Shown here: positions 1 through 48,840 of the stretch, one piece after another
Position numbering within the stretch: the stretch's first letter is position 1
Layout of the letters: each line of letters opens with the position of its first letter
Assembly (NCBI GenBank): GCA_046758765.1
Contig: JBHIAW010000002.1
Span: forward strand, 1-48,840
DNA from: a bacterium
GTDB taxonomy: Bacteria > Zhuqueibacterota > Zhuqueibacteria > Oceanimicrobiales > Oceanimicrobiaceae
Reading direction: 5' to 3'
DNA length: 48,840 nt
The notes under the pieces: generated by a model
What the model saw: only the letters and a program-made list of their open reading frames with translations
Database searches by the model: none
What the model was told of the DNA's origin: nothing
Program-made: the position numbers and the translations under genes

Positions 1-22
1 TACAATTTTGCTTAATTTTCCC

Positions 23-50
23 TTGCATTTTTAGAAAAAGATTGTAATTT
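23..50 (+). promoter_or_regulatory. candidate sigma70-type promoter (TTGCAT-16 nt-TAATTT) upstream of the selenoprotein ORF
   Basis: TTGCAT at 23-28 and TAATTT at 45-50, about 57 nt upstream of ATG 107. Motif match only. Confidence 0.3.
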
Positions 51-106
51 AAGAAATTATCAGATTTCAGTAAATACATGTTACCCACTAAGAAAGTAAG
101 GCAGAT

Positions 107-328
107 ATGTTAGTGACCATTGAATACTGCTTGGTTTGAGACTATTTTCCCAAAGCCTCCAGTTTGAAGGCAGAGTTAGAAAAACAGTTCTCCGATATCA
201 ATGTAGAACTTATCGAAGGTAGTGGTGGAGTTTTTGAAGTGGTGAAAGATGGCGAGTTGATCTTCTCTAAAAAGCAACTTGGGCGATTCCCCGAGCACGA
301 AGAAATCGTTGAGAAATTGAAAACTTAG
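107..328 (+). CDS. SelW/Rdx-family thioredoxin-fold selenoprotein (73 aa, in-frame TGA 137-139 read as Sec)
   Basis: One frame runs from ATG 107 to TAG 326-328, broken only by TGA 137-139. Translation: MLVTIEYCLV[U]DYFPKASSLKAELEKQFSDINVELIEGSGGVFEVVKDGELIFSKKQLGRFPEHEEIVEKLKT. It carries the CxxU redox motif, GGxFEV and GRFPE, which are typical of Rdx (SelW/T/H) proteins. It is absent from the ORF track because of the TGA. Confidence 0.8.
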
Positions 329-352
329 AAAGTTGTTACTCTTGGCAGGTAT

Positions 353-585
353 GAGATTGCTCCGGCAAAAAACCCTTCTCAGAACAGCCCTCGGTTGTCA
401 TGCTGGAAGCATCTTTTTACGAATGCAAAATAAAAGCTCATCGAAGCATGGATTTACCGCTTTCAAAAAAGATTCTTGCAGAATGACAAACCGGAGAGAG
501 CTGTTCTTCCTGAGAGAATGGTGCAAAAGTGCCATGCGGCGCTCGAAATGATGGCTATAATGTATCGTTTTCGTTCAAGAACTAA
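353..585. repeat. composite palindromic (MITE/REP-like) repeat nest
   Basis: The outer parts (GAGATTGCTCCGGCAAAAAAC... and ...TCGTTTTCGTTCAAGAAC) match the right half of the element at 7097-7233. An inner hairpin pairs GTCATGCTGGAAGCATCTTTTT (397-418) with AAAAAAGATTCTTGCAGAATGAC (465-487). ORF 333-551 lies entirely inside it. Confidence 0.7.
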
Positions 586-820
586 TTGAGAAGCAAATCC
601 CACTTATCAAGTGCAAACACTATTATACCGCGCAACACAGAACCAGCCTTTTTGCATTGACTACAATGCTCGTTTTTTCCTACTGACTTTGCATTTAGGT
701 GAGGAAACTTCTCAAGTACTATAGGATGAATCCTCACCCATTAATTAATCTTGACAATTTCAATGGAACTGAATATATTTGCGTAGGATTACTATTACGA
801 ATTTTAGTCCAGCGATAGTC

Positions 821-2638
821 ATGAGAAACTGCAACGAGGTTCCTGTGCACATTTTTGAGCAAAAAAATGGTGTCTTAAAAGCATGGATGCTGGTTACCGT
901 TATCGGTCTGAGCTGCGCTCCCGGCTGCGGCAACGAGGGAGGAAAAGCGCCAGCCCGCCCATTCTCGACCAACACCTCTCAACCAATCCTCTCAGATGTA
1001 ACAACGGAGGTGGGAATCGACTTTGTGTATGACAATGGCATGTCGGGTAAGCTGTATTTCGTAGAGATGATGGGGGGTGGCGGCGCCATGTTCGATTATG
1101 ACAATGATGGTGACCTTGACCTCTATATGGTTCAAGGTCATTTTCTGGACCCGGCATGGCCTGGGCCGGATGCCTCAACACCAAGAGACCGACTTTATCG
1201 TAATGACCTTGAAGTACGGCCTGATGGAAGCCGTACGTTACACTTCACCGATGTAACGGAAGCGAGTCGGTTGCGCGCTACCGGCTATGGTATGGGCGTA
1301 ACCACAGGCGATTATAACAACGATGGCTGGGTAGACCTCTACGTCCTCAACTGGGGGGACAACCAGTTGTGGCGTAATAATGGCGATGGGACGTTTACCG
1401 ATGTGACTCAGGAAAGTGGCACCAACGATCCCGGTTGGTCTACGGCTGCGGCCTTTCTGGACTTCGACCTCGATGGATGGTTGGACCTGATGATTGTCAA
1501 CTATGACGCTTATACCTTTGCAAATGATCACCCCTGTTACTCGCCAATTTCAGGAGGTCGGGATTATTGTCATCCCAGTGCTTACCCACCGGCGCCAGAC
1601 CGTTTGCTGCGCAATCGCGGAGATGGCACCTTCGAAAATGTTACGTTTCCAACCAGGGTCGCACGAGCGTATGGGCCTGGGCTAGGAATTACTGTTGCAG
1701 ACTTCAACGGGGATGGCTGGCTTGACATGTATGTGGCGAATGATCAGAGGGAAAACCAGCTTTGGATAAACCATGAGGGACGCTATTTCCAAAACCAGGC
1801 CGTCATTTCAGGCACGGCGGTCAACGGCGCTGGGGCTCCAGAAGCCAGCATGGGCGTGAACGCGGCTGATTTCGACGGTGATGGTGATGAGGACCTCTTT
1901 ATGACCCATCTCACACGGGAAACCAACACGCTTTACATTAACTATGGCCATGCTAACTTTGGCATGGCGCTGTTTCAGGATCACAGCCGGACGTCAGGGT
2001 TGGGGGCGGCAAGTTTGCCGTACACCGGCTTTGGTACAGTCGATTTTGATTATGACAACGACGGTTGGCTAGACTTGTTCATCGCCAATGGTCATGTGGG
2101 AATCATCCAAGAACTAGCCCAACAAGGCGACCCCTTTCCTTTGAAACAGGTTAATTTGCTTTTTCGCAACCTGGGAGAGGGGCGTTTTAAAATGATAAGC
2201 TCCACAGACGATCCAGTCTTTGGGCTGGCCGAGGTCAGCCGGGGAACGGCCAGGGGCGATCTGGATAATGATGGCGACACAGACATTTTGCTGTTCAATA
2301 ACAACGGACCTGCACGGCTACTACGTAATGAAGTGGGACAGGAACAAATGTGGCTGGGGTTACGCCTGGTAGGTGCAGCAACCCAGCGAGATATGTTTGG
2401 AACCCGGGTAGCCCTGGTGCGCGCCGATGGCTCCACGTTGTGGCGTCGAGTGCATGTCGATGGCAGTTACTGTTCAGCCCATGACCCGCGGGTCTTGTTT
2501 GGATTAGGTACCGCAAAAGAATACGAAGTGGTACGGATCTACTGGCCAGGAGGCGGGATTGAAGAGTGGAGAGAGCTGGACGTAGATCAGTATCATACCT
2601 TGATTCAGGGAACGGGAACACAGATTGATTTGCCATGA
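821..2638 (+). CDS. CRTAC1-family FG-GAP/VCBS repeat protein with C-terminal ASPIC/UnbV domain, probable secreted or lipoprotein
   Basis: Seven Ca-binding-type repeats are present (DYDNDGDLDLY, DYNNDGWVDLY, DFDLDGWLDLM, DFNGDGWLDMY, DFDGDGDEDLF, DYDNDGWLDLF, DLDNDGDTDIL), followed by a UnbV_ASPIC-like C-terminus (GTRVALVRADGS...YCSAHDPRVLFGLG). The N-terminus has VIGLSC (lipobox-like). The start is uncertain: TTG 779, ATG 821 or ATG 887. Confidence 0.85.
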   Translation: MRNCNEVPVHIFEQKNGVLKAWMLVTVIGLSCAPGCGNEGGKAPARPFSTNTSQPILSDVTTEVGIDFVYDNGMSGKLYFVEMMGGGGAMFDYDNDGDLDLYMVQGHFLDPAWPGPDASTPRDRLYRNDLEVRPDGSRTLHFTDVTEASRLRATGYGMGVTTGDYNNDGWVDLYVLNWGDNQLWRNNGDGTFTDVTQESGTNDPGWSTAAAFLDFDLDGWLDLMIVNYDAYTFANDHPCYSPISGGRDYCHPSAYPPAPDRLLRNRGDGTFENVTFPTRVARAYGPGLGITVADFNGDGWLDMYVANDQRENQLWINHEGRYFQNQAVISGTAVNGAGAPEASMGVNAADFDGDGDEDLFMTHLTRETNTLYINYGHANFGMALFQDHSRTSGLGAASLPYTGFGTVDFDYDNDGWLDLFIANGHVGIIQELAQQGDPFPLKQVNLLFRNLGEGRFKMISSTDDPVFGLAEVSRGTARGDLDNDGDTDILLFNNNGPARLLRNEVGQEQMWLGLRLVGAATQRDMFGTRVALVRADGSTLWRRVHVDGSYCSAHDPRVLFGLGTAKEYEVVRIYWPGGGIEEWRELDVDQYHTLIQGTGTQIDLP

Positions 2639-4251
2639 ACGTTAGTTCAGGATTCACAAGGTCGCTTGCCAAGCTATCCATGGGGCTCGTTTTTCTAGTG
2701 GGTGGAATAGCTTGTCGTCAGGCAGAACCTGAAGCCTTGCAACGGGTTGAATTTCCGGACCTCTCTCTGTTGGAGGATGCGGTAGAGCAGCAGCTCAAAT
2801 CGGAATATGCCAAACTGAGCACTCTGGAGAGTGAGAGACAGGTTGAGTCAACGGCGTTAGGGCGTGCCTACGGCAGGATGGGGCAACTCTTTCTCGCATA
2901 TGATATTGTCCAAGCAGCAGAAGCTGCTCTGCGCAATGCCAAAATCTTGATGCCTACGGAAGTGCGCTGGCCTTACTATCTCGGGTATCTATACTTCACG
3001 CTTGGTCAGTTGGAACGAGCCGCGGCCGAGTATGAACAGGCTGGCAAGCTAAAGCCCAAAGAGGCAACTATATGGGTACGACTGGGCGAAACCTTTCAGC
3101 AAATGGGGCGCGACGCTGAAGCGAAACCGCTGTTAGAAAAAGCCGTTCGCGTAGATGCCACTTCAGCAAAAGCACACTTCCTCTTAGGTCAGATAGCTAA
3201 TGACGCCAGAAAATTCAAAACAGCCATTAAACATTATAGGGCTGCCTTGAAGCTGCAACCCTCGGCCACAAGCATATATTATGCCCTCGGGATCGCATAT
3301 CGGAATCTGGGAAGGAATATGGAGGATATTAAGCGCAGCCTGCAATACTTGCACAAACGAGGCAACGTGAAAGTGCGGCTGAAAGATCCTTTCTTGGACG
3401 AGGTTAGAAAGCTTAAGAGAGGTTCAAAGTCATTGTCCTCCAGGGGAAGCAGATTCATGATGCAGGGGCGATTACGAGAAGCTGAAATCGCTTTTGAACA
3501 GGTAATAGCGGCAGACTCCAATGATGTCCTCGCCCACCTGAATCTGGGTTCGGTACGCGCCCGTTTGGGCAAGACAGATAAAGCTATTGCGGCCCTTGAG
3601 CGTGCGGTTCAACTGGACCCTTCGCAAACCGTAGCCCTTATGCTGCTGGGGCAGCTTTATGCTAAACAGGGAGAAACCAAAACCGCCGAGCATTACTATC
3701 GGGCGGCTTTGCAGGTAGATGCACGCAATGATGAGGCCCACCTGGGCTTGGCCACATTATTACGGCGTACAGGACGTTGCCAGGAGGCTATGCCGCACTT
3801 CGAGAAGGTTCTGGAGATTACCCCTGGACAGGTTCAGGCTCACCTATATAGGGCGGTTTGTCATATACAGCTAGGCGAGTATGTCAAGGCGCGTACCTTA
3901 CTTGAAGCTGCTCACGACGTCTTTCCACACTATCGCAGCATACGCGATGCGTTGGTACGATTATTGGCGGCCAGCCCGGAAGCCGAGGTACGCGATGGGA
4001 AGCTTGCCCTGACGCTCGCCGAAAAGCCTGTGGCTGAGTCAGACCATGTCGAAACCACCGAAGCCTTGGCCATGGCCTATGCCGAGTTGGGGCGCTTTGC
4101 TGAGGCCATCCATTGGCAGGAGGCCGCTATTGAGACCGCGCGTACACAAAGTAAGACAGACTATCTGGATCATCTCAAGCACAATCTGCTGCGCTACCAG
4201 CAAGGTAAACCGAGCCGTACCCCATGGGCCCGGTTTTACGATGAAAAGTGA
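2635..4251 (+). CDS. TPR-repeat protein (signal peptide or lipoprotein-like N-terminus)
   Basis: ATGA start/stop overlap with the upstream gene. It contains many 34-aa TPR-like units (e.g. AHFLLGQIANDARKFKTAIKHYRAALKLQP, AHLNLGSVRARLGKTDKAIAALERAVQLDP). A TPR partner next to CRTAC1-type genes is a common arrangement. Confidence 0.85.
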   Translation: MNVSSGFTRSLAKLSMGLVFLVGGIACRQAEPEALQRVEFPDLSLLEDAVEQQLKSEYAKLSTLESERQVESTALGRAYGRMGQLFLAYDIVQAAEAALRNAKILMPTEVRWPYYLGYLYFTLGQLERAAAEYEQAGKLKPKEATIWVRLGETFQQMGRDAEAKPLLEKAVRVDATSAKAHFLLGQIANDARKFKTAIKHYRAALKLQPSATSIYYALGIAYRNLGRNMEDIKRSLQYLHKRGNVKVRLKDPFLDEVRKLKRGSKSLSSRGSRFMMQGRLREAEIAFEQVIAADSNDVLAHLNLGSVRARLGKTDKAIAALERAVQLDPSQTVALMLLGQLYAKQGETKTAEHYYRAALQVDARNDEAHLGLATLLRRTGRCQEAMPHFEKVLEITPGQVQAHLYRAVCHIQLGEYVKARTLLEAAHDVFPHYRSIRDALVRLLAASPEAEVRDGKLALTLAEKPVAESDHVETTEALAMAYAELGRFAEAIHWQEAAIETARTQSKTDYLDHLKHNLLRYQQGKPSRTPWARFYDEK

Positions 4252-4326
4252 TGAAGCAGCAGTTGCGATGTGTTTCAACCCGGTATCCCACGTAAGCGCT
4301 TTCAACGGGAGCTTCTTGAACCATCA

Positions 4327-4671
4327 CGTAACTATTCAGGCTGCCCGGTCATTCCGTAGGAATTTCCATGTCAGGCTTGACACCCGATAATGATGAAAAT
4401 AATGTTAAGCAATTTTCCTCCATGTCATTCCGTAGGAATCTTCCCGCCCTTAGCATACAATTCAGGGAGGATGCCTCTGGCATGACAGTTTAGGTGTTTT
4501 GCTGCATCTCACTAAAAAGGTGATGCTTTCAAACAACGAATCACTTAATCTTAAATTAGGTCACATTTATTTTCGTGGTAATCTTTGTAAATTTTAGCAC
4601 TTAGTAAACAAGGTTCGTTCGGACGTTGATTCAACAAAGACTCTTCCAGAATCACAGCCTGAATAGTTACC
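4327..4671 (-). repeat. copy A of the ~125-bp hairpin element, inverted relative to copies B and C, carrying a ~215-bp nested insertion
   Basis: The left arm 4327-4363 (CGTAACTATTCAGGCTGCCCGGTCATTCCGTAGGAAT) and the right part ~4581-4671 (ATCTTTGTAAATTTTAGCACTTAGTAAACAAGGTTCGTTCGGACGTTGATTCAACAAAGA...CAGCCTGAATAGTTAC) are colinear with the reverse complement of 45401-45524. The intervening DNA contains a further GTCATTCCGTAGGAATCTTCCC / GGGAGGATGCCTCTGGCATGAC hairpin. Confidence 0.8.
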
Positions 4672-4726
4672 GATATACTTGTTATGCGGAATAACATTAA
4701 TCATCTTTTTGTTGACAATCTTATAT

Positions 4727-4742
4727 ATGCATATACGTGCAT
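4727..4742. promoter_or_regulatory. inverted repeat ATGCA-N6-TGCAT (possible operator) just downstream of a TTGACA hexamer (4712-4717)
   Basis: ATGCATATACGTGCAT overlaps the perfect palindrome ATATGCATAT, 35 nt upstream of the flavoprotein ATG. No regulator gene is present in the locus. Confidence 0.25.
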
Positions 4743-4776
4743 GTTTAAATATCTACGATCATCAGGGAGTACTTAA

Positions 4777-6030
4777 ATGAAGAGAATTGCCATCATCGGA
4801 GCTGGGCCAATAGGACTTGAAACCGCGTTATATGCTTCAAAGCTCGGTTATGAGTTCGAAATTTTTGAAAAGGGTGAGATCGGATTCAATATTTTGAATT
4901 GGGGGCATGTAACATTATTCTCACCGTGGAGCATGAATCACTCCTCATTAGGTGTTGCATTGCTTGAGAAATATAGACCCGAGTGGCTTGAGCCAGCTCA
5001 GGAAGATTATCTAACCGGTAAAGAGTACGTTGAAACGTATCTATGGCCATTGAGTACGTTACCTCAGCTAAATGAAAACATTCATACTGGTACCTGTGTG
5101 GAGTTCATTGGTAGAGAAGGGATTCTTAAAGGGGATTTAGTTGGTGGTTCCGATCGCGCTGCTTATCCATTTCGGATTCTTACTGTTAACTCCCAAGGGG
5201 TAGAAAACTGTTACTCTGCAGACATCGTCATTGACGCCTCCGGAGTTTATGGCAATCACAACTGGTTAGGGGATGGGGGAATTCCAGCTTTGGGAGAAAA
5301 GGAAAGCGAGCCTCACATTGGATATGGTTTGGAAGATATTTGCGGTGCAGACCGATCAAAATACGCTGGCAAAAAAACCTTGTTGGTTGGGACTGGTTAC
5401 TCGGCAGCTACCGCGATTTCGGATTTTCACAAATTGATACACGAAGAACCGCACACCTCTGTGCTTTGGGCAATACGTGAAAGCCGCCAATCGCCAATCC
5501 CTCTTATCGAAGAGGACCCCCTTCCAAATCGTGCAAAATTAACCGAAATTGCCAACACCATTACAAGAAATGGTCAGCCTCAAGTAGAATTCAGGAATAA
5601 TACCATCATAGATTCGATTCAATATTTAGAGCATGGAGAAAAATTTGTCGTAGGATTAAGAACCAACGGATTATTAGACAAAGTAGAAGTCGATCGCGTG
5701 ATTGCCAATGTGGGCTACGGTCCGGACAATTCCGTATACCGGGAACTGCAGGTGCATGAATGCTATGCCACCAGGGGGCCGATGAAACTAGCGGCTGCTC
5801 TTTTAGGAGGTTCTGCTACCGATTGTTTAGCTCAAACAAGTCACGGGTCTGACACACTGAAAAACCCAGAACCCAATTTTTACATCATCGGAAACAAGAG
5901 CTATGGCCGTAACTCAACATTCTTGATCCATATTGGCCTGAGTCAAATTCAAGAAGTTTTTACATTGATTACCGGTGATGCAAAACTCAATCTTTACCAA
6001 GTCACTCAAAAGGAGAAGAAAACATCTTGA
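4777..6030 (+). CDS. FAD/NAD(P)-binding oxidoreductase (two dinucleotide-binding folds), specific function unknown
   Basis: N-terminal GxGxxG (IAIIGAGPIGLETALYA), a second fold (LLVGTGYSAATAISDF), and SD AGGGAG upstream of ATG 4777. No redox CxxC pair is visible. Confidence 0.75.
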   Translation: MKRIAIIGAGPIGLETALYASKLGYEFEIFEKGEIGFNILNWGHVTLFSPWSMNHSSLGVALLEKYRPEWLEPAQEDYLTGKEYVETYLWPLSTLPQLNENIHTGTCVEFIGREGILKGDLVGGSDRAAYPFRILTVNSQGVENCYSADIVIDASGVYGNHNWLGDGGIPALGEKESEPHIGYGLEDICGADRSKYAGKKTLLVGTGYSAATAISDFHKLIHEEPHTSVLWAIRESRQSPIPLIEEDPLPNRAKLTEIANTITRNGQPQVEFRNNTIIDSIQYLEHGEKFVVGLRTNGLLDKVEVDRVIANVGYGPDNSVYRELQVHECYATRGPMKLAAALLGGSATDCLAQTSHGSDTLKNPEPNFYIIGNKSYGRNSTFLIHIGLSQIQEVFTLITGDAKLNLYQVTQKEKKTS

Positions 6031-7016
6031 GTTTCGAGAATCTGAAAATTCGTGAGAACGACCTAACTGTAGAGGCATTTGAAAATCTCGAAGTCCAAGA
6101 ATCCTTAGTTCAGTTCTCACGAAAACCACCAGCGAGCGATGTGCCGTGGGTGCCTCTGCACAGTTTGGATGCCCTGTGGTTCCAAGTAGGAGGGACTATT
6201 TGCAATTTGTGGTGCACTCACTGCTTCATTAGCTGCAGTCCGCAAAATCATAAATTTGGATTTATGGAGCGCCCCACAGTACGCACATACTTAGAAGAGT
6301 CCAAAAAATTTGGAGTTAAAGAATACTATTTCACCGGCGGGGAACCGTTTATGAACAAAGAGCTGCTTGGCATTTTAGAAGATACACTGGAATTAGGTCC
6401 GGCCACGGTCCTTACCAACGGGATATTGATTCTTGAGCGCGTGGCCAAACGACTTAGGGATATCGTGGAACAAACCATTTACACTTTAGAAATCCGGGTC
6501 AGTATCGATGGATTTGCCGGAGAAAGCAACGATAAAATACGAGGTGAAGGAAGCTTCCGAAAGGCTCTGAATGGCATCAAAAATTTGGTTGATCATGGAT
6601 TTTTGCCAATAATAACCGCCGCACAAACTTGGGAAGATTCCGAGACGGAAAAGGTGTTTCAAGGATTTAGAAAAGCCTTATTCGATATGGGGTATTCCCG
6701 ACCAAGAATCAAAATTATCCCCCCACTGCGAATTGGCAGAGAAAAAGTCCGCAGTCGGGGATACGACAAATATGAATACGTGACTAAAGAGATGATGGCT
6801 AACTACGATGATACTCTGCTTCAGTGCAGTCTCAGCCGAATGGTCACGGATAAAGGCGTATACGTATGCCCAATCTTGATTGACTCTCCCGAAGCCAAAG
6901 TTGGTGACTCACTGGCAGAGTCATTTACACCATATCCTCTGAAGCATCAGGCGTGTTATACCTGTTACCTATCGGGAGCTATTTGTCATAATTTTTCTGG
7001 AACTGAAAGTAGTTAA
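6027..7016 (+). CDS. radical-SAM enzyme, candidate ArsS/ArsL-type partner of ArsM
   Basis: CX3CX2C motif CNLWCTHC, a GGEP-type SAM contact (FTGGEPFM), and a C-terminal Cys group (C...CPILIDSP...CYTC...C) suggesting an auxiliary cluster. The TTG start overlaps the upstream stop (TTGA). Assignment to ArsS versus ArsL cannot be made by eye. Confidence 0.7.
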   Translation: MSFENLKIRENDLTVEAFENLEVQESLVQFSRKPPASDVPWVPLHSLDALWFQVGGTICNLWCTHCFISCSPQNHKFGFMERPTVRTYLEESKKFGVKEYYFTGGEPFMNKELLGILEDTLELGPATVLTNGILILERVAKRLRDIVEQTIYTLEIRVSIDGFAGESNDKIRGEGSFRKALNGIKNLVDHGFLPIITAAQTWEDSETEKVFQGFRKALFDMGYSRPRIKIIPPLRIGREKVRSRGYDKYEYVTKEMMANYDDTLLQCSLSRMVTDKGVYVCPILIDSPEAKVGDSLAESFTPYPLKHQACYTCYLSGAICHNFSGTESS

Positions 7017-7096
7017 AAATTTACCACAGATGAACACCTATTGTCAAGGAAATAAAATCAGAATCTATGGATGGTAATGAAACGTAACTAACGAGT

Positions 7097-7233
7097 GTTT
7101 GAACGAAAACACCATTTTTACTGTCATTGCGAGCGCTTCTCAGCGAAGCAATCTCCCAATTAGGTAGGTGTGAGATTGCTTCGGCAAAAAACGCCTCGCA
7201 ATGACGGTTAGGATCTATAGTTTTCGTTCAAAC
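7097..7233. repeat. palindromic hairpin element between the radical-SAM gene and arsM
   Basis: Outer inverted repeat GTTTGAACGAAAAC (7097-7110) / GTTTTCGTTCAAAC (7220-7233). Inner arms GTCATTGCGAGCGCTTCTCAGCGAAGCAATCTC / GAGATTGCTTCGGCAAAAAACGCCTCGCAATGAC. Confidence 0.8.
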
Positions 7234-7263
7234 AATAACTAATATAATAGGTATAAAGTAGGC

Positions 7264-8460
7264 ATGAATAGCAACACTAAGAAGTTAGGAACAAACAATT
7301 CAACAATGATTAGCGCTGAGAAAGCAGTACGGGAGCGGTATACAAAAGGTTCCCAACAGCAGGAGGTTGCTCTATGCTGTGCCGCCGTAGACTATGATAA
7401 GAAATATTTAGAAATCATACCCCAAGAAATCATTGAACGTGATTACGGTTGCGGCGATCCTTCTAAATACGTAAAACCGGGGGAGACGGTATTAGACCTA
7501 GGTAGTGGAACAGGCAAAATATGCTACATCATTTCGCAAATGGTAGGAGCAGAAGGCCGGGTTATTGGTGTGGATATGAATCAGGAAATGCTGTCCTTAG
7601 CAAGAAAGTACCAGAAAGAAGTAGGTGACAAAATAGGCTATCACAACGTGGAATTTCGCCGCGGGAAAATTCAGGATTTGAAGTTGGATTTAGACCGAGC
7701 CGACCTTTATTTGAGAGAAAATCCTATACGCAGCGCTTCTGAATTCCTACGTTATGAAGAATTCCTTGAGGAACAGAGAAAAAATCAGCCTCTCATTCCC
7801 GATGATTCCATTGACTTAGTGGTCTCAAACTGTGTTTTAAATTTGGTAAAAGACGAAGACAAAAAGCAGCTTTTTAGCGAAATTTATCGACTGTTAAGAA
7901 AGGGGGGTCGAGTCGCTATTTCCGATATTGTTGCAGACGAAGATGTGCCAACCCATTTAAAGAATGACCCTGATCTTTGGAGCGGCTGCATTTCTGGTGC
8001 TTTACGTGAAGACGAGTTTCTCAAAGCCTTTGCAGATGCGGGTTTCTACGGCATTCAAATCGAAAAGTGGAACGATGAACCCTGGCAAACCGTAGAAGGC
8101 ATTGAATTTCGCTCTGTGACCATAACTGCCTACAAAGGAAAAGAGGGCCCTTGCCTGGAACGAAATCAGGCCGTGATCTACCGCGGCCCTTGGAAAGCAG
8201 TCATCGATGACGATGGCCATACCCTCTATCGGGGAGAACGAATGGCTGTGTGCAACAAAACCTTTCGCATTTATACCAAGGAGCCATATTCTGCTGACAT
8301 AATTCCAGTGGAGCCTTATGAGAAGATTCCTCTGGAACAAGCCCAGAGTTTTGCCTGCAATAAAAATGCCCGTCGCCATCCGAGAGAAACTAAAGGGCTG
8401 GATTACAACGTAACCGAACTTAGCGATGGCGCGTCCTGTGGTCCGGAGGGTTGTTGTTAA
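7264..8460 (+). CDS. arsM: arsenite S-adenosylmethionine methyltransferase (ArsM/AS3MT family)
   Basis: SAM-binding VLDLGSGTG plus the four ArsM-defining Cys contexts: LCCAAVD, YGCGDP, VSNCVLNL and WSGCISGA. It has a long C-terminal domain ending in the Cys-rich SCGPEGCC. Confidence 0.85.
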   Translation: MNSNTKKLGTNNSTMISAEKAVRERYTKGSQQQEVALCCAAVDYDKKYLEIIPQEIIERDYGCGDPSKYVKPGETVLDLGSGTGKICYIISQMVGAEGRVIGVDMNQEMLSLARKYQKEVGDKIGYHNVEFRRGKIQDLKLDLDRADLYLRENPIRSASEFLRYEEFLEEQRKNQPLIPDDSIDLVVSNCVLNLVKDEDKKQLFSEIYRLLRKGGRVAISDIVADEDVPTHLKNDPDLWSGCISGALREDEFLKAFADAGFYGIQIEKWNDEPWQTVEGIEFRSVTITAYKGKEGPCLERNQAVIYRGPWKAVIDDDGHTLYRGERMAVCNKTFRIYTKEPYSADIIPVEPYEKIPLEQAQSFACNKNARRHPRETKGLDYNVTELSDGASCGPEGCC

Positions 8461-8500
8461 ATCGTTTAGCCGGCAAGCATTTGTAGAAGAGTAGGATTAA

Positions 8501-9295
8501 ATGCAAGAAACCGATTGTGAAAAAATTGCTGTATTTGGTGGTGTTTACAACAACTATTTAGCTTTAGAAGCCCTGGTAACCGATGCCAAAAAAAGGGGCG
8601 CAGAAAAGCTTTTCTGCCTAGGAGATTTGGGCGCTTTTGGACCTAATCCTGACAAAGTGTTCCCAATTCTATTGGAACATAATATTGCTGTGGTTCAAGG
8701 GAACTACGACCATTCCATCGGCAACAACCTAAGTGACTGCCAGTGCGGTTACACAGACTCTCGGGATAATCATTTTGCCCAGATCAGTTACGACTACACC
8801 TTCACGAAAACCAGCCCAGACTTCAGAAAATGGCAGAAACAACTTCCTTCAGAAATTCGATTTACTTTTGGAGGTAAGCGGGTGCTGCTCTGTCATGGCT
8901 CCCCTCGAAAGACCAACGAATTTCTCTGGGAATCCACTACCCCGACCCATTTCTTACAAAAACTTTTTCACGATCATGAAGCTGATATTATTCTGAGTAC
9001 GCACACCGGCATTCATTGGAAAAGAGATGTGGGGGAGGGCAAGCTCTTCGCCAATGTGGGTGTCATCGGTCGTCCTGCAAATGATGGTCAGACCAATGCG
9101 TGGTATGCCATACTTTCCGCCAACGGACATGTAGAAATCGAATTTATCCCGTTGGAATATGATTACCTGCGACTAGCTGAAGAAATGCGAGAAGAGAATC
9201 TTCCCCAAGAGTTTATCGACACCATTTTGACTGGCTGGTGGACAACCTGTCTGGAGATTTTACCAGCCAAAGAGCGCCTGCGTGGGAAATTCTAA
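8501..9295 (+). CDS. calcineurin-fold metallophosphoesterase with non-canonical metal-binding motifs
   Basis: Motif order is recognisable: AVFGGVYNN (in place of DxH), LGDLGAFGP, QGNYDHS (in place of GNHD/E), LCHGSP and STHTGIH. A CQCGY insertion follows motif III. Confidence 0.7.
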   Translation: MQETDCEKIAVFGGVYNNYLALEALVTDAKKRGAEKLFCLGDLGAFGPNPDKVFPILLEHNIAVVQGNYDHSIGNNLSDCQCGYTDSRDNHFAQISYDYTFTKTSPDFRKWQKQLPSEIRFTFGGKRVLLCHGSPRKTNEFLWESTTPTHFLQKLFHDHEADIILSTHTGIHWKRDVGEGKLFANVGVIGRPANDGQTNAWYAILSANGHVEIEFIPLEYDYLRLAEEMREENLPQEFIDTILTGWWTTCLEILPAKERLRGKF

Positions 9296-9428
9296 CTAAG
9301 GACAGAGGTAAAACGATGTGTTAATTCCGTCCGGGATTATAGGAATTCAGACCACGCAAGTGAAATCCGCAACCGGCGGTAACACCTCAGTCTTCGTCAG
9401 GAAAATCTCGTTCCCCAGTTAACAGAGG

Positions 9429-9574
9429 GTGTGAAAAGTACAATCGAGACGTTCCATAGCTCAGCAACACCTTGATGTCATTCTGGAAGAATCTTTTTAA
9501 TAAACAGGACCTTACGTCCAATCAAAAAAGATTCCTCCTGAATGACAAGCACCGCAGAGTCTGACTTTTCACAC
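9429..9574. repeat. palindromic hairpin element in a long structured intergenic region
   Basis: Outer inverted repeat GTGTGAAAAGT / ACTTTTCACAC. Inner arms GTCATTCTGGAAGAATCTTTTT / AAAAAGATTCCTCCTGAATGAC. Same core family as 397-487 and the 125-bp element. Confidence 0.7.
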
Positions 9575-9689
9575 AGTCTGTGAACGAGTACGGCTGGTTA
9601 CCTCACCGTAGCTGAGGTTTTACAACCGGCGTATTTTACTAATTGAATCTATCCAGGATGAAGACCCCTCTAATTCCCGATTTAGAATT

Positions 9690-9908
9690 TTACGCGACCT
9701 GATAAATAAGAGGTCGATAACGCGGTTCAGGAATTGGCTTTTCGTTTGCCCGCGCTGCTTCAAACCAGGCTTGTTTTGCTTTCAGCACCTCACTCAAGGC
9801 TTTCTCTGGAGTTTCTCCAAAAGCAGAATAATGTTTTAAGTCTGGTATATCCGCAATATATCCATTATCCTCTTCACTATGAAACACATTGATATGATAA
9901 TCTTTCAT
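9690..9908 (-). CDS. hicB: HicB-family antitoxin (short, 72 aa)
   Basis: MKDYHINVFHSEEDNGYIADIPDLKHYSAFGETPEKALSEVLKAKQAWFEAA matches the typical HicB N-terminal RNase-H-like fold signature (Y.....ED.G.Y.A..PDL.....G.T.EEA). Confidence 0.75.
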   Translation of the reverse strand: MKDYHINVFHSEEDNGYIADIPDLKHYSAFGETPEKALSEVLKAKQAWFEAARANEKPIPEPRYRPLIYQVA

Positions 9909-10010
9909 TCTTCATCCTCCATCTGAAGATTACTGCACATGCCGTTACTTCTGAAAATCGAATGTTCTTTGATCCAGAGATTAGTTTTTTAACAATTTTC
10001 GTCTTTTCAC
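9905..10010 (-). pseudogene. probable decayed hicA toxin remnant (frameshifted and shortened)
   Basis: GTG at 10010 opens VKRRKLLKN*. One frame over, ...NLWIKEHSIFRSNGMCSNLQMEDEE* ends in an ATGA overlap with hicB. KRRKLLK..L and (G)xHxIFRxxxG resemble the HicA N-terminus and its GSHxxF core, but about half the protein is missing. Confidence 0.35.
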
Positions 10011-10190
10011 ATATTTAATGTAATAATGATCTTAAATTTATTCAACTGTTTTTAACACTTACTTTACAAATAAGACTTGGCACCAGAGCGTCTGAGAAAA
10101 ATTTTTAAGTAAGTCCATGTTATATATTTCAATTTATTTTGTATCTTTCTGCTCTCCCATTTCTTCTTTCATTAGTATGGTGAAAAAAAC

Positions 10191-10219
10191 TTGTTATTTT
10201 ATAAAAAGAAAATTATATT
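10191..10219 (+). promoter_or_regulatory. candidate promoter TTGTTA-17 nt-TATATT for the VapBC-like pair
   Basis: Hexamers at 10191-10196 and 10214-10219. A strong SD (AAGGAGAAAAGGA) lies before ATG 10261. Confidence 0.4.
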
Positions 10220-10260
10220 TAGAGTAAATGTAACATATTGGTTATATAAGGAGAAAAGGA

Positions 10261-10455
10261 ATGGACAATGTGGATTTAGTTATAAAAAAGTTAGAGAAAA
10301 TAGAAAACGAAATTAATGCTTTGAAATTTTCATTAAAACAAAGTCAAAAGCCTTTGAAGCTAGGTGGTATTTGGACAAGAATCGATATTACCGAAAATGA
10401 TATAGAAGAAGCAAAGAGATCGTTATTTAAAAGTAAACTGACCAAGGATATATAA
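10261..10455 (+). CDS. putative antitoxin of the PIN-domain toxin (64 aa, helical)
   Basis: It sits 2 nt upstream of the PIN gene with a strong SD. The C-terminal LGGIWTRIDITENDIEEAKRSLF motif is a type seen in small partners of PIN toxins. Assignment rests mainly on position. Confidence 0.55.
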   Translation: MDNVDLVIKKLEKIENEINALKFSLKQSQKPLKLGGIWTRIDITENDIEEAKRSLFKSKLTKDI

Positions 10456-10457
10456 GA

Positions 10458-10850
10458 ATGCCCCATTATACCATTGATGCACATCCATTGATTTGGCATT
10501 TTACTAATTCCACCAAATTGAGTCCAAAAGCTAAAGAGTGTATCGAAGAAATAGAACAGGGTAAATCTGCTGGAATTATCCCATCAATTGTCATGGCTGA
10601 ATCATTCTATGTAGCAAGTAAAAAAAGAATCAATTTTGATTATAACGATTTACTTGACAAAATAATTTTAAGTCCAAATTATTTACTTTATCCGTTGGAC
10701 GCAGATATTTTATTTAAGTTAGGCCAAATGCATCCAATCACAGAATTACATGATCAAATTATTGTCGCTACCGCATTAATAACAGAAAGTAAATTAATTA
10801 CTAAAGATAAAGATATTGAAAATTCAAAAGTAGTCGATGTCATTTGGTAA
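10458..10850 (+). CDS. vapC: PIN-domain ribonuclease toxin (VapC-like)
   Basis: The conserved acidic positions are in the expected order: IDAHPLIW (D), VMAESF (E), LHDQIIVATA (D) and ITKDKDI (D). Size is 130 aa. The cassette is very AT-rich. Confidence 0.75.
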   Translation: MPHYTIDAHPLIWHFTNSTKLSPKAKECIEEIEQGKSAGIIPSIVMAESFYVASKKRINFDYNDLLDKIILSPNYLLYPLDADILFKLGQMHPITELHDQIIVATALITESKLITKDKDIENSKVVDVIW

Positions 10851-10865
10851 AACACTAATACTCTG

Positions 10866-11078
10866 ATGTATGAATCCAAAATTCCGGGGAGCAGCCTTCA
10901 GGCGGTGATCGATTTTTACAAGAAGGATGTGGATCGCACACTGATCCGGGAGAATCTCAAACTCACAGTGGAGGAACGCCTGCTCAATCTGCAAAATTTC
11001 CTGAAGTTCACCAGCGAACTTCAAAAAGCCGGCCAGAAGGTTCGCCAACGGGTCGTGACCAAGCGAGTCCATAGATGA
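10866..11078 (+). CDS. small helical protein, partner of the downstream nucleotidyltransferase (possible antitoxin or adaptor)
   Basis: ATGA overlap with the next gene. The motif LIRENLKLTVEERLLNLQNF recurs in small proteins encoded upstream of minimal nucleotidyltransferases. No function is known. Confidence 0.5.
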   Translation: MYESKIPGSSLQAVIDFYKKDVDRTLIRENLKLTVEERLLNLQNFLKFTSELQKAGQKVRQRVVTKRVHR

Positions 11079-11485
11079 TCATGGATTATCAGAAGCTCAT
11101 TCCCATTCTGGTTAAGGGTCAGGTAAAGTTTATTATGATTGGCGGTGCAGCCGCCATTGTACACGGTTCTGCACGTGTGACCTTCGATCTGGATGTAGTT
11201 TATGCTCGCGATTCGGACAATATTGAGCGGCTAGTACAAACGCTAAAACCTTATTTCCCGTATCTGCGAGATGCACCCCCCGGACTGCCTTTCGTATTCG
11301 ACCAAGACACCGTGGAGAAAGGTTTGAATTTCACCTTGACAACTAAACTCGGGAGTTTAGACCTGCTTGGAGAAGTTGTTGGCGGAGGAACTTACGAAGA
11401 CTTGCTACCCTATTCTCAGCAAATCGAAGTATTGTACAACTTAGGTCAAGTTGTTTCACGGTGTTACAATGATATAGTCATTTGA
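11075..11485 (+). CDS. minimal nucleotidyltransferase-fold protein (MNT-like), probably C-terminally truncated or replaced
   Basis: IGGAAAIVHGSARVTFDLDVVY shows the G[GS]...hG and DxD signature of the Pol-beta NTase fold. The recognisable sequence ends near ...YEDLLPYSQQIEV, and composition switches to AT-rich at about 11440. Confidence 0.55.
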   Translation: MIMDYQKLIPILVKGQVKFIMIGGAAAIVHGSARVTFDLDVVYARDSDNIERLVQTLKPYFPYLRDAPPGLPFVFDQDTVEKGLNFTLTTKLGSLDLLGEVVGGGTYEDLLPYSQQIEVLYNLGQVVSRCYNDIVI

Positions 11486-11500
11486 GATATTTATATAGTC

Positions 11501-11538
11501 TAAATACCTTACTTAAGTACTATAATTTAAATACCTTA
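11501..11538 (+). promoter_or_regulatory. 11-bp exact direct repeat TAAATACCTTA (x2, 27-bp period) upstream of the OM protein gene
   Basis: Copies at 11501-11511 and 11528-11538, each followed by a CTTAAG palindrome. They lie about 100-130 nt upstream of ATG 11635. Confidence 0.3.
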
Positions 11539-11634
11539 AGAAATCAAAAATACTTTTATGGCACAGCCTTTGCCTTATTGTTAATAATTCAGATAAAGTA
11601 GCAGAATAATTAGCAATCGTGGGATAAGCGTAAA

Positions 11635-12888
11635 ATGAAATCTGTAATAAATTTGGTTGGGTTAGCCCTATTACTGCTTTATTGTGGTCATGAAGTCTAT
11701 GGGCAGGGGCTCAATCTACCGGGTGGCAGAGGGCTCCTACATTTATCATCAGCGTGGAACTTGGAAAAGGGGGGCATTACATTCCACGGCTATACATCTT
11801 CTTATTATCAGAGAGCAAGTATTACCAGGCCAAATGGAATATCTGAGAGAAAGACCTATTGGGACATTCAAGGAGCTCTAACCATTCATTTTGCCAGCGG
11901 CAAACATATTGAATGGATTATTACCCAGATCGTATACCAAGACAATCACAAAGGTGAAGATGAAAACGAATTCAATTTACCAGACGATTTGATTCTAAAG
12001 TTAAAAGTCGGCTCTTTAGGTGGTCGTGTGAGTACATTTAAGTTTGGATTTACGGTTGCAACCCGCATACCCATCGCCTCCAAACACAATCTTATCCTGG
12101 AACCTTATTCAAGTGACAGAATACAAGCAGGGTTTACTACTCAGTTTTCCTATTCGCCTGATCCGCTTATTCCAGAGAGTGCCTTTAATCTGCATGTAAA
12201 TCTTGGCCTTTGGTATCAATATGATACGGGAAGATACTTAGTTAGTAGCCCCCCAGAGGACCTGATACCCGTAATTGACCCAACTTTGGCATTTTTATAT
12301 GGCATAGGTTTTGCTTTTCCTAGCAAGCGATTTGATATTTCATTCGAGTTGACTGGTCAGGCATTTCTCAATAGGCCTCCGGTGACTGTATACGGAAGAG
12401 AAGATGTTATTTGTTTTACCCCTGGTGTAAGATACAGACTTTCACCTTGGTTTTCATTGCTAGCCGGTTTGGATTTAAGATTATCAGATTTTAGAGACAC
12501 TACCTTATACCAACGCGATGGTACCGCCCTCAGCCGCGTTAATGACGAGCTTGCCAATTATCCATTCTGGCAGTTTCGGTTTGGAATTCAAGTGAATATC
12601 CGAAAGCCCGCTCCCCAATTACCTACTGCGGTTCATCTCAGCAAGACAGCCACCGACGGGAACAATGACCACTTTGATCATAGGAAAGCGAATATTGCAC
12701 GCCGTTTAGCCAGGCAGCAGAAATTGACAAGAGAAAGACTAAAAGCGGACAGTGCGGATGCAGAGCTTGAACGTATTCGAGCAGAAAGGAAAAGAATACA
12801 AATGATGATTAGTCGGCTAAGAAAGATTTTGGAAATTGAGCAAGAAGATGTTGAAGTTGAAAAGGAGTTAACAAAAAAACATCCCTGA
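11635..12888 (+). CDS. predicted outer-membrane beta-barrel protein with C-terminal charged coiled-coil tail
   Basis: Signal peptide MKSVINLVGLALLLLYCGHEVYG|QG. Alternating aromatic/hydrophobic beta-strand patterns run through about residue 320, ending WQFRFGIQVNI. The last ~90 aa are K/R/E-rich and helical (RIRAERKRIQMMISRLRKILEIEQED). Confidence 0.55.
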   Translation: MKSVINLVGLALLLLYCGHEVYGQGLNLPGGRGLLHLSSAWNLEKGGITFHGYTSSYYQRASITRPNGISERKTYWDIQGALTIHFASGKHIEWIITQIVYQDNHKGEDENEFNLPDDLILKLKVGSLGGRVSTFKFGFTVATRIPIASKHNLILEPYSSDRIQAGFTTQFSYSPDPLIPESAFNLHVNLGLWYQYDTGRYLVSSPPEDLIPVIDPTLAFLYGIGFAFPSKRFDISFELTGQAFLNRPPVTVYGREDVICFTPGVRYRLSPWFSLLAGLDLRLSDFRDTTLYQRDGTALSRVNDELANYPFWQFRFGIQVNIRKPAPQLPTAVHLSKTATDGNNDHFDHRKANIARRLARQQKLTRERLKADSADAELERIRAERKRIQMMISRLRKILEIEQEDVEVEKELTKKHP

Positions 12889-12908
12889 TATCAATCTAAA
12901 TTTTTGGG

Positions 12909-14222
12909 TTAACCTTCCAGCTTGTCTCTAAGATATTGCAATAAACTGTCTATTGAAATTCTTTCTTGGGACATAGAATCTCGTTCCCGAACAGTCACCG
13001 TATTATCCTCTGAGGTCTGAGAATCAACCGTTATACAAAATGGTGTACCCGCTTCATCCTGACGCCGATATCTTCTTCCGATAGCTCCACTTTCATCATA
13101 AAACACGACAAAATATTTTTTTAAGTGATCAGTGATTTTGTGCGCTATTTCTGGCATGCCATCACGTTTGACCAATGGAAAGATACCAGCCTTAATTGGT
13201 GCAATATGAGGAGTAAAATGTAGAACCACTCGAGTCTCGCCATTTAGATTTTCTTCTTCATAGGCATCCGTCAAACAGGTTAAGAGTGTTCGGTCGCAAC
13301 CGGCAGAGGTTTCGATGATGTAAGGTAAGTATCGTTCCCTTGTTACATCGTCAAAATATTGCATGTCTTTGCCTGAGAATTCCTGATGCCGGAATAGATC
13401 AAAATCCGTACGATTGTGAATACCTTCCAATTCCTTCCAACCAAAGGGAAACAGATACTCAATATCAAAAGCTGCGGCAGCATAGTGCGCCAACTCATCC
13501 GGGCCATGCTGATGGAATCTTAGATTCTCTTTACGAATTCCCAGCTCATCGTACCATTGAATCCGCTTTTCCTTCCAATATTCGAACCATTGCTCATCGG
13601 TGCCCGGTTTAACAAAGAACTGCATTTCCATTTGCTCGAATTCTCGGGTTCTAAAAATGAAATTCTTAGGTGTGATTTCATTCCGAAAAGCTTTACCAAT
13701 TTGAGCAATTCCAAACGGAATCTTTTTGCGCGAAGATTGTAGAACGCTCAAATAGTTTACATAAATTCCTTGGGCCGTTTCAGGTCTTAAATAGACAATA
13801 GAGGCTTCTTCCTCAACCGGTCCCATGTGAGTTTTAAACATCAAATTAAATTGACGGGCCTCGGTAAGCTCGCCGCCGCAAACCGGGCACGCTTGCGCGT
13901 CAAATTCATCACTGCGAAACCGGCGTTTGCAGGTTTTACAATCCACCATAGGGTCTGTAAAGCCTTCAACGTGACCGGAAGCCTCCCAAATCTTTGGATG
14001 CATAAGTATAGCCGAATCCAGTCCGACAATATCGTCGCGAAATTGAACCATACTCTTCCACCAAAATGCTTTTATATTTTTTTTGAGCTCAATGCCTAAG
14101 GGCCCATAATCATAGCAGCTATCCAAACCACCATAAATCTCACTTGACTGATATATGAATCCTCTTCGCTTACAAAGAGACACCAATTTGCTCATGATAT
14201 TGTCTGAAGGCTCCTTGCCCAT
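12909..14222 (-). CDS. glyQS: glycine--tRNA ligase (dimeric class II type)
   Basis: [40 protein letters not shown] and the anticodon-binding C-terminus. ATG 14222 is preferred (GAGGAG 6 nt upstream) over TTG 14225. Confidence 0.95.
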
Positions 14223-14255
14223 CAAAATCTCCTCAAAAGAGATACATCAAAAAAG

Positions 14256-15302
14256 TCAATTAATTGTTCCTTGTCGAATAATTGCGGCCGCTCTTTCGGG
14301 TGGGACCACGTTTATCTGGAATCCGGAACCCAGATCAAAACTAGTGTGACCGCGAAATCTGGGGGTGATTTCAATATGCCAGTGATAATCCCGCTCCAAG
14401 GTCTTCCAATAGCCACGCAGTTTTCCAGCGGACATATTGGGACCGGAATGAAGAACCATCACATAATTTGGATCATTAAAGATGGTACTGATCTTCGATA
14501 AGATTTCCTTAAGCACCGAGGCCAAAAGAGTATGTTCAAGATTCCATTCAAAGAAAGTTTCGTGTTTCTTAGGCAAAATCCAGACTTCAAAAGGAGCACG
14601 TGATGAAAATGGTGCAAAAGCAAGATATTTCTCGTTTTGTAAAATAATACGTTCTTTGTCTGTAATTTCTTGATTTATTACATCACAAAAAATACATCGT
14701 TCCTTATATTGATAATAATCCATGGCGTTCATTAATTCCGTTTTAACACGAGTAGGAGTAATGGGCGTCGCAATGATATGTGAATGTGAATGGTTCACCG
14801 TCTCGACATTACCTTCGCCATAATTTTTATGAACAAGTACATATCGAAATCGTTCATCTCTTTTCAGGTCTAAGATTCGCTCTCGATAAGCAGATAAAAC
14901 ATCTTTTATGTGGTTCACATCCATATCAGGGATTTGTGTACAATGGGTAGGTGATTCTATGACTTGCTCATGCGCCCCAATACCGTCTAATACGTCATAC
15001 ATACCAACTCCTCGATTATTTAAATCCCCATAAATCTGCAAAATTGGCTTTTGGTCTGGTATCACACGTACTGACCAACCGGGTTCATTTTTCTGGGAAT
15101 TATCGAGGCGAATTGAAAATATTTCTGACGGCGTTTCTGTCTCGAAACCCTCACAAAATTGACAATGTGACTCTTTTTTATTTTCAGGTGTTCGTTCGCG
15201 TGGTAGTTTGTTGCAAACTAATTGATGGATATCATATTTGTTTTCAATAATGATTGTCCAGCGACCAGTAATTGGATCTCGTCTTAATTGGTTCACGCTC
15301 AT
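14256..15302 (-). CDS. GalT/HIT-superfamily nucleotidyltransferase (galactose-1-phosphate uridylyltransferase-like)
   Basis: A CQFCEG zinc-type motif near the N-terminus and the histidine triad VNHSHSHIIATP. Start moved to ATG 15302 (GGAGG 5 nt upstream). The ORF-track extension to 15431 is K/R-rich and overlaps the upstream gene. Confidence 0.65.
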   Translation of the reverse strand: MSVNQLRRDPITGRWTIIIENKYDIHQLVCNKLPRERTPENKKESHCQFCEGFETETPSEIFSIRLDNSQKNEPGWSVRVIPDQKPILQIYGDLNNRGVGMYDVLDGIGAHEQVIESPTHCTQIPDMDVNHIKDVLSAYRERILDLKRDERFRYVLVHKNYGEGNVETVNHSHSHIIATPITPTRVKTELMNAMDYYQYKERCIFCDVINQEITDKERIILQNEKYLAFAPFSSRAPFEVWILPKKHETFFEWNLEHTLLASVLKEILSKISTIFNDPNYVMVLHSGPNMSAGKLRGYWKTLERDYHWHIEITPRFRGHTSFDLGSGFQINVVPPERAAAIIRQGTIN

Positions 15303-15381
15303 TGACGCCTCCAATTCAAATCCATCTAATAAATTTACAATATCGCAGGTTGGAAACGAACGAATGTTAACTTTCTGACTG

Positions 15382-16563
15382 TCACTTTTCTTTAACTTCG
15401 GTTTCTTTCTCGGTCTCTTTTTCCTCTTCACTTTTTGTCACTTCAGCACCCTCCTCTGCCTCTTTCTGTTCGAACTCCTCATCTTGTCTTTCAAGGAGGT
15501 TCTCGTCATCTTTCAATTTCCTCAACACAAGGTACGTTATCATCGTACCTGTATTAAAAGTGGCTATTAAATAAGACAAAACCCAAACTCCAACAATTAT
15601 CATACTAAAAGAAAAAATGTAGGCCGATATGTTTAAGGTAAGTGAAAGGTCAAGGGGACTGAAATCCCGCACAAAATAAAAGTAAGGAGCCAGACCACCA
15701 AAAATATTTGCTATCCACTCATCTAAACCTGTTGTCCAGCTTTGAAGAATATATTGCGCTTGTGCAGATATATCAATATACTTATTCCCCATAGAAAAAG
15801 ACAAGAGATCGTTCATGAGAAGAAATGAGCGTTTAACAAAAATGCCCAATATTACAAACCCTGTTACGCTCAAAATCCCCACAATTCCTTCGTACAGAAC
15901 AAGTCGCCACGGCTGACTCCACGAAGTGGAGAAACTCTGAAATATCGCTTCGAAGGCATCCTCATTAGTGGTAGCAAGAATGGCAGGAGCTAAGACCAAA
16001 GCCACTCCGGCAACCGCAACCAAAAATAACATAAAAAGTGATGCCCCAACCCATAAAAGTGTAAACAATGAAATCCCAATTTCTCCGACATAAGGAATCT
16101 TACCTAACAACCCTATGAACCATGCCCCTATCACAAAAGCAAAGAACAGGATACCAATTGCTATTGGGGTAAGAATCGTGGAGCCACTCTTTTTTAGAGA
16201 AAAAACCAACGCTTCACGCCAGCTATAGAAGTTGTTTCCTTTTAACACCATGAAAGAGGCCCTTGCCACCGCGGTACTACCGATAAGATGAATAAAGACC
16301 CACAACAGACAACCTATAACAAAAACAATTGTGGAAATTAATGGAACCGGTTCCTGAGTAGCGAACAGGCACGGGAACAGACCAAATTCAGAAATAATCC
16401 AGTTAAAGCTTTTACCAGCAATTAGAAAACTCAAAACAGCAAAAACAAAATAACCAACGTATCCAACAGATAAGCCGACAAATTGAATCCAAATTCTTTG
16501 AAGACTAAAGGCAAGTCGATTTGAACGAAATAGGTCCCGGAAATCAAATCGTAAAGCCACCAT
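15382..16563 (-). CDS. polytopic membrane protein of unknown function with acidic/lysine-rich C-terminal tail
   Basis: About 8 hydrophobic segments, SD GGAGGAAAT before ATG 16563, and the tail EEFEQKEAEEGAEVTKSEEEKETEKETEVKEK. No recognisable family motif. Confidence 0.6.
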   Translation of the reverse strand: MVALRFDFRDLFRSNRLAFSLQRIWIQFVGLSVGYVGYFVFAVLSFLIAGKSFNWIISEFGLFPCLFATQEPVPLISTIVFVIGCLLWVFIHLIGSTAVARASFMVLKGNNFYSWREALVFSLKKSGSTILTPIAIGILFFAFVIGAWFIGLLGKIPYVGEIGISLFTLLWVGASLFMLFLVAVAGVALVLAPAILATTNEDAFEAIFQSFSTSWSQPWRLVLYEGIVGILSVTGFVILGIFVKRSFLLMNDLLSFSMGNKYIDISAQAQYILQSWTTGLDEWIANIFGGLAPYFYFVRDFSPLDLSLTLNISAYIFSFSMIIVGVWVLSYLIATFNTGTMITYLVLRKLKDDENLLERQDEEFEQKEAEEGAEVTKSEEEKETEKETEVKEK

Positions 16564-16632
16564 ATTTCCTCCATCTTTTAGGTTTACAAATGAGATAGGT
16601 TGATGTTTATTTGAACATTATGAAACGCCCAT

Positions 16633-16661
16633 ATATTAAAGAAAAATAAGCCAATTGTCAA
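16633..16661 (-). promoter_or_regulatory. candidate sigma70-type promoter TTGACA-17 nt-TAATAT
   Basis: On the minus strand: TTGACA (16661-16656), a 17-nt spacer, then TAATAT (16638-16633). It is about 70 nt upstream of ATG 16563. Confidence 0.5.
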
Positions 16662-16766
16662 GTAAAAACTGCGCAGTTTGAATTTCGTGCACAAGGCTCT
16701 AAGTACATCAAATGCACAGTGAGCTAAGGGTCTGCCAATCGAGAAATGTTGCATCGCTTTAGTTTT

Positions 16767-18083
16767 TTAAGTTTCACTTTCTTTGGAGTTACCCGCTTCT
16801 TGCACCTCTGGCGTTGTTATTGAAAGTCTTACACGAACAATTCGGTTGCGAATGATTTTTTCTACAGTAAAGGTGTAGTTGCCATATTCAACTATTTCTT
16901 TTTCTTCGGGAACATATCCTGTCAAACTCAATATGAACCCACCTAAGCTTTCATATTCCCCTTCAGTTGGAAGATCAATTTTAAGCTCTTCGTTCAACTC
17001 ATGCAAATCGATTTTTGCATCCACTATGAAGCTATTTTCATCAAGCTCTCGATAAAGGGGCGGCTCCTGATCATATTCATCTTGAATATCTCCGACAATT
17101 TCTTCGATAACGTCTTCAAGGGTGACCAATCCCGCCGTACCCCCATATTCATCCACCACAATGGCCATGTGCGATTTTTCCCGCTGAAATTCTTTCAATA
17201 GATTTTGCAATTTCTTGGTCTCAGGAACAAAGTAAGCAGGTCTTGCTAAAGCTCTTAAATCGAGCTGCTTGGAACCTTCATTTATGATATATGGCAAAAG
17301 GTCTTTGGCATGAATAATCCCTAAGATATTATCAACATCTTCCCGGTACAGAGGAATTCTACTATGGCCTTTTTGTTTTATTAGCCTGGTCAAAGCTTTC
17401 AAACTAGTGCATTCTTCAACACATACCATATCGGTGCGGGGCACCATTATTTCGTGCACCTCGGTTTCACCAAATTCAAAAATGGAATGAATCATGGCGC
17501 GTTCAGTGTCTTCAAGGTTGCCGATGTCCTCACTATCTTTAACAAGCGCTATAATCTTATGATGGTCAAAAAATGTGGTTTTGCTCTTAATCCTAAGCTT
17601 TGAAGATAAAAAGGAGACCATCTTTGCAAAAAGCTTGGCTATGGGTGAGATGATGGAATAGAATAGCAAAACTGGAAAGGAAACAAGTTCAGCAAATGTT
17701 CGATTATATCTAAGAACAAAAAGTCTCGACCAAAATTCACTAATTACAAATAAAATAGCGGCAATGATCCCTACCATTATGAACAACGTGAGGACAAAAG
17801 CAATTGCGTACATACGTCCAACATATCGAGCTAAGAGAACACCCACACATATTAATGCAATGTCAGTGATAAGTGAGCCGATTTTGATAGCAATTAACAA
17901 TGAATTGGGATCACTGAGAAGTTTTAGAGTGCGTGAAGATCGTTTAGTGGTTTTTCTTCTTAGTTCTTTAAGATCGACTTCAGAGAGAGATAAATAAGCA
18001 GTTTCTGTACCAGAAAATAATGCAGAAAGTAAAATAAGAACAAAAAAAACTACTAATTCTGTTAAAAGTGAATCTGGGTCCAA
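16767..18083 (-). CDS. CNNM/DUF21-CBS-CorC_HlyC family protein (TlyC/CorC-type 'hemolysin', putative divalent-cation transporter)
   Basis: An N-terminal 4-TM DUF21 region, a CBS pair (VHEIMVPRTDMV..., GLVTLEDVIEEIVGDIQDE) and a C-terminal CorC_HlyC-like domain. TTG start. Confidence 0.85.
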   Translation of the reverse strand: MDPDSLLTELVVFFVLILLSALFSGTETAYLSLSEVDLKELRRKTTKRSSRTLKLLSDPNSLLIAIKIGSLITDIALICVGVLLARYVGRMYAIAFVLTLFIMVGIIAAILFVISEFWSRLFVLRYNRTFAELVSFPVLLFYSIISPIAKLFAKMVSFLSSKLRIKSKTTFFDHHKIIALVKDSEDIGNLEDTERAMIHSIFEFGETEVHEIMVPRTDMVCVEECTSLKALTRLIKQKGHSRIPLYREDVDNILGIIHAKDLLPYIINEGSKQLDLRALARPAYFVPETKKLQNLLKEFQREKSHMAIVVDEYGGTAGLVTLEDVIEEIVGDIQDEYDQEPPLYRELDENSFIVDAKIDLHELNEELKIDLPTEGEYESLGGFILSLTGYVPEEKEIVEYGNYTFTVEKIIRNRIVRVRLSITTPEVQEAGNSKESET

Positions 18084-18182
18084 ATGAGTTTTATTTCCTT
18101 AAATTTATTTCGTCGATTATATCATTAGTACCTTGAGACTCTACAACTACATCAAACAAAATAAACTTGATTTAAGAAACAC

Positions 18183-18611
18183 CTATTCTTTTGAATGTTT
18201 GGACAAAAAGTAATTCTCAAGGTTTGTCATGGTTTTCTTATTTTGCGTGGTCTTATCGTCATAGCCTAAGAAATGTAACATCCCGTGAATGACCATCCGA
18301 AGGAGTTCTTCTTCTAAATTCACATTATATCTAATAGCTTGCTCCTTGACCGTATCTAAACTTATATAGATTTCACCCTCAAATGATTTTTCATTTTCTT
18401 CAGAAAGGGGAAATGCAATCACATCAGTGGCTGAGTTCTTTTTGAGATATTCTTTGTTTAAGTTTCTTATATATTCATCATTTACTAAGATTATTTCAAT
18501 GTGACCATCTACCTTACCTTCACTAAGCCAAACTTTCTTAGCAATGTTCTCAATTTCAAGCAGATTTAGTTTGTTGGCAACGGTATTATGAACTTGGACC
18601 TGAAGTTTCAA
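18183..18611 (-). CDS. ybeY: rRNA maturation endoribonuclease YbeY
   Basis: Zinc motif HGMLHFLGYDD, 142 aa, in the conserved position after phoH and the HD-7TM gene. TTG start; it overlaps the upstream gene by 26 nt. Confidence 0.9.
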   Translation of the reverse strand: MKLQVQVHNTVANKLNLLEIENIAKKVWLSEGKVDGHIEIILVNDEYIRNLNKEYLKKNSATDVIAFPLSEENEKSFEGEIYISLDTVKEQAIRYNVNLEEELLRMVIHGMLHFLGYDDKTTQNKKTMTNLENYFLSKHSKE

Positions 18612-20961
18612 GCGCTTTTTCTATGGGTTTTTTACGTCTTCTTCTGAAAAACCTTTTTTCTTGTTGAGGATATTCAATTCGACCATGAAAAATACCAGTC
18701 AAATGGGTCACAAAGCCCTCCTTGATAAGATTTAAGTCTCTTAAAGTTAAGGGACATTCATCTAAATCTGACAATCGTTCTTGAATTATCGTATTTACCA
18801 TACTTCTGATTCTACTTACCGTCGGATCCTGCAAAGTTCGAGAAACAGCTTCAACCCCATCAGCCAACATCACAATGCCTGTTTCCTTTGTTTGTGGTTT
18901 TGGACCTGGATATCGAAAATTTGCTTCGTTTACGTCGGTCCCATCATTTGCCTCCAAAGCTTTCTTGTAAAAATAACTAATCAAATTCGTGCCGTGATGT
19001 TCTGGAATAAAATCCCGAATTTCTTTAGGCAGATTGTACTGCTCAGCAATCTCTAAGCCTTTCTTAACATGATTGATTAGAATTAAACAGCTCATATTGG
19101 GCGTAAGCTTCTCATGTGGATTCTTCCCGGCTTTTTGATTCTCAACAAAGTATTCCGATATATCCATTTTGCCGATATCATGGTAATAGGCTCCAACTCT
19201 TGCCAATAAAGCATTAGCTCCAATGGCTTCTGCCGCAATTTCTGATAGATTGCCAACCATGATACTATGATGATAAGTACCCGGCGCGCGAATTGCTAAT
19301 TCACGTAGCAACGGTTTATTCAAGTCGGATAGTTCTAAAAACGTCGAATTTGTAGTCATTTTGAATATGTATTCGAAAATAATCATGAGACCGTATGTCA
19401 TGATAGGCGAGAAGAGTCCGTTGAGTCCGCCGTAACCCCAGTCTTTCAATATATCCATGATCGCCGTATTTCTAATAGACTCCAAGGTGCCAATCGAAAG
19501 AACATAGGCACCCGTAATAGCCAAAATACCTTTTAACATCCAGGAACGAGCTTCGATTTCACGAACAGCAAAAGTGGAAATAGTTCCAACAAATAGCGAA
19601 ATGATCATTATTCCAAATTCATTGCCTCGTAGTGCACCTATTAAGACGCTTAATGCTACCGTTCCTATGAAAGCTGTTCGGGTATCAAAAAAAATAGTCA
19701 GCAGCATAGAAGCAATGGCAATGGGAATAAGATATTTAGAAAATTCGAATTGATTGCTGAGAAACGTGATAAACAGTATTACCATAAAAATGACGAAGAT
19801 CAATAACATGTTCTTGACATTACTGAAAATCTCTTTTCTAGCTACTAACAGAAACATGCCAACAAAAGACAAAGAGAGGCTTACTATTAGAACCCGACCT
19901 ATATAGGGCAAAATCAATTTAATGCCGCCCGCTCGCAATTCTCTTTCAGCCTTCTCTAATGCTAATGATTTTAATTTCTCTAACGTTTCCTTTGTAATTA
20001 TTTCATGGGTGTTTATGATTCTTTCGTTTTCTAGAACCGTTCCTTTGGCTAAAGGTACTTTGCTTTGGGCGACTTGAATTCTCGTTTCTGTTTCATCATC
20101 ATCATAAATTAAATTGGGCTGTAAGAAAGTCCTAACGATTAAGTAGCCAAGTTTAAAGACGCGATTCTGTTGCGGGTACGCTTGTTGCAGTTTATCACGC
20201 AATATGCGATCGATGTCTTCATGAGTATAAAAGTTATTTAAATCTTCAAGAAATTCGGCATTTTGTGATATTACAGATATTTTGACTACATGAGCTGGGA
20301 TATCATTTGGGCTGAGATTTAGAACTCCAATAGTATAAATATCGGTCAAAATTCTTCTTAAATTGCTAATGAATGTTCTAAATTCAAATTTTGAGAGCTT
20401 ACCACCTTCTGTTTGCGATCTTACATCTTCATTGTTTGACTGCTTCTTAGGCCCAGAATTAGTTTTTGATTCCTTGTTGTTAGATAACAGAAAAGTAATA
20501 TTCTCCTGCTCTATTGGGGGAACTTTGAATTCATTTAGAATCTCTCTGAACCTTCTTATTTTGACTGAATCAGGGAAAACTGAAGTTCGAATTTTAGTAA
20601 TTTCTTGAATTAACTCATCCAATTTTTCCAGAGCTTCGTGGTCTACGCTATCTACACGAACAAATACTGGAGGTACTCCTTCTGCCGCTAATCTCTTGTC
20701 GCGCTCATACTCGTCGTCGCTTTTATTAACAAAAAATGTAAATGGAGCGATTACTTCCTTCCCGGTGTATACGTCTCCTTCCTTTAGGTCCACAAATTGA
20801 TATTCTTGGGTCTGGGGGAACATAAACGTAGTGGTTGCAATAATAACTAAAGCCATTAGAAGCTGAGGCGTGTAAGGCCAATATCGATGGCCTTGTAGAG
20901 CCTCTAGTCCTTCCCGATAGACTTTTTGAATGTGAGAAACAATTTCAGCAATTTTTGACAA
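18586..20961 (-). CDS. 7TM-receptor HD-domain phosphohydrolase (PgpH/YqfF family)
   Basis: A large extracytoplasmic N-domain, 7 TM helices, and an HD domain (HHSIMVGNL..., YYHDIGK, EHHGT). TTG start with GGAG upstream. Confidence 0.9.
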   Translation of the reverse strand: MSKIAEIVSHIQKVYREGLEALQGHRYWPYTPQLLMALVIIATTTFMFPQTQEYQFVDLKEGDVYTGKEVIAPFTFFVNKSDDEYERDKRLAAEGVPPVFVRVDSVDHEALEKLDELIQEITKIRTSVFPDSVKIRRFREILNEFKVPPIEQENITFLLSNNKESKTNSGPKKQSNNEDVRSQTEGGKLSKFEFRTFISNLRRILTDIYTIGVLNLSPNDIPAHVVKISVISQNAEFLEDLNNFYTHEDIDRILRDKLQQAYPQQNRVFKLGYLIVRTFLQPNLIYDDDETETRIQVAQSKVPLAKGTVLENERIINTHEIITKETLEKLKSLALEKAERELRAGGIKLILPYIGRVLIVSLSLSFVGMFLLVARKEIFSNVKNMLLIFVIFMVILFITFLSNQFEFSKYLIPIAIASMLLTIFFDTRTAFIGTVALSVLIGALRGNEFGIMIISLFVGTISTFAVREIEARSWMLKGILAITGAYVLSIGTLESIRNTAIMDILKDWGYGGLNGLFSPIMTYGLMIIFEYIFKMTTNSTFLELSDLNKPLLRELAIRAPGTYHHSIMVGNLSEIAAEAIGANALLARVGAYYHDIGKMDISEYFVENQKAGKNPHEKLTPNMSCLILINHVKKGLEIAEQYNLPKEIRDFIPEHHGTNLISYFYKKALEANDGTDVNEANFRYPGPKPQTKETGIVMLADGVEAVSRTLQDPTVSRIRSMVNTIIQERLSDLDECPLTLRDLNLIKEGFVTHLTGIFHGRIEYPQQEKRFFRRRRKKPIEKALETSGPSS

Positions 20962-20979
20962 GCAAAATCTCCGACTCTA

Positions 20980-21969
20980 TTATTGATTGTTATTATTGTT
21001 CATGCTTTCATAAGCATCATAAGCTTTTATGATGTCTCGTACCAAACGATGGCGGACAACATCCCGTTCAGTCAAATAAATAAATTCAATACCCTCTATT
21101 TCCGATAATACTGCCTGAACCTGTACAAGACCAGAAAGTTTAGAATCACGTAAATCTATTTGGGTAATGTCACCGGTTATGATAGCCTTGGAATTGATAC
21201 CCAAACGAGTTAGAAACATTTTCATCTGATTAAAGGAGGTGTTCTGGGCTTCATCCAGGATCACAAAAGAATTGTTCAGCGTTCGACCTCGCATATACGC
21301 CAAAGGTACAATTTCTATTACTCGAGTCTCTAAATATCTTTTGAGTTTATCTGCGGGTATCATATGGTAAAGGGAATCATAAAGAGGTCTAAGATATGGA
21401 TCAACCTTTTCTCGGAAATCACCGGGTAAAAAGCCTAAACTCTCTCCAGCTTCGACAGCCGGTCGGGTTAGAATAATTCTATCAACCTCTCGGTCCCGTA
21501 GCGCGGCCACAGCCATGGCAACGGCCAAAAATGTTTTTCCTGTACCCGCGGGGCCAATTACAAATACAATATCATGCTTCTTAGACGAGTCACAAAATGC
21601 CCCTTGACCTCTACTCTTTGGCTTTATGAATCCATCTTTTGTGTACAGAATAACTGAATCTGTATCTTCGTCGGTCAGTTGTAGCTTGTTGGATTTCTTA
21701 TTTTCTACCAGATCAATAATCGTTTCTATGTCCTTCTCCGTGATCTCTTGATCTCGTGCGACCATCATGATCAGTTCATAAAAAATTTTCTGAAGAGTCT
21801 CTACAACAGGCGGTTCACCCTCTAAGACTAATTCAGTACCTCTGGCAACAATTTTGCCGTTGAATATTTTCTTAAGAAATCTCAAATGAGTATCTTGAAA
21901 TCCGAAAAGCTTAAGGTGATCAACGCCTCTTATCGAGATTCTTTTTTGGACTTTTTTTGTATTCTTCAA
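20980..21969 (-). CDS. phoH: PhoH-family ATPase (YbeZ-like)
   Basis: Walker A GPAGTGKTFLAVA, Walker B FVILDEAQN, and GDITQIDL. The start (TTG 21969) is uncertain. Confidence 0.9.
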   Translation of the reverse strand: MKNTKKVQKRISIRGVDHLKLFGFQDTHLRFLKKIFNGKIVARGTELVLEGEPPVVETLQKIFYELIMMVARDQEITEKDIETIIDLVENKKSNKLQLTDEDTDSVILYTKDGFIKPKSRGQGAFCDSSKKHDIVFVIGPAGTGKTFLAVAMAVAALRDREVDRIILTRPAVEAGESLGFLPGDFREKVDPYLRPLYDSLYHMIPADKLKRYLETRVIEIVPLAYMRGRTLNNSFVILDEAQNTSFNQMKMFLTRLGINSKAIITGDITQIDLRDSKLSGLVQVQAVLSEIEGIEFIYLTERDVVRHRLVRDIIKAYDAYESMNNNNNQ

Positions 21970-21997
21970 TATTATTTCGACTAAGTATTCTGATTAA

Positions 21998-22048
21998 TAA
22001 AAAAAGCTCTTGTCCGCGTGGCTATATTTGACCACCGAATCAAGAGCT
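21998..22048 (-). terminator. rho-independent terminator downstream of the LysM gene
   Basis: Stem AGCTCTTG (22005-12) / CAAGAGCT (22041-48), with an inner GTGG/CCAC pairing. On the minus strand it is followed by a T7 run (plus-strand A-run 21998-22004). Confidence 0.6.
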
Positions 22049-22155
22049 AAATTTTGACAAAAACTAAAACAACCGTGATCAACAATTCTTAATTGCTTAC
22101 ACAAGAGCAATAATTATTGGATTATTGCCTAAGTAAATTTGTTATGCTCAACGAA

Positions 22156-22995
22156 TTACCTAGGAATAACCAATACCGTATAAGGATAAATTAGACTAGG
22201 GTCATCACCTACGGTGTCTTTATTGGCATCATATATTGCTCGCCACTTAGTAGGATCACCAAGTACATCCATGCTGCCAGCAATTTTGGCCAGATTATCA
22301 CCCTTTCCTACCAGATATTCATCGGGTCCAACTTCCCGCTGAATCTTAAAAATCTGATCGGGATAAATCAAATCAGGATCTTTTATTTGGTCCCGATTAT
22401 ATGAATAAATCCGGACCCACATAAAGGGATCGCCGTAAATATCAGGCTTTTTGGAAATTCTCCAGAGATAGTCACCCCGAATGACCGTGTATTCATCGTA
22501 GATAGCTTTAGGCATCTTTGACCTAAGCTGAGCAATCTTACCTTCGAGGCTGGCGATTTTATCTCGCATTTCTGTTAAGACAGCATTCTTATCCTTCTTA
22601 AGCTCTTGCAGCTTTTCTTCATTAGCATCAATTTCCTTCCGTCTCTTAAACAAATCTTCAGGGGATAAAGCTCCCAAGGCGTTTAGTTCAGTTTCCATAT
22701 CACTGAGTTTTTGACGGAAAGCATTGACTTCTTCTTCAGTGGTACCGATAACTTGGTAGATTTCTGCCCACACATCTTTAATTTGAGCATTTACATCAGC
22801 AATTTGGGACTGAAGCGATTCAATCTCGGCATCTAACTTGGCAATTTCGTCCTTCGCTGCTCTCTCCCGATTTGCCCACTCTTCCACCTGAGCGTTGTAC
22901 TCTTTCATGGTCATTTCTTGTGCAAAACTAACATTATTCAATATCAGTACAACGAGTATTGAGAAGGCAAAGAGAGTTTTACTCACAGCTTTCAT
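22156..22995 (-). CDS. secreted coiled-coil protein with two C-terminal LysM domains
   Basis: Signal peptide MKAVSKTLFAFSILVVLILNNVSFA|QE and about 140 aa of coiled coil. Two LysM-like units are present (YTVIRGDYLWRISKK...IYPDQIFKI; YLVGKGDNLAKIAG...IYPYTVLVIP). SD is AGGAGG. Confidence 0.8.
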   Translation of the reverse strand: MKAVSKTLFAFSILVVLILNNVSFAQEMTMKEYNAQVEEWANRERAAKDEIAKLDAEIESLQSQIADVNAQIKDVWAEIYQVIGTTEEEVNAFRQKLSDMETELNALGALSPEDLFKRRKEIDANEEKLQELKKDKNAVLTEMRDKIASLEGKIAQLRSKMPKAIYDEYTVIRGDYLWRISKKPDIYGDPFMWVRIYSYNRDQIKDPDLIYPDQIFKIQREVGPDEYLVGKGDNLAKIAGSMDVLGDPTKWRAIYDANKDTVGDDPSLIYPYTVLVIPR

Positions 22996-23036
22996 GTTAG
23001 CCCTCCTTTTTTCGAAAGTATAAATAAAATCTTTAA

Positions 23037-23303
23037 TTACTGACCAACTCGCGTCTTGACTTCTTCGAGTTCTGCTTTGGTGTCTTGCAGCTCTTGTTTT
23101 GTGCGATTTAGTTCACTCTCAACTCGACTCTTCTCCCTTCTTCTCTCCTCTAAAGTATTTTCTGCCGCAAGTGCAGCATTTTTCTGTTCTTCTAATGCTT
23201 GTAGTTGCTCAGCGTTGGGATGTTTGGTACAGCCAACAAAGGAGAATGAGGAAAGAACAAACAACATCATCACAAACAAAATAATAAACTTTACTGTTTT
23301 CAT
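23037..23303 (-). CDS. small coiled-coil lipoprotein (Lpp-like)
   Basis: MKTVKFIILFVMMLFVLSSFSFVGC carries a lipobox, followed by a ~60-aa heptad-rich helix. ATG 23303 is preferred to GTG 23315, which abuts the SD AGGAGG. Confidence 0.7.
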   Translation of the reverse strand: MKTVKFIILFVMMLFVLSSFSFVGCTKHPNAEQLQALEEQKNAALAAENTLEERRREKSRVESELNRTKQELQDTKAELEEVKTRVGQ

Positions 23304-23382
23304 CTGGCAATTCACCTCCTTCCCTTAACTAAATTATTCTTGAAATTTTTTTCCATCATGTGGGGATTGATTAACAAAGTGA

Positions 23383-23411
23383 ATAATAACAAAAAAAATC
23401 CTAATTGTCAA
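23383..23411 (-). promoter_or_regulatory. candidate sigma70-type promoter TTGACA-17 nt-TATTAT
   Basis: On the minus strand: TTGACA (23411-23406), a 17-nt spacer, then TATTAT (23388-23383). It is about 80 nt upstream of ATG 23303. Confidence 0.5.
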
Positions 23412-23423
23412 GAAAAAAATGAT

Positions 23424-25196
23424 TTACACAGTTTTCAAACCTAATTCTTTAAGCTGTTCTTCTTTGACTTCAGAAGGCGCCCTGTCCATTAATGAAAGAG
23501 CACTATTGGTTTTAGGAAAGGCAATGACTTCTCGAATGGAGTTTTTGTTGGCTAACAGCATGACCAATCGGTCAAACCCAAATGCAATGCCGCCGTGCGG
23601 AGGTGCACCATACTCAAATGCATCCAAAAGAAATCCAAACTTATCTTTAGCCTCTGCTTCTGATATCTTAAGTAAATGGAATATTTTGTTTTGCAGGTCC
23701 CGATTATGAATTCGGACGCTTCCGCCTGCTATTTCATATCCGTTTAATATCAAATCATAAGCTTTGGCCCTGACCTTGTCAGCGTTCTTATCTAATAGCT
23801 GCAAGTCTTCATCCAATGGCGCGGTAAAAGGATGATGTCGCGCCACAAATCGGTCTTCTTCAGGGTCCAATTCTAATAATGGAAAATGCACGATCCACAC
23901 ATGCTTAAATTCTTTTTGCGGGATTAAACTTTCTTCTTCTGCCAATCTTTTTCTCAAAAAACCCAACAATGAAAGAGCCTTATATTTTTCATCTGCTATT
24001 AACAGTAGCAAATCCCCACTTTTGGCATTAAAAGAGAGGTTTATCTTGTGAATGGCATCTTCTGTAAAAAATTTGACTAATGGGGAATCCCATCCATTCT
24101 CCGATACTCTAATGGCAATCAATCCTTTAGCACCTTCTTGCATCAAAGTCTTTGTCAATTCATCCATCCGTTTCCGCGAGAAACTTGCTCCGTTCTTCAT
24201 GACTATTCCACAAACGATACCTTCAGCTTTGAGGCTTTCAGTGAACACTTTAAAATTGCACTTCTTAACTAGGTTGCTAATCTCTACAATTTCCATTCCA
24301 AAACGAATATCAGGTTTATCTGTACCATAGGTTGCAATGGCTTCTTCATAGGTAAACCGAGGAAAGGGAGTTTCAATTTCTATGTCTAAAATCTTCTTAA
24401 AAACTTCGACCATGAGTCCTTCAACCGTTTCCAGAACATCGCTCTCCTCAACAAATGACATTTCAACATCTATTTGAGTGAATTCCGGCTGTCGGTCTGC
24501 GCGAAGGTCTTCATCTCTAAAGCAACGAACAATCTGAAAATATCGATCTATACCCGCAATCATAAGAATTTGCTTATAGGTTTGAGGGCTCTGCGGCAAA
24601 GCATAGAATTTCCCTTTATGAATTCTGCTCGGCACTAAATAATCTCTGGCACCTTCGGGAGTACTGCGCATCAAAAAGGGAGTTTCGATTTCTAAGAAAC
24701 CATGACGATCAAAATATGACCTGACTGCCTGGTAAGTTTTGTGTCTGATAATCAAACCCCGCTGCATCTCTTTATTTCTGAGATCAATGTAGCGGTATTT
24801 CAGACGCAATTCCTCAGAGATGTCTACATTTTCATCAACACCAAATGGGGGAGTTTTAGCTCTATTTAGTATCTTAAGCTTCTGAGCTATCACCTCGATG
24901 ACCCCTGTGCTTAAATTAGGATTAACCATACCTTCGGGTCTTTTCTGCACTAGGCCTTTTATGGCAATTACAAACTCCCCTCGAAGCTCCTTAGCACGTT
25001 GGTAGGAATGTTTCGAAGCTTGAGGATCAAAAACGACCTGAGTGATGCCATAGCGGTCTCTCAAATCGATAAATATTACCCCTCCAAGGTCTCGTCTCCG
25101 ATGCACCCATCCCATTAAGATTACATCATGGCCACTGTTTTCTATCCCCAGCTCACCACAGGTATGGGTTCTTTTCCACCCTTCCAATTTGTCCAA
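23424..25196 (-). CDS. aspS: aspartate--tRNA ligase (bacterial type)
   Basis: RTHTCGEL at the N-terminus, class II motifs FRDEDLRADRQPEFTQID and GGIAFGFDRLVMLL, and the bacterial insertion domain. TTG start preceded by AAGGAGGG. Confidence 0.95.
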   Translation of the reverse strand: MDKLEGWKRTHTCGELGIENSGHDVILMGWVHRRRDLGGVIFIDLRDRYGITQVVFDPQASKHSYQRAKELRGEFVIAIKGLVQKRPEGMVNPNLSTGVIEVIAQKLKILNRAKTPPFGVDENVDISEELRLKYRYIDLRNKEMQRGLIIRHKTYQAVRSYFDRHGFLEIETPFLMRSTPEGARDYLVPSRIHKGKFYALPQSPQTYKQILMIAGIDRYFQIVRCFRDEDLRADRQPEFTQIDVEMSFVEESDVLETVEGLMVEVFKKILDIEIETPFPRFTYEEAIATYGTDKPDIRFGMEIVEISNLVKKCNFKVFTESLKAEGIVCGIVMKNGASFSRKRMDELTKTLMQEGAKGLIAIRVSENGWDSPLVKFFTEDAIHKINLSFNAKSGDLLLLIADEKYKALSLLGFLRKRLAEEESLIPQKEFKHVWIVHFPLLELDPEEDRFVARHHPFTAPLDEDLQLLDKNADKVRAKAYDLILNGYEIAGGSVRIHNRDLQNKIFHLLKISEAEAKDKFGFLLDAFEYGAPPHGGIAFGFDRLVMLLANKNSIREVIAFPKTNSALSLMDRAPSEVKEEQLKELGLKTV

Positions 25197-25243
25197 TTTT
25201 TTTCCCTCCTTGACAACGTCAATTCATTGTTAATCTAAGATAT

Positions 25244-25278
25244 AAAAAAACCGCCATAAGTTCAATGACATCTGGCGG
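25244..25278 (-). terminator. rho-independent terminator of the exbBD/TonB-like operon
   Basis: Stem CCGCCA (25251-56) / TGGCGG (25273-78). On the minus strand it is followed by a T7 run (plus-strand A-run 25244-25250). Confidence 0.6.
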
Positions 25279-25355
25279 CTTTTGTTTCACTAGTAGAACG
25301 ATTCCTAATCATCATAGCAATGAACATGAAAGTGTTCTTGTGTTTCTGTGTTCAA

Positions 25356-25426
25356 GTGTTTAGGTGCTAATATCTTGGAATAAATCAACTACGGCAAAAT
25401 ACATAAACACTTTAACACCTAAACAC
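25356..25426. repeat. 11-bp perfect inverted repeat GTGTTTAGGTG / CACCTAAACAC with a 49-nt loop in the 3' region of the TonB-like gene
   Basis: Arms at 25356-25366 and 25416-25426, embedded in GTGTT/AACAC-rich sequence. ORF 25360-25560 overlaps it. Confidence 0.6.
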
Positions 25427-25489
25427 CCTAACACTGTATATTGACCGGTTGTTTTGGAAACGTTATCCCTCCGCACAAATTTTGAGTAG

Positions 25490-26650
25490 TTAGTAACCAA
25501 AAGCAAATACTTGACGTATCGTGGTGTCGCCATAAGATGGGTCAATGGAACCAAAGTCATTCCAGCGCCGAATTCTATTCATAACGCATCGTTCTACTTT
25601 GCGACTGCTTATCGTTGAAGAAACAATGGTCAGTTTTTTCACCGCACCTTGAGGGGTGATAGTAAAACGAACAACCAGTTTGCCCTTCAAATTTGGATTC
25701 CGTTTAAGGGCTCTTTCGTAACAATATTGAATTGCGTTCTTATGCTTTAACACAACTGCCTGAATATCATCTTGGTTCCTTCCTAAAATACCTTTTTCGC
25801 CATTCCCTTCGATAAGAGGTGAGTCACTCACTACAACCAATTCGCCCGATCTTTCAAAAGACCTAGACTTGGTAGTTCCTAAGCCAGAAACCAATTGATC
25901 TATGCCTCCCCCTTCTTGAGCACGTTCGCCCTTTACGCCATCGCCGCCATCTCCAGAACCTCCTTTACTCCTACTCGGCATACCGCCTGTCTTAATTCCT
26001 GACAAATTTGATAGGGCTTTATCCAGGTCTTGTTCACTATTTCCCGATCTAAATAGGATGTCTTCTACTTCCTCTCCGCTTGCCACACTACTGGTACTTG
26101 TCAGTAAAGCGAGAATACCTTTAGAACCAATTGCGGCTGCAATCTCTTTTTGTGATCTACCTGTACCCTTGCCACCGGCTCTCCCTCGTCGAGCCGATCT
26201 GAGTTGCGATCTTTTAGTTGTTTTTGTAGCTTTACCTTTTGGTGCAGCCCCTTCAGCTAACTCTGTTTCTGAACTCTTTTCCTTATCGGCCTCTTCCGCC
26301 TCCTCAACAGGTCTTTCCTTAGAAAAATCAAATTTAGTGAAAAGCGCTTCTTTTGGAGCTTCACGTTCCACTAACATTTTTGCTAAACGTTGTTGAATTT
26401 TAGCTAACTTACTAATTCTGCTTTCCATCGAAGGCGGATTCAGCAAAAAATAAGATACCAACATTATGTGCGCTAAGATCGAAGCAATTAAAAAAGTTAT
26501 GAAGCGTTGATCAATACGATCTGAGAATGATTTACGGAATTCCCTTGGGAATTCTATTATTTTAGGCTCGAAAAAATCACTCTCCGATGTGTCATAATCA
26601 TCAAGCTCATAATCGTTGACGGAACGTGGATTCTTCTCTGCATCATTCAT
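25490..26650 (-). CDS. TonB-like energy transducer with AgmX/PglI-type C-terminal domain
   Basis: An N-terminal cytoplasmic segment plus one TM (FITFLIASILAHIMLVSYFLL), a long low-complexity E/K/G/S linker, and a C-terminal domain NAIQYCYERALKRNPNLKGKLVVRFTITPQGAV...VERCVMNRIRRW.F typical of the AgmX/PglI C-terminal family. Confidence 0.7.
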   Translation of the reverse strand: MNDAEKNPRSVNDYELDDYDTSESDFFEPKIIEFPREFRKSFSDRIDQRFITFLIASILAHIMLVSYFLLNPPSMESRISKLAKIQQRLAKMLVEREAPKEALFTKFDFSKERPVEEAEEADKEKSSETELAEGAAPKGKATKTTKRSQLRSARRGRAGGKGTGRSQKEIAAAIGSKGILALLTSTSSVASGEEVEDILFRSGNSEQDLDKALSNLSGIKTGGMPSRSKGGSGDGGDGVKGERAQEGGGIDQLVSGLGTTKSRSFERSGELVVVSDSPLIEGNGEKGILGRNQDDIQAVVLKHKNAIQYCYERALKRNPNLKGKLVVRFTITPQGAVKKLTIVSSTISSRKVERCVMNRIRRWNDFGSIDPSYGDTTIRQVFAFGY

Positions 26651-26727
26651 TTTTTCACCCTTAGCTTCCTTTGTGTGCAGGTTCTAATGAACAGATTATT
26701 AATAGTTCATAGGTATAAAATTAAACC

Positions 26728-27222
26728 CTATTCTCCTTTTCTATATACGAGAAGTCGCATGTTTGGGTACTCCGAAGCACCACAGGTCGCCATCACTTTT
26801 ACCAAGTCCCTATATTTTATACCCCTGTCCGCCTGAATGGTCACTTTACCAGAAAAAGGAATACCAAACTGTTCTTCCATGTTTTTCGCTTCAATAGCAT
26901 GGAATAATAATTCATTCTTAAGTGGCCTGATAATGTATCCTCTTTGTTTTTGCACACTTTTCAAATCAATGACGGGTTTGTCGTTGACCATAACAACTTC
27001 CTTAGAAACAATTAAATCCAAAGCTGTCTCGGCCGAAGTTTGTATGGTGGATTTGGGAAGAGTCAAATATTCAGATGGTTGAATCAATTGACCCTCTGTA
27101 GCATAGGTTTTCAGTAAAAACACCAAAATAATGGTAAACATATCCATCATGGAAGTAAGGTTTAAACGTCCACCGCCGGGATTGGTATCGTGCTTTTTTA
27201 TTCGAGATGGTATGAAGGCCAT
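26728..27222 (-). CDS. exbD: ExbD/TolR-family biopolymer transport protein (second copy)
   Basis: LNLTSMMDMFTIILVFLL (TM with the conserved Asp) and a periplasmic domain. ATG 27222 (GGAG 6 nt upstream) is preferred to TTG 27234. Confidence 0.85.
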   Translation of the reverse strand: MAFIPSRIKKHDTNPGGGRLNLTSMMDMFTIILVFLLKTYATEGQLIQPSEYLTLPKSTIQTSAETALDLIVSKEVVMVNDKPVIDLKSVQKQRGYIIRPLKNELLFHAIEAKNMEEQFGIPFSGKVTIQADRGIKYRDLVKVMATCGASEYPNMRLLVYRKGE

Positions 27223-27282
27223 AGGGATCTCCAATAACTACATTGAGATAAATAAGATACGAATTTTCATCTAATTTATGCT

Positions 27283-27813
27283 TTAAAGGACTGATGCACT
27301 AAAAGAAACTTTTGGGAACAAACTTATATGCCTACCATCTATTGATATTGAACGAGAAGCATCCATCGTACTGACTATATCCTGGTATTCTATCTGTGGC
27401 TCAGCCTGGATCACAATGGAATCAACATCCCTAAAACGACCGACAGCTTTTTGCTTAATTTCATAGAGTCTTTGAGAAAGTAGAGCATAATCGTATTCGC
27501 CATTAACTTTCGAAATAGAAGGCCCCTGCTCGGTTTTCATGATACCTGCCGCACTTGACAAAAAGAATCCTTTATCGGTAATCGTAACTGCCAAATCTAA
27601 TTTTAACTCAGTTTCTTTTGGCATGTCTGTTTTTACTGTCTTAGCCCCGGCCGCAGGGGGTAAATTTAATTCTATGACGCTGATTTTGATATACTGTGCC
27701 GATGAAAGTAATAGTGGTATGATCACCACCATAAGATTCATAACAGGCGTCAGATTAGGCTGCAAATTTTCTATTTTAACTCGTGATCTGCGGAAAGACG
27801 GTCTGTAGGCCAT
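27283..27813 (-). CDS. exbD: ExbD/TolR-family biopolymer transport protein (first copy)
   Basis: PNLTPVMNLMVVIIPLLL forms the TM, followed by a periplasmic ExbD-like domain. It starts 3 nt after the exbB stop. Confidence 0.8.
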   Translation of the reverse strand: MAYRPSFRRSRVKIENLQPNLTPVMNLMVVIIPLLLSSAQYIKISVIELNLPPAAGAKTVKTDMPKETELKLDLAVTITDKGFFLSSAAGIMKTEQGPSISKVNGEYDYALLSQRLYEIKQKAVGRFRDVDSIVIQAEPQIEYQDIVSTMDASRSISIDGRHISLFPKVSFSASVL

Positions 27814-27816
27814 GAT

Positions 27817-28467
27817 CTATTGATTCCCAGTTATAAGGTTAATCAATTTGACTGTATGTTCGTCGATTTCATCGATAATTTGAATGGTTTTATTGTGTAA
27901 GAATGTATAAATCAAAATCGCTGGTACAGCAATCGCCAGTCCCAACAGAGTAGTATTCATGGCGGTAGATATACCTGCTGCCAAAAAGGCTGACTTTTGT
28001 GCCGCGTCATAGCCAGCTTCAGAAACCGCACTAAATGCTAATATGAGTCCGTAGATCGTTCCCATGAGACCTATCAATGTGGATATATTACCTATCATAG
28101 CTAAGAATCCCGTTCTTTCTTGAAGCTTGGGAATGACTTCGAGAGTACCCTCATCCACAGAATTTTGAATAGAGCGAAAATCAACGGCCTCACTATCTGC
28201 AACCCTACGGAGTCCAGCACTTACGACGCGCGCTAATGCTTTGTCTTTGGCTGCCTCGCAAAGGTCTAAGGCTTTCTGATATTCTCCGGCCTTAACCAAT
28301 TTACGGATTTCCGCCATAAATTTGTTGGAATTGATATTTGACTTCACCCAAATGTAGTAGCTTCTCTCCACTGCAATGGCTACCATAAAGGCCGCCGTTA
28401 CCAATAGAGCCCACATGAATAACCATCCTGATGCTCCGGGACGGAAATGTTCAATTAAGTCACCCAT
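27817..28467 (-). CDS. exbB: MotA/TolQ/ExbB proton-channel protein
   Basis: Three TMs, with GFLAMIGNISTLIGLMGTIYGLILAF and TAMNTTLLGLAIAVPAILIYTF. SD is GGAGG. Confidence 0.9.
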   Translation of the reverse strand: MGDLIEHFRPGASGWLFMWALLVTAAFMVAIAVERSYYIWVKSNINSNKFMAEIRKLVKAGEYQKALDLCEAAKDKALARVVSAGLRRVADSEAVDFRSIQNSVDEGTLEVIPKLQERTGFLAMIGNISTLIGLMGTIYGLILAFSAVSEAGYDAAQKSAFLAAGISTAMNTTLLGLAIAVPAILIYTFLHNKTIQIIDEIDEHTVKLINLITGNQ

Positions 28468-28523
28468 GTCACATGTCCTCCATAATTAAAAGTGTGTCCT
28501 AAGATGTACCATTAATTATAAAT

Positions 28524-28883
28524 CTAATTCTTGTCTTTCGCAAGAACTTTTTTTATGATTTCGATTTTTTTCAAATTCTCAAGCTCGCTTTCTAAAAGCC
28601 ACAGCTTTTCTGGGCCTGAGTTGAGCTCATGTTCAAATGACCTGTCAATAAAGTCCATTTCTTCAAATACTGCATCTTCACGAGTTGGCAAAATGGCGAC
28701 GTTCGGCTTTTCAATTACTGCCTCAATAAAAATCTCTTCTAAGACTATTTCTTCGATTTTACCTACTTGTGTTGTATCGGACCTGACAGAGGTAGTATCC
28801 TTTTGAGCAAAAGCACATTCAATTATAATTAAATTTGCTATGGCTAGGAATAAAACTAAGTTATATCTACTTATTCTAGACAT
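28524..28883 (-). CDS. small signal-anchored or secreted protein of unknown function
   Basis: MSRISRYNLVLFLAIANLIIIECAFA|QK followed by an acidic body. ATG 28883 (GAGG upstream, no overlap) is preferred to ATG 28904. Confidence 0.5.
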   Translation of the reverse strand: MSRISRYNLVLFLAIANLIIIECAFAQKDTTSVRSDTTQVGKIEEIVLEEIFIEAVIEKPNVAILPTREDAVFEEMDFIDRSFEHELNSGPEKLWLLESELENLKKIEIIKKVLAKDKN

Positions 28884-28893
28884 TGACACCTCA

Positions 28894-31800
28894 TTATTTC
28901 TCATCTATCTTTGATTCTTCTTCAATATTGTGATCAAGGTCTTCCTCTAATGGTTCTTCAATATTAGACCAATCCGGTAAATTCTTGACTTCCAACACCG
29001 CCTCCAAGCTCCCAATCAGATCATTTGAATCTTGGACTTCTAATGATAAAACATTTTTCCCGCTTTGTAAAAACTTAGACAGATCATGAATACGAGTTGA
29101 TGGTTCTTGTGAAGAATCGTAATCATATACTGCAACAAATTGACCATTTAAGAATAGATTATATGAGCCATCCAAATTCAACTGGATTAATCCTGAAACA
29201 GGGAGTCCAGTAATTTCAAATGCCTTTCTAATATAAACCTTATTTTGACCTTCTGGAAACTGGGTTAAGTTAGCGGACGACAGGGTATCTTCTGAAGGCG
29301 CTGCTATATCAAATTTTGTAGAATCTGTGCCCGGAAAGCTTCTTTGATCCATTTGTATCCATATCTTTTTTGATGTGCTTTCAGCAAATTTAGTACTGGG
29401 ACCTATTTCTTTGGCAGGAGTCCATAGAGAGTCATTAAAATCAACTTCGTTCCAGCCAGAATAAAAATCGGCAGAAACTAACCAAGTAGAATTCGATGGA
29501 ATTAGCTTGGTTTCACTTGCCATTCCCAACATTTCGCCATATTCTTCAGGGTTGGACTGGACCAGGGCCAATTTAACTTTCTGACTCCAGGGATTTTCTA
29601 TAGCCAGCTCCTCGTAGGTCTCGTATCCGAACATAAGAATCTTTTGGACCGCATCGCGTAAGGAAAAATGGTTTTCCTCAAATGTAAATAACGCATCCTC
29701 ATAGTCAATGCGCTCAGTTTGTTTGAAGAGATTTTCATAATATCGACGTTTGGCATCTGCTTGTATAGAAAAAGAATCGGCTAAAGCTGCATACTCATAA
29801 ATTGACCTCATTAGATTCTCTTCGGCAGCGGCAATTTCATCGGATTGAATGTTCAACGAGCGGGCATTTTCAATACTTTGCTTATACCCTTTAGCACTCG
29901 CCAACATATAGTTACTACTGATCTCAATAAAATTAGACATTTGATCAGCTAATTCAAAGGCACTTTCGTCGCCGCTTTCAATCAAGTTCTCATAAGGTCC
30001 AACTATTTCACTGTAACCTGTTAACGCCTCAATTCCAAGATTTTTGTATTCGTTAGGAACCATATTACTCATGGTTACGATTTTGTTTTTGGATAATTCT
30101 ATCCACTGATTGTCAAGATTTAGTTCGGCTCCTTCATTAATATTTCGAGTATGCGCAGCAATAATCTCTTTTAAAGTTGGGTCCACAGCCTTTACCAAAA
30201 GCTGATATCGATACACTATTTCTTCCAATTTCTTCATCCCTGGCGGGGATGGAGCATTTAAGAATTGCTCTACCGATTCAAAATTGATTTCAGCTATGTG
30301 GTATAATGTTTCAGAAATCTTGCTCTGACATTTATTAATCCATTTTTCGGCAGCTATCAGTGTGGTATCTAATGGGACCAATTTACCTGATGTGGCGGCT
30401 ACTGTATCGGGTGTGATGGATTGGCTATATGCTTCTGCAAATCGCGATAGTACCTTGACTCCATTTTTGTAGGCCTCAACTGCCCTCTCGTAAAGTTCTG
30501 CGGCTGTATTGTTTATTTCCTTTTGGGCAACAATTCTTCGATTCTCATCCATCGCTGGAATATCCTGAAGAGCCCATGTTTGAGCAAAATCTTCGTAAAC
30601 CCTGCCGATTTTATAAGTAGCTTCATAAAGTCGAACCGTTCCATAACCTGCTAATTTTGTATAACTGTCAACTAAGTCTAAGAGAAGCTGTTTCTTCTTA
30701 ACTTTGTTTTCTGACATTACTGCTGGAGGCAGCTTAAATTCAATATTCTTGTACTCATTGTATTTGGACTCTGTTAACTCATATAAGGCTTCGGCTGCAA
30801 AAAAATCATTAGAATCTATACCGCGGTCCTTAAATTCGTTGTTTTTACGGACAGCCTTTTCAAATTCCTCTTTAGCTTCATTAATAAGATTATTCTCTTT
30901 CAAGTATTTTCCACGATGATAAAAGGCCTCAACTACTCGAGGCGAATCAGGAAATTTTTCTGCAAACGCTGCGTAGATGTTGTTTGCGCTCCCTAAATCG
31001 CCCAATTTTAAATAGTAATTTGCATTATTAAATAACAGCTCATCAGCATCTTCTGCGTTGGGGAATCTCTCAACAAATTTTGTGTTTACTTTGATGGCCC
31101 GCATCCATTCCTCAGCTTGAACAAATGAGACACTCGCGTTATATAACGCAACTTGAGCCATTTCTTCGTCTGGTTGTAGCTGGGCCAGTTTTTCATAAAC
31201 TAAGGCGGCATTATGAAAATCACTTAATTCCCTGTAGTCAAATGCCAAATTGTTCAGAGCATTCAAGGAGTGCTCAGATTTGGGATACTCGCTGAGCAAT
31301 TGGCTGTAACTATCTACTGCTCGTCTATATTCTTTCGCTTGTTCATATTCCAGAGCTGAATTGTACAAAGCCAAATCTGCGAATTCAACGTTGGGGGCCT
31401 GCGCAACCATCCTGCGATATTCTTGAGCTGCACGCAGATGTTCCAAAGAATCTGCGTATGTTTTGGCTTGTAAGAATATCGATTCGGCTAATCGTCGATT
31501 GGCTTTCGCTGCATATTCTGGGCTCATATCTCTCAGTCTTCTGGCTACTAACTCAGCGCTTTCATAGTCAGACTTGCCGAAATAGCTCTCCATAATAATG
31601 TATCGAGCATGGTCTATTTCGGGGCTTCCAGGAAAGTGCTTGACCAAGGTCCTAAAATACTTAAGTGCTTCCTTGAATTGGTGGTGCTCATAATATAAGG
31701 CCCCTGCTTTTGCGAGAATTTTGGCCGTCTCAGGCTCGTGTGGAAAAAGCTTGACATAATTGTCCAAAGCAAAAACCAGTCTCTTTTGATCCTCTGTAAG

Positions 31801-33444
31801 TGCATCTCTTTGAAGATGTAATCTTTGCCGAAGACTATCTCTGGAACTCAATCCTTCCCGAATCTCGCCGATAGTCAGGGGTAAGACTGTTCTTGGAGAT
31901 GAGAGACTGTCTGTTCTCAATACATCATCAGCAATAGCAATTGCGTTCTCGGCTGCTTGTTTCTGAAATCTAGTGTTCCAATATAAGTTGCTAATCTTAA
32001 TGTACTCATCGAATGCTTGATCGTGCAATGCAAGTTTGGCATCCAACGTTAATGCCATATTCCAATGAATCAAAGCGGCGTTACTGTTTTCAGAGAAGGT
32101 GGACAAATAGTCACGACTATCATTTACTGCCTGAAAGTAGAGGTTTTGGTCGTCGGTTTCTTTAGCTCTTCTTAGTAACAATTGGATGTTATCTCGCATC
32201 GCTCTTTCAGCTAAATCGAGTGCCTCTTTTCTCGCCTCTGGCTCCTCAACGTTTTCCCACCAATCCGTACCTGGTCGATAAGTACGAAATAATTCAGATC
32301 GCCGCACGTAACTCATACGTTCATCGTTCATTTTTCTGTATGCTTCGGCCATCTTTGCTTGGATTTCTGGAGCCTTAGGTGAATTCGGGTACATTGTTAA
32401 GGTGAGTTGATAGGCATTTATCGCCTGATCATATTCTTCTTTGACCTCCAGGTAAACATCACCGATCTTGCGAAGCACATCGAACCCATATTCTCTTCCA
32501 CCAAGCTCTCTAAAATATTCAGCCGCCTTCTCAGGACCTCCATAATCCAAGAAACTAATCCCGATATACTCAATTGCTTCATCCCGAACAGCCGGAAAGT
32601 GATACTGATACTCAGGATCAATCTCTTTAGCGTGTTCAATGTCGTCAGCTAACATGGTAAAATAAGAGATAGCCGATGGATAATCGTTCAATTTGTAGTA
32701 TGCCCATCCCAGACGATATAACGCCGCATCATAAATTGAACTTTCTTTGTAGTTTAATACTTGTTGATATAGGCCAATAGCTTTGTCAATGTCATTGACC
32801 GGGGGATTGAAATAATGTTCAGCCATCCGCATCAGGGCATCTGGAACGTACCGGCTCTCAGGAAATTCTTCAATCAGTTTTTGAAAAGCTTCGAAAGCTT
32901 GCTCTCGTTGGCCTAAATCTTCAAGCAAAAATCCTTTGTTATAGAGCGCATCGTCAAGCAAATTACTTTCAGGGAATTCATCAATAATTCTCTGGTACAA
33001 TCTCAGAGGTTCACCATAATCCTTATGAGGCTCCTCAGGCAATTGCTCAATTTCTCCCTTGTCATAAAGAGCTAATAATCGGTGATATTCGTCGTTGGTA
33101 ACTTCATAATCCAGTATCGCCTGTTCATAATACAATTCTGCCAAACGAACGATTAGTCTGTCTAATATTCGACTATTTGGATGGTCTTCAATGAAGGCTT
33201 CCGTATCCCTAATACCTTTGGCTCGCAGCTCGTCTTTTTCTATCAACAATCTTTCAGTCTCATTTTTGTAATACTCTTGCAGTTCCAACAAATCATCTAT
33301 CGAATAAGTCTGAAGGAGGGAATCCGTTGATAAAGCTGTATCTTTGTTTCCGGCGAGGCCGTTGGTTAGGGCTGGATTCTGGCTATAAGACCATGTCGAG
33401 CTCAAAATAATGGCTATGAATGTAATGACAAATTTCACTTTCAT
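28894..33444 (-). CDS. giant secreted TPR-repeat protein (1516 aa) with C-terminal beta-rich (jelly-roll-like) domain
   Basis: Signal peptide MKVKFVITFIAIILSSTWSYS|QN. There are dozens of TPR-like units (DALYNKGFLLEDLGQREQAFEAFQKLIEEFP...). The last ~220 aa are non-helical (WLVSADFYSGWNEVDFNDSLWTPA...YIRKAFEI...LNLDGSYNLFLNGQFV...VLSLEVQD). Confidence 0.8.
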   Translation of the reverse strand: MKVKFVITFIAIILSSTWSYSQNPALTNGLAGNKDTALSTDSLLQTYSIDDLLELQEYYKNETERLLIEKDELRAKGIRDTEAFIEDHPNSRILDRLIVRLAELYYEQAILDYEVTNDEYHRLLALYDKGEIEQLPEEPHKDYGEPLRLYQRIIDEFPESNLLDDALYNKGFLLEDLGQREQAFEAFQKLIEEFPESRYVPDALMRMAEHYFNPPVNDIDKAIGLYQQVLNYKESSIYDAALYRLGWAYYKLNDYPSAISYFTMLADDIEHAKEIDPEYQYHFPAVRDEAIEYIGISFLDYGGPEKAAEYFRELGGREYGFDVLRKIGDVYLEVKEEYDQAINAYQLTLTMYPNSPKAPEIQAKMAEAYRKMNDERMSYVRRSELFRTYRPGTDWWENVEEPEARKEALDLAERAMRDNIQLLLRRAKETDDQNLYFQAVNDSRDYLSTFSENSNAALIHWNMALTLDAKLALHDQAFDEYIKISNLYWNTRFQKQAAENAIAIADDVLRTDSLSSPRTVLPLTIGEIREGLSSRDSLRQRLHLQRDALTEDQKRLVFALDNYVKLFPHEPETAKILAKAGALYYEHHQFKEALKYFRTLVKHFPGSPEIDHARYIIMESYFGKSDYESAELVARRLRDMSPEYAAKANRRLAESIFLQAKTYADSLEHLRAAQEYRRMVAQAPNVEFADLALYNSALEYEQAKEYRRAVDSYSQLLSEYPKSEHSLNALNNLAFDYRELSDFHNAALVYEKLAQLQPDEEMAQVALYNASVSFVQAEEWMRAIKVNTKFVERFPNAEDADELLFNNANYYLKLGDLGSANNIYAAFAEKFPDSPRVVEAFYHRGKYLKENNLINEAKEEFEKAVRKNNEFKDRGIDSNDFFAAEALYELTESKYNEYKNIEFKLPPAVMSENKVKKKQLLLDLVDSYTKLAGYGTVRLYEATYKIGRVYEDFAQTWALQDIPAMDENRRIVAQKEINNTAAELYERAVEAYKNGVKVLSRFAEAYSQSITPDTVAATSGKLVPLDTTLIAAEKWINKCQSKISETLYHIAEINFESVEQFLNAPSPPGMKKLEEIVYRYQLLVKAVDPTLKEIIAAHTRNINEGAELNLDNQWIELSKNKIVTMSNMVPNEYKNLGIEALTGYSEIVGPYENLIESGDESAFELADQMSNFIEISSNYMLASAKGYKQSIENARSLNIQSDEIAAAEENLMRSIYEYAALADSFSIQADAKRRYYENLFKQTERIDYEDALFTFEENHFSLRDAVQKILMFGYETYEELAIENPWSQKVKLALVQSNPEEYGEMLGMASETKLIPSNSTWLVSADFYSGWNEVDFNDSLWTPAKEIGPSTKFAESTSKKIWIQMDQRSFPGTDSTKFDIAAPSEDTLSSANLTQFPEGQNKVYIRKAFEITGLPVSGLIQLNLDGSYNLFLNGQFVAVYDYDSSQEPSTRIHDLSKFLQSGKNVLSLEVQDSNDLIGSLEAVLEVKNLPDWSNIEEPLEEDLDHNIEEESKIDEK

Positions 33445-33500
33445 TTTTCCAATTTAGGGGTGAACGTCCTGTCCTTTGCTAAAATTAATTTGTCAGACTT

Positions 33501-36404
33501 TTATTTTGGGGGCGAGATAGGAGTTTGGGTTTTCTCAACTTCTCGCTCCTTGGTGTCAAAGTACGACTCTTTGAAATAATCTTCCTTTTGCTTTTTCTCT
33601 GTTTGAATTTGTTCTTTTGTCACTTCTTCTTCTATACGCTTAATTTTCTCATCAAACCCTGCGATTCTTTGCTCTAACGATTTTCTGCGTTCTTCTAATA
33701 TCTGATTAATCGAATTAATATTGTCTGAGATGTCAGAAATTCTTGCCTCTTTTTCCTTAATGCTCTGAAAGGTAATGTCATTCATTCCGAAACCAGAGAA
33801 ATCGGCCCAGGTATCGAAGTTGGTGTCTAATTCCTGAACTTGGTGCTCAGCCAGCCAAACACGAAGTTGACTAGATCGATTCATAAGATTCCTTAACTCA
33901 TTTTCCAAAATTTCCAAGTCCAGTTTGGCATCTAAATCATACGTATAAGCTACACTTGTAGCCTGTAATCGTCTTAGATTTCTTAGATTCTCTTGAATTC
34001 TTTGACGTTCGTTATCCATTTGTTGAACTAAGTTACTTAACACAGCCCTTTGGTATTTTACCGACCCTTCCTTAGTTGCGAGTGGATATTCTAATAAATA
34101 ATTTACATTATACATAGAACTGTCCGCTTGATAAACATTTAGTACCTTCATTAACCTCTCGCGTTGTTGATGGGCAGCAGTTACAATACTTTTTTCTCCT
34201 TTTTCATTTGCCTGAATGATAATCTCGTCTAAATAATCAATTTGCTGTAAAATAGTGTTACGTTCATCTTCAAATTTTTCTAAAACCAAATTTCCTTTAA
34301 TTCCACGATGTCGAAATTCTGCAAGCATTTGCTGTAGGTGAGCTCGAATTTGAGAAGTAATCTTATAAAGGTTATCGTCACGTCGCTCTAGAATCTCTTC
34401 TTCTATTTGGTCTAGCTCAGCAAGTTGATCTAAGATCAATTTTCTCTCGTCATTGTAAAAATCAGACAATTCCAAAACTCTTCGAGCATTAGCGACGTAT
34501 CTTAAATCTCGGAGCGCAGAATCTGGTTGCTTTAAAAGCTTCTTACAATGGGCCGACAAAACTAAGGCTTCGTAGGTATAATTTGAGGCCAAATAATCTT
34601 GAAACAAATGATTCACATTTTCAATAGTTTGGGCATAGTTACCTTGTTTAAAATTAGCCCAAGCTGCGCCTAAGAGACTCTTATCATAGTCACTGAATCC
34701 TGGTGAAACGCTATTAAAATACTCAAGAGCTTTTTCATAATCACCAAGTTCATAGTGAATGTAGCCCAGTTTCAAACGAGAGTTGTTTCGAATAAAGGTC
34801 GTTTGAGTCTCTGTCCATGGATAATTTTCACGATTTGCCAATTCCTTAAATATCTCAATTGCATCGTCATAATTATGTTGATTTGCAGAAACGATGCCCA
34901 ACAGGTAACGTGCCATCAAATAGTATTTCGAATCCTTTGCCACATTTGATAGCGCTTCTTTAGCCTCACTGAATCTTGAATCTTTGAAATAGGCATAACC
35001 AGCCATATAATTACACTTGTTGTAACAACTTTTTTTCACCCTTGCAGCCTGGGATTTAAGGATTTCAAAATATTTATAAAAATCTGTCTTATTGCCTAAT
35101 TTGTCATTGATCACCATCAGCCGAAATAAACTGTCTTCAAAATATGGTGAATCAGGATACTCGGCTACAATCACTTCATAATCCTTTGTTGCATCATCGA
35201 ACAACTGACGAGCGTATAAGCACTCTCCGCGAAAGAAAATCACGGATTCAAGACCTTTGAAAAAGTTACCATAATCTTTCAAAATTAGATTAAATTGAAG
35301 TTCGGCTAGCGGGTAATCACCCTCAACATAATTCAAAAACGCATCATTCAAATCCCTTTCAAGCATTCTTGACCTTTCTGCTAAAGAAGCATTAGCGAGA
35401 AGGCTTTCTTTCATTATTTCATGCTGAGTATATCGAACATCATAATTAGCGATTTGCTTTGCTTTCCATTCTCCAAAAATCTCGGATACCTTTGGACCCT
35501 CCACTATCAGATTAGAGTCATATCCTAACAAACTTAGAAACCGATTGTCGATTTTTTTCAAAATGGACCTTCTATAGTCTTCCAGTTCAATACTGACATC
35601 AGTGTCCTGATTAATAGCCTTTAATTCCAATTTTTCTATTTCATTTAATATTTGGGTAATCAATTTTGCTTCAATTATGTATTGGTCTGCAAGGGCATCG
35701 GGAAAAGCGGCTTTTGAGTCGCCCAAAAGATTACTGATCGAGTCTTTTTGAGATTCAATTAGTTGCTGCATTTGACCACTTGCTCGCGCTTTGACTTTCC
35801 GTCTAAATTTATCCAAATGACTATAAAACGATAATACAGAATCTACTTCACTGGAATAGTCTTGAACCATTTCAGATATACGCTTTTGCGTATGAAGGCC
35901 CTCTGCGTAAAGTTCTCGATTTTCCAGCAGCCCGACTACTTTTTCCCGCAACGCAGCAATTTTTTCCCAAGACCTGAAATCTCTATTCTGATCCACTACC
36001 CGCTCTAATTGGTTGATTTCCTCTATTATTTTTAGAAGTTTATTTAGCTCTTGGGAGTATTCTGCGATTAATCTATCCGACTCACCAAATATCTCGGCAT
36101 AACCAATTTCATCTTTCAGAATAGCCCTTTTCCCTCGCACTCTTATTTCTTCAGTAATATTTTGAATCATTTGCAAAAGCAGTTTCTCCTTCACAGCCAT
36201 ATCTGAAAAAAACTGCTTGCTTTTCTGATTGAGATAAAATTGAAGTTTGTCCTCAAAGCTTACTTCAATCTGGCTTTCAAAATCATCTGTTTCTTGAGAA
36301 TAAAGATAAGGGTTATTCTGAATGTGGAAAATTAACAGTAAAAAAGATGGAATGAGGAATAACTTTAAATAATGATATTTTGTCTTTCGTAGCTGCCTTG
36401 CCAT
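33501..36404 (-). CDS. 967-aa membrane-anchored coiled-coil / TPR protein
   Basis: N-terminal TM (YHYLKLFLIPSFLLLIFHI), about 330 aa of coiled coil, central TPR-like units (e.g. YLLGIVSANQHNYDDAIEIFKELA) and a C-terminal coiled coil. Confidence 0.75.
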   Translation of the reverse strand: MARQLRKTKYHYLKLFLIPSFLLLIFHIQNNPYLYSQETDDFESQIEVSFEDKLQFYLNQKSKQFFSDMAVKEKLLLQMIQNITEEIRVRGKRAILKDEIGYAEIFGESDRLIAEYSQELNKLLKIIEEINQLERVVDQNRDFRSWEKIAALREKVVGLLENRELYAEGLHTQKRISEMVQDYSSEVDSVLSFYSHLDKFRRKVKARASGQMQQLIESQKDSISNLLGDSKAAFPDALADQYIIEAKLITQILNEIEKLELKAINQDTDVSIELEDYRRSILKKIDNRFLSLLGYDSNLIVEGPKVSEIFGEWKAKQIANYDVRYTQHEIMKESLLANASLAERSRMLERDLNDAFLNYVEGDYPLAELQFNLILKDYGNFFKGLESVIFFRGECLYARQLFDDATKDYEVIVAEYPDSPYFEDSLFRLMVINDKLGNKTDFYKYFEILKSQAARVKKSCYNKCNYMAGYAYFKDSRFSEAKEALSNVAKDSKYYLMARYLLGIVSANQHNYDDAIEIFKELANRENYPWTETQTTFIRNNSRLKLGYIHYELGDYEKALEYFNSVSPGFSDYDKSLLGAAWANFKQGNYAQTIENVNHLFQDYLASNYTYEALVLSAHCKKLLKQPDSALRDLRYVANARRVLELSDFYNDERKLILDQLAELDQIEEEILERRDDNLYKITSQIRAHLQQMLAEFRHRGIKGNLVLEKFEDERNTILQQIDYLDEIIIQANEKGEKSIVTAAHQQRERLMKVLNVYQADSSMYNVNYLLEYPLATKEGSVKYQRAVLSNLVQQMDNERQRIQENLRNLRRLQATSVAYTYDLDAKLDLEILENELRNLMNRSSQLRVWLAEHQVQELDTNFDTWADFSGFGMNDITFQSIKEKEARISDISDNINSINQILEERRKSLEQRIAGFDEKIKRIEEEVTKEQIQTEKKQKEDYFKESYFDTKEREVEKTQTPISPPK

Positions 36405-36603
36405 GATAGAATTTCACCGTTGGACAATATATTTATGAAGAATGACGATTAATTTTTGAAAGCTCAGCCAATCAAGCCAAATATGTTCCTACTTCTCCAT
36501 AGAAAGTTTTTATTTATTTCGTCGGTGAATTAAAAATCTTTACAAAAAAGAATGCAATGTTGTTAGGTCTCCAAGCTTGAGAAGAACACAAATATTGATG
36601 GAA

Positions 36604-37029
36604 TTAAGTTTTTGAAGCTACGCGAATCCTGTTAATGGCCCTCACTAATGCAACCCTGGCGCGCGCAACATCCCATGTTTTACTGCCTTCGTTAATTCTT
36701 TTGATGGCCCTGTCCTTGGCATCTTGGGCACGTTTGAGGTCAATAGCAGCCGTAGATTCCGCAGTTTCAGCCAGAACAGACATACTGTGGGGAAGTACTT
36801 CTACAAAACCACCGCTTGTAGCAAAAAACAAAGTTTCGTCATCAATCTGTACTTTTATTTCACCTATTTTTAGAGCGGCCAACAATGGGGTGTGCCCAGG
36901 AAGCACGCCAAAGTATCCATTTAAACCTGGAACACGAACCGCGGTGACATCACCTGAGTAGACTTTTTGGACAGGAGTAAGTATCTCAAATTTTATTTTT
37001 TGACGTAACATATTGGTATATGAATTCAT
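36604..37029 (-). CDS. atpC: F1 ATP synthase epsilon subunit
   Basis: FEILTPVQKVYSGDVTAVRVPGLNGYFGVLPGHTPLL forms the beta-sandwich, followed by a helical hairpin. It sits after atpD. Confidence 0.9.
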   Translation of the reverse strand: MNSYTNMLRQKIKFEILTPVQKVYSGDVTAVRVPGLNGYFGVLPGHTPLLAALKIGEIKVQIDDETLFFATSGGFVEVLPHSMSVLAETAESTAAIDLKRAQDAKDRAIKRINEGSKTWDVARARVALVRAINRIRVASKT

Positions 37030-37040
37030 GTTACTTCGTG

Positions 37041-38444
<1,404 letters not shown>

Positions 38445-38508
38445 CTAATCCCTTTGTTATCAAATTGATTGATTAATAGATTCACTTTACCTTAGAACAA
38501 TTTTCAAA

Positions 38509-39375
38509 TTAAGCTCGAAGTGCTTCCGCACCCCCAACAATTTCTGAAATTTCCTTTGTAATCGTAGATTGTCGAACTTTATTATAATACAGTGTTAAAT
38601 CGTATATCATCTCTTGGGCGTTATCGGTAGCTGCATCCATGGCAACCATTCTGGCGCCCTGTTCAGCAGCATAGGATTCTAACAAAATGCGCCACATCTG
38701 AATATTCAAATTTTTTGGACATACTTCATCTAATATTTTTCCAGCAGACGGTTCATGAAGGTAGTCAACCGGCTGGTATTTATCAAATTCTGGCAATTGA
38801 GGCTCGATTGGTAACAATTGCTCAACTATGACCCTTTGCACGGCGGCAGATTTGAATTCGTTATAGACCACAAAAACCCTATCCAATTCCTTGGATTGAT
38901 ATAAATTCTGAATCAAGCTCGAGATGTTGACCGCATGCTTGAATTCAAGTTGATCGAAGAGATTTATGTATCTTTCAATCAATTCAAATCCACGACGCGA
39001 GAAATGCTCAAAGCCTTTTCTTCCAACGGTCACTAAGGTCGTTTTTTCCAAAGAGTTGTGAGCATCAATTTCGGCTTTAGCCATACGAATGATGTTGGCG
39101 TTAAAACTGCCGCAAAGTCCTCGGTCAGCCGTTACTACCACATAACAAATACGGTTTGGCTCTCGCACTGCCAAGAGCGGGTGCAAGCTTCTGTTTTCTT
39201 TAGCCGCAACATGAGATAATAGCTGTCCCAAACGGTAGGCATAGGGTCTGGCACTAATAAGCCTTGCCTGAGCCTTCCGCAACTTAGCAGCCGCCACCAT
39301 TTTCATGGCCTTGGTAATTTGCTGCGTACTGCGAACGCTGCTGATGCGTCTTCTTATGTCACGAAGCGTAGCCAA
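38509..39375 (-). CDS. atpG: F1 ATP synthase gamma subunit
   Basis: MATLRDIRRRISSVRSTQQITKAMKMVAAAKLRKAQ and the C-terminal ITKEISEIVGGAEAL. The TTG start directly follows the atpA TAA. Confidence 0.95.
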   Translation of the reverse strand: MATLRDIRRRISSVRSTQQITKAMKMVAAAKLRKAQARLISARPYAYRLGQLLSHVAAKENRSLHPLLAVREPNRICYVVVTADRGLCGSFNANIIRMAKAEIDAHNSLEKTTLVTVGRKGFEHFSRRGFELIERYINLFDQLEFKHAVNISSLIQNLYQSKELDRVFVVYNEFKSAAVQRVIVEQLLPIEPQLPEFDKYQPVDYLHEPSAGKILDEVCPKNLNIQMWRILLESYAAEQGARMVAMDAATDNAQEMIYDLTLYYNKVRQSTITKEISEIVGGAEALRA

Positions 39376-40911
<1,536 letters not shown>

Positions 40912-41050
40912 TTAACAATTGTAAATAATACTGATAAACTGTACATTGGCATCTCACAAAAATACGACTGTTCCGCAATGAAACATCCTTTTACCGTATA
41001 GGCTTCAAATTTAGACCCCTTTTCAGGCAGAAATAAGGTAATTGCAAATG

Positions 41051-41608
41051 CTATACCATTTCCGAGTTTGAGTTTTCAGTCAATTGATATTTGAGCCGAT
41101 TTAATTGACTTTTAAGACTACCGTCAATGACCTGGCCATCTACTTTTATGATAATTCCTGCAATAATATTAGGATCGATGCTGTTCTGAATCTGAACATT
41201 GGCATCCAATCTCTTGCTCAAGGTTTGTTTTAGTCTAAGTAATGAGCACTCATCTAATGGAACAGCCGTAATAGCAGAAGCTCGAACTTTCTTTAAATAT
41301 CGATCAAAGATGAGTTCAAACTGCTTAGCTATGATAGAAAAAATAGATTGCCGGTTCTTCTTCAAAAGAACTAAGAGAAAATTAAAGAATACATTCGAAA
41401 CCCGGTCTTGAAAAAGTGCTTCTATTTTTCTTGCTTTCTCACGTTTGTTGATTTCTTGCGAATTGAGAAAGTGTCGAAAGGGTTGATTTGATTGTAAATT
41501 ATTATTAAACAATTCCATTTCATTGCGAATGCTCTCTAATATGCCTTTTTCTTTGGCTAGTTCAAAAAGCGCTTGTGCATACCTTTTTGCAAGAACGTTT
41601 TCTCTCAA
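41051..41608 (-). CDS. atpH: F1 ATP synthase delta (OSCP) subunit
   Basis: [17 protein letters not shown] at the N-terminus and [22 protein letters not shown] at the C-terminus. The TTG start overlaps the atpF stop. Confidence 0.9.
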
Positions 41609-42099
41609 CTGGCCTCCACCATTTCTTGTAAGGATTCATCAATTAGTTTTTTGTGGTCATCAGTTGATAAGGCTTTGCCAATCAACTTTGAAGCCATAAG
41701 CACCGATAATTCAACGGTTTGTTTTTTTATCTCTTCCACAGCTTTTTCTCTCTCCAAAGCTATTTCTCGTTTTGTACGCTCTAACAAGTTCGAGGCTTCG
41801 GATTGTGCTTTTTCAATAATTTCTTCTTTGGTAGACTCTGCCGTTTTGCGACTCTTATTTAGAAGCTCTTGAGCTTCTTTTTTAGCGGCTTCCAAGATTT
41901 CTTGTTGTTGAGCCTTGACCTGTTGCAATTCCTCTTGAGCAACATCTGCTTTTTCAAGAGCTTCTCTTATTCTCTTTTCTCTCTCGTCAAGGGTCTGGAG
42001 AATGGGTCCCCAAGCCATTTTCTTCAAAACAAAAAGTAAAAGAATAAATGTCAAAGCGGTCCAAAAAATGGTCCCGGGATCTGGGCTAAGTAAATTCAT
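41605..42099 (-). CDS. atpF: Fo ATP synthase b subunit
   Basis: One N-terminal TM ([23 protein letters not shown]), then a long charged helix. Confidence 0.9.
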
Positions 42100-42119
42100 A
42101 TTCTATTAACCTATTTAAT

Positions 42120-42356
42120 TTAAACGGCAGTTTTAAGACTTAATAAAAAACAAATAACCAATGCTAAAAGAGCAACGCCCTCAATCATGGCTGCTGTAAT
42201 AATCATTGCACCTCTAATATCGCCGGCCGCCTCAGGCTGCCTGGCGATTCCTTCCATAGCGGCGCTGGCTAATTTACTGACACCATAAGCACCTCCAATA
42301 ACAGAAATTGCAGCACCAAAACCAGCGGATAAAAATGCCATTCCAAGTTCAGTCAT
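42120..42356 (-). CDS. atpE: Fo ATP synthase c subunit
   Basis: Helical hairpin with loop ARQPE and the carboxylate in AAMIEGVALLALV. Confidence 0.95.
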   Translation of the reverse strand: MTELGMAFLSAGFGAAISVIGGAYGVSKLASAAMEGIARQPEAAGDIRGAMIITAAMIEGVALLALVICFLLSLKTAV

Positions 42357-42396
42357 GAATCCTCCTTCTAAGTTAGTTTTAAGTTGTTCTAATTAT

Positions 42397-42539
42397 CACT
42401 ACGGCGCAAGACCGATAGAAACGTTATTCTGAGCGACTGAAAGGAGCGAAGAATCTCCAACTTCAAGACTAACTTAGGGCTAAGGTTCAGAGATTCTACG
42501 TCGCTTTGCTCCTCAGAATGACAATCTTGAGCTGTAGTG
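42397..42539. repeat. palindromic hairpin element inside the atp operon (atpB-atpE spacer)
   Basis: Outer inverted repeat CACTACGGC / GCTGTAGTG. Inner arms TTATTCTGAGCGACTGAAAGGAGCGAAGAATCTC (42424-42457) / GAGATTCTACGTCGCTTTGCTCCTCAGAATGACA (42490-42523). Confidence 0.8.
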
Positions 42540-42552
42540 TTATGACTTTTTA

Positions 42553-43365
42553 TTAATGCTCTTGATGAACTGCCATACCAATAAATACCGATGACAAAAT
42601 AGTAAATATGTATGCTTGAATCAGGGCGATTAAGATTTCAAGCAAACTCACAAATAAAATGCCTCCTAAAGTGATGCCGCCTACGAACCAATTTTTGAAA
42701 GTAAAAATTAAACCCAAGAGGGCAAAGATGACCACGTGTCCGGCTGTCATATTTGCGAAAAGTCGAATGGCCAAAGCGAAATGCTTGGTCATCATACCGA
42801 TGAATTCAACCGGAATCATAATGGGCAATACAAAAAACGGTAAACCTGGTGGAATAAGTCCTTTAAAATATCCAACAAACCCATGACTCTTGATGCCGGA
42901 AATTTGTACCATAAAAAACGTAAGAAGCGCCAAAGCGGCGGTCACGCTAATGTTGCCAGTGGCTGTAAAGCCAAATGGGACTAATCCTAATAGATTACAG
43001 GTAAGTATAAAAAAGAAAGCGGTTAACAGATAAGGAGCATACTTGCGGCTGTGACTCCCAAGATACGGCCGCATCACGTCTTCTTCTAAATAACTAACAA
43101 GAAATTCAAAGAAATTTGCAAGGCCATGAGGCACTAACTTGGGTTTTCGGAATAACCAGGAAAAAGTCACAATCAATAATCCAGAGGCGATCCACATCAT
43201 AATTATATGCTTGGTAATGGAGAGGTCAAAACCAAACAGATGAATTGGAATCACATCTGAATCGGTAATGTGGTGCATAATAAAATCAGCGCCCGCCTGC
43301 TCATGTTCACCACCTTGTGCTCCTCCAATTAATCTTGGGTAACAAAATGCAAGAAATGCTGTCAT
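42553..43365 (-). CDS. atpB: Fo ATP synthase a subunit
   Basis: Essential Arg context LAIRLFANMTAGH, five or six TMs, and an N-terminal His/acidic extension. Confidence 0.93.
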   Translation of the reverse strand: MTAFLAFCYPRLIGGAQGGEHEQAGADFIMHHITDSDVIPIHLFGFDLSITKHIIMMWIASGLLIVTFSWLFRKPKLVPHGLANFFEFLVSYLEEDVMRPYLGSHSRKYAPYLLTAFFFILTCNLLGLVPFGFTATGNISVTAALALLTFFMVQISGIKSHGFVGYFKGLIPPGLPFFVLPIMIPVEFIGMMTKHFALAIRLFANMTAGHVVIFALLGLIFTFKNWFVGGITLGGILFVSLLEILIALIQAYIFTILSSVFIGMAVHQEH

Positions 43366-43371
43366 ACTTTT

Positions 43372-43761
43372 TTATGTCACTTTTCTGCTTTTTAACTCAT
43401 TTTGAATAAATCTAACTTCAAAAAATTGTAACGTTAAATAAAAACCAACTAAAGACACACTGAAGCTAATTAAAGGAACCTTGGCAATTTTCCATGCAAA
43501 AAAAAGGGCGAATATTAGGACCACAAATCTAATGCCCATACCGCCGAGAACAACAGCAAAAAATGTTTTCGTAGGTTTATTAAATGCCCATTTTATGGAA
43601 AAGAAAGCAAACAAAATGTTAATCAAACTCACCAAGTATCCATAAAAAACTCCCAAAGCCATTCGGGAGTTCCCTAATAATTTCACCGGAATAAGACAAA
43701 CAACAAGTAAAGCCGACGTTATGCCACCTATTTGGACAAGAAATTTCAAATTTTCATTCAT
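43372..43761 (-). CDS. atpI: ATP synthase subunit I-like small membrane protein
   Basis: 129 aa with 4 hydrophobic helices, located immediately upstream of atpB. Its ATG overlaps the atpZ stop (ATGAATGA). Assignment is by position and topology. Confidence 0.6.
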   Translation of the reverse strand: MNENLKFLVQIGGITSALLVVCLIPVKLLGNSRMALGVFYGYLVSLINILFAFFSIKWAFNKPTKTFFAVVLGGMGIRFVVLIFALFFAWKIAKVPLISFSVSLVGFYLTLQFFEVRFIQNELKSRKVT

Positions 43762-43999
43762 CTTTTCCTGATTTTGTAGAATCCCGCGGGTAAACCGCTC
43801 TGTAAACTGTTAGAAATCCCGCAGTCGCCCCCAAAAATAATCCAAGAATAAGTAGCAAAGGAGTGGTATGAAATTTTGAATCTAACCAGTAACCACCTCC
43901 AACACCTAATATGATTGCAATGGCAAATCTGAGACCCAAATCGATAAATGGAGCTACCGATTTAAAGCTCTTATGAGCGTCTGAAGATTTATCATTCAA
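43754..43999 (-). CDS. atpZ: AtpZ/AtpI-family protein (ATPase_gene1-type, two TMs)
   Basis: FIDLGLRFAIAIILGVGGGYWLDSKFHTTPLLLILGLFLGATAGFLTVY matches the AtpZ pattern (G.G.WLD...T.P......L.G...G). The TTG start overlaps the bactofilin stop by 8 nt. Confidence 0.65.
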   Translation of the reverse strand: MNDKSSDAHKSFKSVAPFIDLGLRFAIAIILGVGGGYWLDSKFHTTPLLLILGLFLGATAGFLTVYRAVYPRDSTKSGKDE

Positions 44000-44465
44000 C
44001 TTGTTTCGCTATTTTGATTTCTTTAGGTTCTTGTTTTTGATCAACAAAGGATGGGACGCTTTTGGGCAATTGGCTCTTGTTCTCAGCAATTTTCCCATCA
44101 CTCATTGAACACACCCCTTCGAATATCGCGCCTTCATCTATAACTAATTTGCTGGTCTTAAGCTCTCCATTAAAGACAGAATTAGCTTCAAAAACAACCT
44201 TCCCAGAAGCCTGGAGTTTACCTCTTAATTTACCGCCTACGATTGCGTTCTTAACGGCGACTTCTCCATTAATATCGCCCTCTTTACCGACTACCAAGGA
44301 ATCACTAGTAGTGATCTTACCTTTGACTTTACCATCTACCCGAAGCGTACTTTGCACCTTTAAGGTACCTTCGAAAGTAGAGCCCTTACCAATTATAGTA
44401 TTTAACTCACCGCTAGCATTGAATCCTTCGAAACTTTTCTTGCCTAGCATATTCTTCCTCACCAT
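43992..44465 (-). CDS. bactofilin (DUF583 polymer-forming cytoskeletal protein)
   Basis: Beta-helix repeats GKGSTFEGTLKVQSTLRVDGKVKGKITTSDSLVVGKEGDINGEVAVKNAIVGGKLRGKLQASGKVVFEANSVFNGELKTSKLVIDEGAIFEG. Confidence 0.9.
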   Translation of the reverse strand: MVRKNMLGKKSFEGFNASGELNTIIGKGSTFEGTLKVQSTLRVDGKVKGKITTSDSLVVGKEGDINGEVAVKNAIVGGKLRGKLQASGKVVFEANSVFNGELKTSKLVIDEGAIFEGVCSMSDGKIAENKSQLPKSVPSFVDQKQEPKEIKIAKQVE

Positions 44466-44476
44466 TTTATGCTCTG

Positions 44477-45367
44477 TTAATGATTAGAGTTGATTTTATC
44501 ATTAAATGCTAGAATGAACTCCTTTGGATCTACGGGCGCTCCATCTTTCCAGATCTCGAAATGCAGATGGGGTCCGGAACTCCTTCCAGAGGTTCCCAAA
44601 AGTGCAATCGGTTCCCCCTTCTTCACGTAGTCCTTTTCATTCTTGAGTAATCTTTGATTATGACCATAGTAGGACAAAATCTCGCCCCCGTGGTCAATAA
44701 TAATTAAGTTGCCCAGATCAAAGGTCCAATTAGCAAAAATTACAACCCCTGAGCCCGCGGCACGAATTACCGAACCCTTTTTAGCCGCAATATCAAGGCC
44801 AGCATGTGTTTTTGGAACAAACCAACTTTCCTTATCAAAATCAGTTGTTAAGAAACCTTCCACAGGGAGAAGCGTAGGTATGTTTTCGGCATACTCATGA
44901 AACTTGCTCTTTTTGGGAGTCAATAAGTAGCGTCCTTGATTCTCAGCTAAATTTGGCCCCGGCTTGCTCTCTGATAAACGGAAAGATTTGATATTCTCCA
45001 AAGGTAAAGTTGGCTGGGTGGCGGCAACTCTTCCTCCAGTTTCTTTTTCCAAATCACTATTCACACCGAGCAGGTTCCTTAGTTTTTGATACTCCTTTTC
45101 TAAAAAGGAAAATTGTTCAGCTAATGAAATCACTCTTTTATTGTCTTCTTGAAGCTGCTTATTCTTTCTAGTTAATTGTTGAGTATACGTATTCAACGTC
45201 GCAAATTTCCAATAAAAGAGTGCTCCAAAAATAATGTGTAAGACTAATATTATGCCAACAACATAAAAAACTTTTAATAATCGATGGTCAATGCGAAAAC
45301 TATAAGGGTCAACGTTGTCCTCGGGGACAATTAATATAGTCAATTTATTTGATCTTCTCTTTGACAT
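44477..45367 (-). CDS. M23/LytM-family metallopeptidase with N-terminal TM and coiled coil
   Basis: HxxxD (HAGLDIAA) and HxH (GPHLHFEI) zinc motifs. TM is VVGIILVLHIIFGALFYW. It lies 11 nt upstream of the bactofilin gene. Confidence 0.9.
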   Translation of the reverse strand: MSKRRSNKLTILIVPEDNVDPYSFRIDHRLLKVFYVVGIILVLHIIFGALFYWKFATLNTYTQQLTRKNKQLQEDNKRVISLAEQFSFLEKEYQKLRNLLGVNSDLEKETGGRVAATQPTLPLENIKSFRLSESKPGPNLAENQGRYLLTPKKSKFHEYAENIPTLLPVEGFLTTDFDKESWFVPKTHAGLDIAAKKGSVIRAAGSGVVIFANWTFDLGNLIIIDHGGEILSYYGHNQRLLKNEKDYVKKGEPIALLGTSGRSSGPHLHFEIWKDGAPVDPKEFILAFNDKINSNH

Positions 45368-45400
45368 TGAATTTGTGCCAAAAATACTCTCAAATTAATG

Positions 45401-45524
45401 GTAACTATTCAGGCTGTCATTCTACAAGAATCTTTTTTGAATCAACGTCCGAACGAACCTTGTTTACTTAGTGCTAAAATTTACAAAGATTCTTACGGAA
45501 TGACACGGCAGCCTGAATAGTCAC
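45401..45524 (+). repeat. copy B of the ~125-bp hairpin (MITE-like) element
   Basis: Terminal inverted repeats ACTATTCAGGCTG / CAGCCTGAATAGT. Inner arms GTCATTCTACAAGAATCTTTT / AAAGATTCTTACGGAATGAC. It is roughly 90 % identical by eye to 47444-47568 in the same orientation. Confidence 0.85.
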
Positions 45525-45579
45525 AATTAACGTCTTAGAATTTCCCTCAAGTTTTTGATAATCATACCATAAATTATTT

Positions 45580-45608
45580 AATTTAACAACCGCCCCCCTA
45601 AATGTCAA
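45580..45608 (-). promoter_or_regulatory. candidate sigma70-type promoter TTGACA-17 nt-TAAATT directed at the M23/bactofilin/atp genes
   Basis: On the minus strand: TTGACA (45608-45603), a 17-nt spacer, then TAAATT (45585-45580). The predicted 5' UTR would contain repeat copy B. Confidence 0.45.
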
Positions 45609-45642
45609 GAGATTTCTCATGGTTACAAATTCTTAAACATCT

Positions 45643-46506
45643 TCAAATTCGTTCCATCAGTTCTAATATTCTTTCCAAGTCAGCATCTGAATAGTACTCG
45701 ACTTCGATCTTGCCACCTGCTCCTTTTCTTTTCTGCTGGATTCGAACTTGGGTCCCCAATATGCTCCTCAATTTGTCTTCCGATTCCTGAATGAGTGGAT
45801 CGACATCTCTCCGTTTTGCTTTCTTGGGCTTCGATGGGTGCGTGGGCTGCTTGACAAGTTTTTCAATCTGACGTACTGAGTATTTCTTTTTTACTGCTTT
45901 TTTCCACAGTGTAATTTGGTCGCTGCTATTTGGTAGAGCTAATAGAGCTCTGCCATGGCCCACAGTAATCTCCCCCTGAATTAAACTTTCTTGAATAATG
46001 CTTGGTAACTTTAATAAGCGTAAAGAATTAGTAATAGTTGACCTGTCCTTGCCGACTTTTTGGGCAACCTCATCTTGGGTAAGGTTACATTTTGAAATTA
46101 ATGTTTGGTATCCATTAGCTTCATCGATGGGGTTTAGGTCTTCTCTCTGAATATTTTCGACCAGCGAAAGTTCCAGCATCTCCTCATCGGTGTTGACCTC
46201 TAACACAAAAGCAGGGATGCGCGCCAGTCCCAATTCGCGAGCCGCTCTGAGTCTTCTTTCACCAGCAATCAATTCATAGCCAGAATTCACATCTCGAACG
46301 GTGATAGGTTGAATGACCCCGTTTTCAGCAATTGACTGCTTTAGTTCTTCTAAAGCAGCGGGATTGAAGGTTTCCCGAGGTTGAAAAGGATTCGACTTGA
46401 CCTCTGAGATTTCTACTTCCTTGAGGCGTTCCACTTGACGCTCATCATCAAGTGCAATGTCAGGAATTAGAGCACCCAATCCCTTACCTAGCCTCTTAAC
46501 GGCCAT
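45643..46506 (-). CDS. parB: chromosome partitioning protein ParB
   Basis: ParB box [18 protein letters not shown] region [26 protein letters not shown], and GHGRALL. Its start overlaps the parA stop by 11 nt. Confidence 0.95.
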
Positions 46507-47260
46507 TAATTAATATTTCCTCCGCCAAATTCATATAGTTCTCAGACCCCTTTGATATTGCATCGTAAAGTATAATAGGCTTGCCATAACTTGGGGCTTC
46601 GCTTAGTCGTACATTACGATCAATAATGGTCTTAAATACTTTATTTTCAAAATACCTCTTTACATCTTCGGCCACTTGTCGGGATAAGTTAAGACGGCTG
46701 TCATACATTGTCAAAAGAACACCTTCAATAACAAGTTTTGAATTTAAATGCTTCTGAACCAATCGAATCGTGTTGAGTAGCTGCCCCAGGCCTTCCAATG
46801 CATAATATTCACACTGAATTGGTATTAGAACTGAATCAGCCGCAGTTAAAGCATTTATGGTTAAAAGACCTAAAGATGGAGGACAATCAATAAAAATGTA
46901 ATCATAATCTTTCTTCAAATTCTTCATAGCATTGCTTAATACTCTTTCCCGGGAAATAGTATTGACTAACTCGATTTCCGCCCCTGCCAAACGAACTGTG
47001 GAAGGAAGAACGTCCAAGAAGTCTAAATATGTTGAGGTGATCGCTCGATGAATATGCAGGTCTTCAATAATAACTTCGTAGGTGCTTTTTTGAACCTTTT
47101 TAGGATCAATTCCTAAGCCGCTGGTAGAATTAGCCTGGGGATCAATATCAACAAGAAGAGTTGGATGCTCTGCCACCGCTAAACACGCAGACAGGTTAAC
47201 CGCAGTAGTTGTCTTACCAACCCCACCTTTCTGATTCGCAATAGTAATAATCTTTGTCAT
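46496..47260 (-). CDS. parA: chromosome partitioning ATPase ParA/Soj
   Basis: Deviant Walker [17 protein letters not shown] and [13 protein letters not shown] 47260 (MTKIITI...) is preferred to TTG 47272. Confidence 0.95.
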
Positions 47261-47294
47261 TAAATTACCCAATCATATTTTTCAACTGTTTAAT

Positions 47295-47323
47295 AATATA
47301 AGTTTTTAACTTACTAAAATCAA
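47295..47323 (-). promoter_or_regulatory. candidate promoter TTGATT-17 nt-TATATT for parAB
   Basis: On the minus strand: TTGATT (47323-47318), a 17-nt spacer, then TATATT (47300-47295). It is about 35 nt upstream of ATG 47260. Confidence 0.4.
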
Positions 47324-47443
47324 GATAAAAGTTGGGGCGATAATTTCTAAAATTGGCAATACTGTTATTAAATGAATAATAGGAATCCATAGCGTAGCAA
47401 GCTACAAGTAAAATAATCAGTAAGTGCGAATATTTAGAAATTA

Positions 47444-47568
47444 CGTGACTATTCAGGCTGTCATTCTAGAAGAATCTTTTTTGAATCAACGTCCGAACGG
47501 ACTTGTTTACTTAGTGCTTAAATTTACAAGGATTCCTATGGAATGACAGGGCGGGCTGAATAGTTACG
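47444..47568 (+). repeat. copy C of the ~125-bp hairpin (MITE-like) element
   Basis: CGTGACTATTCAGGCTGTCATTCTAGAAGAATCTTTTTTGAATCAACGTCCGAACGG...GGAATGACAGGGCGGGCTGAATAGTTACG. It is colinear with copy B. Confidence 0.85.
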
Positions 47569-47795
47569 AAATTAATTTAGCTGAAAAGCACGCAGAGCAA
47601 GCACGTAGAAGGCTAAGAAGTCAAATAATTGAACAAAAATGATCCTTCAAGAGAGATTGTAGGATAGGCCCTTGAAATCCTTGGTGGCCTTTGCGCCTTC
47701 TTGTGGCTCTTTGCGGTTAGAGGAATGTTTCTGATTGGATAATTCGATGATATTCAGTAGTTCTTCCGTGTTTAATTTTTTCGCCCCAATCTCGG

Positions 47796-48840
47796 TTAAA
47801 ACGGTGAGAACACACTGGTCGTACCTCCCCGTTGTTCAATTTTGATTTGTCGCAGATGGGGCGCTTTAATGTTTATTCTAAAATAAAAGCCTCGACCTAT
47901 TCCAGAGGGGCTCCAATTGAACTGAGCCTCCCAACAGTGCAGGTCTCTGTGAAATGAGATTCGTTGATCAGCAATCTTACCATTCTCGATATCGTACCGC
48001 AGACGATAACCAATTCGCCATTTCTTAGTTAATTGTACCTCTACGTTAGAAAGATCGATATAAGCGTTTCGTGTGGGTCTTGCAGGGTTAAACTTATTTA
48101 CACTATATGAAAACGAAATGGTAGCACGCCAAGGTATGTCAAAAGCTGAAAAAGCACTTTCCGGCTCAAACCGATCGCTGATGTCCCCTTCACTGGGTAA
48201 TTGGGTTTGGTCGATCTGTTCAATTTTTAGAGGTTCAGACTGTGGAACAGCAGGAGATGAAGATGGTCCTCCTACTGCCGGTTGCGTACTTTTTTGACGG
48301 CCACTCAAAGTCCATCTGGCATCAACTCGAAATTGCGTAAGCCTGAGAACATTGAAAAAGCCTCTAGTGTTTAACAGAAGCTTATTCACAGTTTTTCCAG
48401 CATCCGTATCAAATTCATAGAAACTGTGGTTCATGCTCATATTAATCCCGAGGTTTCTTCTGGGATTAGCCCGAAACGAAGTTGATAAATTTTGCATTTT
48501 CAGGCTGTCGGCTGCAAAATTGTATCCACCGCTGAAGTTCAAATTAAACAAGTCTATTTTCTTCTCTTTTTCTCCCTCACCCAATTTCATTTGGAATAGA
48601 TTGCTAACGCTAAACGATAGACTTTTTTGCTCTCCAGCAGGTGTGCCACCAAACCTATCCCGCTTAATGACTTTTCCCGAGGTATCTTGCAACGTTTGAA
48701 AATAGCCCCAAAATGAAGTTGAAAAATCTGGTTGAAATGAAAAAGAGAGCGTGGGTGTCATAACATGACGTAAGGCTTTAATAGGACCAATATTGGGAAA
48801 GAAAGTGCCGTACAATTTCGTGTTAGCAGAAACAGATAGA
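47796..48840 (-). CDS. C-terminal part of a large OM beta-barrel, LptD_2-type putative LPS-assembly protein (5' end outside the window)
   Basis: The ORF is open to the window edge. The C-terminal signature ISFHRDLHCWEAQFNWSPSGIGRGFYFRINIKAPHLRQIKIEQR resembles the conserved end of FCB-group LptD-like proteins. Confidence 0.65.
   Translation of the reverse strand, partial: LSVSANTKLYGTFFPNIGPIKALRHVMTPTLSFSFQPDFSTSFWGYFQTLQDTSGKVIKRDRFGGTPAGEQKSLSFSVSNLFQMKLGEGEKEKKIDLFNLNFSGGYNFAADSLKMQNLSTSFRANPRRNLGINMSMNHSFYEFDTDAGKTVNKLLLNTRGFFNVLRLTQFRVDARWTLSGRQKSTQPAVGGPSSSPAVPQSEPLKIEQIDQTQLPSEGDISDRFEPESAFSAFDIPWRATISFSYSVNKFNPARPTRNAYIDLSNVEVQLTKKWRIGYRLRYDIENGKIADQRISFHRDLHCWEAQFNWSPSGIGRGFYFRINIKAPHLRQIKIEQRGGTTSVFSPF

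Follow-up and report, generated by a model that had tools for sequence, protein, structure and literature searches.

A putative arsenic-transformation module built around an unnamed radical-SAM family and a Car1-like metallophosphoesterase

The four genes described here are best explained as a compact version of a widespread, undescribed arsenic-transformation module. On balance we lean, by a modest degree and from sequence comparison, towards a model in which arsenic would be reduced by a Car1-like phosphoesterase, methylated by ArsM and joined to a further carbon by a radical-SAM protein, with electrons supplied by a flavoprotein. If this is true, it points to a third, widespread bacterial route to carbon-arsenic compounds.

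Locus organisation

The window, that is, the whole stretch of DNA analysed (48.8 kb), contains the following features:

4777-6030, + strand: flavoprotein gene; 417 aa; Pfam Pyr_redox_3/2
6027-7016, + strand: radical-SAM (rSAM) gene; 329 aa; Pfam Radical_SAM (PF04055), 55 bits; motif CNLWCTHC
7095-7235, + strand: hairpin element in the rSAM-arsM spacer; 141 nt; from RNA folding
7264-8460, + strand: arsM gene; 398 aa; Pfam Methyltransf_31/25/11; motif VLDLGSGTG
8501-9295, + strand: phosphoesterase (MPE) gene; 264 aa; Pfam Metallophos_2 (PF12850), 43 bits (cut-off 27)

The four reading frames, their quoted motifs and the TTGA junction, from which the original prediction had started, were all found in place on the + strand. 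Flavoprotein and rSAM genes overlap in cTTGAg (6027-6030), where the TGA stop of the former and the TTG start of the latter share letters; this start is preceded, at about 11 nt, by the Shine-Dalgarno sequence AAGGAG. A spacer of 40 nt separates arsM from the phosphoesterase gene. No homologue of ArsR, ArsB, Trx-type ArsC, ArsP, ArsQ, ArsL, ArsN1, PHO4, TIGR04169, DUF2064 or TIGR04283 was found in the window (tblastn, E ≤ 1e-3, with these eleven as the queries).

The conserved core

Gene neighbourhoods were counted in 80 species-level loci with an rSAM homologue, 74 of them informative for the downstream gene. The phosphoesterase gene lies directly 3' of the rSAM gene in 66 loci, to which one truncated copy can be added (67 of the 74 informative loci, 91%), and it is missing in just seven loci having enough flanking DNA. 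Overlaps of 4-8 nt between the two genes are frequent, and a Roseomonas plasmid still has the pair where identity is down to about 30%. The phosphoesterase is thus a near-obligate partner of the rSAM protein rather than a peripheral addition. The co-occurrence of all four genes in other genomes, which the original prediction had proposed to check, holds for this pair and much less for the other two members: a flavoprotein homologue is found in about 31 and arsM in about 14 of the 80 loci, the latter in four gene orders and in several phyla. Accordingly, rSAM and phosphoesterase are the conserved core, and arsM is an accessory gene. DUF2064 is present in 14 of the 80 loci, a true TIGR04283 gene stands between flavoprotein and rSAM genes in one locus (L092), and TIGR04169 occurs in KSB1 relatives; ArsS and ArsL are found in none of the 80. 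In 38 loci, rSAM and phosphoesterase stand alone, and the 10 kb around them show nothing else that is linked to arsenic.

The phosphoesterase and its relation to Car1

The label "atypical" given to the phosphoesterase in the original prediction is justified: the D-x-H of motif I is replaced by GG-V-Y-N-N, GNH by GNY and GHTH by THTG, whereas C39, C80, C82 and C250 are invariant among the homologues. The AF2 model has a mean pLDDT of 87, its least confident part being the invariant Cys loop, and Foldseek matches it to SapH (3qfn/3qfm), 3rqz, 2gju and 1nnw. Car1 was described in 2024 (Shen et al., Mol Microbiol 122:201, cited through PMC12124457); the latter source presents it as a metallophosphoesterase-type As(V) reductase for which Cys74 and Cys76 are essential. 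A full-length alignment gives 33% identity (E 7e-44) between the window phosphoesterase and an Orf1-type MPE of Paraclostridium, which is encoded in an ArsR-MPE-Acr3-ArsM operon and whose C74-G-C76 aligns with C80-Q-C82 of the window protein; further homologues were found in ArsR-ArsN2-ArsM-MPE-Acr3 operons.

Car1-type reductases (Rufibacter tibetensis Car1, Paraclostridium Orf1) and the window protein have in common the calcineurin-like fold, the Cys-x-Cys pair after motif III (C74/C76 and C80/C82, respectively), a conserved Cys before the GD motif, the GNYD motif and a gene that adjoins arsM. In the window sub-family, however, SD-x-H of Car1 has become GG-x-Y and GHTH has become (T/G)H-x-G, which removes every ligand specific to metal site 1, and a C-terminal GWWTTC tail has been added. 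The partners differ as well, being ArsR and Acr3 for the Car1 type and rSAM, sometimes as a fusion, for the window sub-family, which is the only Car1-like one linked to rSAM; no classical Car1-like gene in the ars operons examined had an rSAM neighbour. The window protein appears to be a divergent, Cys-rich and half-degenerate Car1-type arsenate reductase or arsenical-handling protein. It should also be noted that it is only about 30-34% identical to the classical Car1 branch, for which the biochemistry was established with both metal sites present, and that the chemistry of the sub-family may differ. Because the phosphoesterase is a divergent relative of Car1 and the Cys74/Cys76 pair aligns with C80/C82, an As(V) reductase is very probably part of the cluster itself. 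The absence of arsC, which had been read as absence of any resistance-type function, therefore stands for Trx-type ArsC in the window, but the conclusion drawn from it is misleading for a cluster with a predicted Car1-type reductase.

The radical-SAM protein

The rSAM protein belongs to a third, unnamed twitch/SPASM-like family, and not to either of the two offered by the original prediction, ArsS and ArsL. On the ArsS model TIGR04167 it scores 57 bits, where the cut-off is 300 and true ArsS proteins reach 427-466 bits, and the DUF3641 domain was absent in Pfam and NCBIfam searches. Against true ArsL, BLASTP gave an E value of 0.76; ArsL proteins have 424-428 aa with CX3CX2C at 194-201, in contrast to 329 aa with the motif at 59-66 in the window protein, which also lacks the RCCLKC tail. 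Membership of either family is refuted by these scores, and we give next to no credence to the reading as a diverged ArsS or ArsL orthologue, in spite of the adjacency to arsM, the CX3CX2C motif and a faint similarity to the ArsS core (hhalign probability 96% over 152 columns, residues 36-192).

Among named families, the best NCBIfam match is Rv1681 (MoeX; NF049973) with 96 bits, below the cut-off of 380. To our knowledge, no function has been established for the Rv1681 family. C59/C63/C66, C70, C267-x9-G-x3-C281 and C310xxC313x6C320 are invariant or nearly so among the homologues. The AF2 model (mean pLDDT 78.6) is matched by Foldseek to SkfB, BlsE, SuiB, anSME, viperin and MoaA, and a recognisable recognition domain, RRE-like or otherwise, is missing from the compact core of about 295 aa. 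That these nearest structural matches are mostly peptide- or protein-modifying enzymes speaks against our model.

ArsM and the flavoprotein

Sequence places the arsM product among the ArsM-type As(III) SAM methyltransferases, in their long form with a Cys-rich C-terminal domain, in agreement with the original prediction. The motifs VLDLGSGTG, LCCAAVD, YGCGDP, SNCVLNL and WSGCISGA as well as the tail SCGPEGCC were confirmed, all 125 of the homologues compared have the catalytic cysteines (C38/C39, C63, C190, C242), and the strong NCBIfam matches are all to ArsM families. The nearest of these is the arsinothricin ArsM (NF040538, 383.6 bits, cut-off 500), with 137 bits on the arsenosugar ArsM model, and the protein falls below the cut-off of every curated NCBIfam ArsM model. 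Its best PDB match is CmArsM (4fr0/4kw7, 4e-35). As in the arsinothricin cluster arsQML, an rSAM gene adjoins that of a long-form ArsM, and 39% identity was measured between the ArsM proteins of the window and of a true arsQLM cluster; the window differs from arsQML in lacking arsQ and arsN1 and in an rSAM protein with no detectable similarity to ArsL.

The flavoprotein carries GAGPIG and a second Rossmann motif, GxGxSA (residues 205-210); the Pyr_redox_3/2 matches are confined to its N-terminal part. Its best PDB profile matches are the TrxR-like 7a76 (1e-12) and YpdA/Bdr 7a7b (5e-10), C350 (in DCL) is invariant and C329 is kept in 90% of homologues. This is probably a TrxR/YpdA(Bdr)/FMO-like protein with two dinucleotide-binding folds, acting as an NAD(P)H-dependent reductase for a thiol relay or for the rSAM cluster. 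The second suggestion of the original prediction, that of a dedicated reductase, is still viable: homologous genes are mostly located directly 5' of the rSAM gene, in about 24 loci at around -1.2 kb and often overlapping it.

Fusions and displacement of ArsS

Rosetta-stone fusions tie the phosphoesterase to both ArsM and rSAM and make the arsenic link a strong one. Of two kinds of MPE::ArsM fusion, one passes NF038099 (465 against 400) and the other PRK11873 (280 against 263), and MPE::rSAM fusions were found on several independent contigs; there are MPE::ArsM fusions of the GG.Y.N sub-type that have no rSAM gene within 8 kb. The rSAM half of the MPE::rSAM fusion scores 267 bits on the Rv1681 family, like the window protein below the cut-off; the two are 31% identical across the core and differ at the C-terminus, which is twitch-like in the window family (C-x9-G-x3-C...CxxCx6C) and a short tail ending C-A-I in the fused form. 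In one operon (L099), genes for an MTAP-like phosphorylase, TIGR04282, TIGR04283 (both true members) and an MFS protein precede the fusion. The guess that the extra genes of the window process an adenosyl or ribosyl arsenical fits this one related operon.

Clusters centred on ArsS consist of ArsM, ArsS/TIGR04167, the AhpD-like TIGR04169, TIGR04282/TIGR04283, PHO4 and a flavoprotein disulfide reductase; TIGR04169, TIGR04282, TIGR04283, PHO4 and a flavoprotein also occur among the relatives of the window. For the three TIGR families, the name "arsenosugar biosynthesis" was itself derived from co-occurrence with ArsS. Two orthologous KSB1 clusters contain PHO4, ArsM and TIGR04169 together with either ArsS (TIGR04169-ArsS-PHO4-ArsM) or the rSAM-phosphoesterase pair (rSAM-MPE-PHO4-ArsM-TIGR04169-flavoprotein), the rSAM gene beside PHO4-ArsM taking the position of ArsS. 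The ArsM of either cluster has 67% identity to that of the window, the orthogroup being common to ArsS-linked and new-rSAM-linked loci, and in a neighbour-joining tree the ArsS-linked ArsM is nested within the rSAM-linked ones. The exchange is seen in few loci and could also reflect two pathways, one that methylates and adenosylates and one that reduces and methylates. The new rSAM differs from ArsS in its twitch-like, Cys-rich C-terminus and in its company: a Car1-like phosphoesterase, absent from the ArsS clusters examined, and a YpdA/TrxR-like instead of a MerA-like flavoprotein. The window, with four genes only, has none of the glycosyltransferase-like genes of the ArsS clusters.

The MPE fusions, the ArsS-slot position and the arsenosugar-type neighbours support the functional tie of rSAM to arsenic that had been proposed, and make rSAM a candidate C-As bond-forming enzyme in the ArsS slot, its reaction being read from context. 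Likewise, the fusions, related clusters and accessory genes bear out the earlier view of an arsenic-transforming, biosynthetic-looking cluster.

Proposed pathway and rival explanations

In the proposed pathway, the metallophosphoesterase, whose sub-family has lost the ligands of one of two metal sites, kept the catalytic C80/C82 and gained the GWWTTC tail, would act on As(V), or on an organoarsenical in the pentavalent state, reduce it to trivalent arsenic and pass the product on, as homology and fusions suggest. ArsM would then methylate the trivalent arsenic, which follows from its family membership and conserved catalytic cysteines. From the ArsS position of the sister clusters, rSAM would add a further C-As bond to a trivalent arsenical, most likely by 5'-deoxyadenosyl transfer leading to ribosyl (arsenosugar-like) products; this step we infer from the gene displacement and from the MTAP-like, TIGR04282 and TIGR04283 neighbours of the fused form. 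The flavoprotein, translationally coupled to rSAM, would spend NAD(P)H either on the Cys-Cys disulfides of reductase and ArsM, in relatives via a TIGR04169 AhpD-like or Grx-like carrier, or on the rSAM cluster.

The rSAM protein might form the C-As bond without 5'-deoxyadenosylation, for example by transfer of a 3-amino-3-carboxypropyl or other alkyl group or by modifying a phosphorylated or nucleotide acceptor, and the product would be neither an arsenosugar nor arsinothricin. We regard this as possible, if doubtful. The ArsM clade of the window is nearest to the arsinothricin and not the arsenosugar model, the similarity of rSAM to ArsS is limited to the core while the C-termini differ, and TIGR04282, TIGR04283 and MTAP-like genes are absent from most loci; yet true ArsS pairs with the same ArsM orthogroup, rSAM has neither similarity to ArsL nor its tail, and L099, the only fully "readable" operon, has all three of these genes, as fits an adenosyl-to-ribosyl conversion. 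By analogy with anSME and sulfatases, rSAM could instead be a maturase that modifies the remodelled active site of the phosphoesterase post-translationally, for example at the DCQCGY loop or in the GWWTTC tail. Of the pair, the phosphoesterase in its modified state would alone act on arsenic, and the cluster would reduce and methylate with no radical C-As bond. The tightly adjoining genes would suit such a pair, as would the protein- and peptide-modifying Foldseek matches (SkfB, SuiB, anSME, EpeE; twitch/SPASM), the restriction of rSAM to the sub-family with a Cys tail and no M1 ligands and the low model confidence of the invariant Cys loop. We nevertheless hold it to be unlikely: there are GG.Y.N-type MPE::ArsM fusions without a nearby rSAM, a fusion of enzyme and substrate such as MPE::rSAM would be unusual, a recognition domain is lacking, and the MTAP-like, TIGR04282 and TIGR04283 genes beside the fusion imply an adenosylated small molecule where there is no ArsS to make one.

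It is distinctly improbable that the pair serves phosphorus metabolism, for instance by scavenging a phospho-, phosphono- or nucleotide compound when phosphate is scarce, with arsM as a bystander that detoxifies arsenate co-imported with phosphate. Neighbouring genes encode phosphate-selective porin O/P in 6 loci and an SSS-like transporter in 13, as well as PHO4/PitA-type permeases, PhoU, VTC and PhnD-type ABC importers, the nearest fold is that of SapH, an Ap4A hydrolase/phosphodiesterase, and the 38 loci without a nearby arsenic gene would also be accommodated. However, phosphate transporters occur in true ArsS and arsinothricin clusters too, because arsenate enters through them; two independent fusion architectures join bona fide ArsM to the phosphoesterase, which has kept the catalytic Cys pair of Car1 while losing half of the hydrolytic metal site, and the arsenosugar-type TIGR04169, TIGR04282 and TIGR04283 recur in the loci.

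The hairpin element between rSAM and arsM is a near-perfect one (-65.6 kcal/mol, z = -10.3 against shuffled sequences), occurs as a single copy in the window and was found in none of the relatives fetched, the spacer of the closest relative (L001) having only 104 nt. A MITE/REP-like insertion would be one possible reading, a structure involved in transcript processing or stabilisation another.

Organisation of the cluster

All four open reading frames of the original prediction were found where it had put them, on the + strand, and Pfam agrees with the assignment of each.

Features of the cluster (position in the window, strand, description)
4777-6030, + strand, flavoprotein gene, Pfam-backed
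6027-7016, + strand, radical-SAM (rSAM) gene, Pfam-backed
7095-7235, near-perfect hairpin of 141 nt within the 247-nt rSAM-arsM spacer
7264-8460, + strand, ArsM-type methyltransferase gene, Pfam-backed
8501-9295, + strand, metallophosphoesterase (MPE) gene, Pfam-backed

The proposed TTGA junction is real, the TGA stop of the flavoprotein gene being overlapped by the TTG start of the rSAM gene, and this start is preceded, at about 11 nt, by the Shine-Dalgarno sequence AAGGAG; 40 nt separate arsM from the MPE gene. The rSAM-arsM spacer measures only 104 nt in the closest relative versus 247 nt in the window, and the hairpin within it (fold energy -65.6 kcal/mol, z = -10.3), a single copy in the window and absent from every fetched relative, looks like a small palindromic insertion. 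Rfam, run over the entire window at gathering thresholds, gave no riboswitch and no other RNA, and predicted promoters and terminators were no more numerous than in shuffled sequence. Selenocysteine variants of the four proteins were not seen in 80 related loci, where the lone in-frame stop (locus L013) is a true stop. Elsewhere in the window, tblastn with ArsR, ArsB, Trx-type ArsC, ArsP, ArsQ, ArsL, ArsN1, PHO4, TIGR04169, DUF2064 and TIGR04283 detected none of these classical ars or arsenosugar accessory genes.

Identity of the radical-SAM protein

Among radical-SAM enzymes, C-As bond formation is known for two only, ArsS by adenosylation and ArsL by aminocarboxypropylation (2025 review, PMC12159101); the original prediction had left open whether the 329-aa protein of the window is one of these or belongs to an unrelated radical-SAM family. 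Both searches were run, and the protein belongs to neither family. Against the ArsS model TIGR04167 it reaches 56.8 bits, over the N-terminal core only and below the curated cut-off of 300, versus 466 and 427 bits for true ArsS proteins; in an hhalign profile-sequence comparison with true ArsS, the alignment is confined to residues 36-192. Its Pfam matches are PF04055 and Fer4_12 only, and the Cys/Sec-rich C-terminal DUF3641 domain (PF12345) of ArsS was not found in it by Pfam. BLASTP against ArsL from the annotated arsQLM cluster of a Pseudomonas amygdali plasmid (L086:3824-5098) gave an insignificant 17 bits (E 0.76). ArsL has 424-428 aa, its CX3CX2C motif near residue 194 and a C-terminal RCCLKC arsenite-binding tail, whereas the shorter window protein carries CX3CX2C at 59-66 and the C-terminal tail QACYTCYLSGAICHN. 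The TIGR04167 score, the core-only ArsS alignment and the E value for ArsL thus rule out an orthologue of either enzyme. The best NCBIfam match is the Rv1681 family (NF049973), with 96.3 bits over residues 58-214 and a cut-off of 380 that is not passed.

The SPASM/twitch signature consists of CX3CX2C and a C-terminal auxiliary-cluster motif, C-x9-15-G-x4-C ... CxxCx5Cx3C. Beyond CX3CX2C, the window protein has only 5-6 extra cysteines and no Pfam SPASM match; invariant or near-invariant are C70, C267-x9-G277-x3-C281 and C310xxC313x6C320. Since the structures closest to its AF2 model (pLDDT 78.6) in Foldseek are SkfB, BlsE, SuiB, anSME, viperin and MoaA, the model places it, as a predicted fold, in the twitch/SPASM-like class.

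The methyltransferase and the flavoprotein

The methyltransferase matches Methyltransf_31/25/11 in Pfam and CmArsM (4fr0/4kw7) at 4e-35, with the YGCG, SNCV and GC(I/L)(S/G)GA motifs in common. The catalytic cysteines of CmArsM are C44, C72, C174 and C224. The cysteine contexts from which an As(III) methyltransferase had been predicted are present, and C38/C39, C63, C190 and C242 are invariant in 125/125 homologues, so that the protein combines the class I SAM-binding fold with the conserved catalytic cysteines of ArsM. Its top NCBIfam matches are all ArsM families, none of which is passed (NF040538, 383.6 against a cut-off of 500; PRK11873, 206 against 263; NF038099, 137 against 400), and it therefore reads as an unmodelled ArsM sub-family.

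Four C-terminal cysteines (residues 297, 330, 365 and 392, in GPCLE, AVCNK, FACNK and SCGPE) are likewise invariant, in 123-124 of the 125 clade homologues. The arsinothricin-type ArsM lacks these cysteines, which may make up a binding site for a metal, an Fe-S cluster or arsenic. The pork-derived Staphylococcus aureus plasmid pSA159 (L087:4690-7059) encodes a methyltransferase with 51% identity to the window ArsM, annotated just as "methyltransferase domain-containing protein". It belongs to an ArsR-ArsP-ArsM unit that is bordered by recombinase and Mu-transposase genes and has a classical arsRBC operon a few kb upstream.

The flavoprotein resembles the YpdA/Bdr model TIGR04018 in its N-terminal Rossmann fold only (38 bits, cut-off of 340 not passed), and TrxR-like and YpdA/Bdr proteins were its best, weak matches in a PDB profile search.

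A phosphoesterase related to Car1

The 264-aa MPE scores 43 on PF12850 (cut-off 27), and its AF2 model (pLDDT 87) resembles SapH (Foldseek TM 0.77-0.81), 3rqz, PH1004 and PF1291. The full binuclear ligand set (D-x-H, GD, GN, H, GH-x-H) is incomplete in it. With GGVYNN as motif I and THTG as motif V, the specific ligands of metal site 1 (the D and H of motif I, the second H of motif V) are all replaced; GD, GN and H132 are retained, and with them the site 2 ligands D42, N68, H132 and H168. C39, C80, C82 and C250 are invariant across 66 family members, the C80/C82 pair in 66/66 and also in a set of 40/40 sequences. The conserved cysteines and the lost site 1 ligands by themselves suggest a thiol-based role in arsenic chemistry.

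Car1 of Rufibacter tibetensis is, according to PMC12124457, which cites Shen et al. (2024, Mol Microbiol 122:201) as the primary source, an As(V) reductase of the metallophosphoesterase family that requires its Cys74 and Cys76. Orf1 of Paraclostridium, from an arsR-orf1-acr3-arsM operon, shares about 40% identity with Car1 (PMC12124457). A P. bifermentans plasmid with the operon ArsR-MPE-Acr3-ArsM encodes an Orf1 counterpart that shares 33% identity with the window MPE over the full length (E 7e-44) and whose C74-G-C76 aligns to C80-Q-C82, so that the calcineurin-like fold and the Cys-x-Cys pair of the Car1 type are both found in the window protein. Car1-like MPE genes also occur on Hymenobacteraceae plasmids, in ArsR-ArsN2-ArsM-MPE-Acr3 and related operons. 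Two branches differ in their motifs.

Motifs of Car1-like phosphoesterases
Classical Car1-like branch: motif I SD(I/V)H.N, motif V GHTH, no C-terminal tail
rSAM- or ArsM-linked sub-family: motif I GG.Y.N, motif V (T/G)H.G, C-terminal tail GWWTTC

Judged by this relationship, the MPE is probably the arsenate reductase of the cluster.

The rSAM-MPE pair among relatives

A tblastn search (E <= 1e-3) of GTDB, with each species represented by one genome, gave at least 530 candidate rSAM relatives, of whose loci the best 80 (50-82% identity) were examined with naive ORF calling, genes being counted by tblastn with the window proteins. Among the groups represented are KSB1, Calditrichia, Ignavibacteria, Gemmatimonadota, Planctomycetota, Acidobacteriota and Verrucomicrobiota. 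In 66/80 the next gene downstream of the rSAM gene is that of the MPE, and in one further locus a truncated copy of it; six loci end too early for a decision and seven have no MPE nearby, which makes 67 pairs in 74 informative loci. The flavoprotein accompanies about 31 of the 80, mostly immediately upstream, and arsM about 14, among which four gene orders occur; neither ArsS nor ArsL was found in any of the 80. Even at about 30% identity the pairing persists, on a Roseomonas plasmid encoding TIGR04282, DUF547, an rSAM protein, an rSAM homologue, a PhnDEC-like transporter and the MPE homologue. The conserved unit is rSAM plus MPE. The original prediction had rightly treated the phosphoesterase as an extra gene that matters, and missed both its role as core partner of the rSAM protein and its probable As(V) reduction.

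In 13 loci of Ignavibacteria and Bacteroidota (among them L012, L014-L018, L020, L021, L030, L032 and L059), an SSS-like membrane protein of 450-460 aa with weak SSF/TIGR00813 matches only is encoded directly upstream of the pair, often with a phosphate-selective porin O/P one gene further upstream; together they may serve specifically for uptake or export. In Thalassoglobus, a 3-dehydroquinate synthase and Gfo/Idh/MocA genes next to the pair had raised the idea of a cyclitol or sugar-phosphate role; this was rejected as coincidental, the synthase passing the housekeeping AroB model.

Fusions and a proposed displacement of ArsS

A profile search with the MPE alignment recovered three kinds of fusion protein.

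Fusion proteins
P0486, 673 aa: MPE::ArsM, ArsM half passing NF038099 "arsenosugar biosynthesis ArsM" (465, cut-off 400); 4 cluster members, contigs of up to 331 kb
P0450: MPE::ArsM, ArsM half passing PRK11873 (280, cut-off 263); 1 contig
P0372, 565 aa, L099:6878-8575: MPE::rSAM, rSAM half Rv1681-like (267 bits, cut-off 380); 5 members, several contigs

The operon of P0372 encodes an MTAP-like nucleoside phosphorylase, TIGR04282, TIGR04283, an MFS transporter, the fusion and a flavoprotein, with a mycoredoxin-like Grx and a MerA-like reductase divergently transcribed; its TIGR04282 (182, cut-off 134) and TIGR04283 (229, cut-off 182) are true members of families whose "arsenosugar" names, like that of TIGR04169, are context-based. 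The MTAP-like gene stands beside this actinobacterial fusion only and near the pair in none of the 80 loci. A true TIGR04283 gene also lies between the flavoprotein and rSAM genes of locus L092.

Two loci whose ArsM proteins are each 67% identical to that of the window show what may replace ArsS: L094 encodes TIGR04169, ArsS (427 bits), PHO4 and ArsM, and L093 the new rSAM protein, MPE, PHO4, ArsM, TIGR04169 (133, cut-off 120) and a YpdA-like flavoprotein. In a neighbour-joining tree without support values, the ArsS-linked ArsM is nested inside those linked to the new rSAM protein; this displacement argument rests on few loci. A full ArsS cluster on a Cupriavidus megaplasmid has an ArsM of the same clade (PHO4, ArsM, AhpD-like, ArsS, MerA-like, DedA, TIGR04283, DUF2064). 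The fusions and the gene displacement tie the rSAM protein and MPE directly to arsenic, and the locus is, as had been proposed, arsenic-linked and biosynthetic-looking.

The P0486 gene (L097:8001-10022) is back-to-back with a PhnD-type, phosphonate-binding ABC importer, and such a transporter also lies between rSAM and MPE on the Roseomonas plasmid (L089:6878-9116), which hints at uptake of arsenate or an arsonate, for example methylarsonate. If the P0372 and Rv1681 systems are homologous, the Rv1681 family may be arsenic-linked and the old "molybdopterin biosynthesis MoeX" label of the Mycobacterium tuberculosis protein mistaken.

Proposed pathway and its alternatives

From the family relationships, conserved residues, gene linkage and fusions, we infer a pathway in which As(V), brought in among the relatives by cluster-encoded PHO4, PhnD-type or porin systems, would be reduced by the Car1-like MPE to As(III) and passed on; ArsM would transfer methyl groups onto trivalent arsenic, the rSAM protein would form a further C-As bond, and the flavoprotein would either recycle the Cys-Cys disulfides or reduce the rSAM cluster. 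The likeliest reaction of the rSAM protein would be 5'-deoxyadenosylation, because of the MTAP-like/TIGR04282/TIGR04283 context and the displacement of ArsS; the context of the fused form is compatible with transfer to dimethylarsenite.

In its boldest form the proposal is a tentative one: the rSAM protein might found a third arsenic-alkylating radical-SAM family, structurally unlike ArsS and ArsL, in complex with a thiol-only, Car1-derived ex-phosphoesterase that no longer hydrolyses and would reduce arsenate and donate As(III), the product being an organoarsenical undescribed from bacteria. It is rather unlikely that the rSAM protein instead matures the remodelled MPE and alkylates no arsenic, which is the main rival to C-As bond formation. 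Phosphorus scavenging, with arsM as a bystander, is weakened by the MPE::ArsM fusions and appears very improbable.

In the literature searched on rSAM with metallophosphoesterase and arsM, on arsenolipids with radical SAM, on Rv1681 and on the TIGR accessions, the module is not described, nor was an rSAM protein linked to a Car1-like MPE found there, and neither protein passes a model of NCBIfam release 20; hence the cluster appears novel within the known ArsM plus rSAM type. What would be new, to judge from the sequences, is the combination of an uncharacterised rSAM family with a half-dismantled Car1-type reductase sub-family.

Should the tentative proposal be true, the pathway would exist in KSB1, Calditrichota, Ignavibacteria, Gemmatimonadota, Planctomycetota, Acidobacteriota and Actinobacteria, and with so broad a distribution it would rank as a major, so far overlooked way in which arsenic is organified in sediments and soils. 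The candidate third family comes with a defined Car1-like partner, and the 80 loci examined are spread over many, mostly uncultured, phyla. Were the rSAM protein an ArsS analogue, lineages of anoxic sediments would join the cyanobacteria and Proteobacteria as makers of arsenosugar-type compounds; a different chemistry would mean a new organoarsenical. Many "metallophosphoesterase family protein" entries would move to arsenic redox chemistry, and the MPE itself would represent a phosphoesterase en route to a pure thiol reductase.

Surroundings of the cluster

Immediately upstream of the cluster, genes for an FG-GAP/ASPIC-UnbV repeat protein (779-2638) and a multi-TPR protein (2635-4251) overlap at stop and start; in relatives, no link of these two genes to the cluster was seen. 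The left 10 kb, cluster included (1-10000), have a G+C content of 43-52% versus 36-43% in 10001-48840, and from about 12.9 kb on the long ORFs lie almost without exception on the minus strand; an island or recombination boundary is a possible reading. Next to the downstream end of the cluster, a 64-aa ORF (10261-10455) is immediately followed by a PIN-domain protein (10458-10850; PF01850, 8e-10), a pair that, by its domain content, is a predicted VapBC-like toxin-antitoxin, and a weakly DUF6036 nucleotidyltransferase-like ORF lies at 11075-11485.

Follow-up and report, generated by a model that had tools for sequence, protein, structure and literature searches.

A seven-gene envelope block of the KSB1 lineage, probably orthologous to the Agl-Glt core complex

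Does a block encoding an ExbB, two ExbDs and a TonB-like protein behind two very large TPR proteins energize nutrient uptake, or does it drive a machine that works on the cell envelope? We consider it probable that the block studied here represents, as its orthologue in the KSB1/Calditrichota lineage, the Agl-Glt 'core complex', performing mechanical work on an envelope component rather than TonB-dependent transport. The Agl-Glt core complex is what the Myxococcus gliding machine evolved from. It was described in 2011 as a set of Group B genes, namely gltC, gltD, gltG and aglR/Q/S, together with one additional small gene (Luciano et al. 2011). Because Fibrobacter, a member of the FCB group, is already known to have this core, the block adds to an established kind and defines no new one.

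The gene block and its conservation

The window, meaning the whole stretch of 48,840 nucleotides that was analyzed, comes from a hydrothermal-vent metagenome bin. Its minus strand carries seven co-directional ORFs between 25490 and 36404, each where the first-pass annotation had placed it, with intergenic gaps of −11 to 77 nt. In the direction of transcription they encode a GltC-like protein, a GltD-like protein, a small secreted protein, an ExbB, two ExbDs and a GltG-like protein (Table 1). ORFs and family matches thus agree with the earlier description of a co-directional set including ExbB, two ExbDs and an AgmX/PglI-type TonB-like protein. The clean terminator proposed to follow the block is real by RNA folding: the hairpin at 25246-25283 with its T-run has a folding energy of −16.3 kcal/mol (z = −3.5), equaled by 1 of 200 shuffled sequences. 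Owing to its long loop, it escaped a simple terminator scan.

Table 1. Features of the seven-gene block, in the direction of transcription
Feature	Size or residues	Coordinates	Strand	Basis
GltC-like protein	967 aa	33501..36404	−	TPR families, NCBIfam GltC model, BLASTP
GltD/AgmU-like scaffold	1516 aa	28894..33444	−	BLASTP, collinear over ~1000 aa
Galactose-binding-like β-sandwich, C-terminal in the GltD-like protein	residues ~1310-1490	28975..29517	−	AF2, Foldseek
Small secreted protein, probably GltF/CglF-like	126 aa	28524..28904	−	position, HMM, hhalign
ExbB/TolQ/AglR-like proton-channel subunit	216 aa	27817..28467	−	Pfam MotA_ExbB, 85 bits
ExbD/TolR-like subunit 1 (ExbD1)	176 aa	27283..27813	−	Pfam ExbD, 40 bits
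ExbD/TolR-like subunit 2 (ExbD2)	168 aa	26728..27234	−	Pfam ExbD, 50 bits
GltG-like force transducer	386 aa	25490..26650	−	NF033768, GltG model, BLASTP, AF2
Intrinsic-terminator-like hairpin and T-tract		25239..25283	−	RNA fold; closes the block, upstream of aspS

The seven genes stay together in related genomes, a point on which the first-pass reading hung. All seven occur in order at 52 of 70 loci, and a further 16 are truncated and consistent with this order. Full-length homologues of the GltD-like protein (38-73% identity) are found in all 70, the GltC-like gene is kept in 67, the small protein occupies the same position in 58, and the TPR genes are linked to the motor genes in 68, as well as across phyla. 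In relatives, the block usually has the ATP-synthase operon on one side (upstream in 27 loci) and aspS on the other (downstream in 36); here the gene directly upstream is atpC. The aspS/PhoH/7TM-HD neighbors also lie beside the GltD-like gene of one Fibrobacterota MAG. The block is a conserved housekeeping-type operon in the KSB1 phylum, and its presence across the phylum between housekeeping genes suggests a constitutive role in the envelope rather than motility. Genes for a LysM coiled-coil protein, an M23 peptidase, a bactofilin and LptD lie near the block. The 48.8-kb window as a whole encodes no TonB-dependent receptor, no TolB and no Pal, which extends the earlier remark that no such receptor is adjacent. 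No outer-membrane partner is encoded within the seven genes.

The encoded proteins and their relatives

Pfam TPR families match both large proteins, and the Glt similarity that the first-pass annotation had suspected was recovered by profile and BLASTP searches. The 1516-aa protein comprises a signal peptide, an N-terminal helical region, TPRs (~140-860), a non-TPR helical bundle (~860-1305), a β-sandwich and an acidic tail; it has no Cys after the signal peptide and hence is not a lipoprotein. Collinear BLASTP alignments link it to a GltD-family protein of Hyalangium (28% identity over 978 aa, E 1e-83), to a Fibrobacterota homologue (E 1e-107, over ~1000 aa) and to a Myxococcales protein annotated as 'gliding motility protein U' (AgmU, the same as GltD; 24% identity over 979 aa, E 2e-52). 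The 967-aa protein has a signal peptide or anchor, a coiled coil (~60-340), TPRs (~350-620) and a C-terminal coiled coil (~620-950); what the first-pass annotation took for a transmembrane segment may instead be a signal peptide that is cleaved off. Apart from Pfam TPR_16, TPR_6 and YfiO, its best matches are to GltC: residues 350-618 score 64 bits on the NCBIfam GltC model (E 1.2e-17), on which a true GltC paralogue from Hyalangium, with a coiled-coil tail too, reaches 81 bits. BLASTP aligns it with a 508-aa Myxococcales GltC at 26% identity over 278 aa (E 3e-18). Judged from these modest scores, it appears to be GltC-like.

The ExbB resembles that of a proteobacterial core complex over its full length (36% identity, E 3e-34), whereas its match to solved TolQ and ExbB is limited to ~80 residues (E 1e-8). 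By their HMM scores, the two ExbDs are non-equivalent, and each appears to be the one-to-one orthologue of a different core-complex ExbD: ExbD1 prefers the first (55.7 bits, against 12.2 for the second), and ExbD2 the second (82.6 bits, against 22.0 for the first). The true start of ExbD2 is likely Met5, at 27222. In the membrane helix of ExbD1, Asn26 replaces the proton-binding Asp of the family; this site is Asn in 54 of 59 orthologues, Asp in the other 5, and Asn in Cloacimonadota too. Asp31 of ExbD2, in contrast, is invariant (59 of 59).

A Tol-Pal-like housekeeping system, in which motor and transducer pull the outer membrane or the peptidoglycan via CpoB-like TPR proteins so as to stabilize the outer membrane and coordinate constriction at division, is a possible but rather doubtful account of these proteins. 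As a reading of the core complex's role, it is compatible with core-complex membership. The ExbB scores slightly higher on TolQ than on ExbB models (64 versus 53 bits), both large proteins contain YbgF/CpoB-type TPR units (TIGR02795, 130 bits over 6 stretches and 60 bits), and CpoB likewise combines a coiled coil with TPRs; the phylum-wide occurrence beside housekeeping genes and the envelope and division genes nearby would fit as well. However, every Tol equivalog score lies far under its cut-off (64 versus 221), and TolB and Pal are missing from block and window. Moreover, a myxobacterial GltD paralogue yields the same pattern of YbgF/BamD/CpoB matches, which thus reflect the type of repeat and not Tol function, and Fibrobacter, with the same cluster, has a separate peptidoglycan-associated lipoprotein, FSU_0604.

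The 386-aa transducer consists of a short cytoplasmic N-terminus in which no FHA domain was found, a membrane helix with the motif S57-x3-H61 (SxxxH is kept in 38 of 46), a Gly/Ser/Lys-rich linker of ~220 aa and an AgmX/PglI-type TonB-like C-terminal domain (292-386) with a conserved Cys pair. The assignment of this domain to the AgmX/PglI family held up: NF033768 gives 95.2 bits against a cut-off of 40. Scores for TonB models stay below threshold (Pfam TonB_C, 22.4 versus 24.6; TIGR01352, 23.3 versus 27.1). The AF2 model has an α-β-β-α-β topology, and its top Foldseek matches are TonB C-terminal domains. The protein matches GltG from the membrane helix through the C-terminus, with 97 bits on the GltG model (positions 324-627 of 650; equivalog cut-off 650) and, by BLASTP, 26% identity over 339 aa (E 3e-20) with a GltG paralogue from Hyalangium. 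Conversely, a KSB1 transducer HMM scores 126, 101 and 64 bits on three GltGs from Glt clusters.

These features make it unlikely that the block is an ordinary TonB-ExbB-ExbD energizer of TonB-dependent transporters encoded elsewhere, with the TPR genes as unrelated neighbors. The TonB-like fold and the SxxxH helix would suit such a role, and operons of the form exbB-exbD-exbD-tonB occur widely in the FCB group. The first-pass annotation had raised this as a caveat, which loses its force here: the tail is AgmX-type, and both ExbDs appear orthologous to core-complex ExbDs. The C-terminal domain falls under both TonB thresholds and well over the AgmX-type one, the linker is not Pro-rich, the TPR genes are motor-linked GltD/GltC homologues, and the window is devoid of TonB-dependent receptors. 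Cellodextrin uptake has been proposed for FSU_2400-2403, which are up ~1.2- to 1.7-fold on cellulose, but the proposal names no receptor (Raut et al. 2019).

The small protein had been given as 119 aa, which counts from the second Met; from the first ATG it has 126. It shares the conserved core E-I-x-L-x-E-I-x-I-E-A-V-I-E-K-P-N-V-x-I-x-P-K-R. The top matches of its HMM are myxobacterial GltF genes (23.0 and 16.8 bits; E 3.5e-4 among 1737 ORFs), and hhalign pairs it with the GltF-paralogue family at a probability of 96.5% (E 8e-10), or 81.8% (E 1e-5) with signal peptides removed. On these modest scores it is probably GltF/CglF-like.

The β-sandwich of the GltD-like scaffold (AF2 model, pLDDT 85) matches, with a Foldseek probability of 1.00, the N-terminal sugar-binding domains of GH2 β-galactosidases, β-glucuronidases and β-mannosidases, and likewise that of α-L-rhamnosidase; a weak NCBIfam rhamnosidase match accompanies these. 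It is found in KSB1, Fibrobacterota and Cloacimonadota homologues and is absent from myxobacterial and proteobacterial GltD. The modeled fold suggests that the component handled, or anchored to, could be a glycan (peptidoglycan, lipopolysaccharide or surface polysaccharide), although the domain may bind protein rather than sugar. This β-sandwich, the lack of GltE and the replacement of Asp by Asn in one ExbD are the lineage-specific features of the block.

Proposed mechanism

The proposal of a proton-motive-force-driven, envelope-spanning machine resembling the Agl/Glt core draws support from the GltD, GltG, GltC and GltF-like homologies, the pairing of the motor subunits and the gene order. 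We infer the function of the block, and likewise its subunit stoichiometry and all protein-protein contacts, by analogy with the 5:2 motors seen in solved ExbBD/TolQR structures and with an AlphaFold model built for the Myxococcus machine (PMC11761067). One ExbD1-ExbD2 heterodimer would be enclosed by five ExbB subunits, and this assembly would turn proton flow into movement. The helix of the GltG-like protein would ride on the motor's edge, while its long flexible linker and C-terminal domain would grip the GltD-like scaffold. The conserved β-strand of the small protein may pair, much like a TonB box, with the TonB-like domain, and the small protein would connect to the GltC-like coiled-coil/TPR protein, located closer to the outer membrane. 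Such a machine would perform mechanical work on an envelope component instead of opening a TonB-dependent nutrient transporter.

Comparison with known systems

The Agl-Glt system of Myxococcus xanthus and its Nfs and other paralogues share with the KSB1 block GltD, GltG, GltC, probably GltF, and one TolQ-like plus two TolR-like subunits; the same logic, from motor via TonB-like transducer to TPR pillar, has been proposed for the Myxococcus machine (PMC11761067). A gliding machine of this kind would be a very improbable identity for the block, even with homologues of seven Agl/Glt components. The barrels GltA, GltB, GltH and GltK, the adhesin CglB, GltI and GltJ are absent from block and window, as are the two cytoplasmic FHA domains of the M. 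xanthus transducer, and GltE is missing from the block. Core genes are insufficient for motility and occur in non-gliders (Luciano 2011). The KSB1 scaffold further differs in not being a lipoprotein and in its added β-sandwich, and the motor genes here lie in the same operon, whereas those of M. xanthus are at a separate locus.

With TonB-ExbB-ExbD and TolQRA-TolB-Pal, the block shares a MotA/ExbB/TolQ channel, ExbD/TolR plugs and a transducer that crosses the membrane once, by an SxxxH helix, and ends in a TonB/TolA-like fold. It differs in having two apparently non-equivalent plugs, one lacking the Asp, instead of a homodimer, in an AgmX-type tail under the TonB thresholds, in a linker neither Pro-rich nor long helical, in the lack of a receptor, TolB or Pal partner in the window, and in its obligate linkage to GltD- and GltC-like scaffolds. 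A system reported in 2025 has a transducer ending in a von Willebrand A domain (PMC12204202), unlike the AgmX-type TonB-like domain found here.

Gene order is identical to that tabulated for the core complexes of Fibrobacter succinogenes and Methylibium (Luciano 2011, Table S3) and to that of metagenome locus L083. The proteobacterial complexes (Methylibium Mpe_A1224-1231; L083) run GltC, GltD, (GltE), small gene X, ExbB, ExbD, ExbD, GltG-like, and their transducer of about 310-370 aa also lacks FHA domains. Unlike the KSB1 block, they have a GltE-like TPR gene (233-243 aa), their GltD is shorter (936-941 aa) and without β-sandwich, and both ExbDs retain the Asp that is Asn in KSB1 ExbD1. Gene X matches the KSB1 small protein only weakly (5.9 bits), by way of a short motif common to both.

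Fibrobacter succinogenes S85 (Fisuc_1892-1897/FSU_2397-2403), compared via the published table and other Fibrobacterota homologues, agrees in gene order and roughly in protein size: GltC-like 746, GltD-like 1292, ExbB 212, ExbD, ExbD 164 and TonB-family/GltG-like 308 aa (Luciano 2011). Like the KSB1 block, it has neither GltE nor FHA domains in the transducer, and Fibrobacterota GltD-like proteins carry the extra helical bundle and β-sandwich. At 967 and 1516 aa, the two large KSB1 proteins exceed their Fibrobacter counterparts, the GltC-like one carrying long coiled coils, and the gene directly upstream is atpC rather than the OmpA-family gene FSU_2396. The orthologous Fibrobacter proteins are expressed and located in the envelope, and the TPR proteins are reported to occur in complexes of outer-membrane vesicles together with the OmpA protein encoded next to them (PMC4619616, PMC6851124).

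The seven-gene block and its neighborhood

The first-pass annotation had described seven co-directional, closely spaced genes, and ORF calls combined with Pfam and NCBIfam searches recovered just these (see the table below). The small protein, first given as 119 aa, is indeed encoded, but measures 126 aa from the first ATG. The clean terminator reported at the end of the block was borne out by RNA folding; a consensus terminator scan passed over this hairpin because its loop is long. An Rfam scan found no Rfam families in the window. The sequence stems from hydrothermal-vent metagenomes, and the carriers of the block are uncultured.

Features of the block and its surroundings (coordinates are window positions)
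Feature	Position	Strand	Content and evidence
Seven-gene block	25490-36404	minus	Seven ORFs, intergenic gaps -11 to 77 nt
967-aa protein		minus	TPR units between coiled coils (Pfam, NCBIfam)
1516-aa protein		minus	Numerous TPR_6/YbgF-type units plus a signal peptide (Pfam, NCBIfam)
Small secreted protein (s126)		minus	126 aa, ORF call; 119 aa if begun at second Met
ExbB/TolQ-family protein		minus	Pfam MotA_ExbB, 85 bits
Two ExbD-family proteins (ExbD1, ExbD2)	27283-27813 (ExbD1)	minus	Pfam ExbD, 40 and 50 bits
386-aa protein (transducer)		minus	AgmX/PglI-type C-terminal domain; NF033768 95.2 bits, cut-off 40
Terminator	25246-25283		Hairpin, then T-run; -16.3 kcal/mol, z -3.5 (RNA folding)
End of atpC	36604		
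Conserved flanks	18586-25196, 36604-43365		
LysM coiled-coil protein	22156-22995	minus	279 aa; weak TolA_bind_tri match
Bactofilin and M23 peptidase	43992-45367	minus	
FG-GAP/ASPIC protein and 538-aa TPR protein	779-4251	plus	G+C 47-52% (rest of window 36-45%)
PIN-domain ORF	10458-10850	plus	
Small unannotated ORF	11075-11485	plus	Adjoins PIN-domain ORF
ORF, ~400 aa	11635-12888	plus	No Pfam match at E<=1e-5
ORF, ~400 aa	15382-16563	minus	No Pfam match at E<=1e-5

A complete F1Fo ATP-synthase operon lies directly upstream of the block, and downstream follow aspS, the LysM coiled-coil gene, phoH, a 7TM-HD protein gene, ybeY, and corC. Farther away, the window encodes a bactofilin, an M23 peptidase, ParAB, and LptD. 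The LysM protein, conserved two genes downstream of the block, may be an envelope or division factor; the bactofilin and the peptidase, situated between parAB and the ATP-synthase operon in the same co-directional gene run, are a cell-shape or division pair. Elsewhere in the window, the G+C-rich stretch may be foreign DNA, and the PIN-domain ORF and its small neighbor may form a toxin-antitoxin pair.

Conservation was surveyed using one genome per species, which yielded 70 loci with a full-length relative of the 1516-aa protein; gene content at each locus was determined by tblastn with all seven proteins and their neighbors as queries. The full-length homologues, of about 1500-1590 aa and 43-73% identity, come from candidate division KSB1, Calditrichota, and Zhuqueibacterota where a source is named. 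The first-pass annotation had staked its comparison with the Agl-Glt machinery in part on conservation of the seven genes as a unit. All seven are found in the same order and orientation (967-aa protein, 1516-aa protein, s126, ExbB, ExbD, ExbD, transducer) in 52 of the 70 loci, 16 are cut by contig ends and consistent with the full block, and the small gene went undetected in two. Median identities across loci range from 36% for the 967-aa protein to 70% for ExbB. The atpC gene precedes the block in 27 loci and aspS follows it in 36, and the arrangement of atp operon, block, aspS, LysM coiled-coil gene, phoH, 7TM-HD gene, and ybeY is kept in many KSB1-type genomes. Judged from these sequences, the block appears to be a vertically inherited unit within a housekeeping neighborhood in KSB1-type genomes. 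Many of the block-bearing genomes are titled 'uncultured Cytophagia', 'Bacteroidetes', 'Deferribacteres', or 'Actinomycetota'; these labels look loose or wrong because the proteins group with those of KSB1 and Calditrichota.

More distant versions occur in other phyla. In a Fibrobacterota MAG (locus L082, 16129-22662), aspS, a related coiled-coil gene, phoH, and the 7TM-HD gene adjoin a GltD-like gene, and the motor genes are not adjacent. In Cloacimonadota, the cluster is made up of a giant protein of 1965 aa, a small one of 98 aa, ExbB, a pair of ExbDs, and a protein of 511 aa whose AgmX tail is weak. A cluster with a different gene order in a Chlorobiales MAG was rejected as an orthologue; an AgmX-type tail is encoded there, but the two ExbDs are almost identical to each other, each with Asp.

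Scaffolds and the small secreted protein

From the C-terminal 657 residues of the 1516-aa protein, which lie outside the TPR repeats, a profile was built and searched against 1.8 billion representatives; it gave 3245 clusters at E<=1e-3, one of which was labeled Fibrobacterota. A search with this GltD-like protein (P0238) linked the KSB1 family (E about 1e-117 to 1e-91) to GltD-family proteins of Myxococcota, one of them bearing the name "gliding motility protein U", also known as AgmU or GltD. In direct BLASTP comparisons, the 1516-aa protein aligned collinearly over about 1000 residues each with a Hyalangium GltD-family protein (28% identity over 978 aa, E 1e-83), Myxococcales AgmU (24% over 979 aa, E 2e-52), and P0238 (26% over 1018 aa, E 1e-107); a proteobacterial core GltD was matched with E 2e-26. 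The block thus encodes a GltD/AgmU homologue, as do Agl-Glt core complexes. The Hyalangium locus runs MglB-like, MglA-like, GltC-like (802 aa), GltD-like (1168 aa), GltE-like (475 aa), GltF-like (79 aa), and GltG-like (447 aa), and the Myxococcales AgmU gene lies within a GltC-D-E-F-G(FHA)-H locus.

The Glt similarity sought in both large TPR proteins is seen in the 1516-aa protein. For the 967-aa protein, the match to the NCBIfam GltC model (64 bits; equivalog cut-off 450, genuine Hyalangium paralogue 81) covers the TPR region alone. The same region accounts for its best BLASTP partners among the cluster proteins, which are GltCs (E 3e-18 and 2e-12). Its position and TPR/coiled-coil architecture agree with GltC, and the 967-aa protein is likely a GltC homologue. 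In NCBIfam, the non-TPR segments of both large proteins have no Glt match and only a weak rhamnosidase match; this is uninformative, since a myxobacterial GltD paralogue itself receives no GltD match there, NCBIfam apparently having no GltD model. The ORFs of the block include no third TPR gene that could represent GltE. As the published Fibrobacter core likewise lacks GltE (Luciano et al. 2011, Table S3), this protein is not universal in the core-complex family.

The YbgF-type units of the 1516-aa protein bring to mind a Tol-Pal-like role, which would be compatible with core-complex membership. We consider such a role rather doubtful: the matches are at the level of single repeats and are common to a myxobacterial GltD paralogue (TIGR02795, 130 bits from six repeat-level matches versus 145 bits for the paralogue), and neither TolB nor Pal is encoded in the 48.8-kb window.

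In the AF2 model (pLDDT 85), the C-terminal third of the 1516-aa protein forms a long bundle of helices and, after it, a beta-sandwich that structurally matches the N-terminal, sugar-binding domains found in GH2 glycosidases and rhamnosidase. The sandwich is present in the KSB1, Fibrobacterota, and Cloacimonadota homologues and absent from myxobacterial and proteobacterial GltD. Unrelated large proteins from other phyla, such as P0233 (Kiritimatiellales, 1329 aa) and P0194 (2391 aa), contain three to four such domains in tandem.

The small gene sits between the TPR and motor genes within a single locus, as in core complexes, in the same slot as gene X of Methylibium and of a metagenomic core locus of the proteobacterial type (L083). 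Orthologues of s126 share the core E-I-x-L-x-E-I-x-I-E-A-V-I-E-K-P-N-V-x-I-x-P-K-R. An HMM built from 58 of them found as its top match among 1737 ORFs the gene in the GltF position of Hyalangium (about 16.9 bits, E 3.5e-4), which itself matches the NCBIfam model for CglF (another name for GltF). With the same HMM, Myxococcales GltF reached 23.0 bits and the proteobacterial extra gene 5.9 bits, and a similar strand-like motif is present in all three. Profile-profile comparison with the GltF-paralogue family gave a probability of 96.5% (E 8e-10), or 81.8% (E 1e-5) when signal peptides were omitted. Thus, on moderate evidence, s126 is probably a relative of GltF. If this kinship holds, GltF would be a component of the ancestral core rather than a myxobacterial addition.

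The motor and its transducer

The cluster contains one TolQ/ExbB-like and two distinct TolR/ExbD-like genes, the pattern of AglR, AglQ, and AglS. The ExbB aligns over its full length with that of L083 (36% identity, E 3e-34) and over about 80 residues with solved TolQ/ExbB (E 1e-8). L083 is arranged as 638, 936, 233, 194, ExbB 217, ExbD 166, ExbD 174, and 308 aa, and each ExbD HMM prefers its positional counterpart there: 55.7 bits (first ExbD) versus 12.2 (second) for ExbD1, and 82.6 bits (second) versus 22.0 (first) for ExbD2. By these scores the two plug proteins are ancient paralogues with one orthologue each, as expected for AglQ and AglS. A PDB sequence search with ExbD2 gave no match.

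ExbD, TolR, and MotB carry an essential proton-binding Asp at the membrane helix. In ExbD2 this Asp is present in 59 of 59 orthologues; at the corresponding residue 26 of ExbD1, 54 of 59 KSB1-type orthologues have Asn instead, and so do Cloacimonadota (L073, 15330-15875). Both proteobacterial core ExbDs have Asp. Since ExbD1 has Asn and ExbD2 always Asp, the sequences imply a stator with a single protonatable site.

The 386-aa protein is a GltG-type transducer. Its AgmX/PglI-type C-terminal domain, recognized in the first-pass annotation, was recovered in the profile search proposed there. The GltG model matches it from the membrane helix onward to the C-terminus, with a score of 97 against an equivalog cut-off of 650; the alignment with a Hyalangium GltG paralogue likewise starts at the membrane helix and reaches the C-terminus (26% identity over 339 aa, BLASTP E 3e-20), and an HMM of KSB1 transducers gave 126, 101, and 64 bits for three GltGs encoded in Glt or core loci. 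The membrane helix carries Ser57-x3-His61 (Ser in 38 of 46 sequences and Thr in the other 8; His in 38 of 46), an SxxxH motif as used by TonB and TolA to bind their motors (PMC12204202). The protein begins about 50 residues before this helix, without FHA domains, and continues in a Gly/Ser/Lys-rich linker of about 220 residues. The C-terminal domain, which has a conserved Cys pair, is predicted to fold as alpha-beta-beta-alpha-beta (single-sequence AF2, pLDDT 70-82 within the fold), and structurally it comes closest to TonB C-terminal domains, FusB, and TolA. A tblastn search of plasmids with the transducer gave no match. Unlike the KSB1 protein, the GltG-like protein of Cloacimonadota (511 aa, L073 16390-17925) possesses an N-terminal cytoplasmic domain of about 170 aa, a possible counterpart of the FHA domains in Myxococcus GltG.

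An uptake role has been suggested for the Fibrobacter genes, although the cellodextrin-uptake idea is based only on 1.2- to 1.7-fold induction and names no receptor (Raut et al. 2019). That the block is an ordinary TonB uptake system is unlikely: the transducer's tail is of the AgmX type and falls under the TonB thresholds (Pfam TonB_C 22.4 versus 24.6; TIGR01352 23.3 versus 27.1), and the scaffold genes are Glt homologues that stay linked to the motor in 68 of 70 loci. The absence of an adjacent TonB-dependent receptor, already remarked upon from the sequence, extends to the full 48.8-kb window. The block also cautions against naming such genes "TolA-binding proteins" or TonB uptake systems.

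Proposed mechanism and relation to known systems

The solved ExbBD and TolQR motors have a 5:2 stoichiometry. In an AlphaFold model of the Myxococcus machinery, the GltG linker wraps GltD, on which the GltG C-terminal domain docks, while a strand of GltF pairs with the GltG sheet and the GltF C-terminus binds GltC (PMC11761067). From these precedents, and from the parts, homologies, linkage, and key residues observed here, we infer a mechanism with the following stoichiometry, contacts, and output. An ExbB pentamer would surround an ExbD1-ExbD2 heterodimer and drive the GltG-like transducer, which would grip the GltD-like pillar; s126 would link this pillar to the GltC-like coiled-coil/TPR protein, and the pillar's sugar-binding-like domain would contact an envelope glycan. 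The GltF-like strand of s126 may act as the transducer's "TonB box". The sugar-binding-like domain, the one-Asp heterodimeric stator, and the GltF-like strand yield testable predictions, and the compact operon, with motor, transducer, and scaffolds together, suits co-folding and reconstitution.

At the heart of both the gliding and the spore-coat machines of Myxococcus lies the conserved core complex, which many non-gliding bacteria also carry. Across a group of FCB phyla it is a stable operon-encoded feature among housekeeping genes, which argues for a basic envelope function. We tentatively propose that the FCB form (KSB1, Calditrichota, Fibrobacterota, Cloacimonadota) is possibly a vertically inherited, proton-driven housekeeping machine that acts on an envelope glycan via the sugar-binding-like domain of its pillar, has an unusual asymmetric one-Asp stator (ExbD2 Asp, ExbD1 Asn), holds the ancestor of GltF, and may be nearer to the ancestral state of Agl-Glt than the proteobacterial form. 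If true, this would make GltF older than the myxobacterial and Bdellovibrio innovation for which it passes. It would also challenge the proposal that the Fibrobacter core complex was acquired by transfer from Deltaproteobacteria (Luciano et al. 2011); the conserved FCB synteny, partly seen again in the Fibrobacterota MAG, appears to sit uneasily with a recent transfer.

That the block is a gliding machine is unlikely, because the core is known to be insufficient for motility (Luciano et al. 2011) and, within the window, all Group A components save the GltF-like protein are missing (GltF having been listed in Group A). Neither the block nor the 48.8-kb window encodes GltA, B, H, K, I, J, CglB, or the FHA domains of GltG. 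Relative to the Myxococcus gliding machinery, one Group A part, GltF, is thus probably represented, by s126. The block differs from TonB-ExbBD uptake systems in its sub-threshold TonB scores, its linker, which is not Pro-rich, and the lack of a receptor partner in the window, and from the Tol-Pal system in its TolQ and TolR scores (64 versus a cut-off of 221, and 23 versus 127) and the lack of TolB and Pal in the window. The vWA-transducer systems (PMC12204202) were set aside, as their transducer domain differs.

Luciano et al. (2011) defined the core complex as gltC, gltD, gltE, gltG, aglR/Q/S, and one extra gene, clustered in beta- and gammaproteobacteria, Geobacter, and Fibrobacter. The gene order of the block is that of the core complexes of Fibrobacter succinogenes (GltC-like 746, GltD-like 1292, ExbB 212, [ExbD], ExbD 164, TonB-family 308 aa) and Methylibium (634, 941, 243, [extra gene], 217, 170, 163, 371 aa) (Luciano et al. 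2011, Table S3), and it also matches L083. A search of newer literature on core-complex function outside myxobacteria returned nothing relevant. As a kind, the core complex goes back to 2011 in the literature, with an FCB bacterium already among its carriers, and the block is a further member. New here are its phylum-wide conservation in a housekeeping position, the beta-sandwich of the scaffold, the predicted single-Asp heterodimeric plug, the one-to-one orthology of both ExbDs across phyla, and the probable link to GltF.
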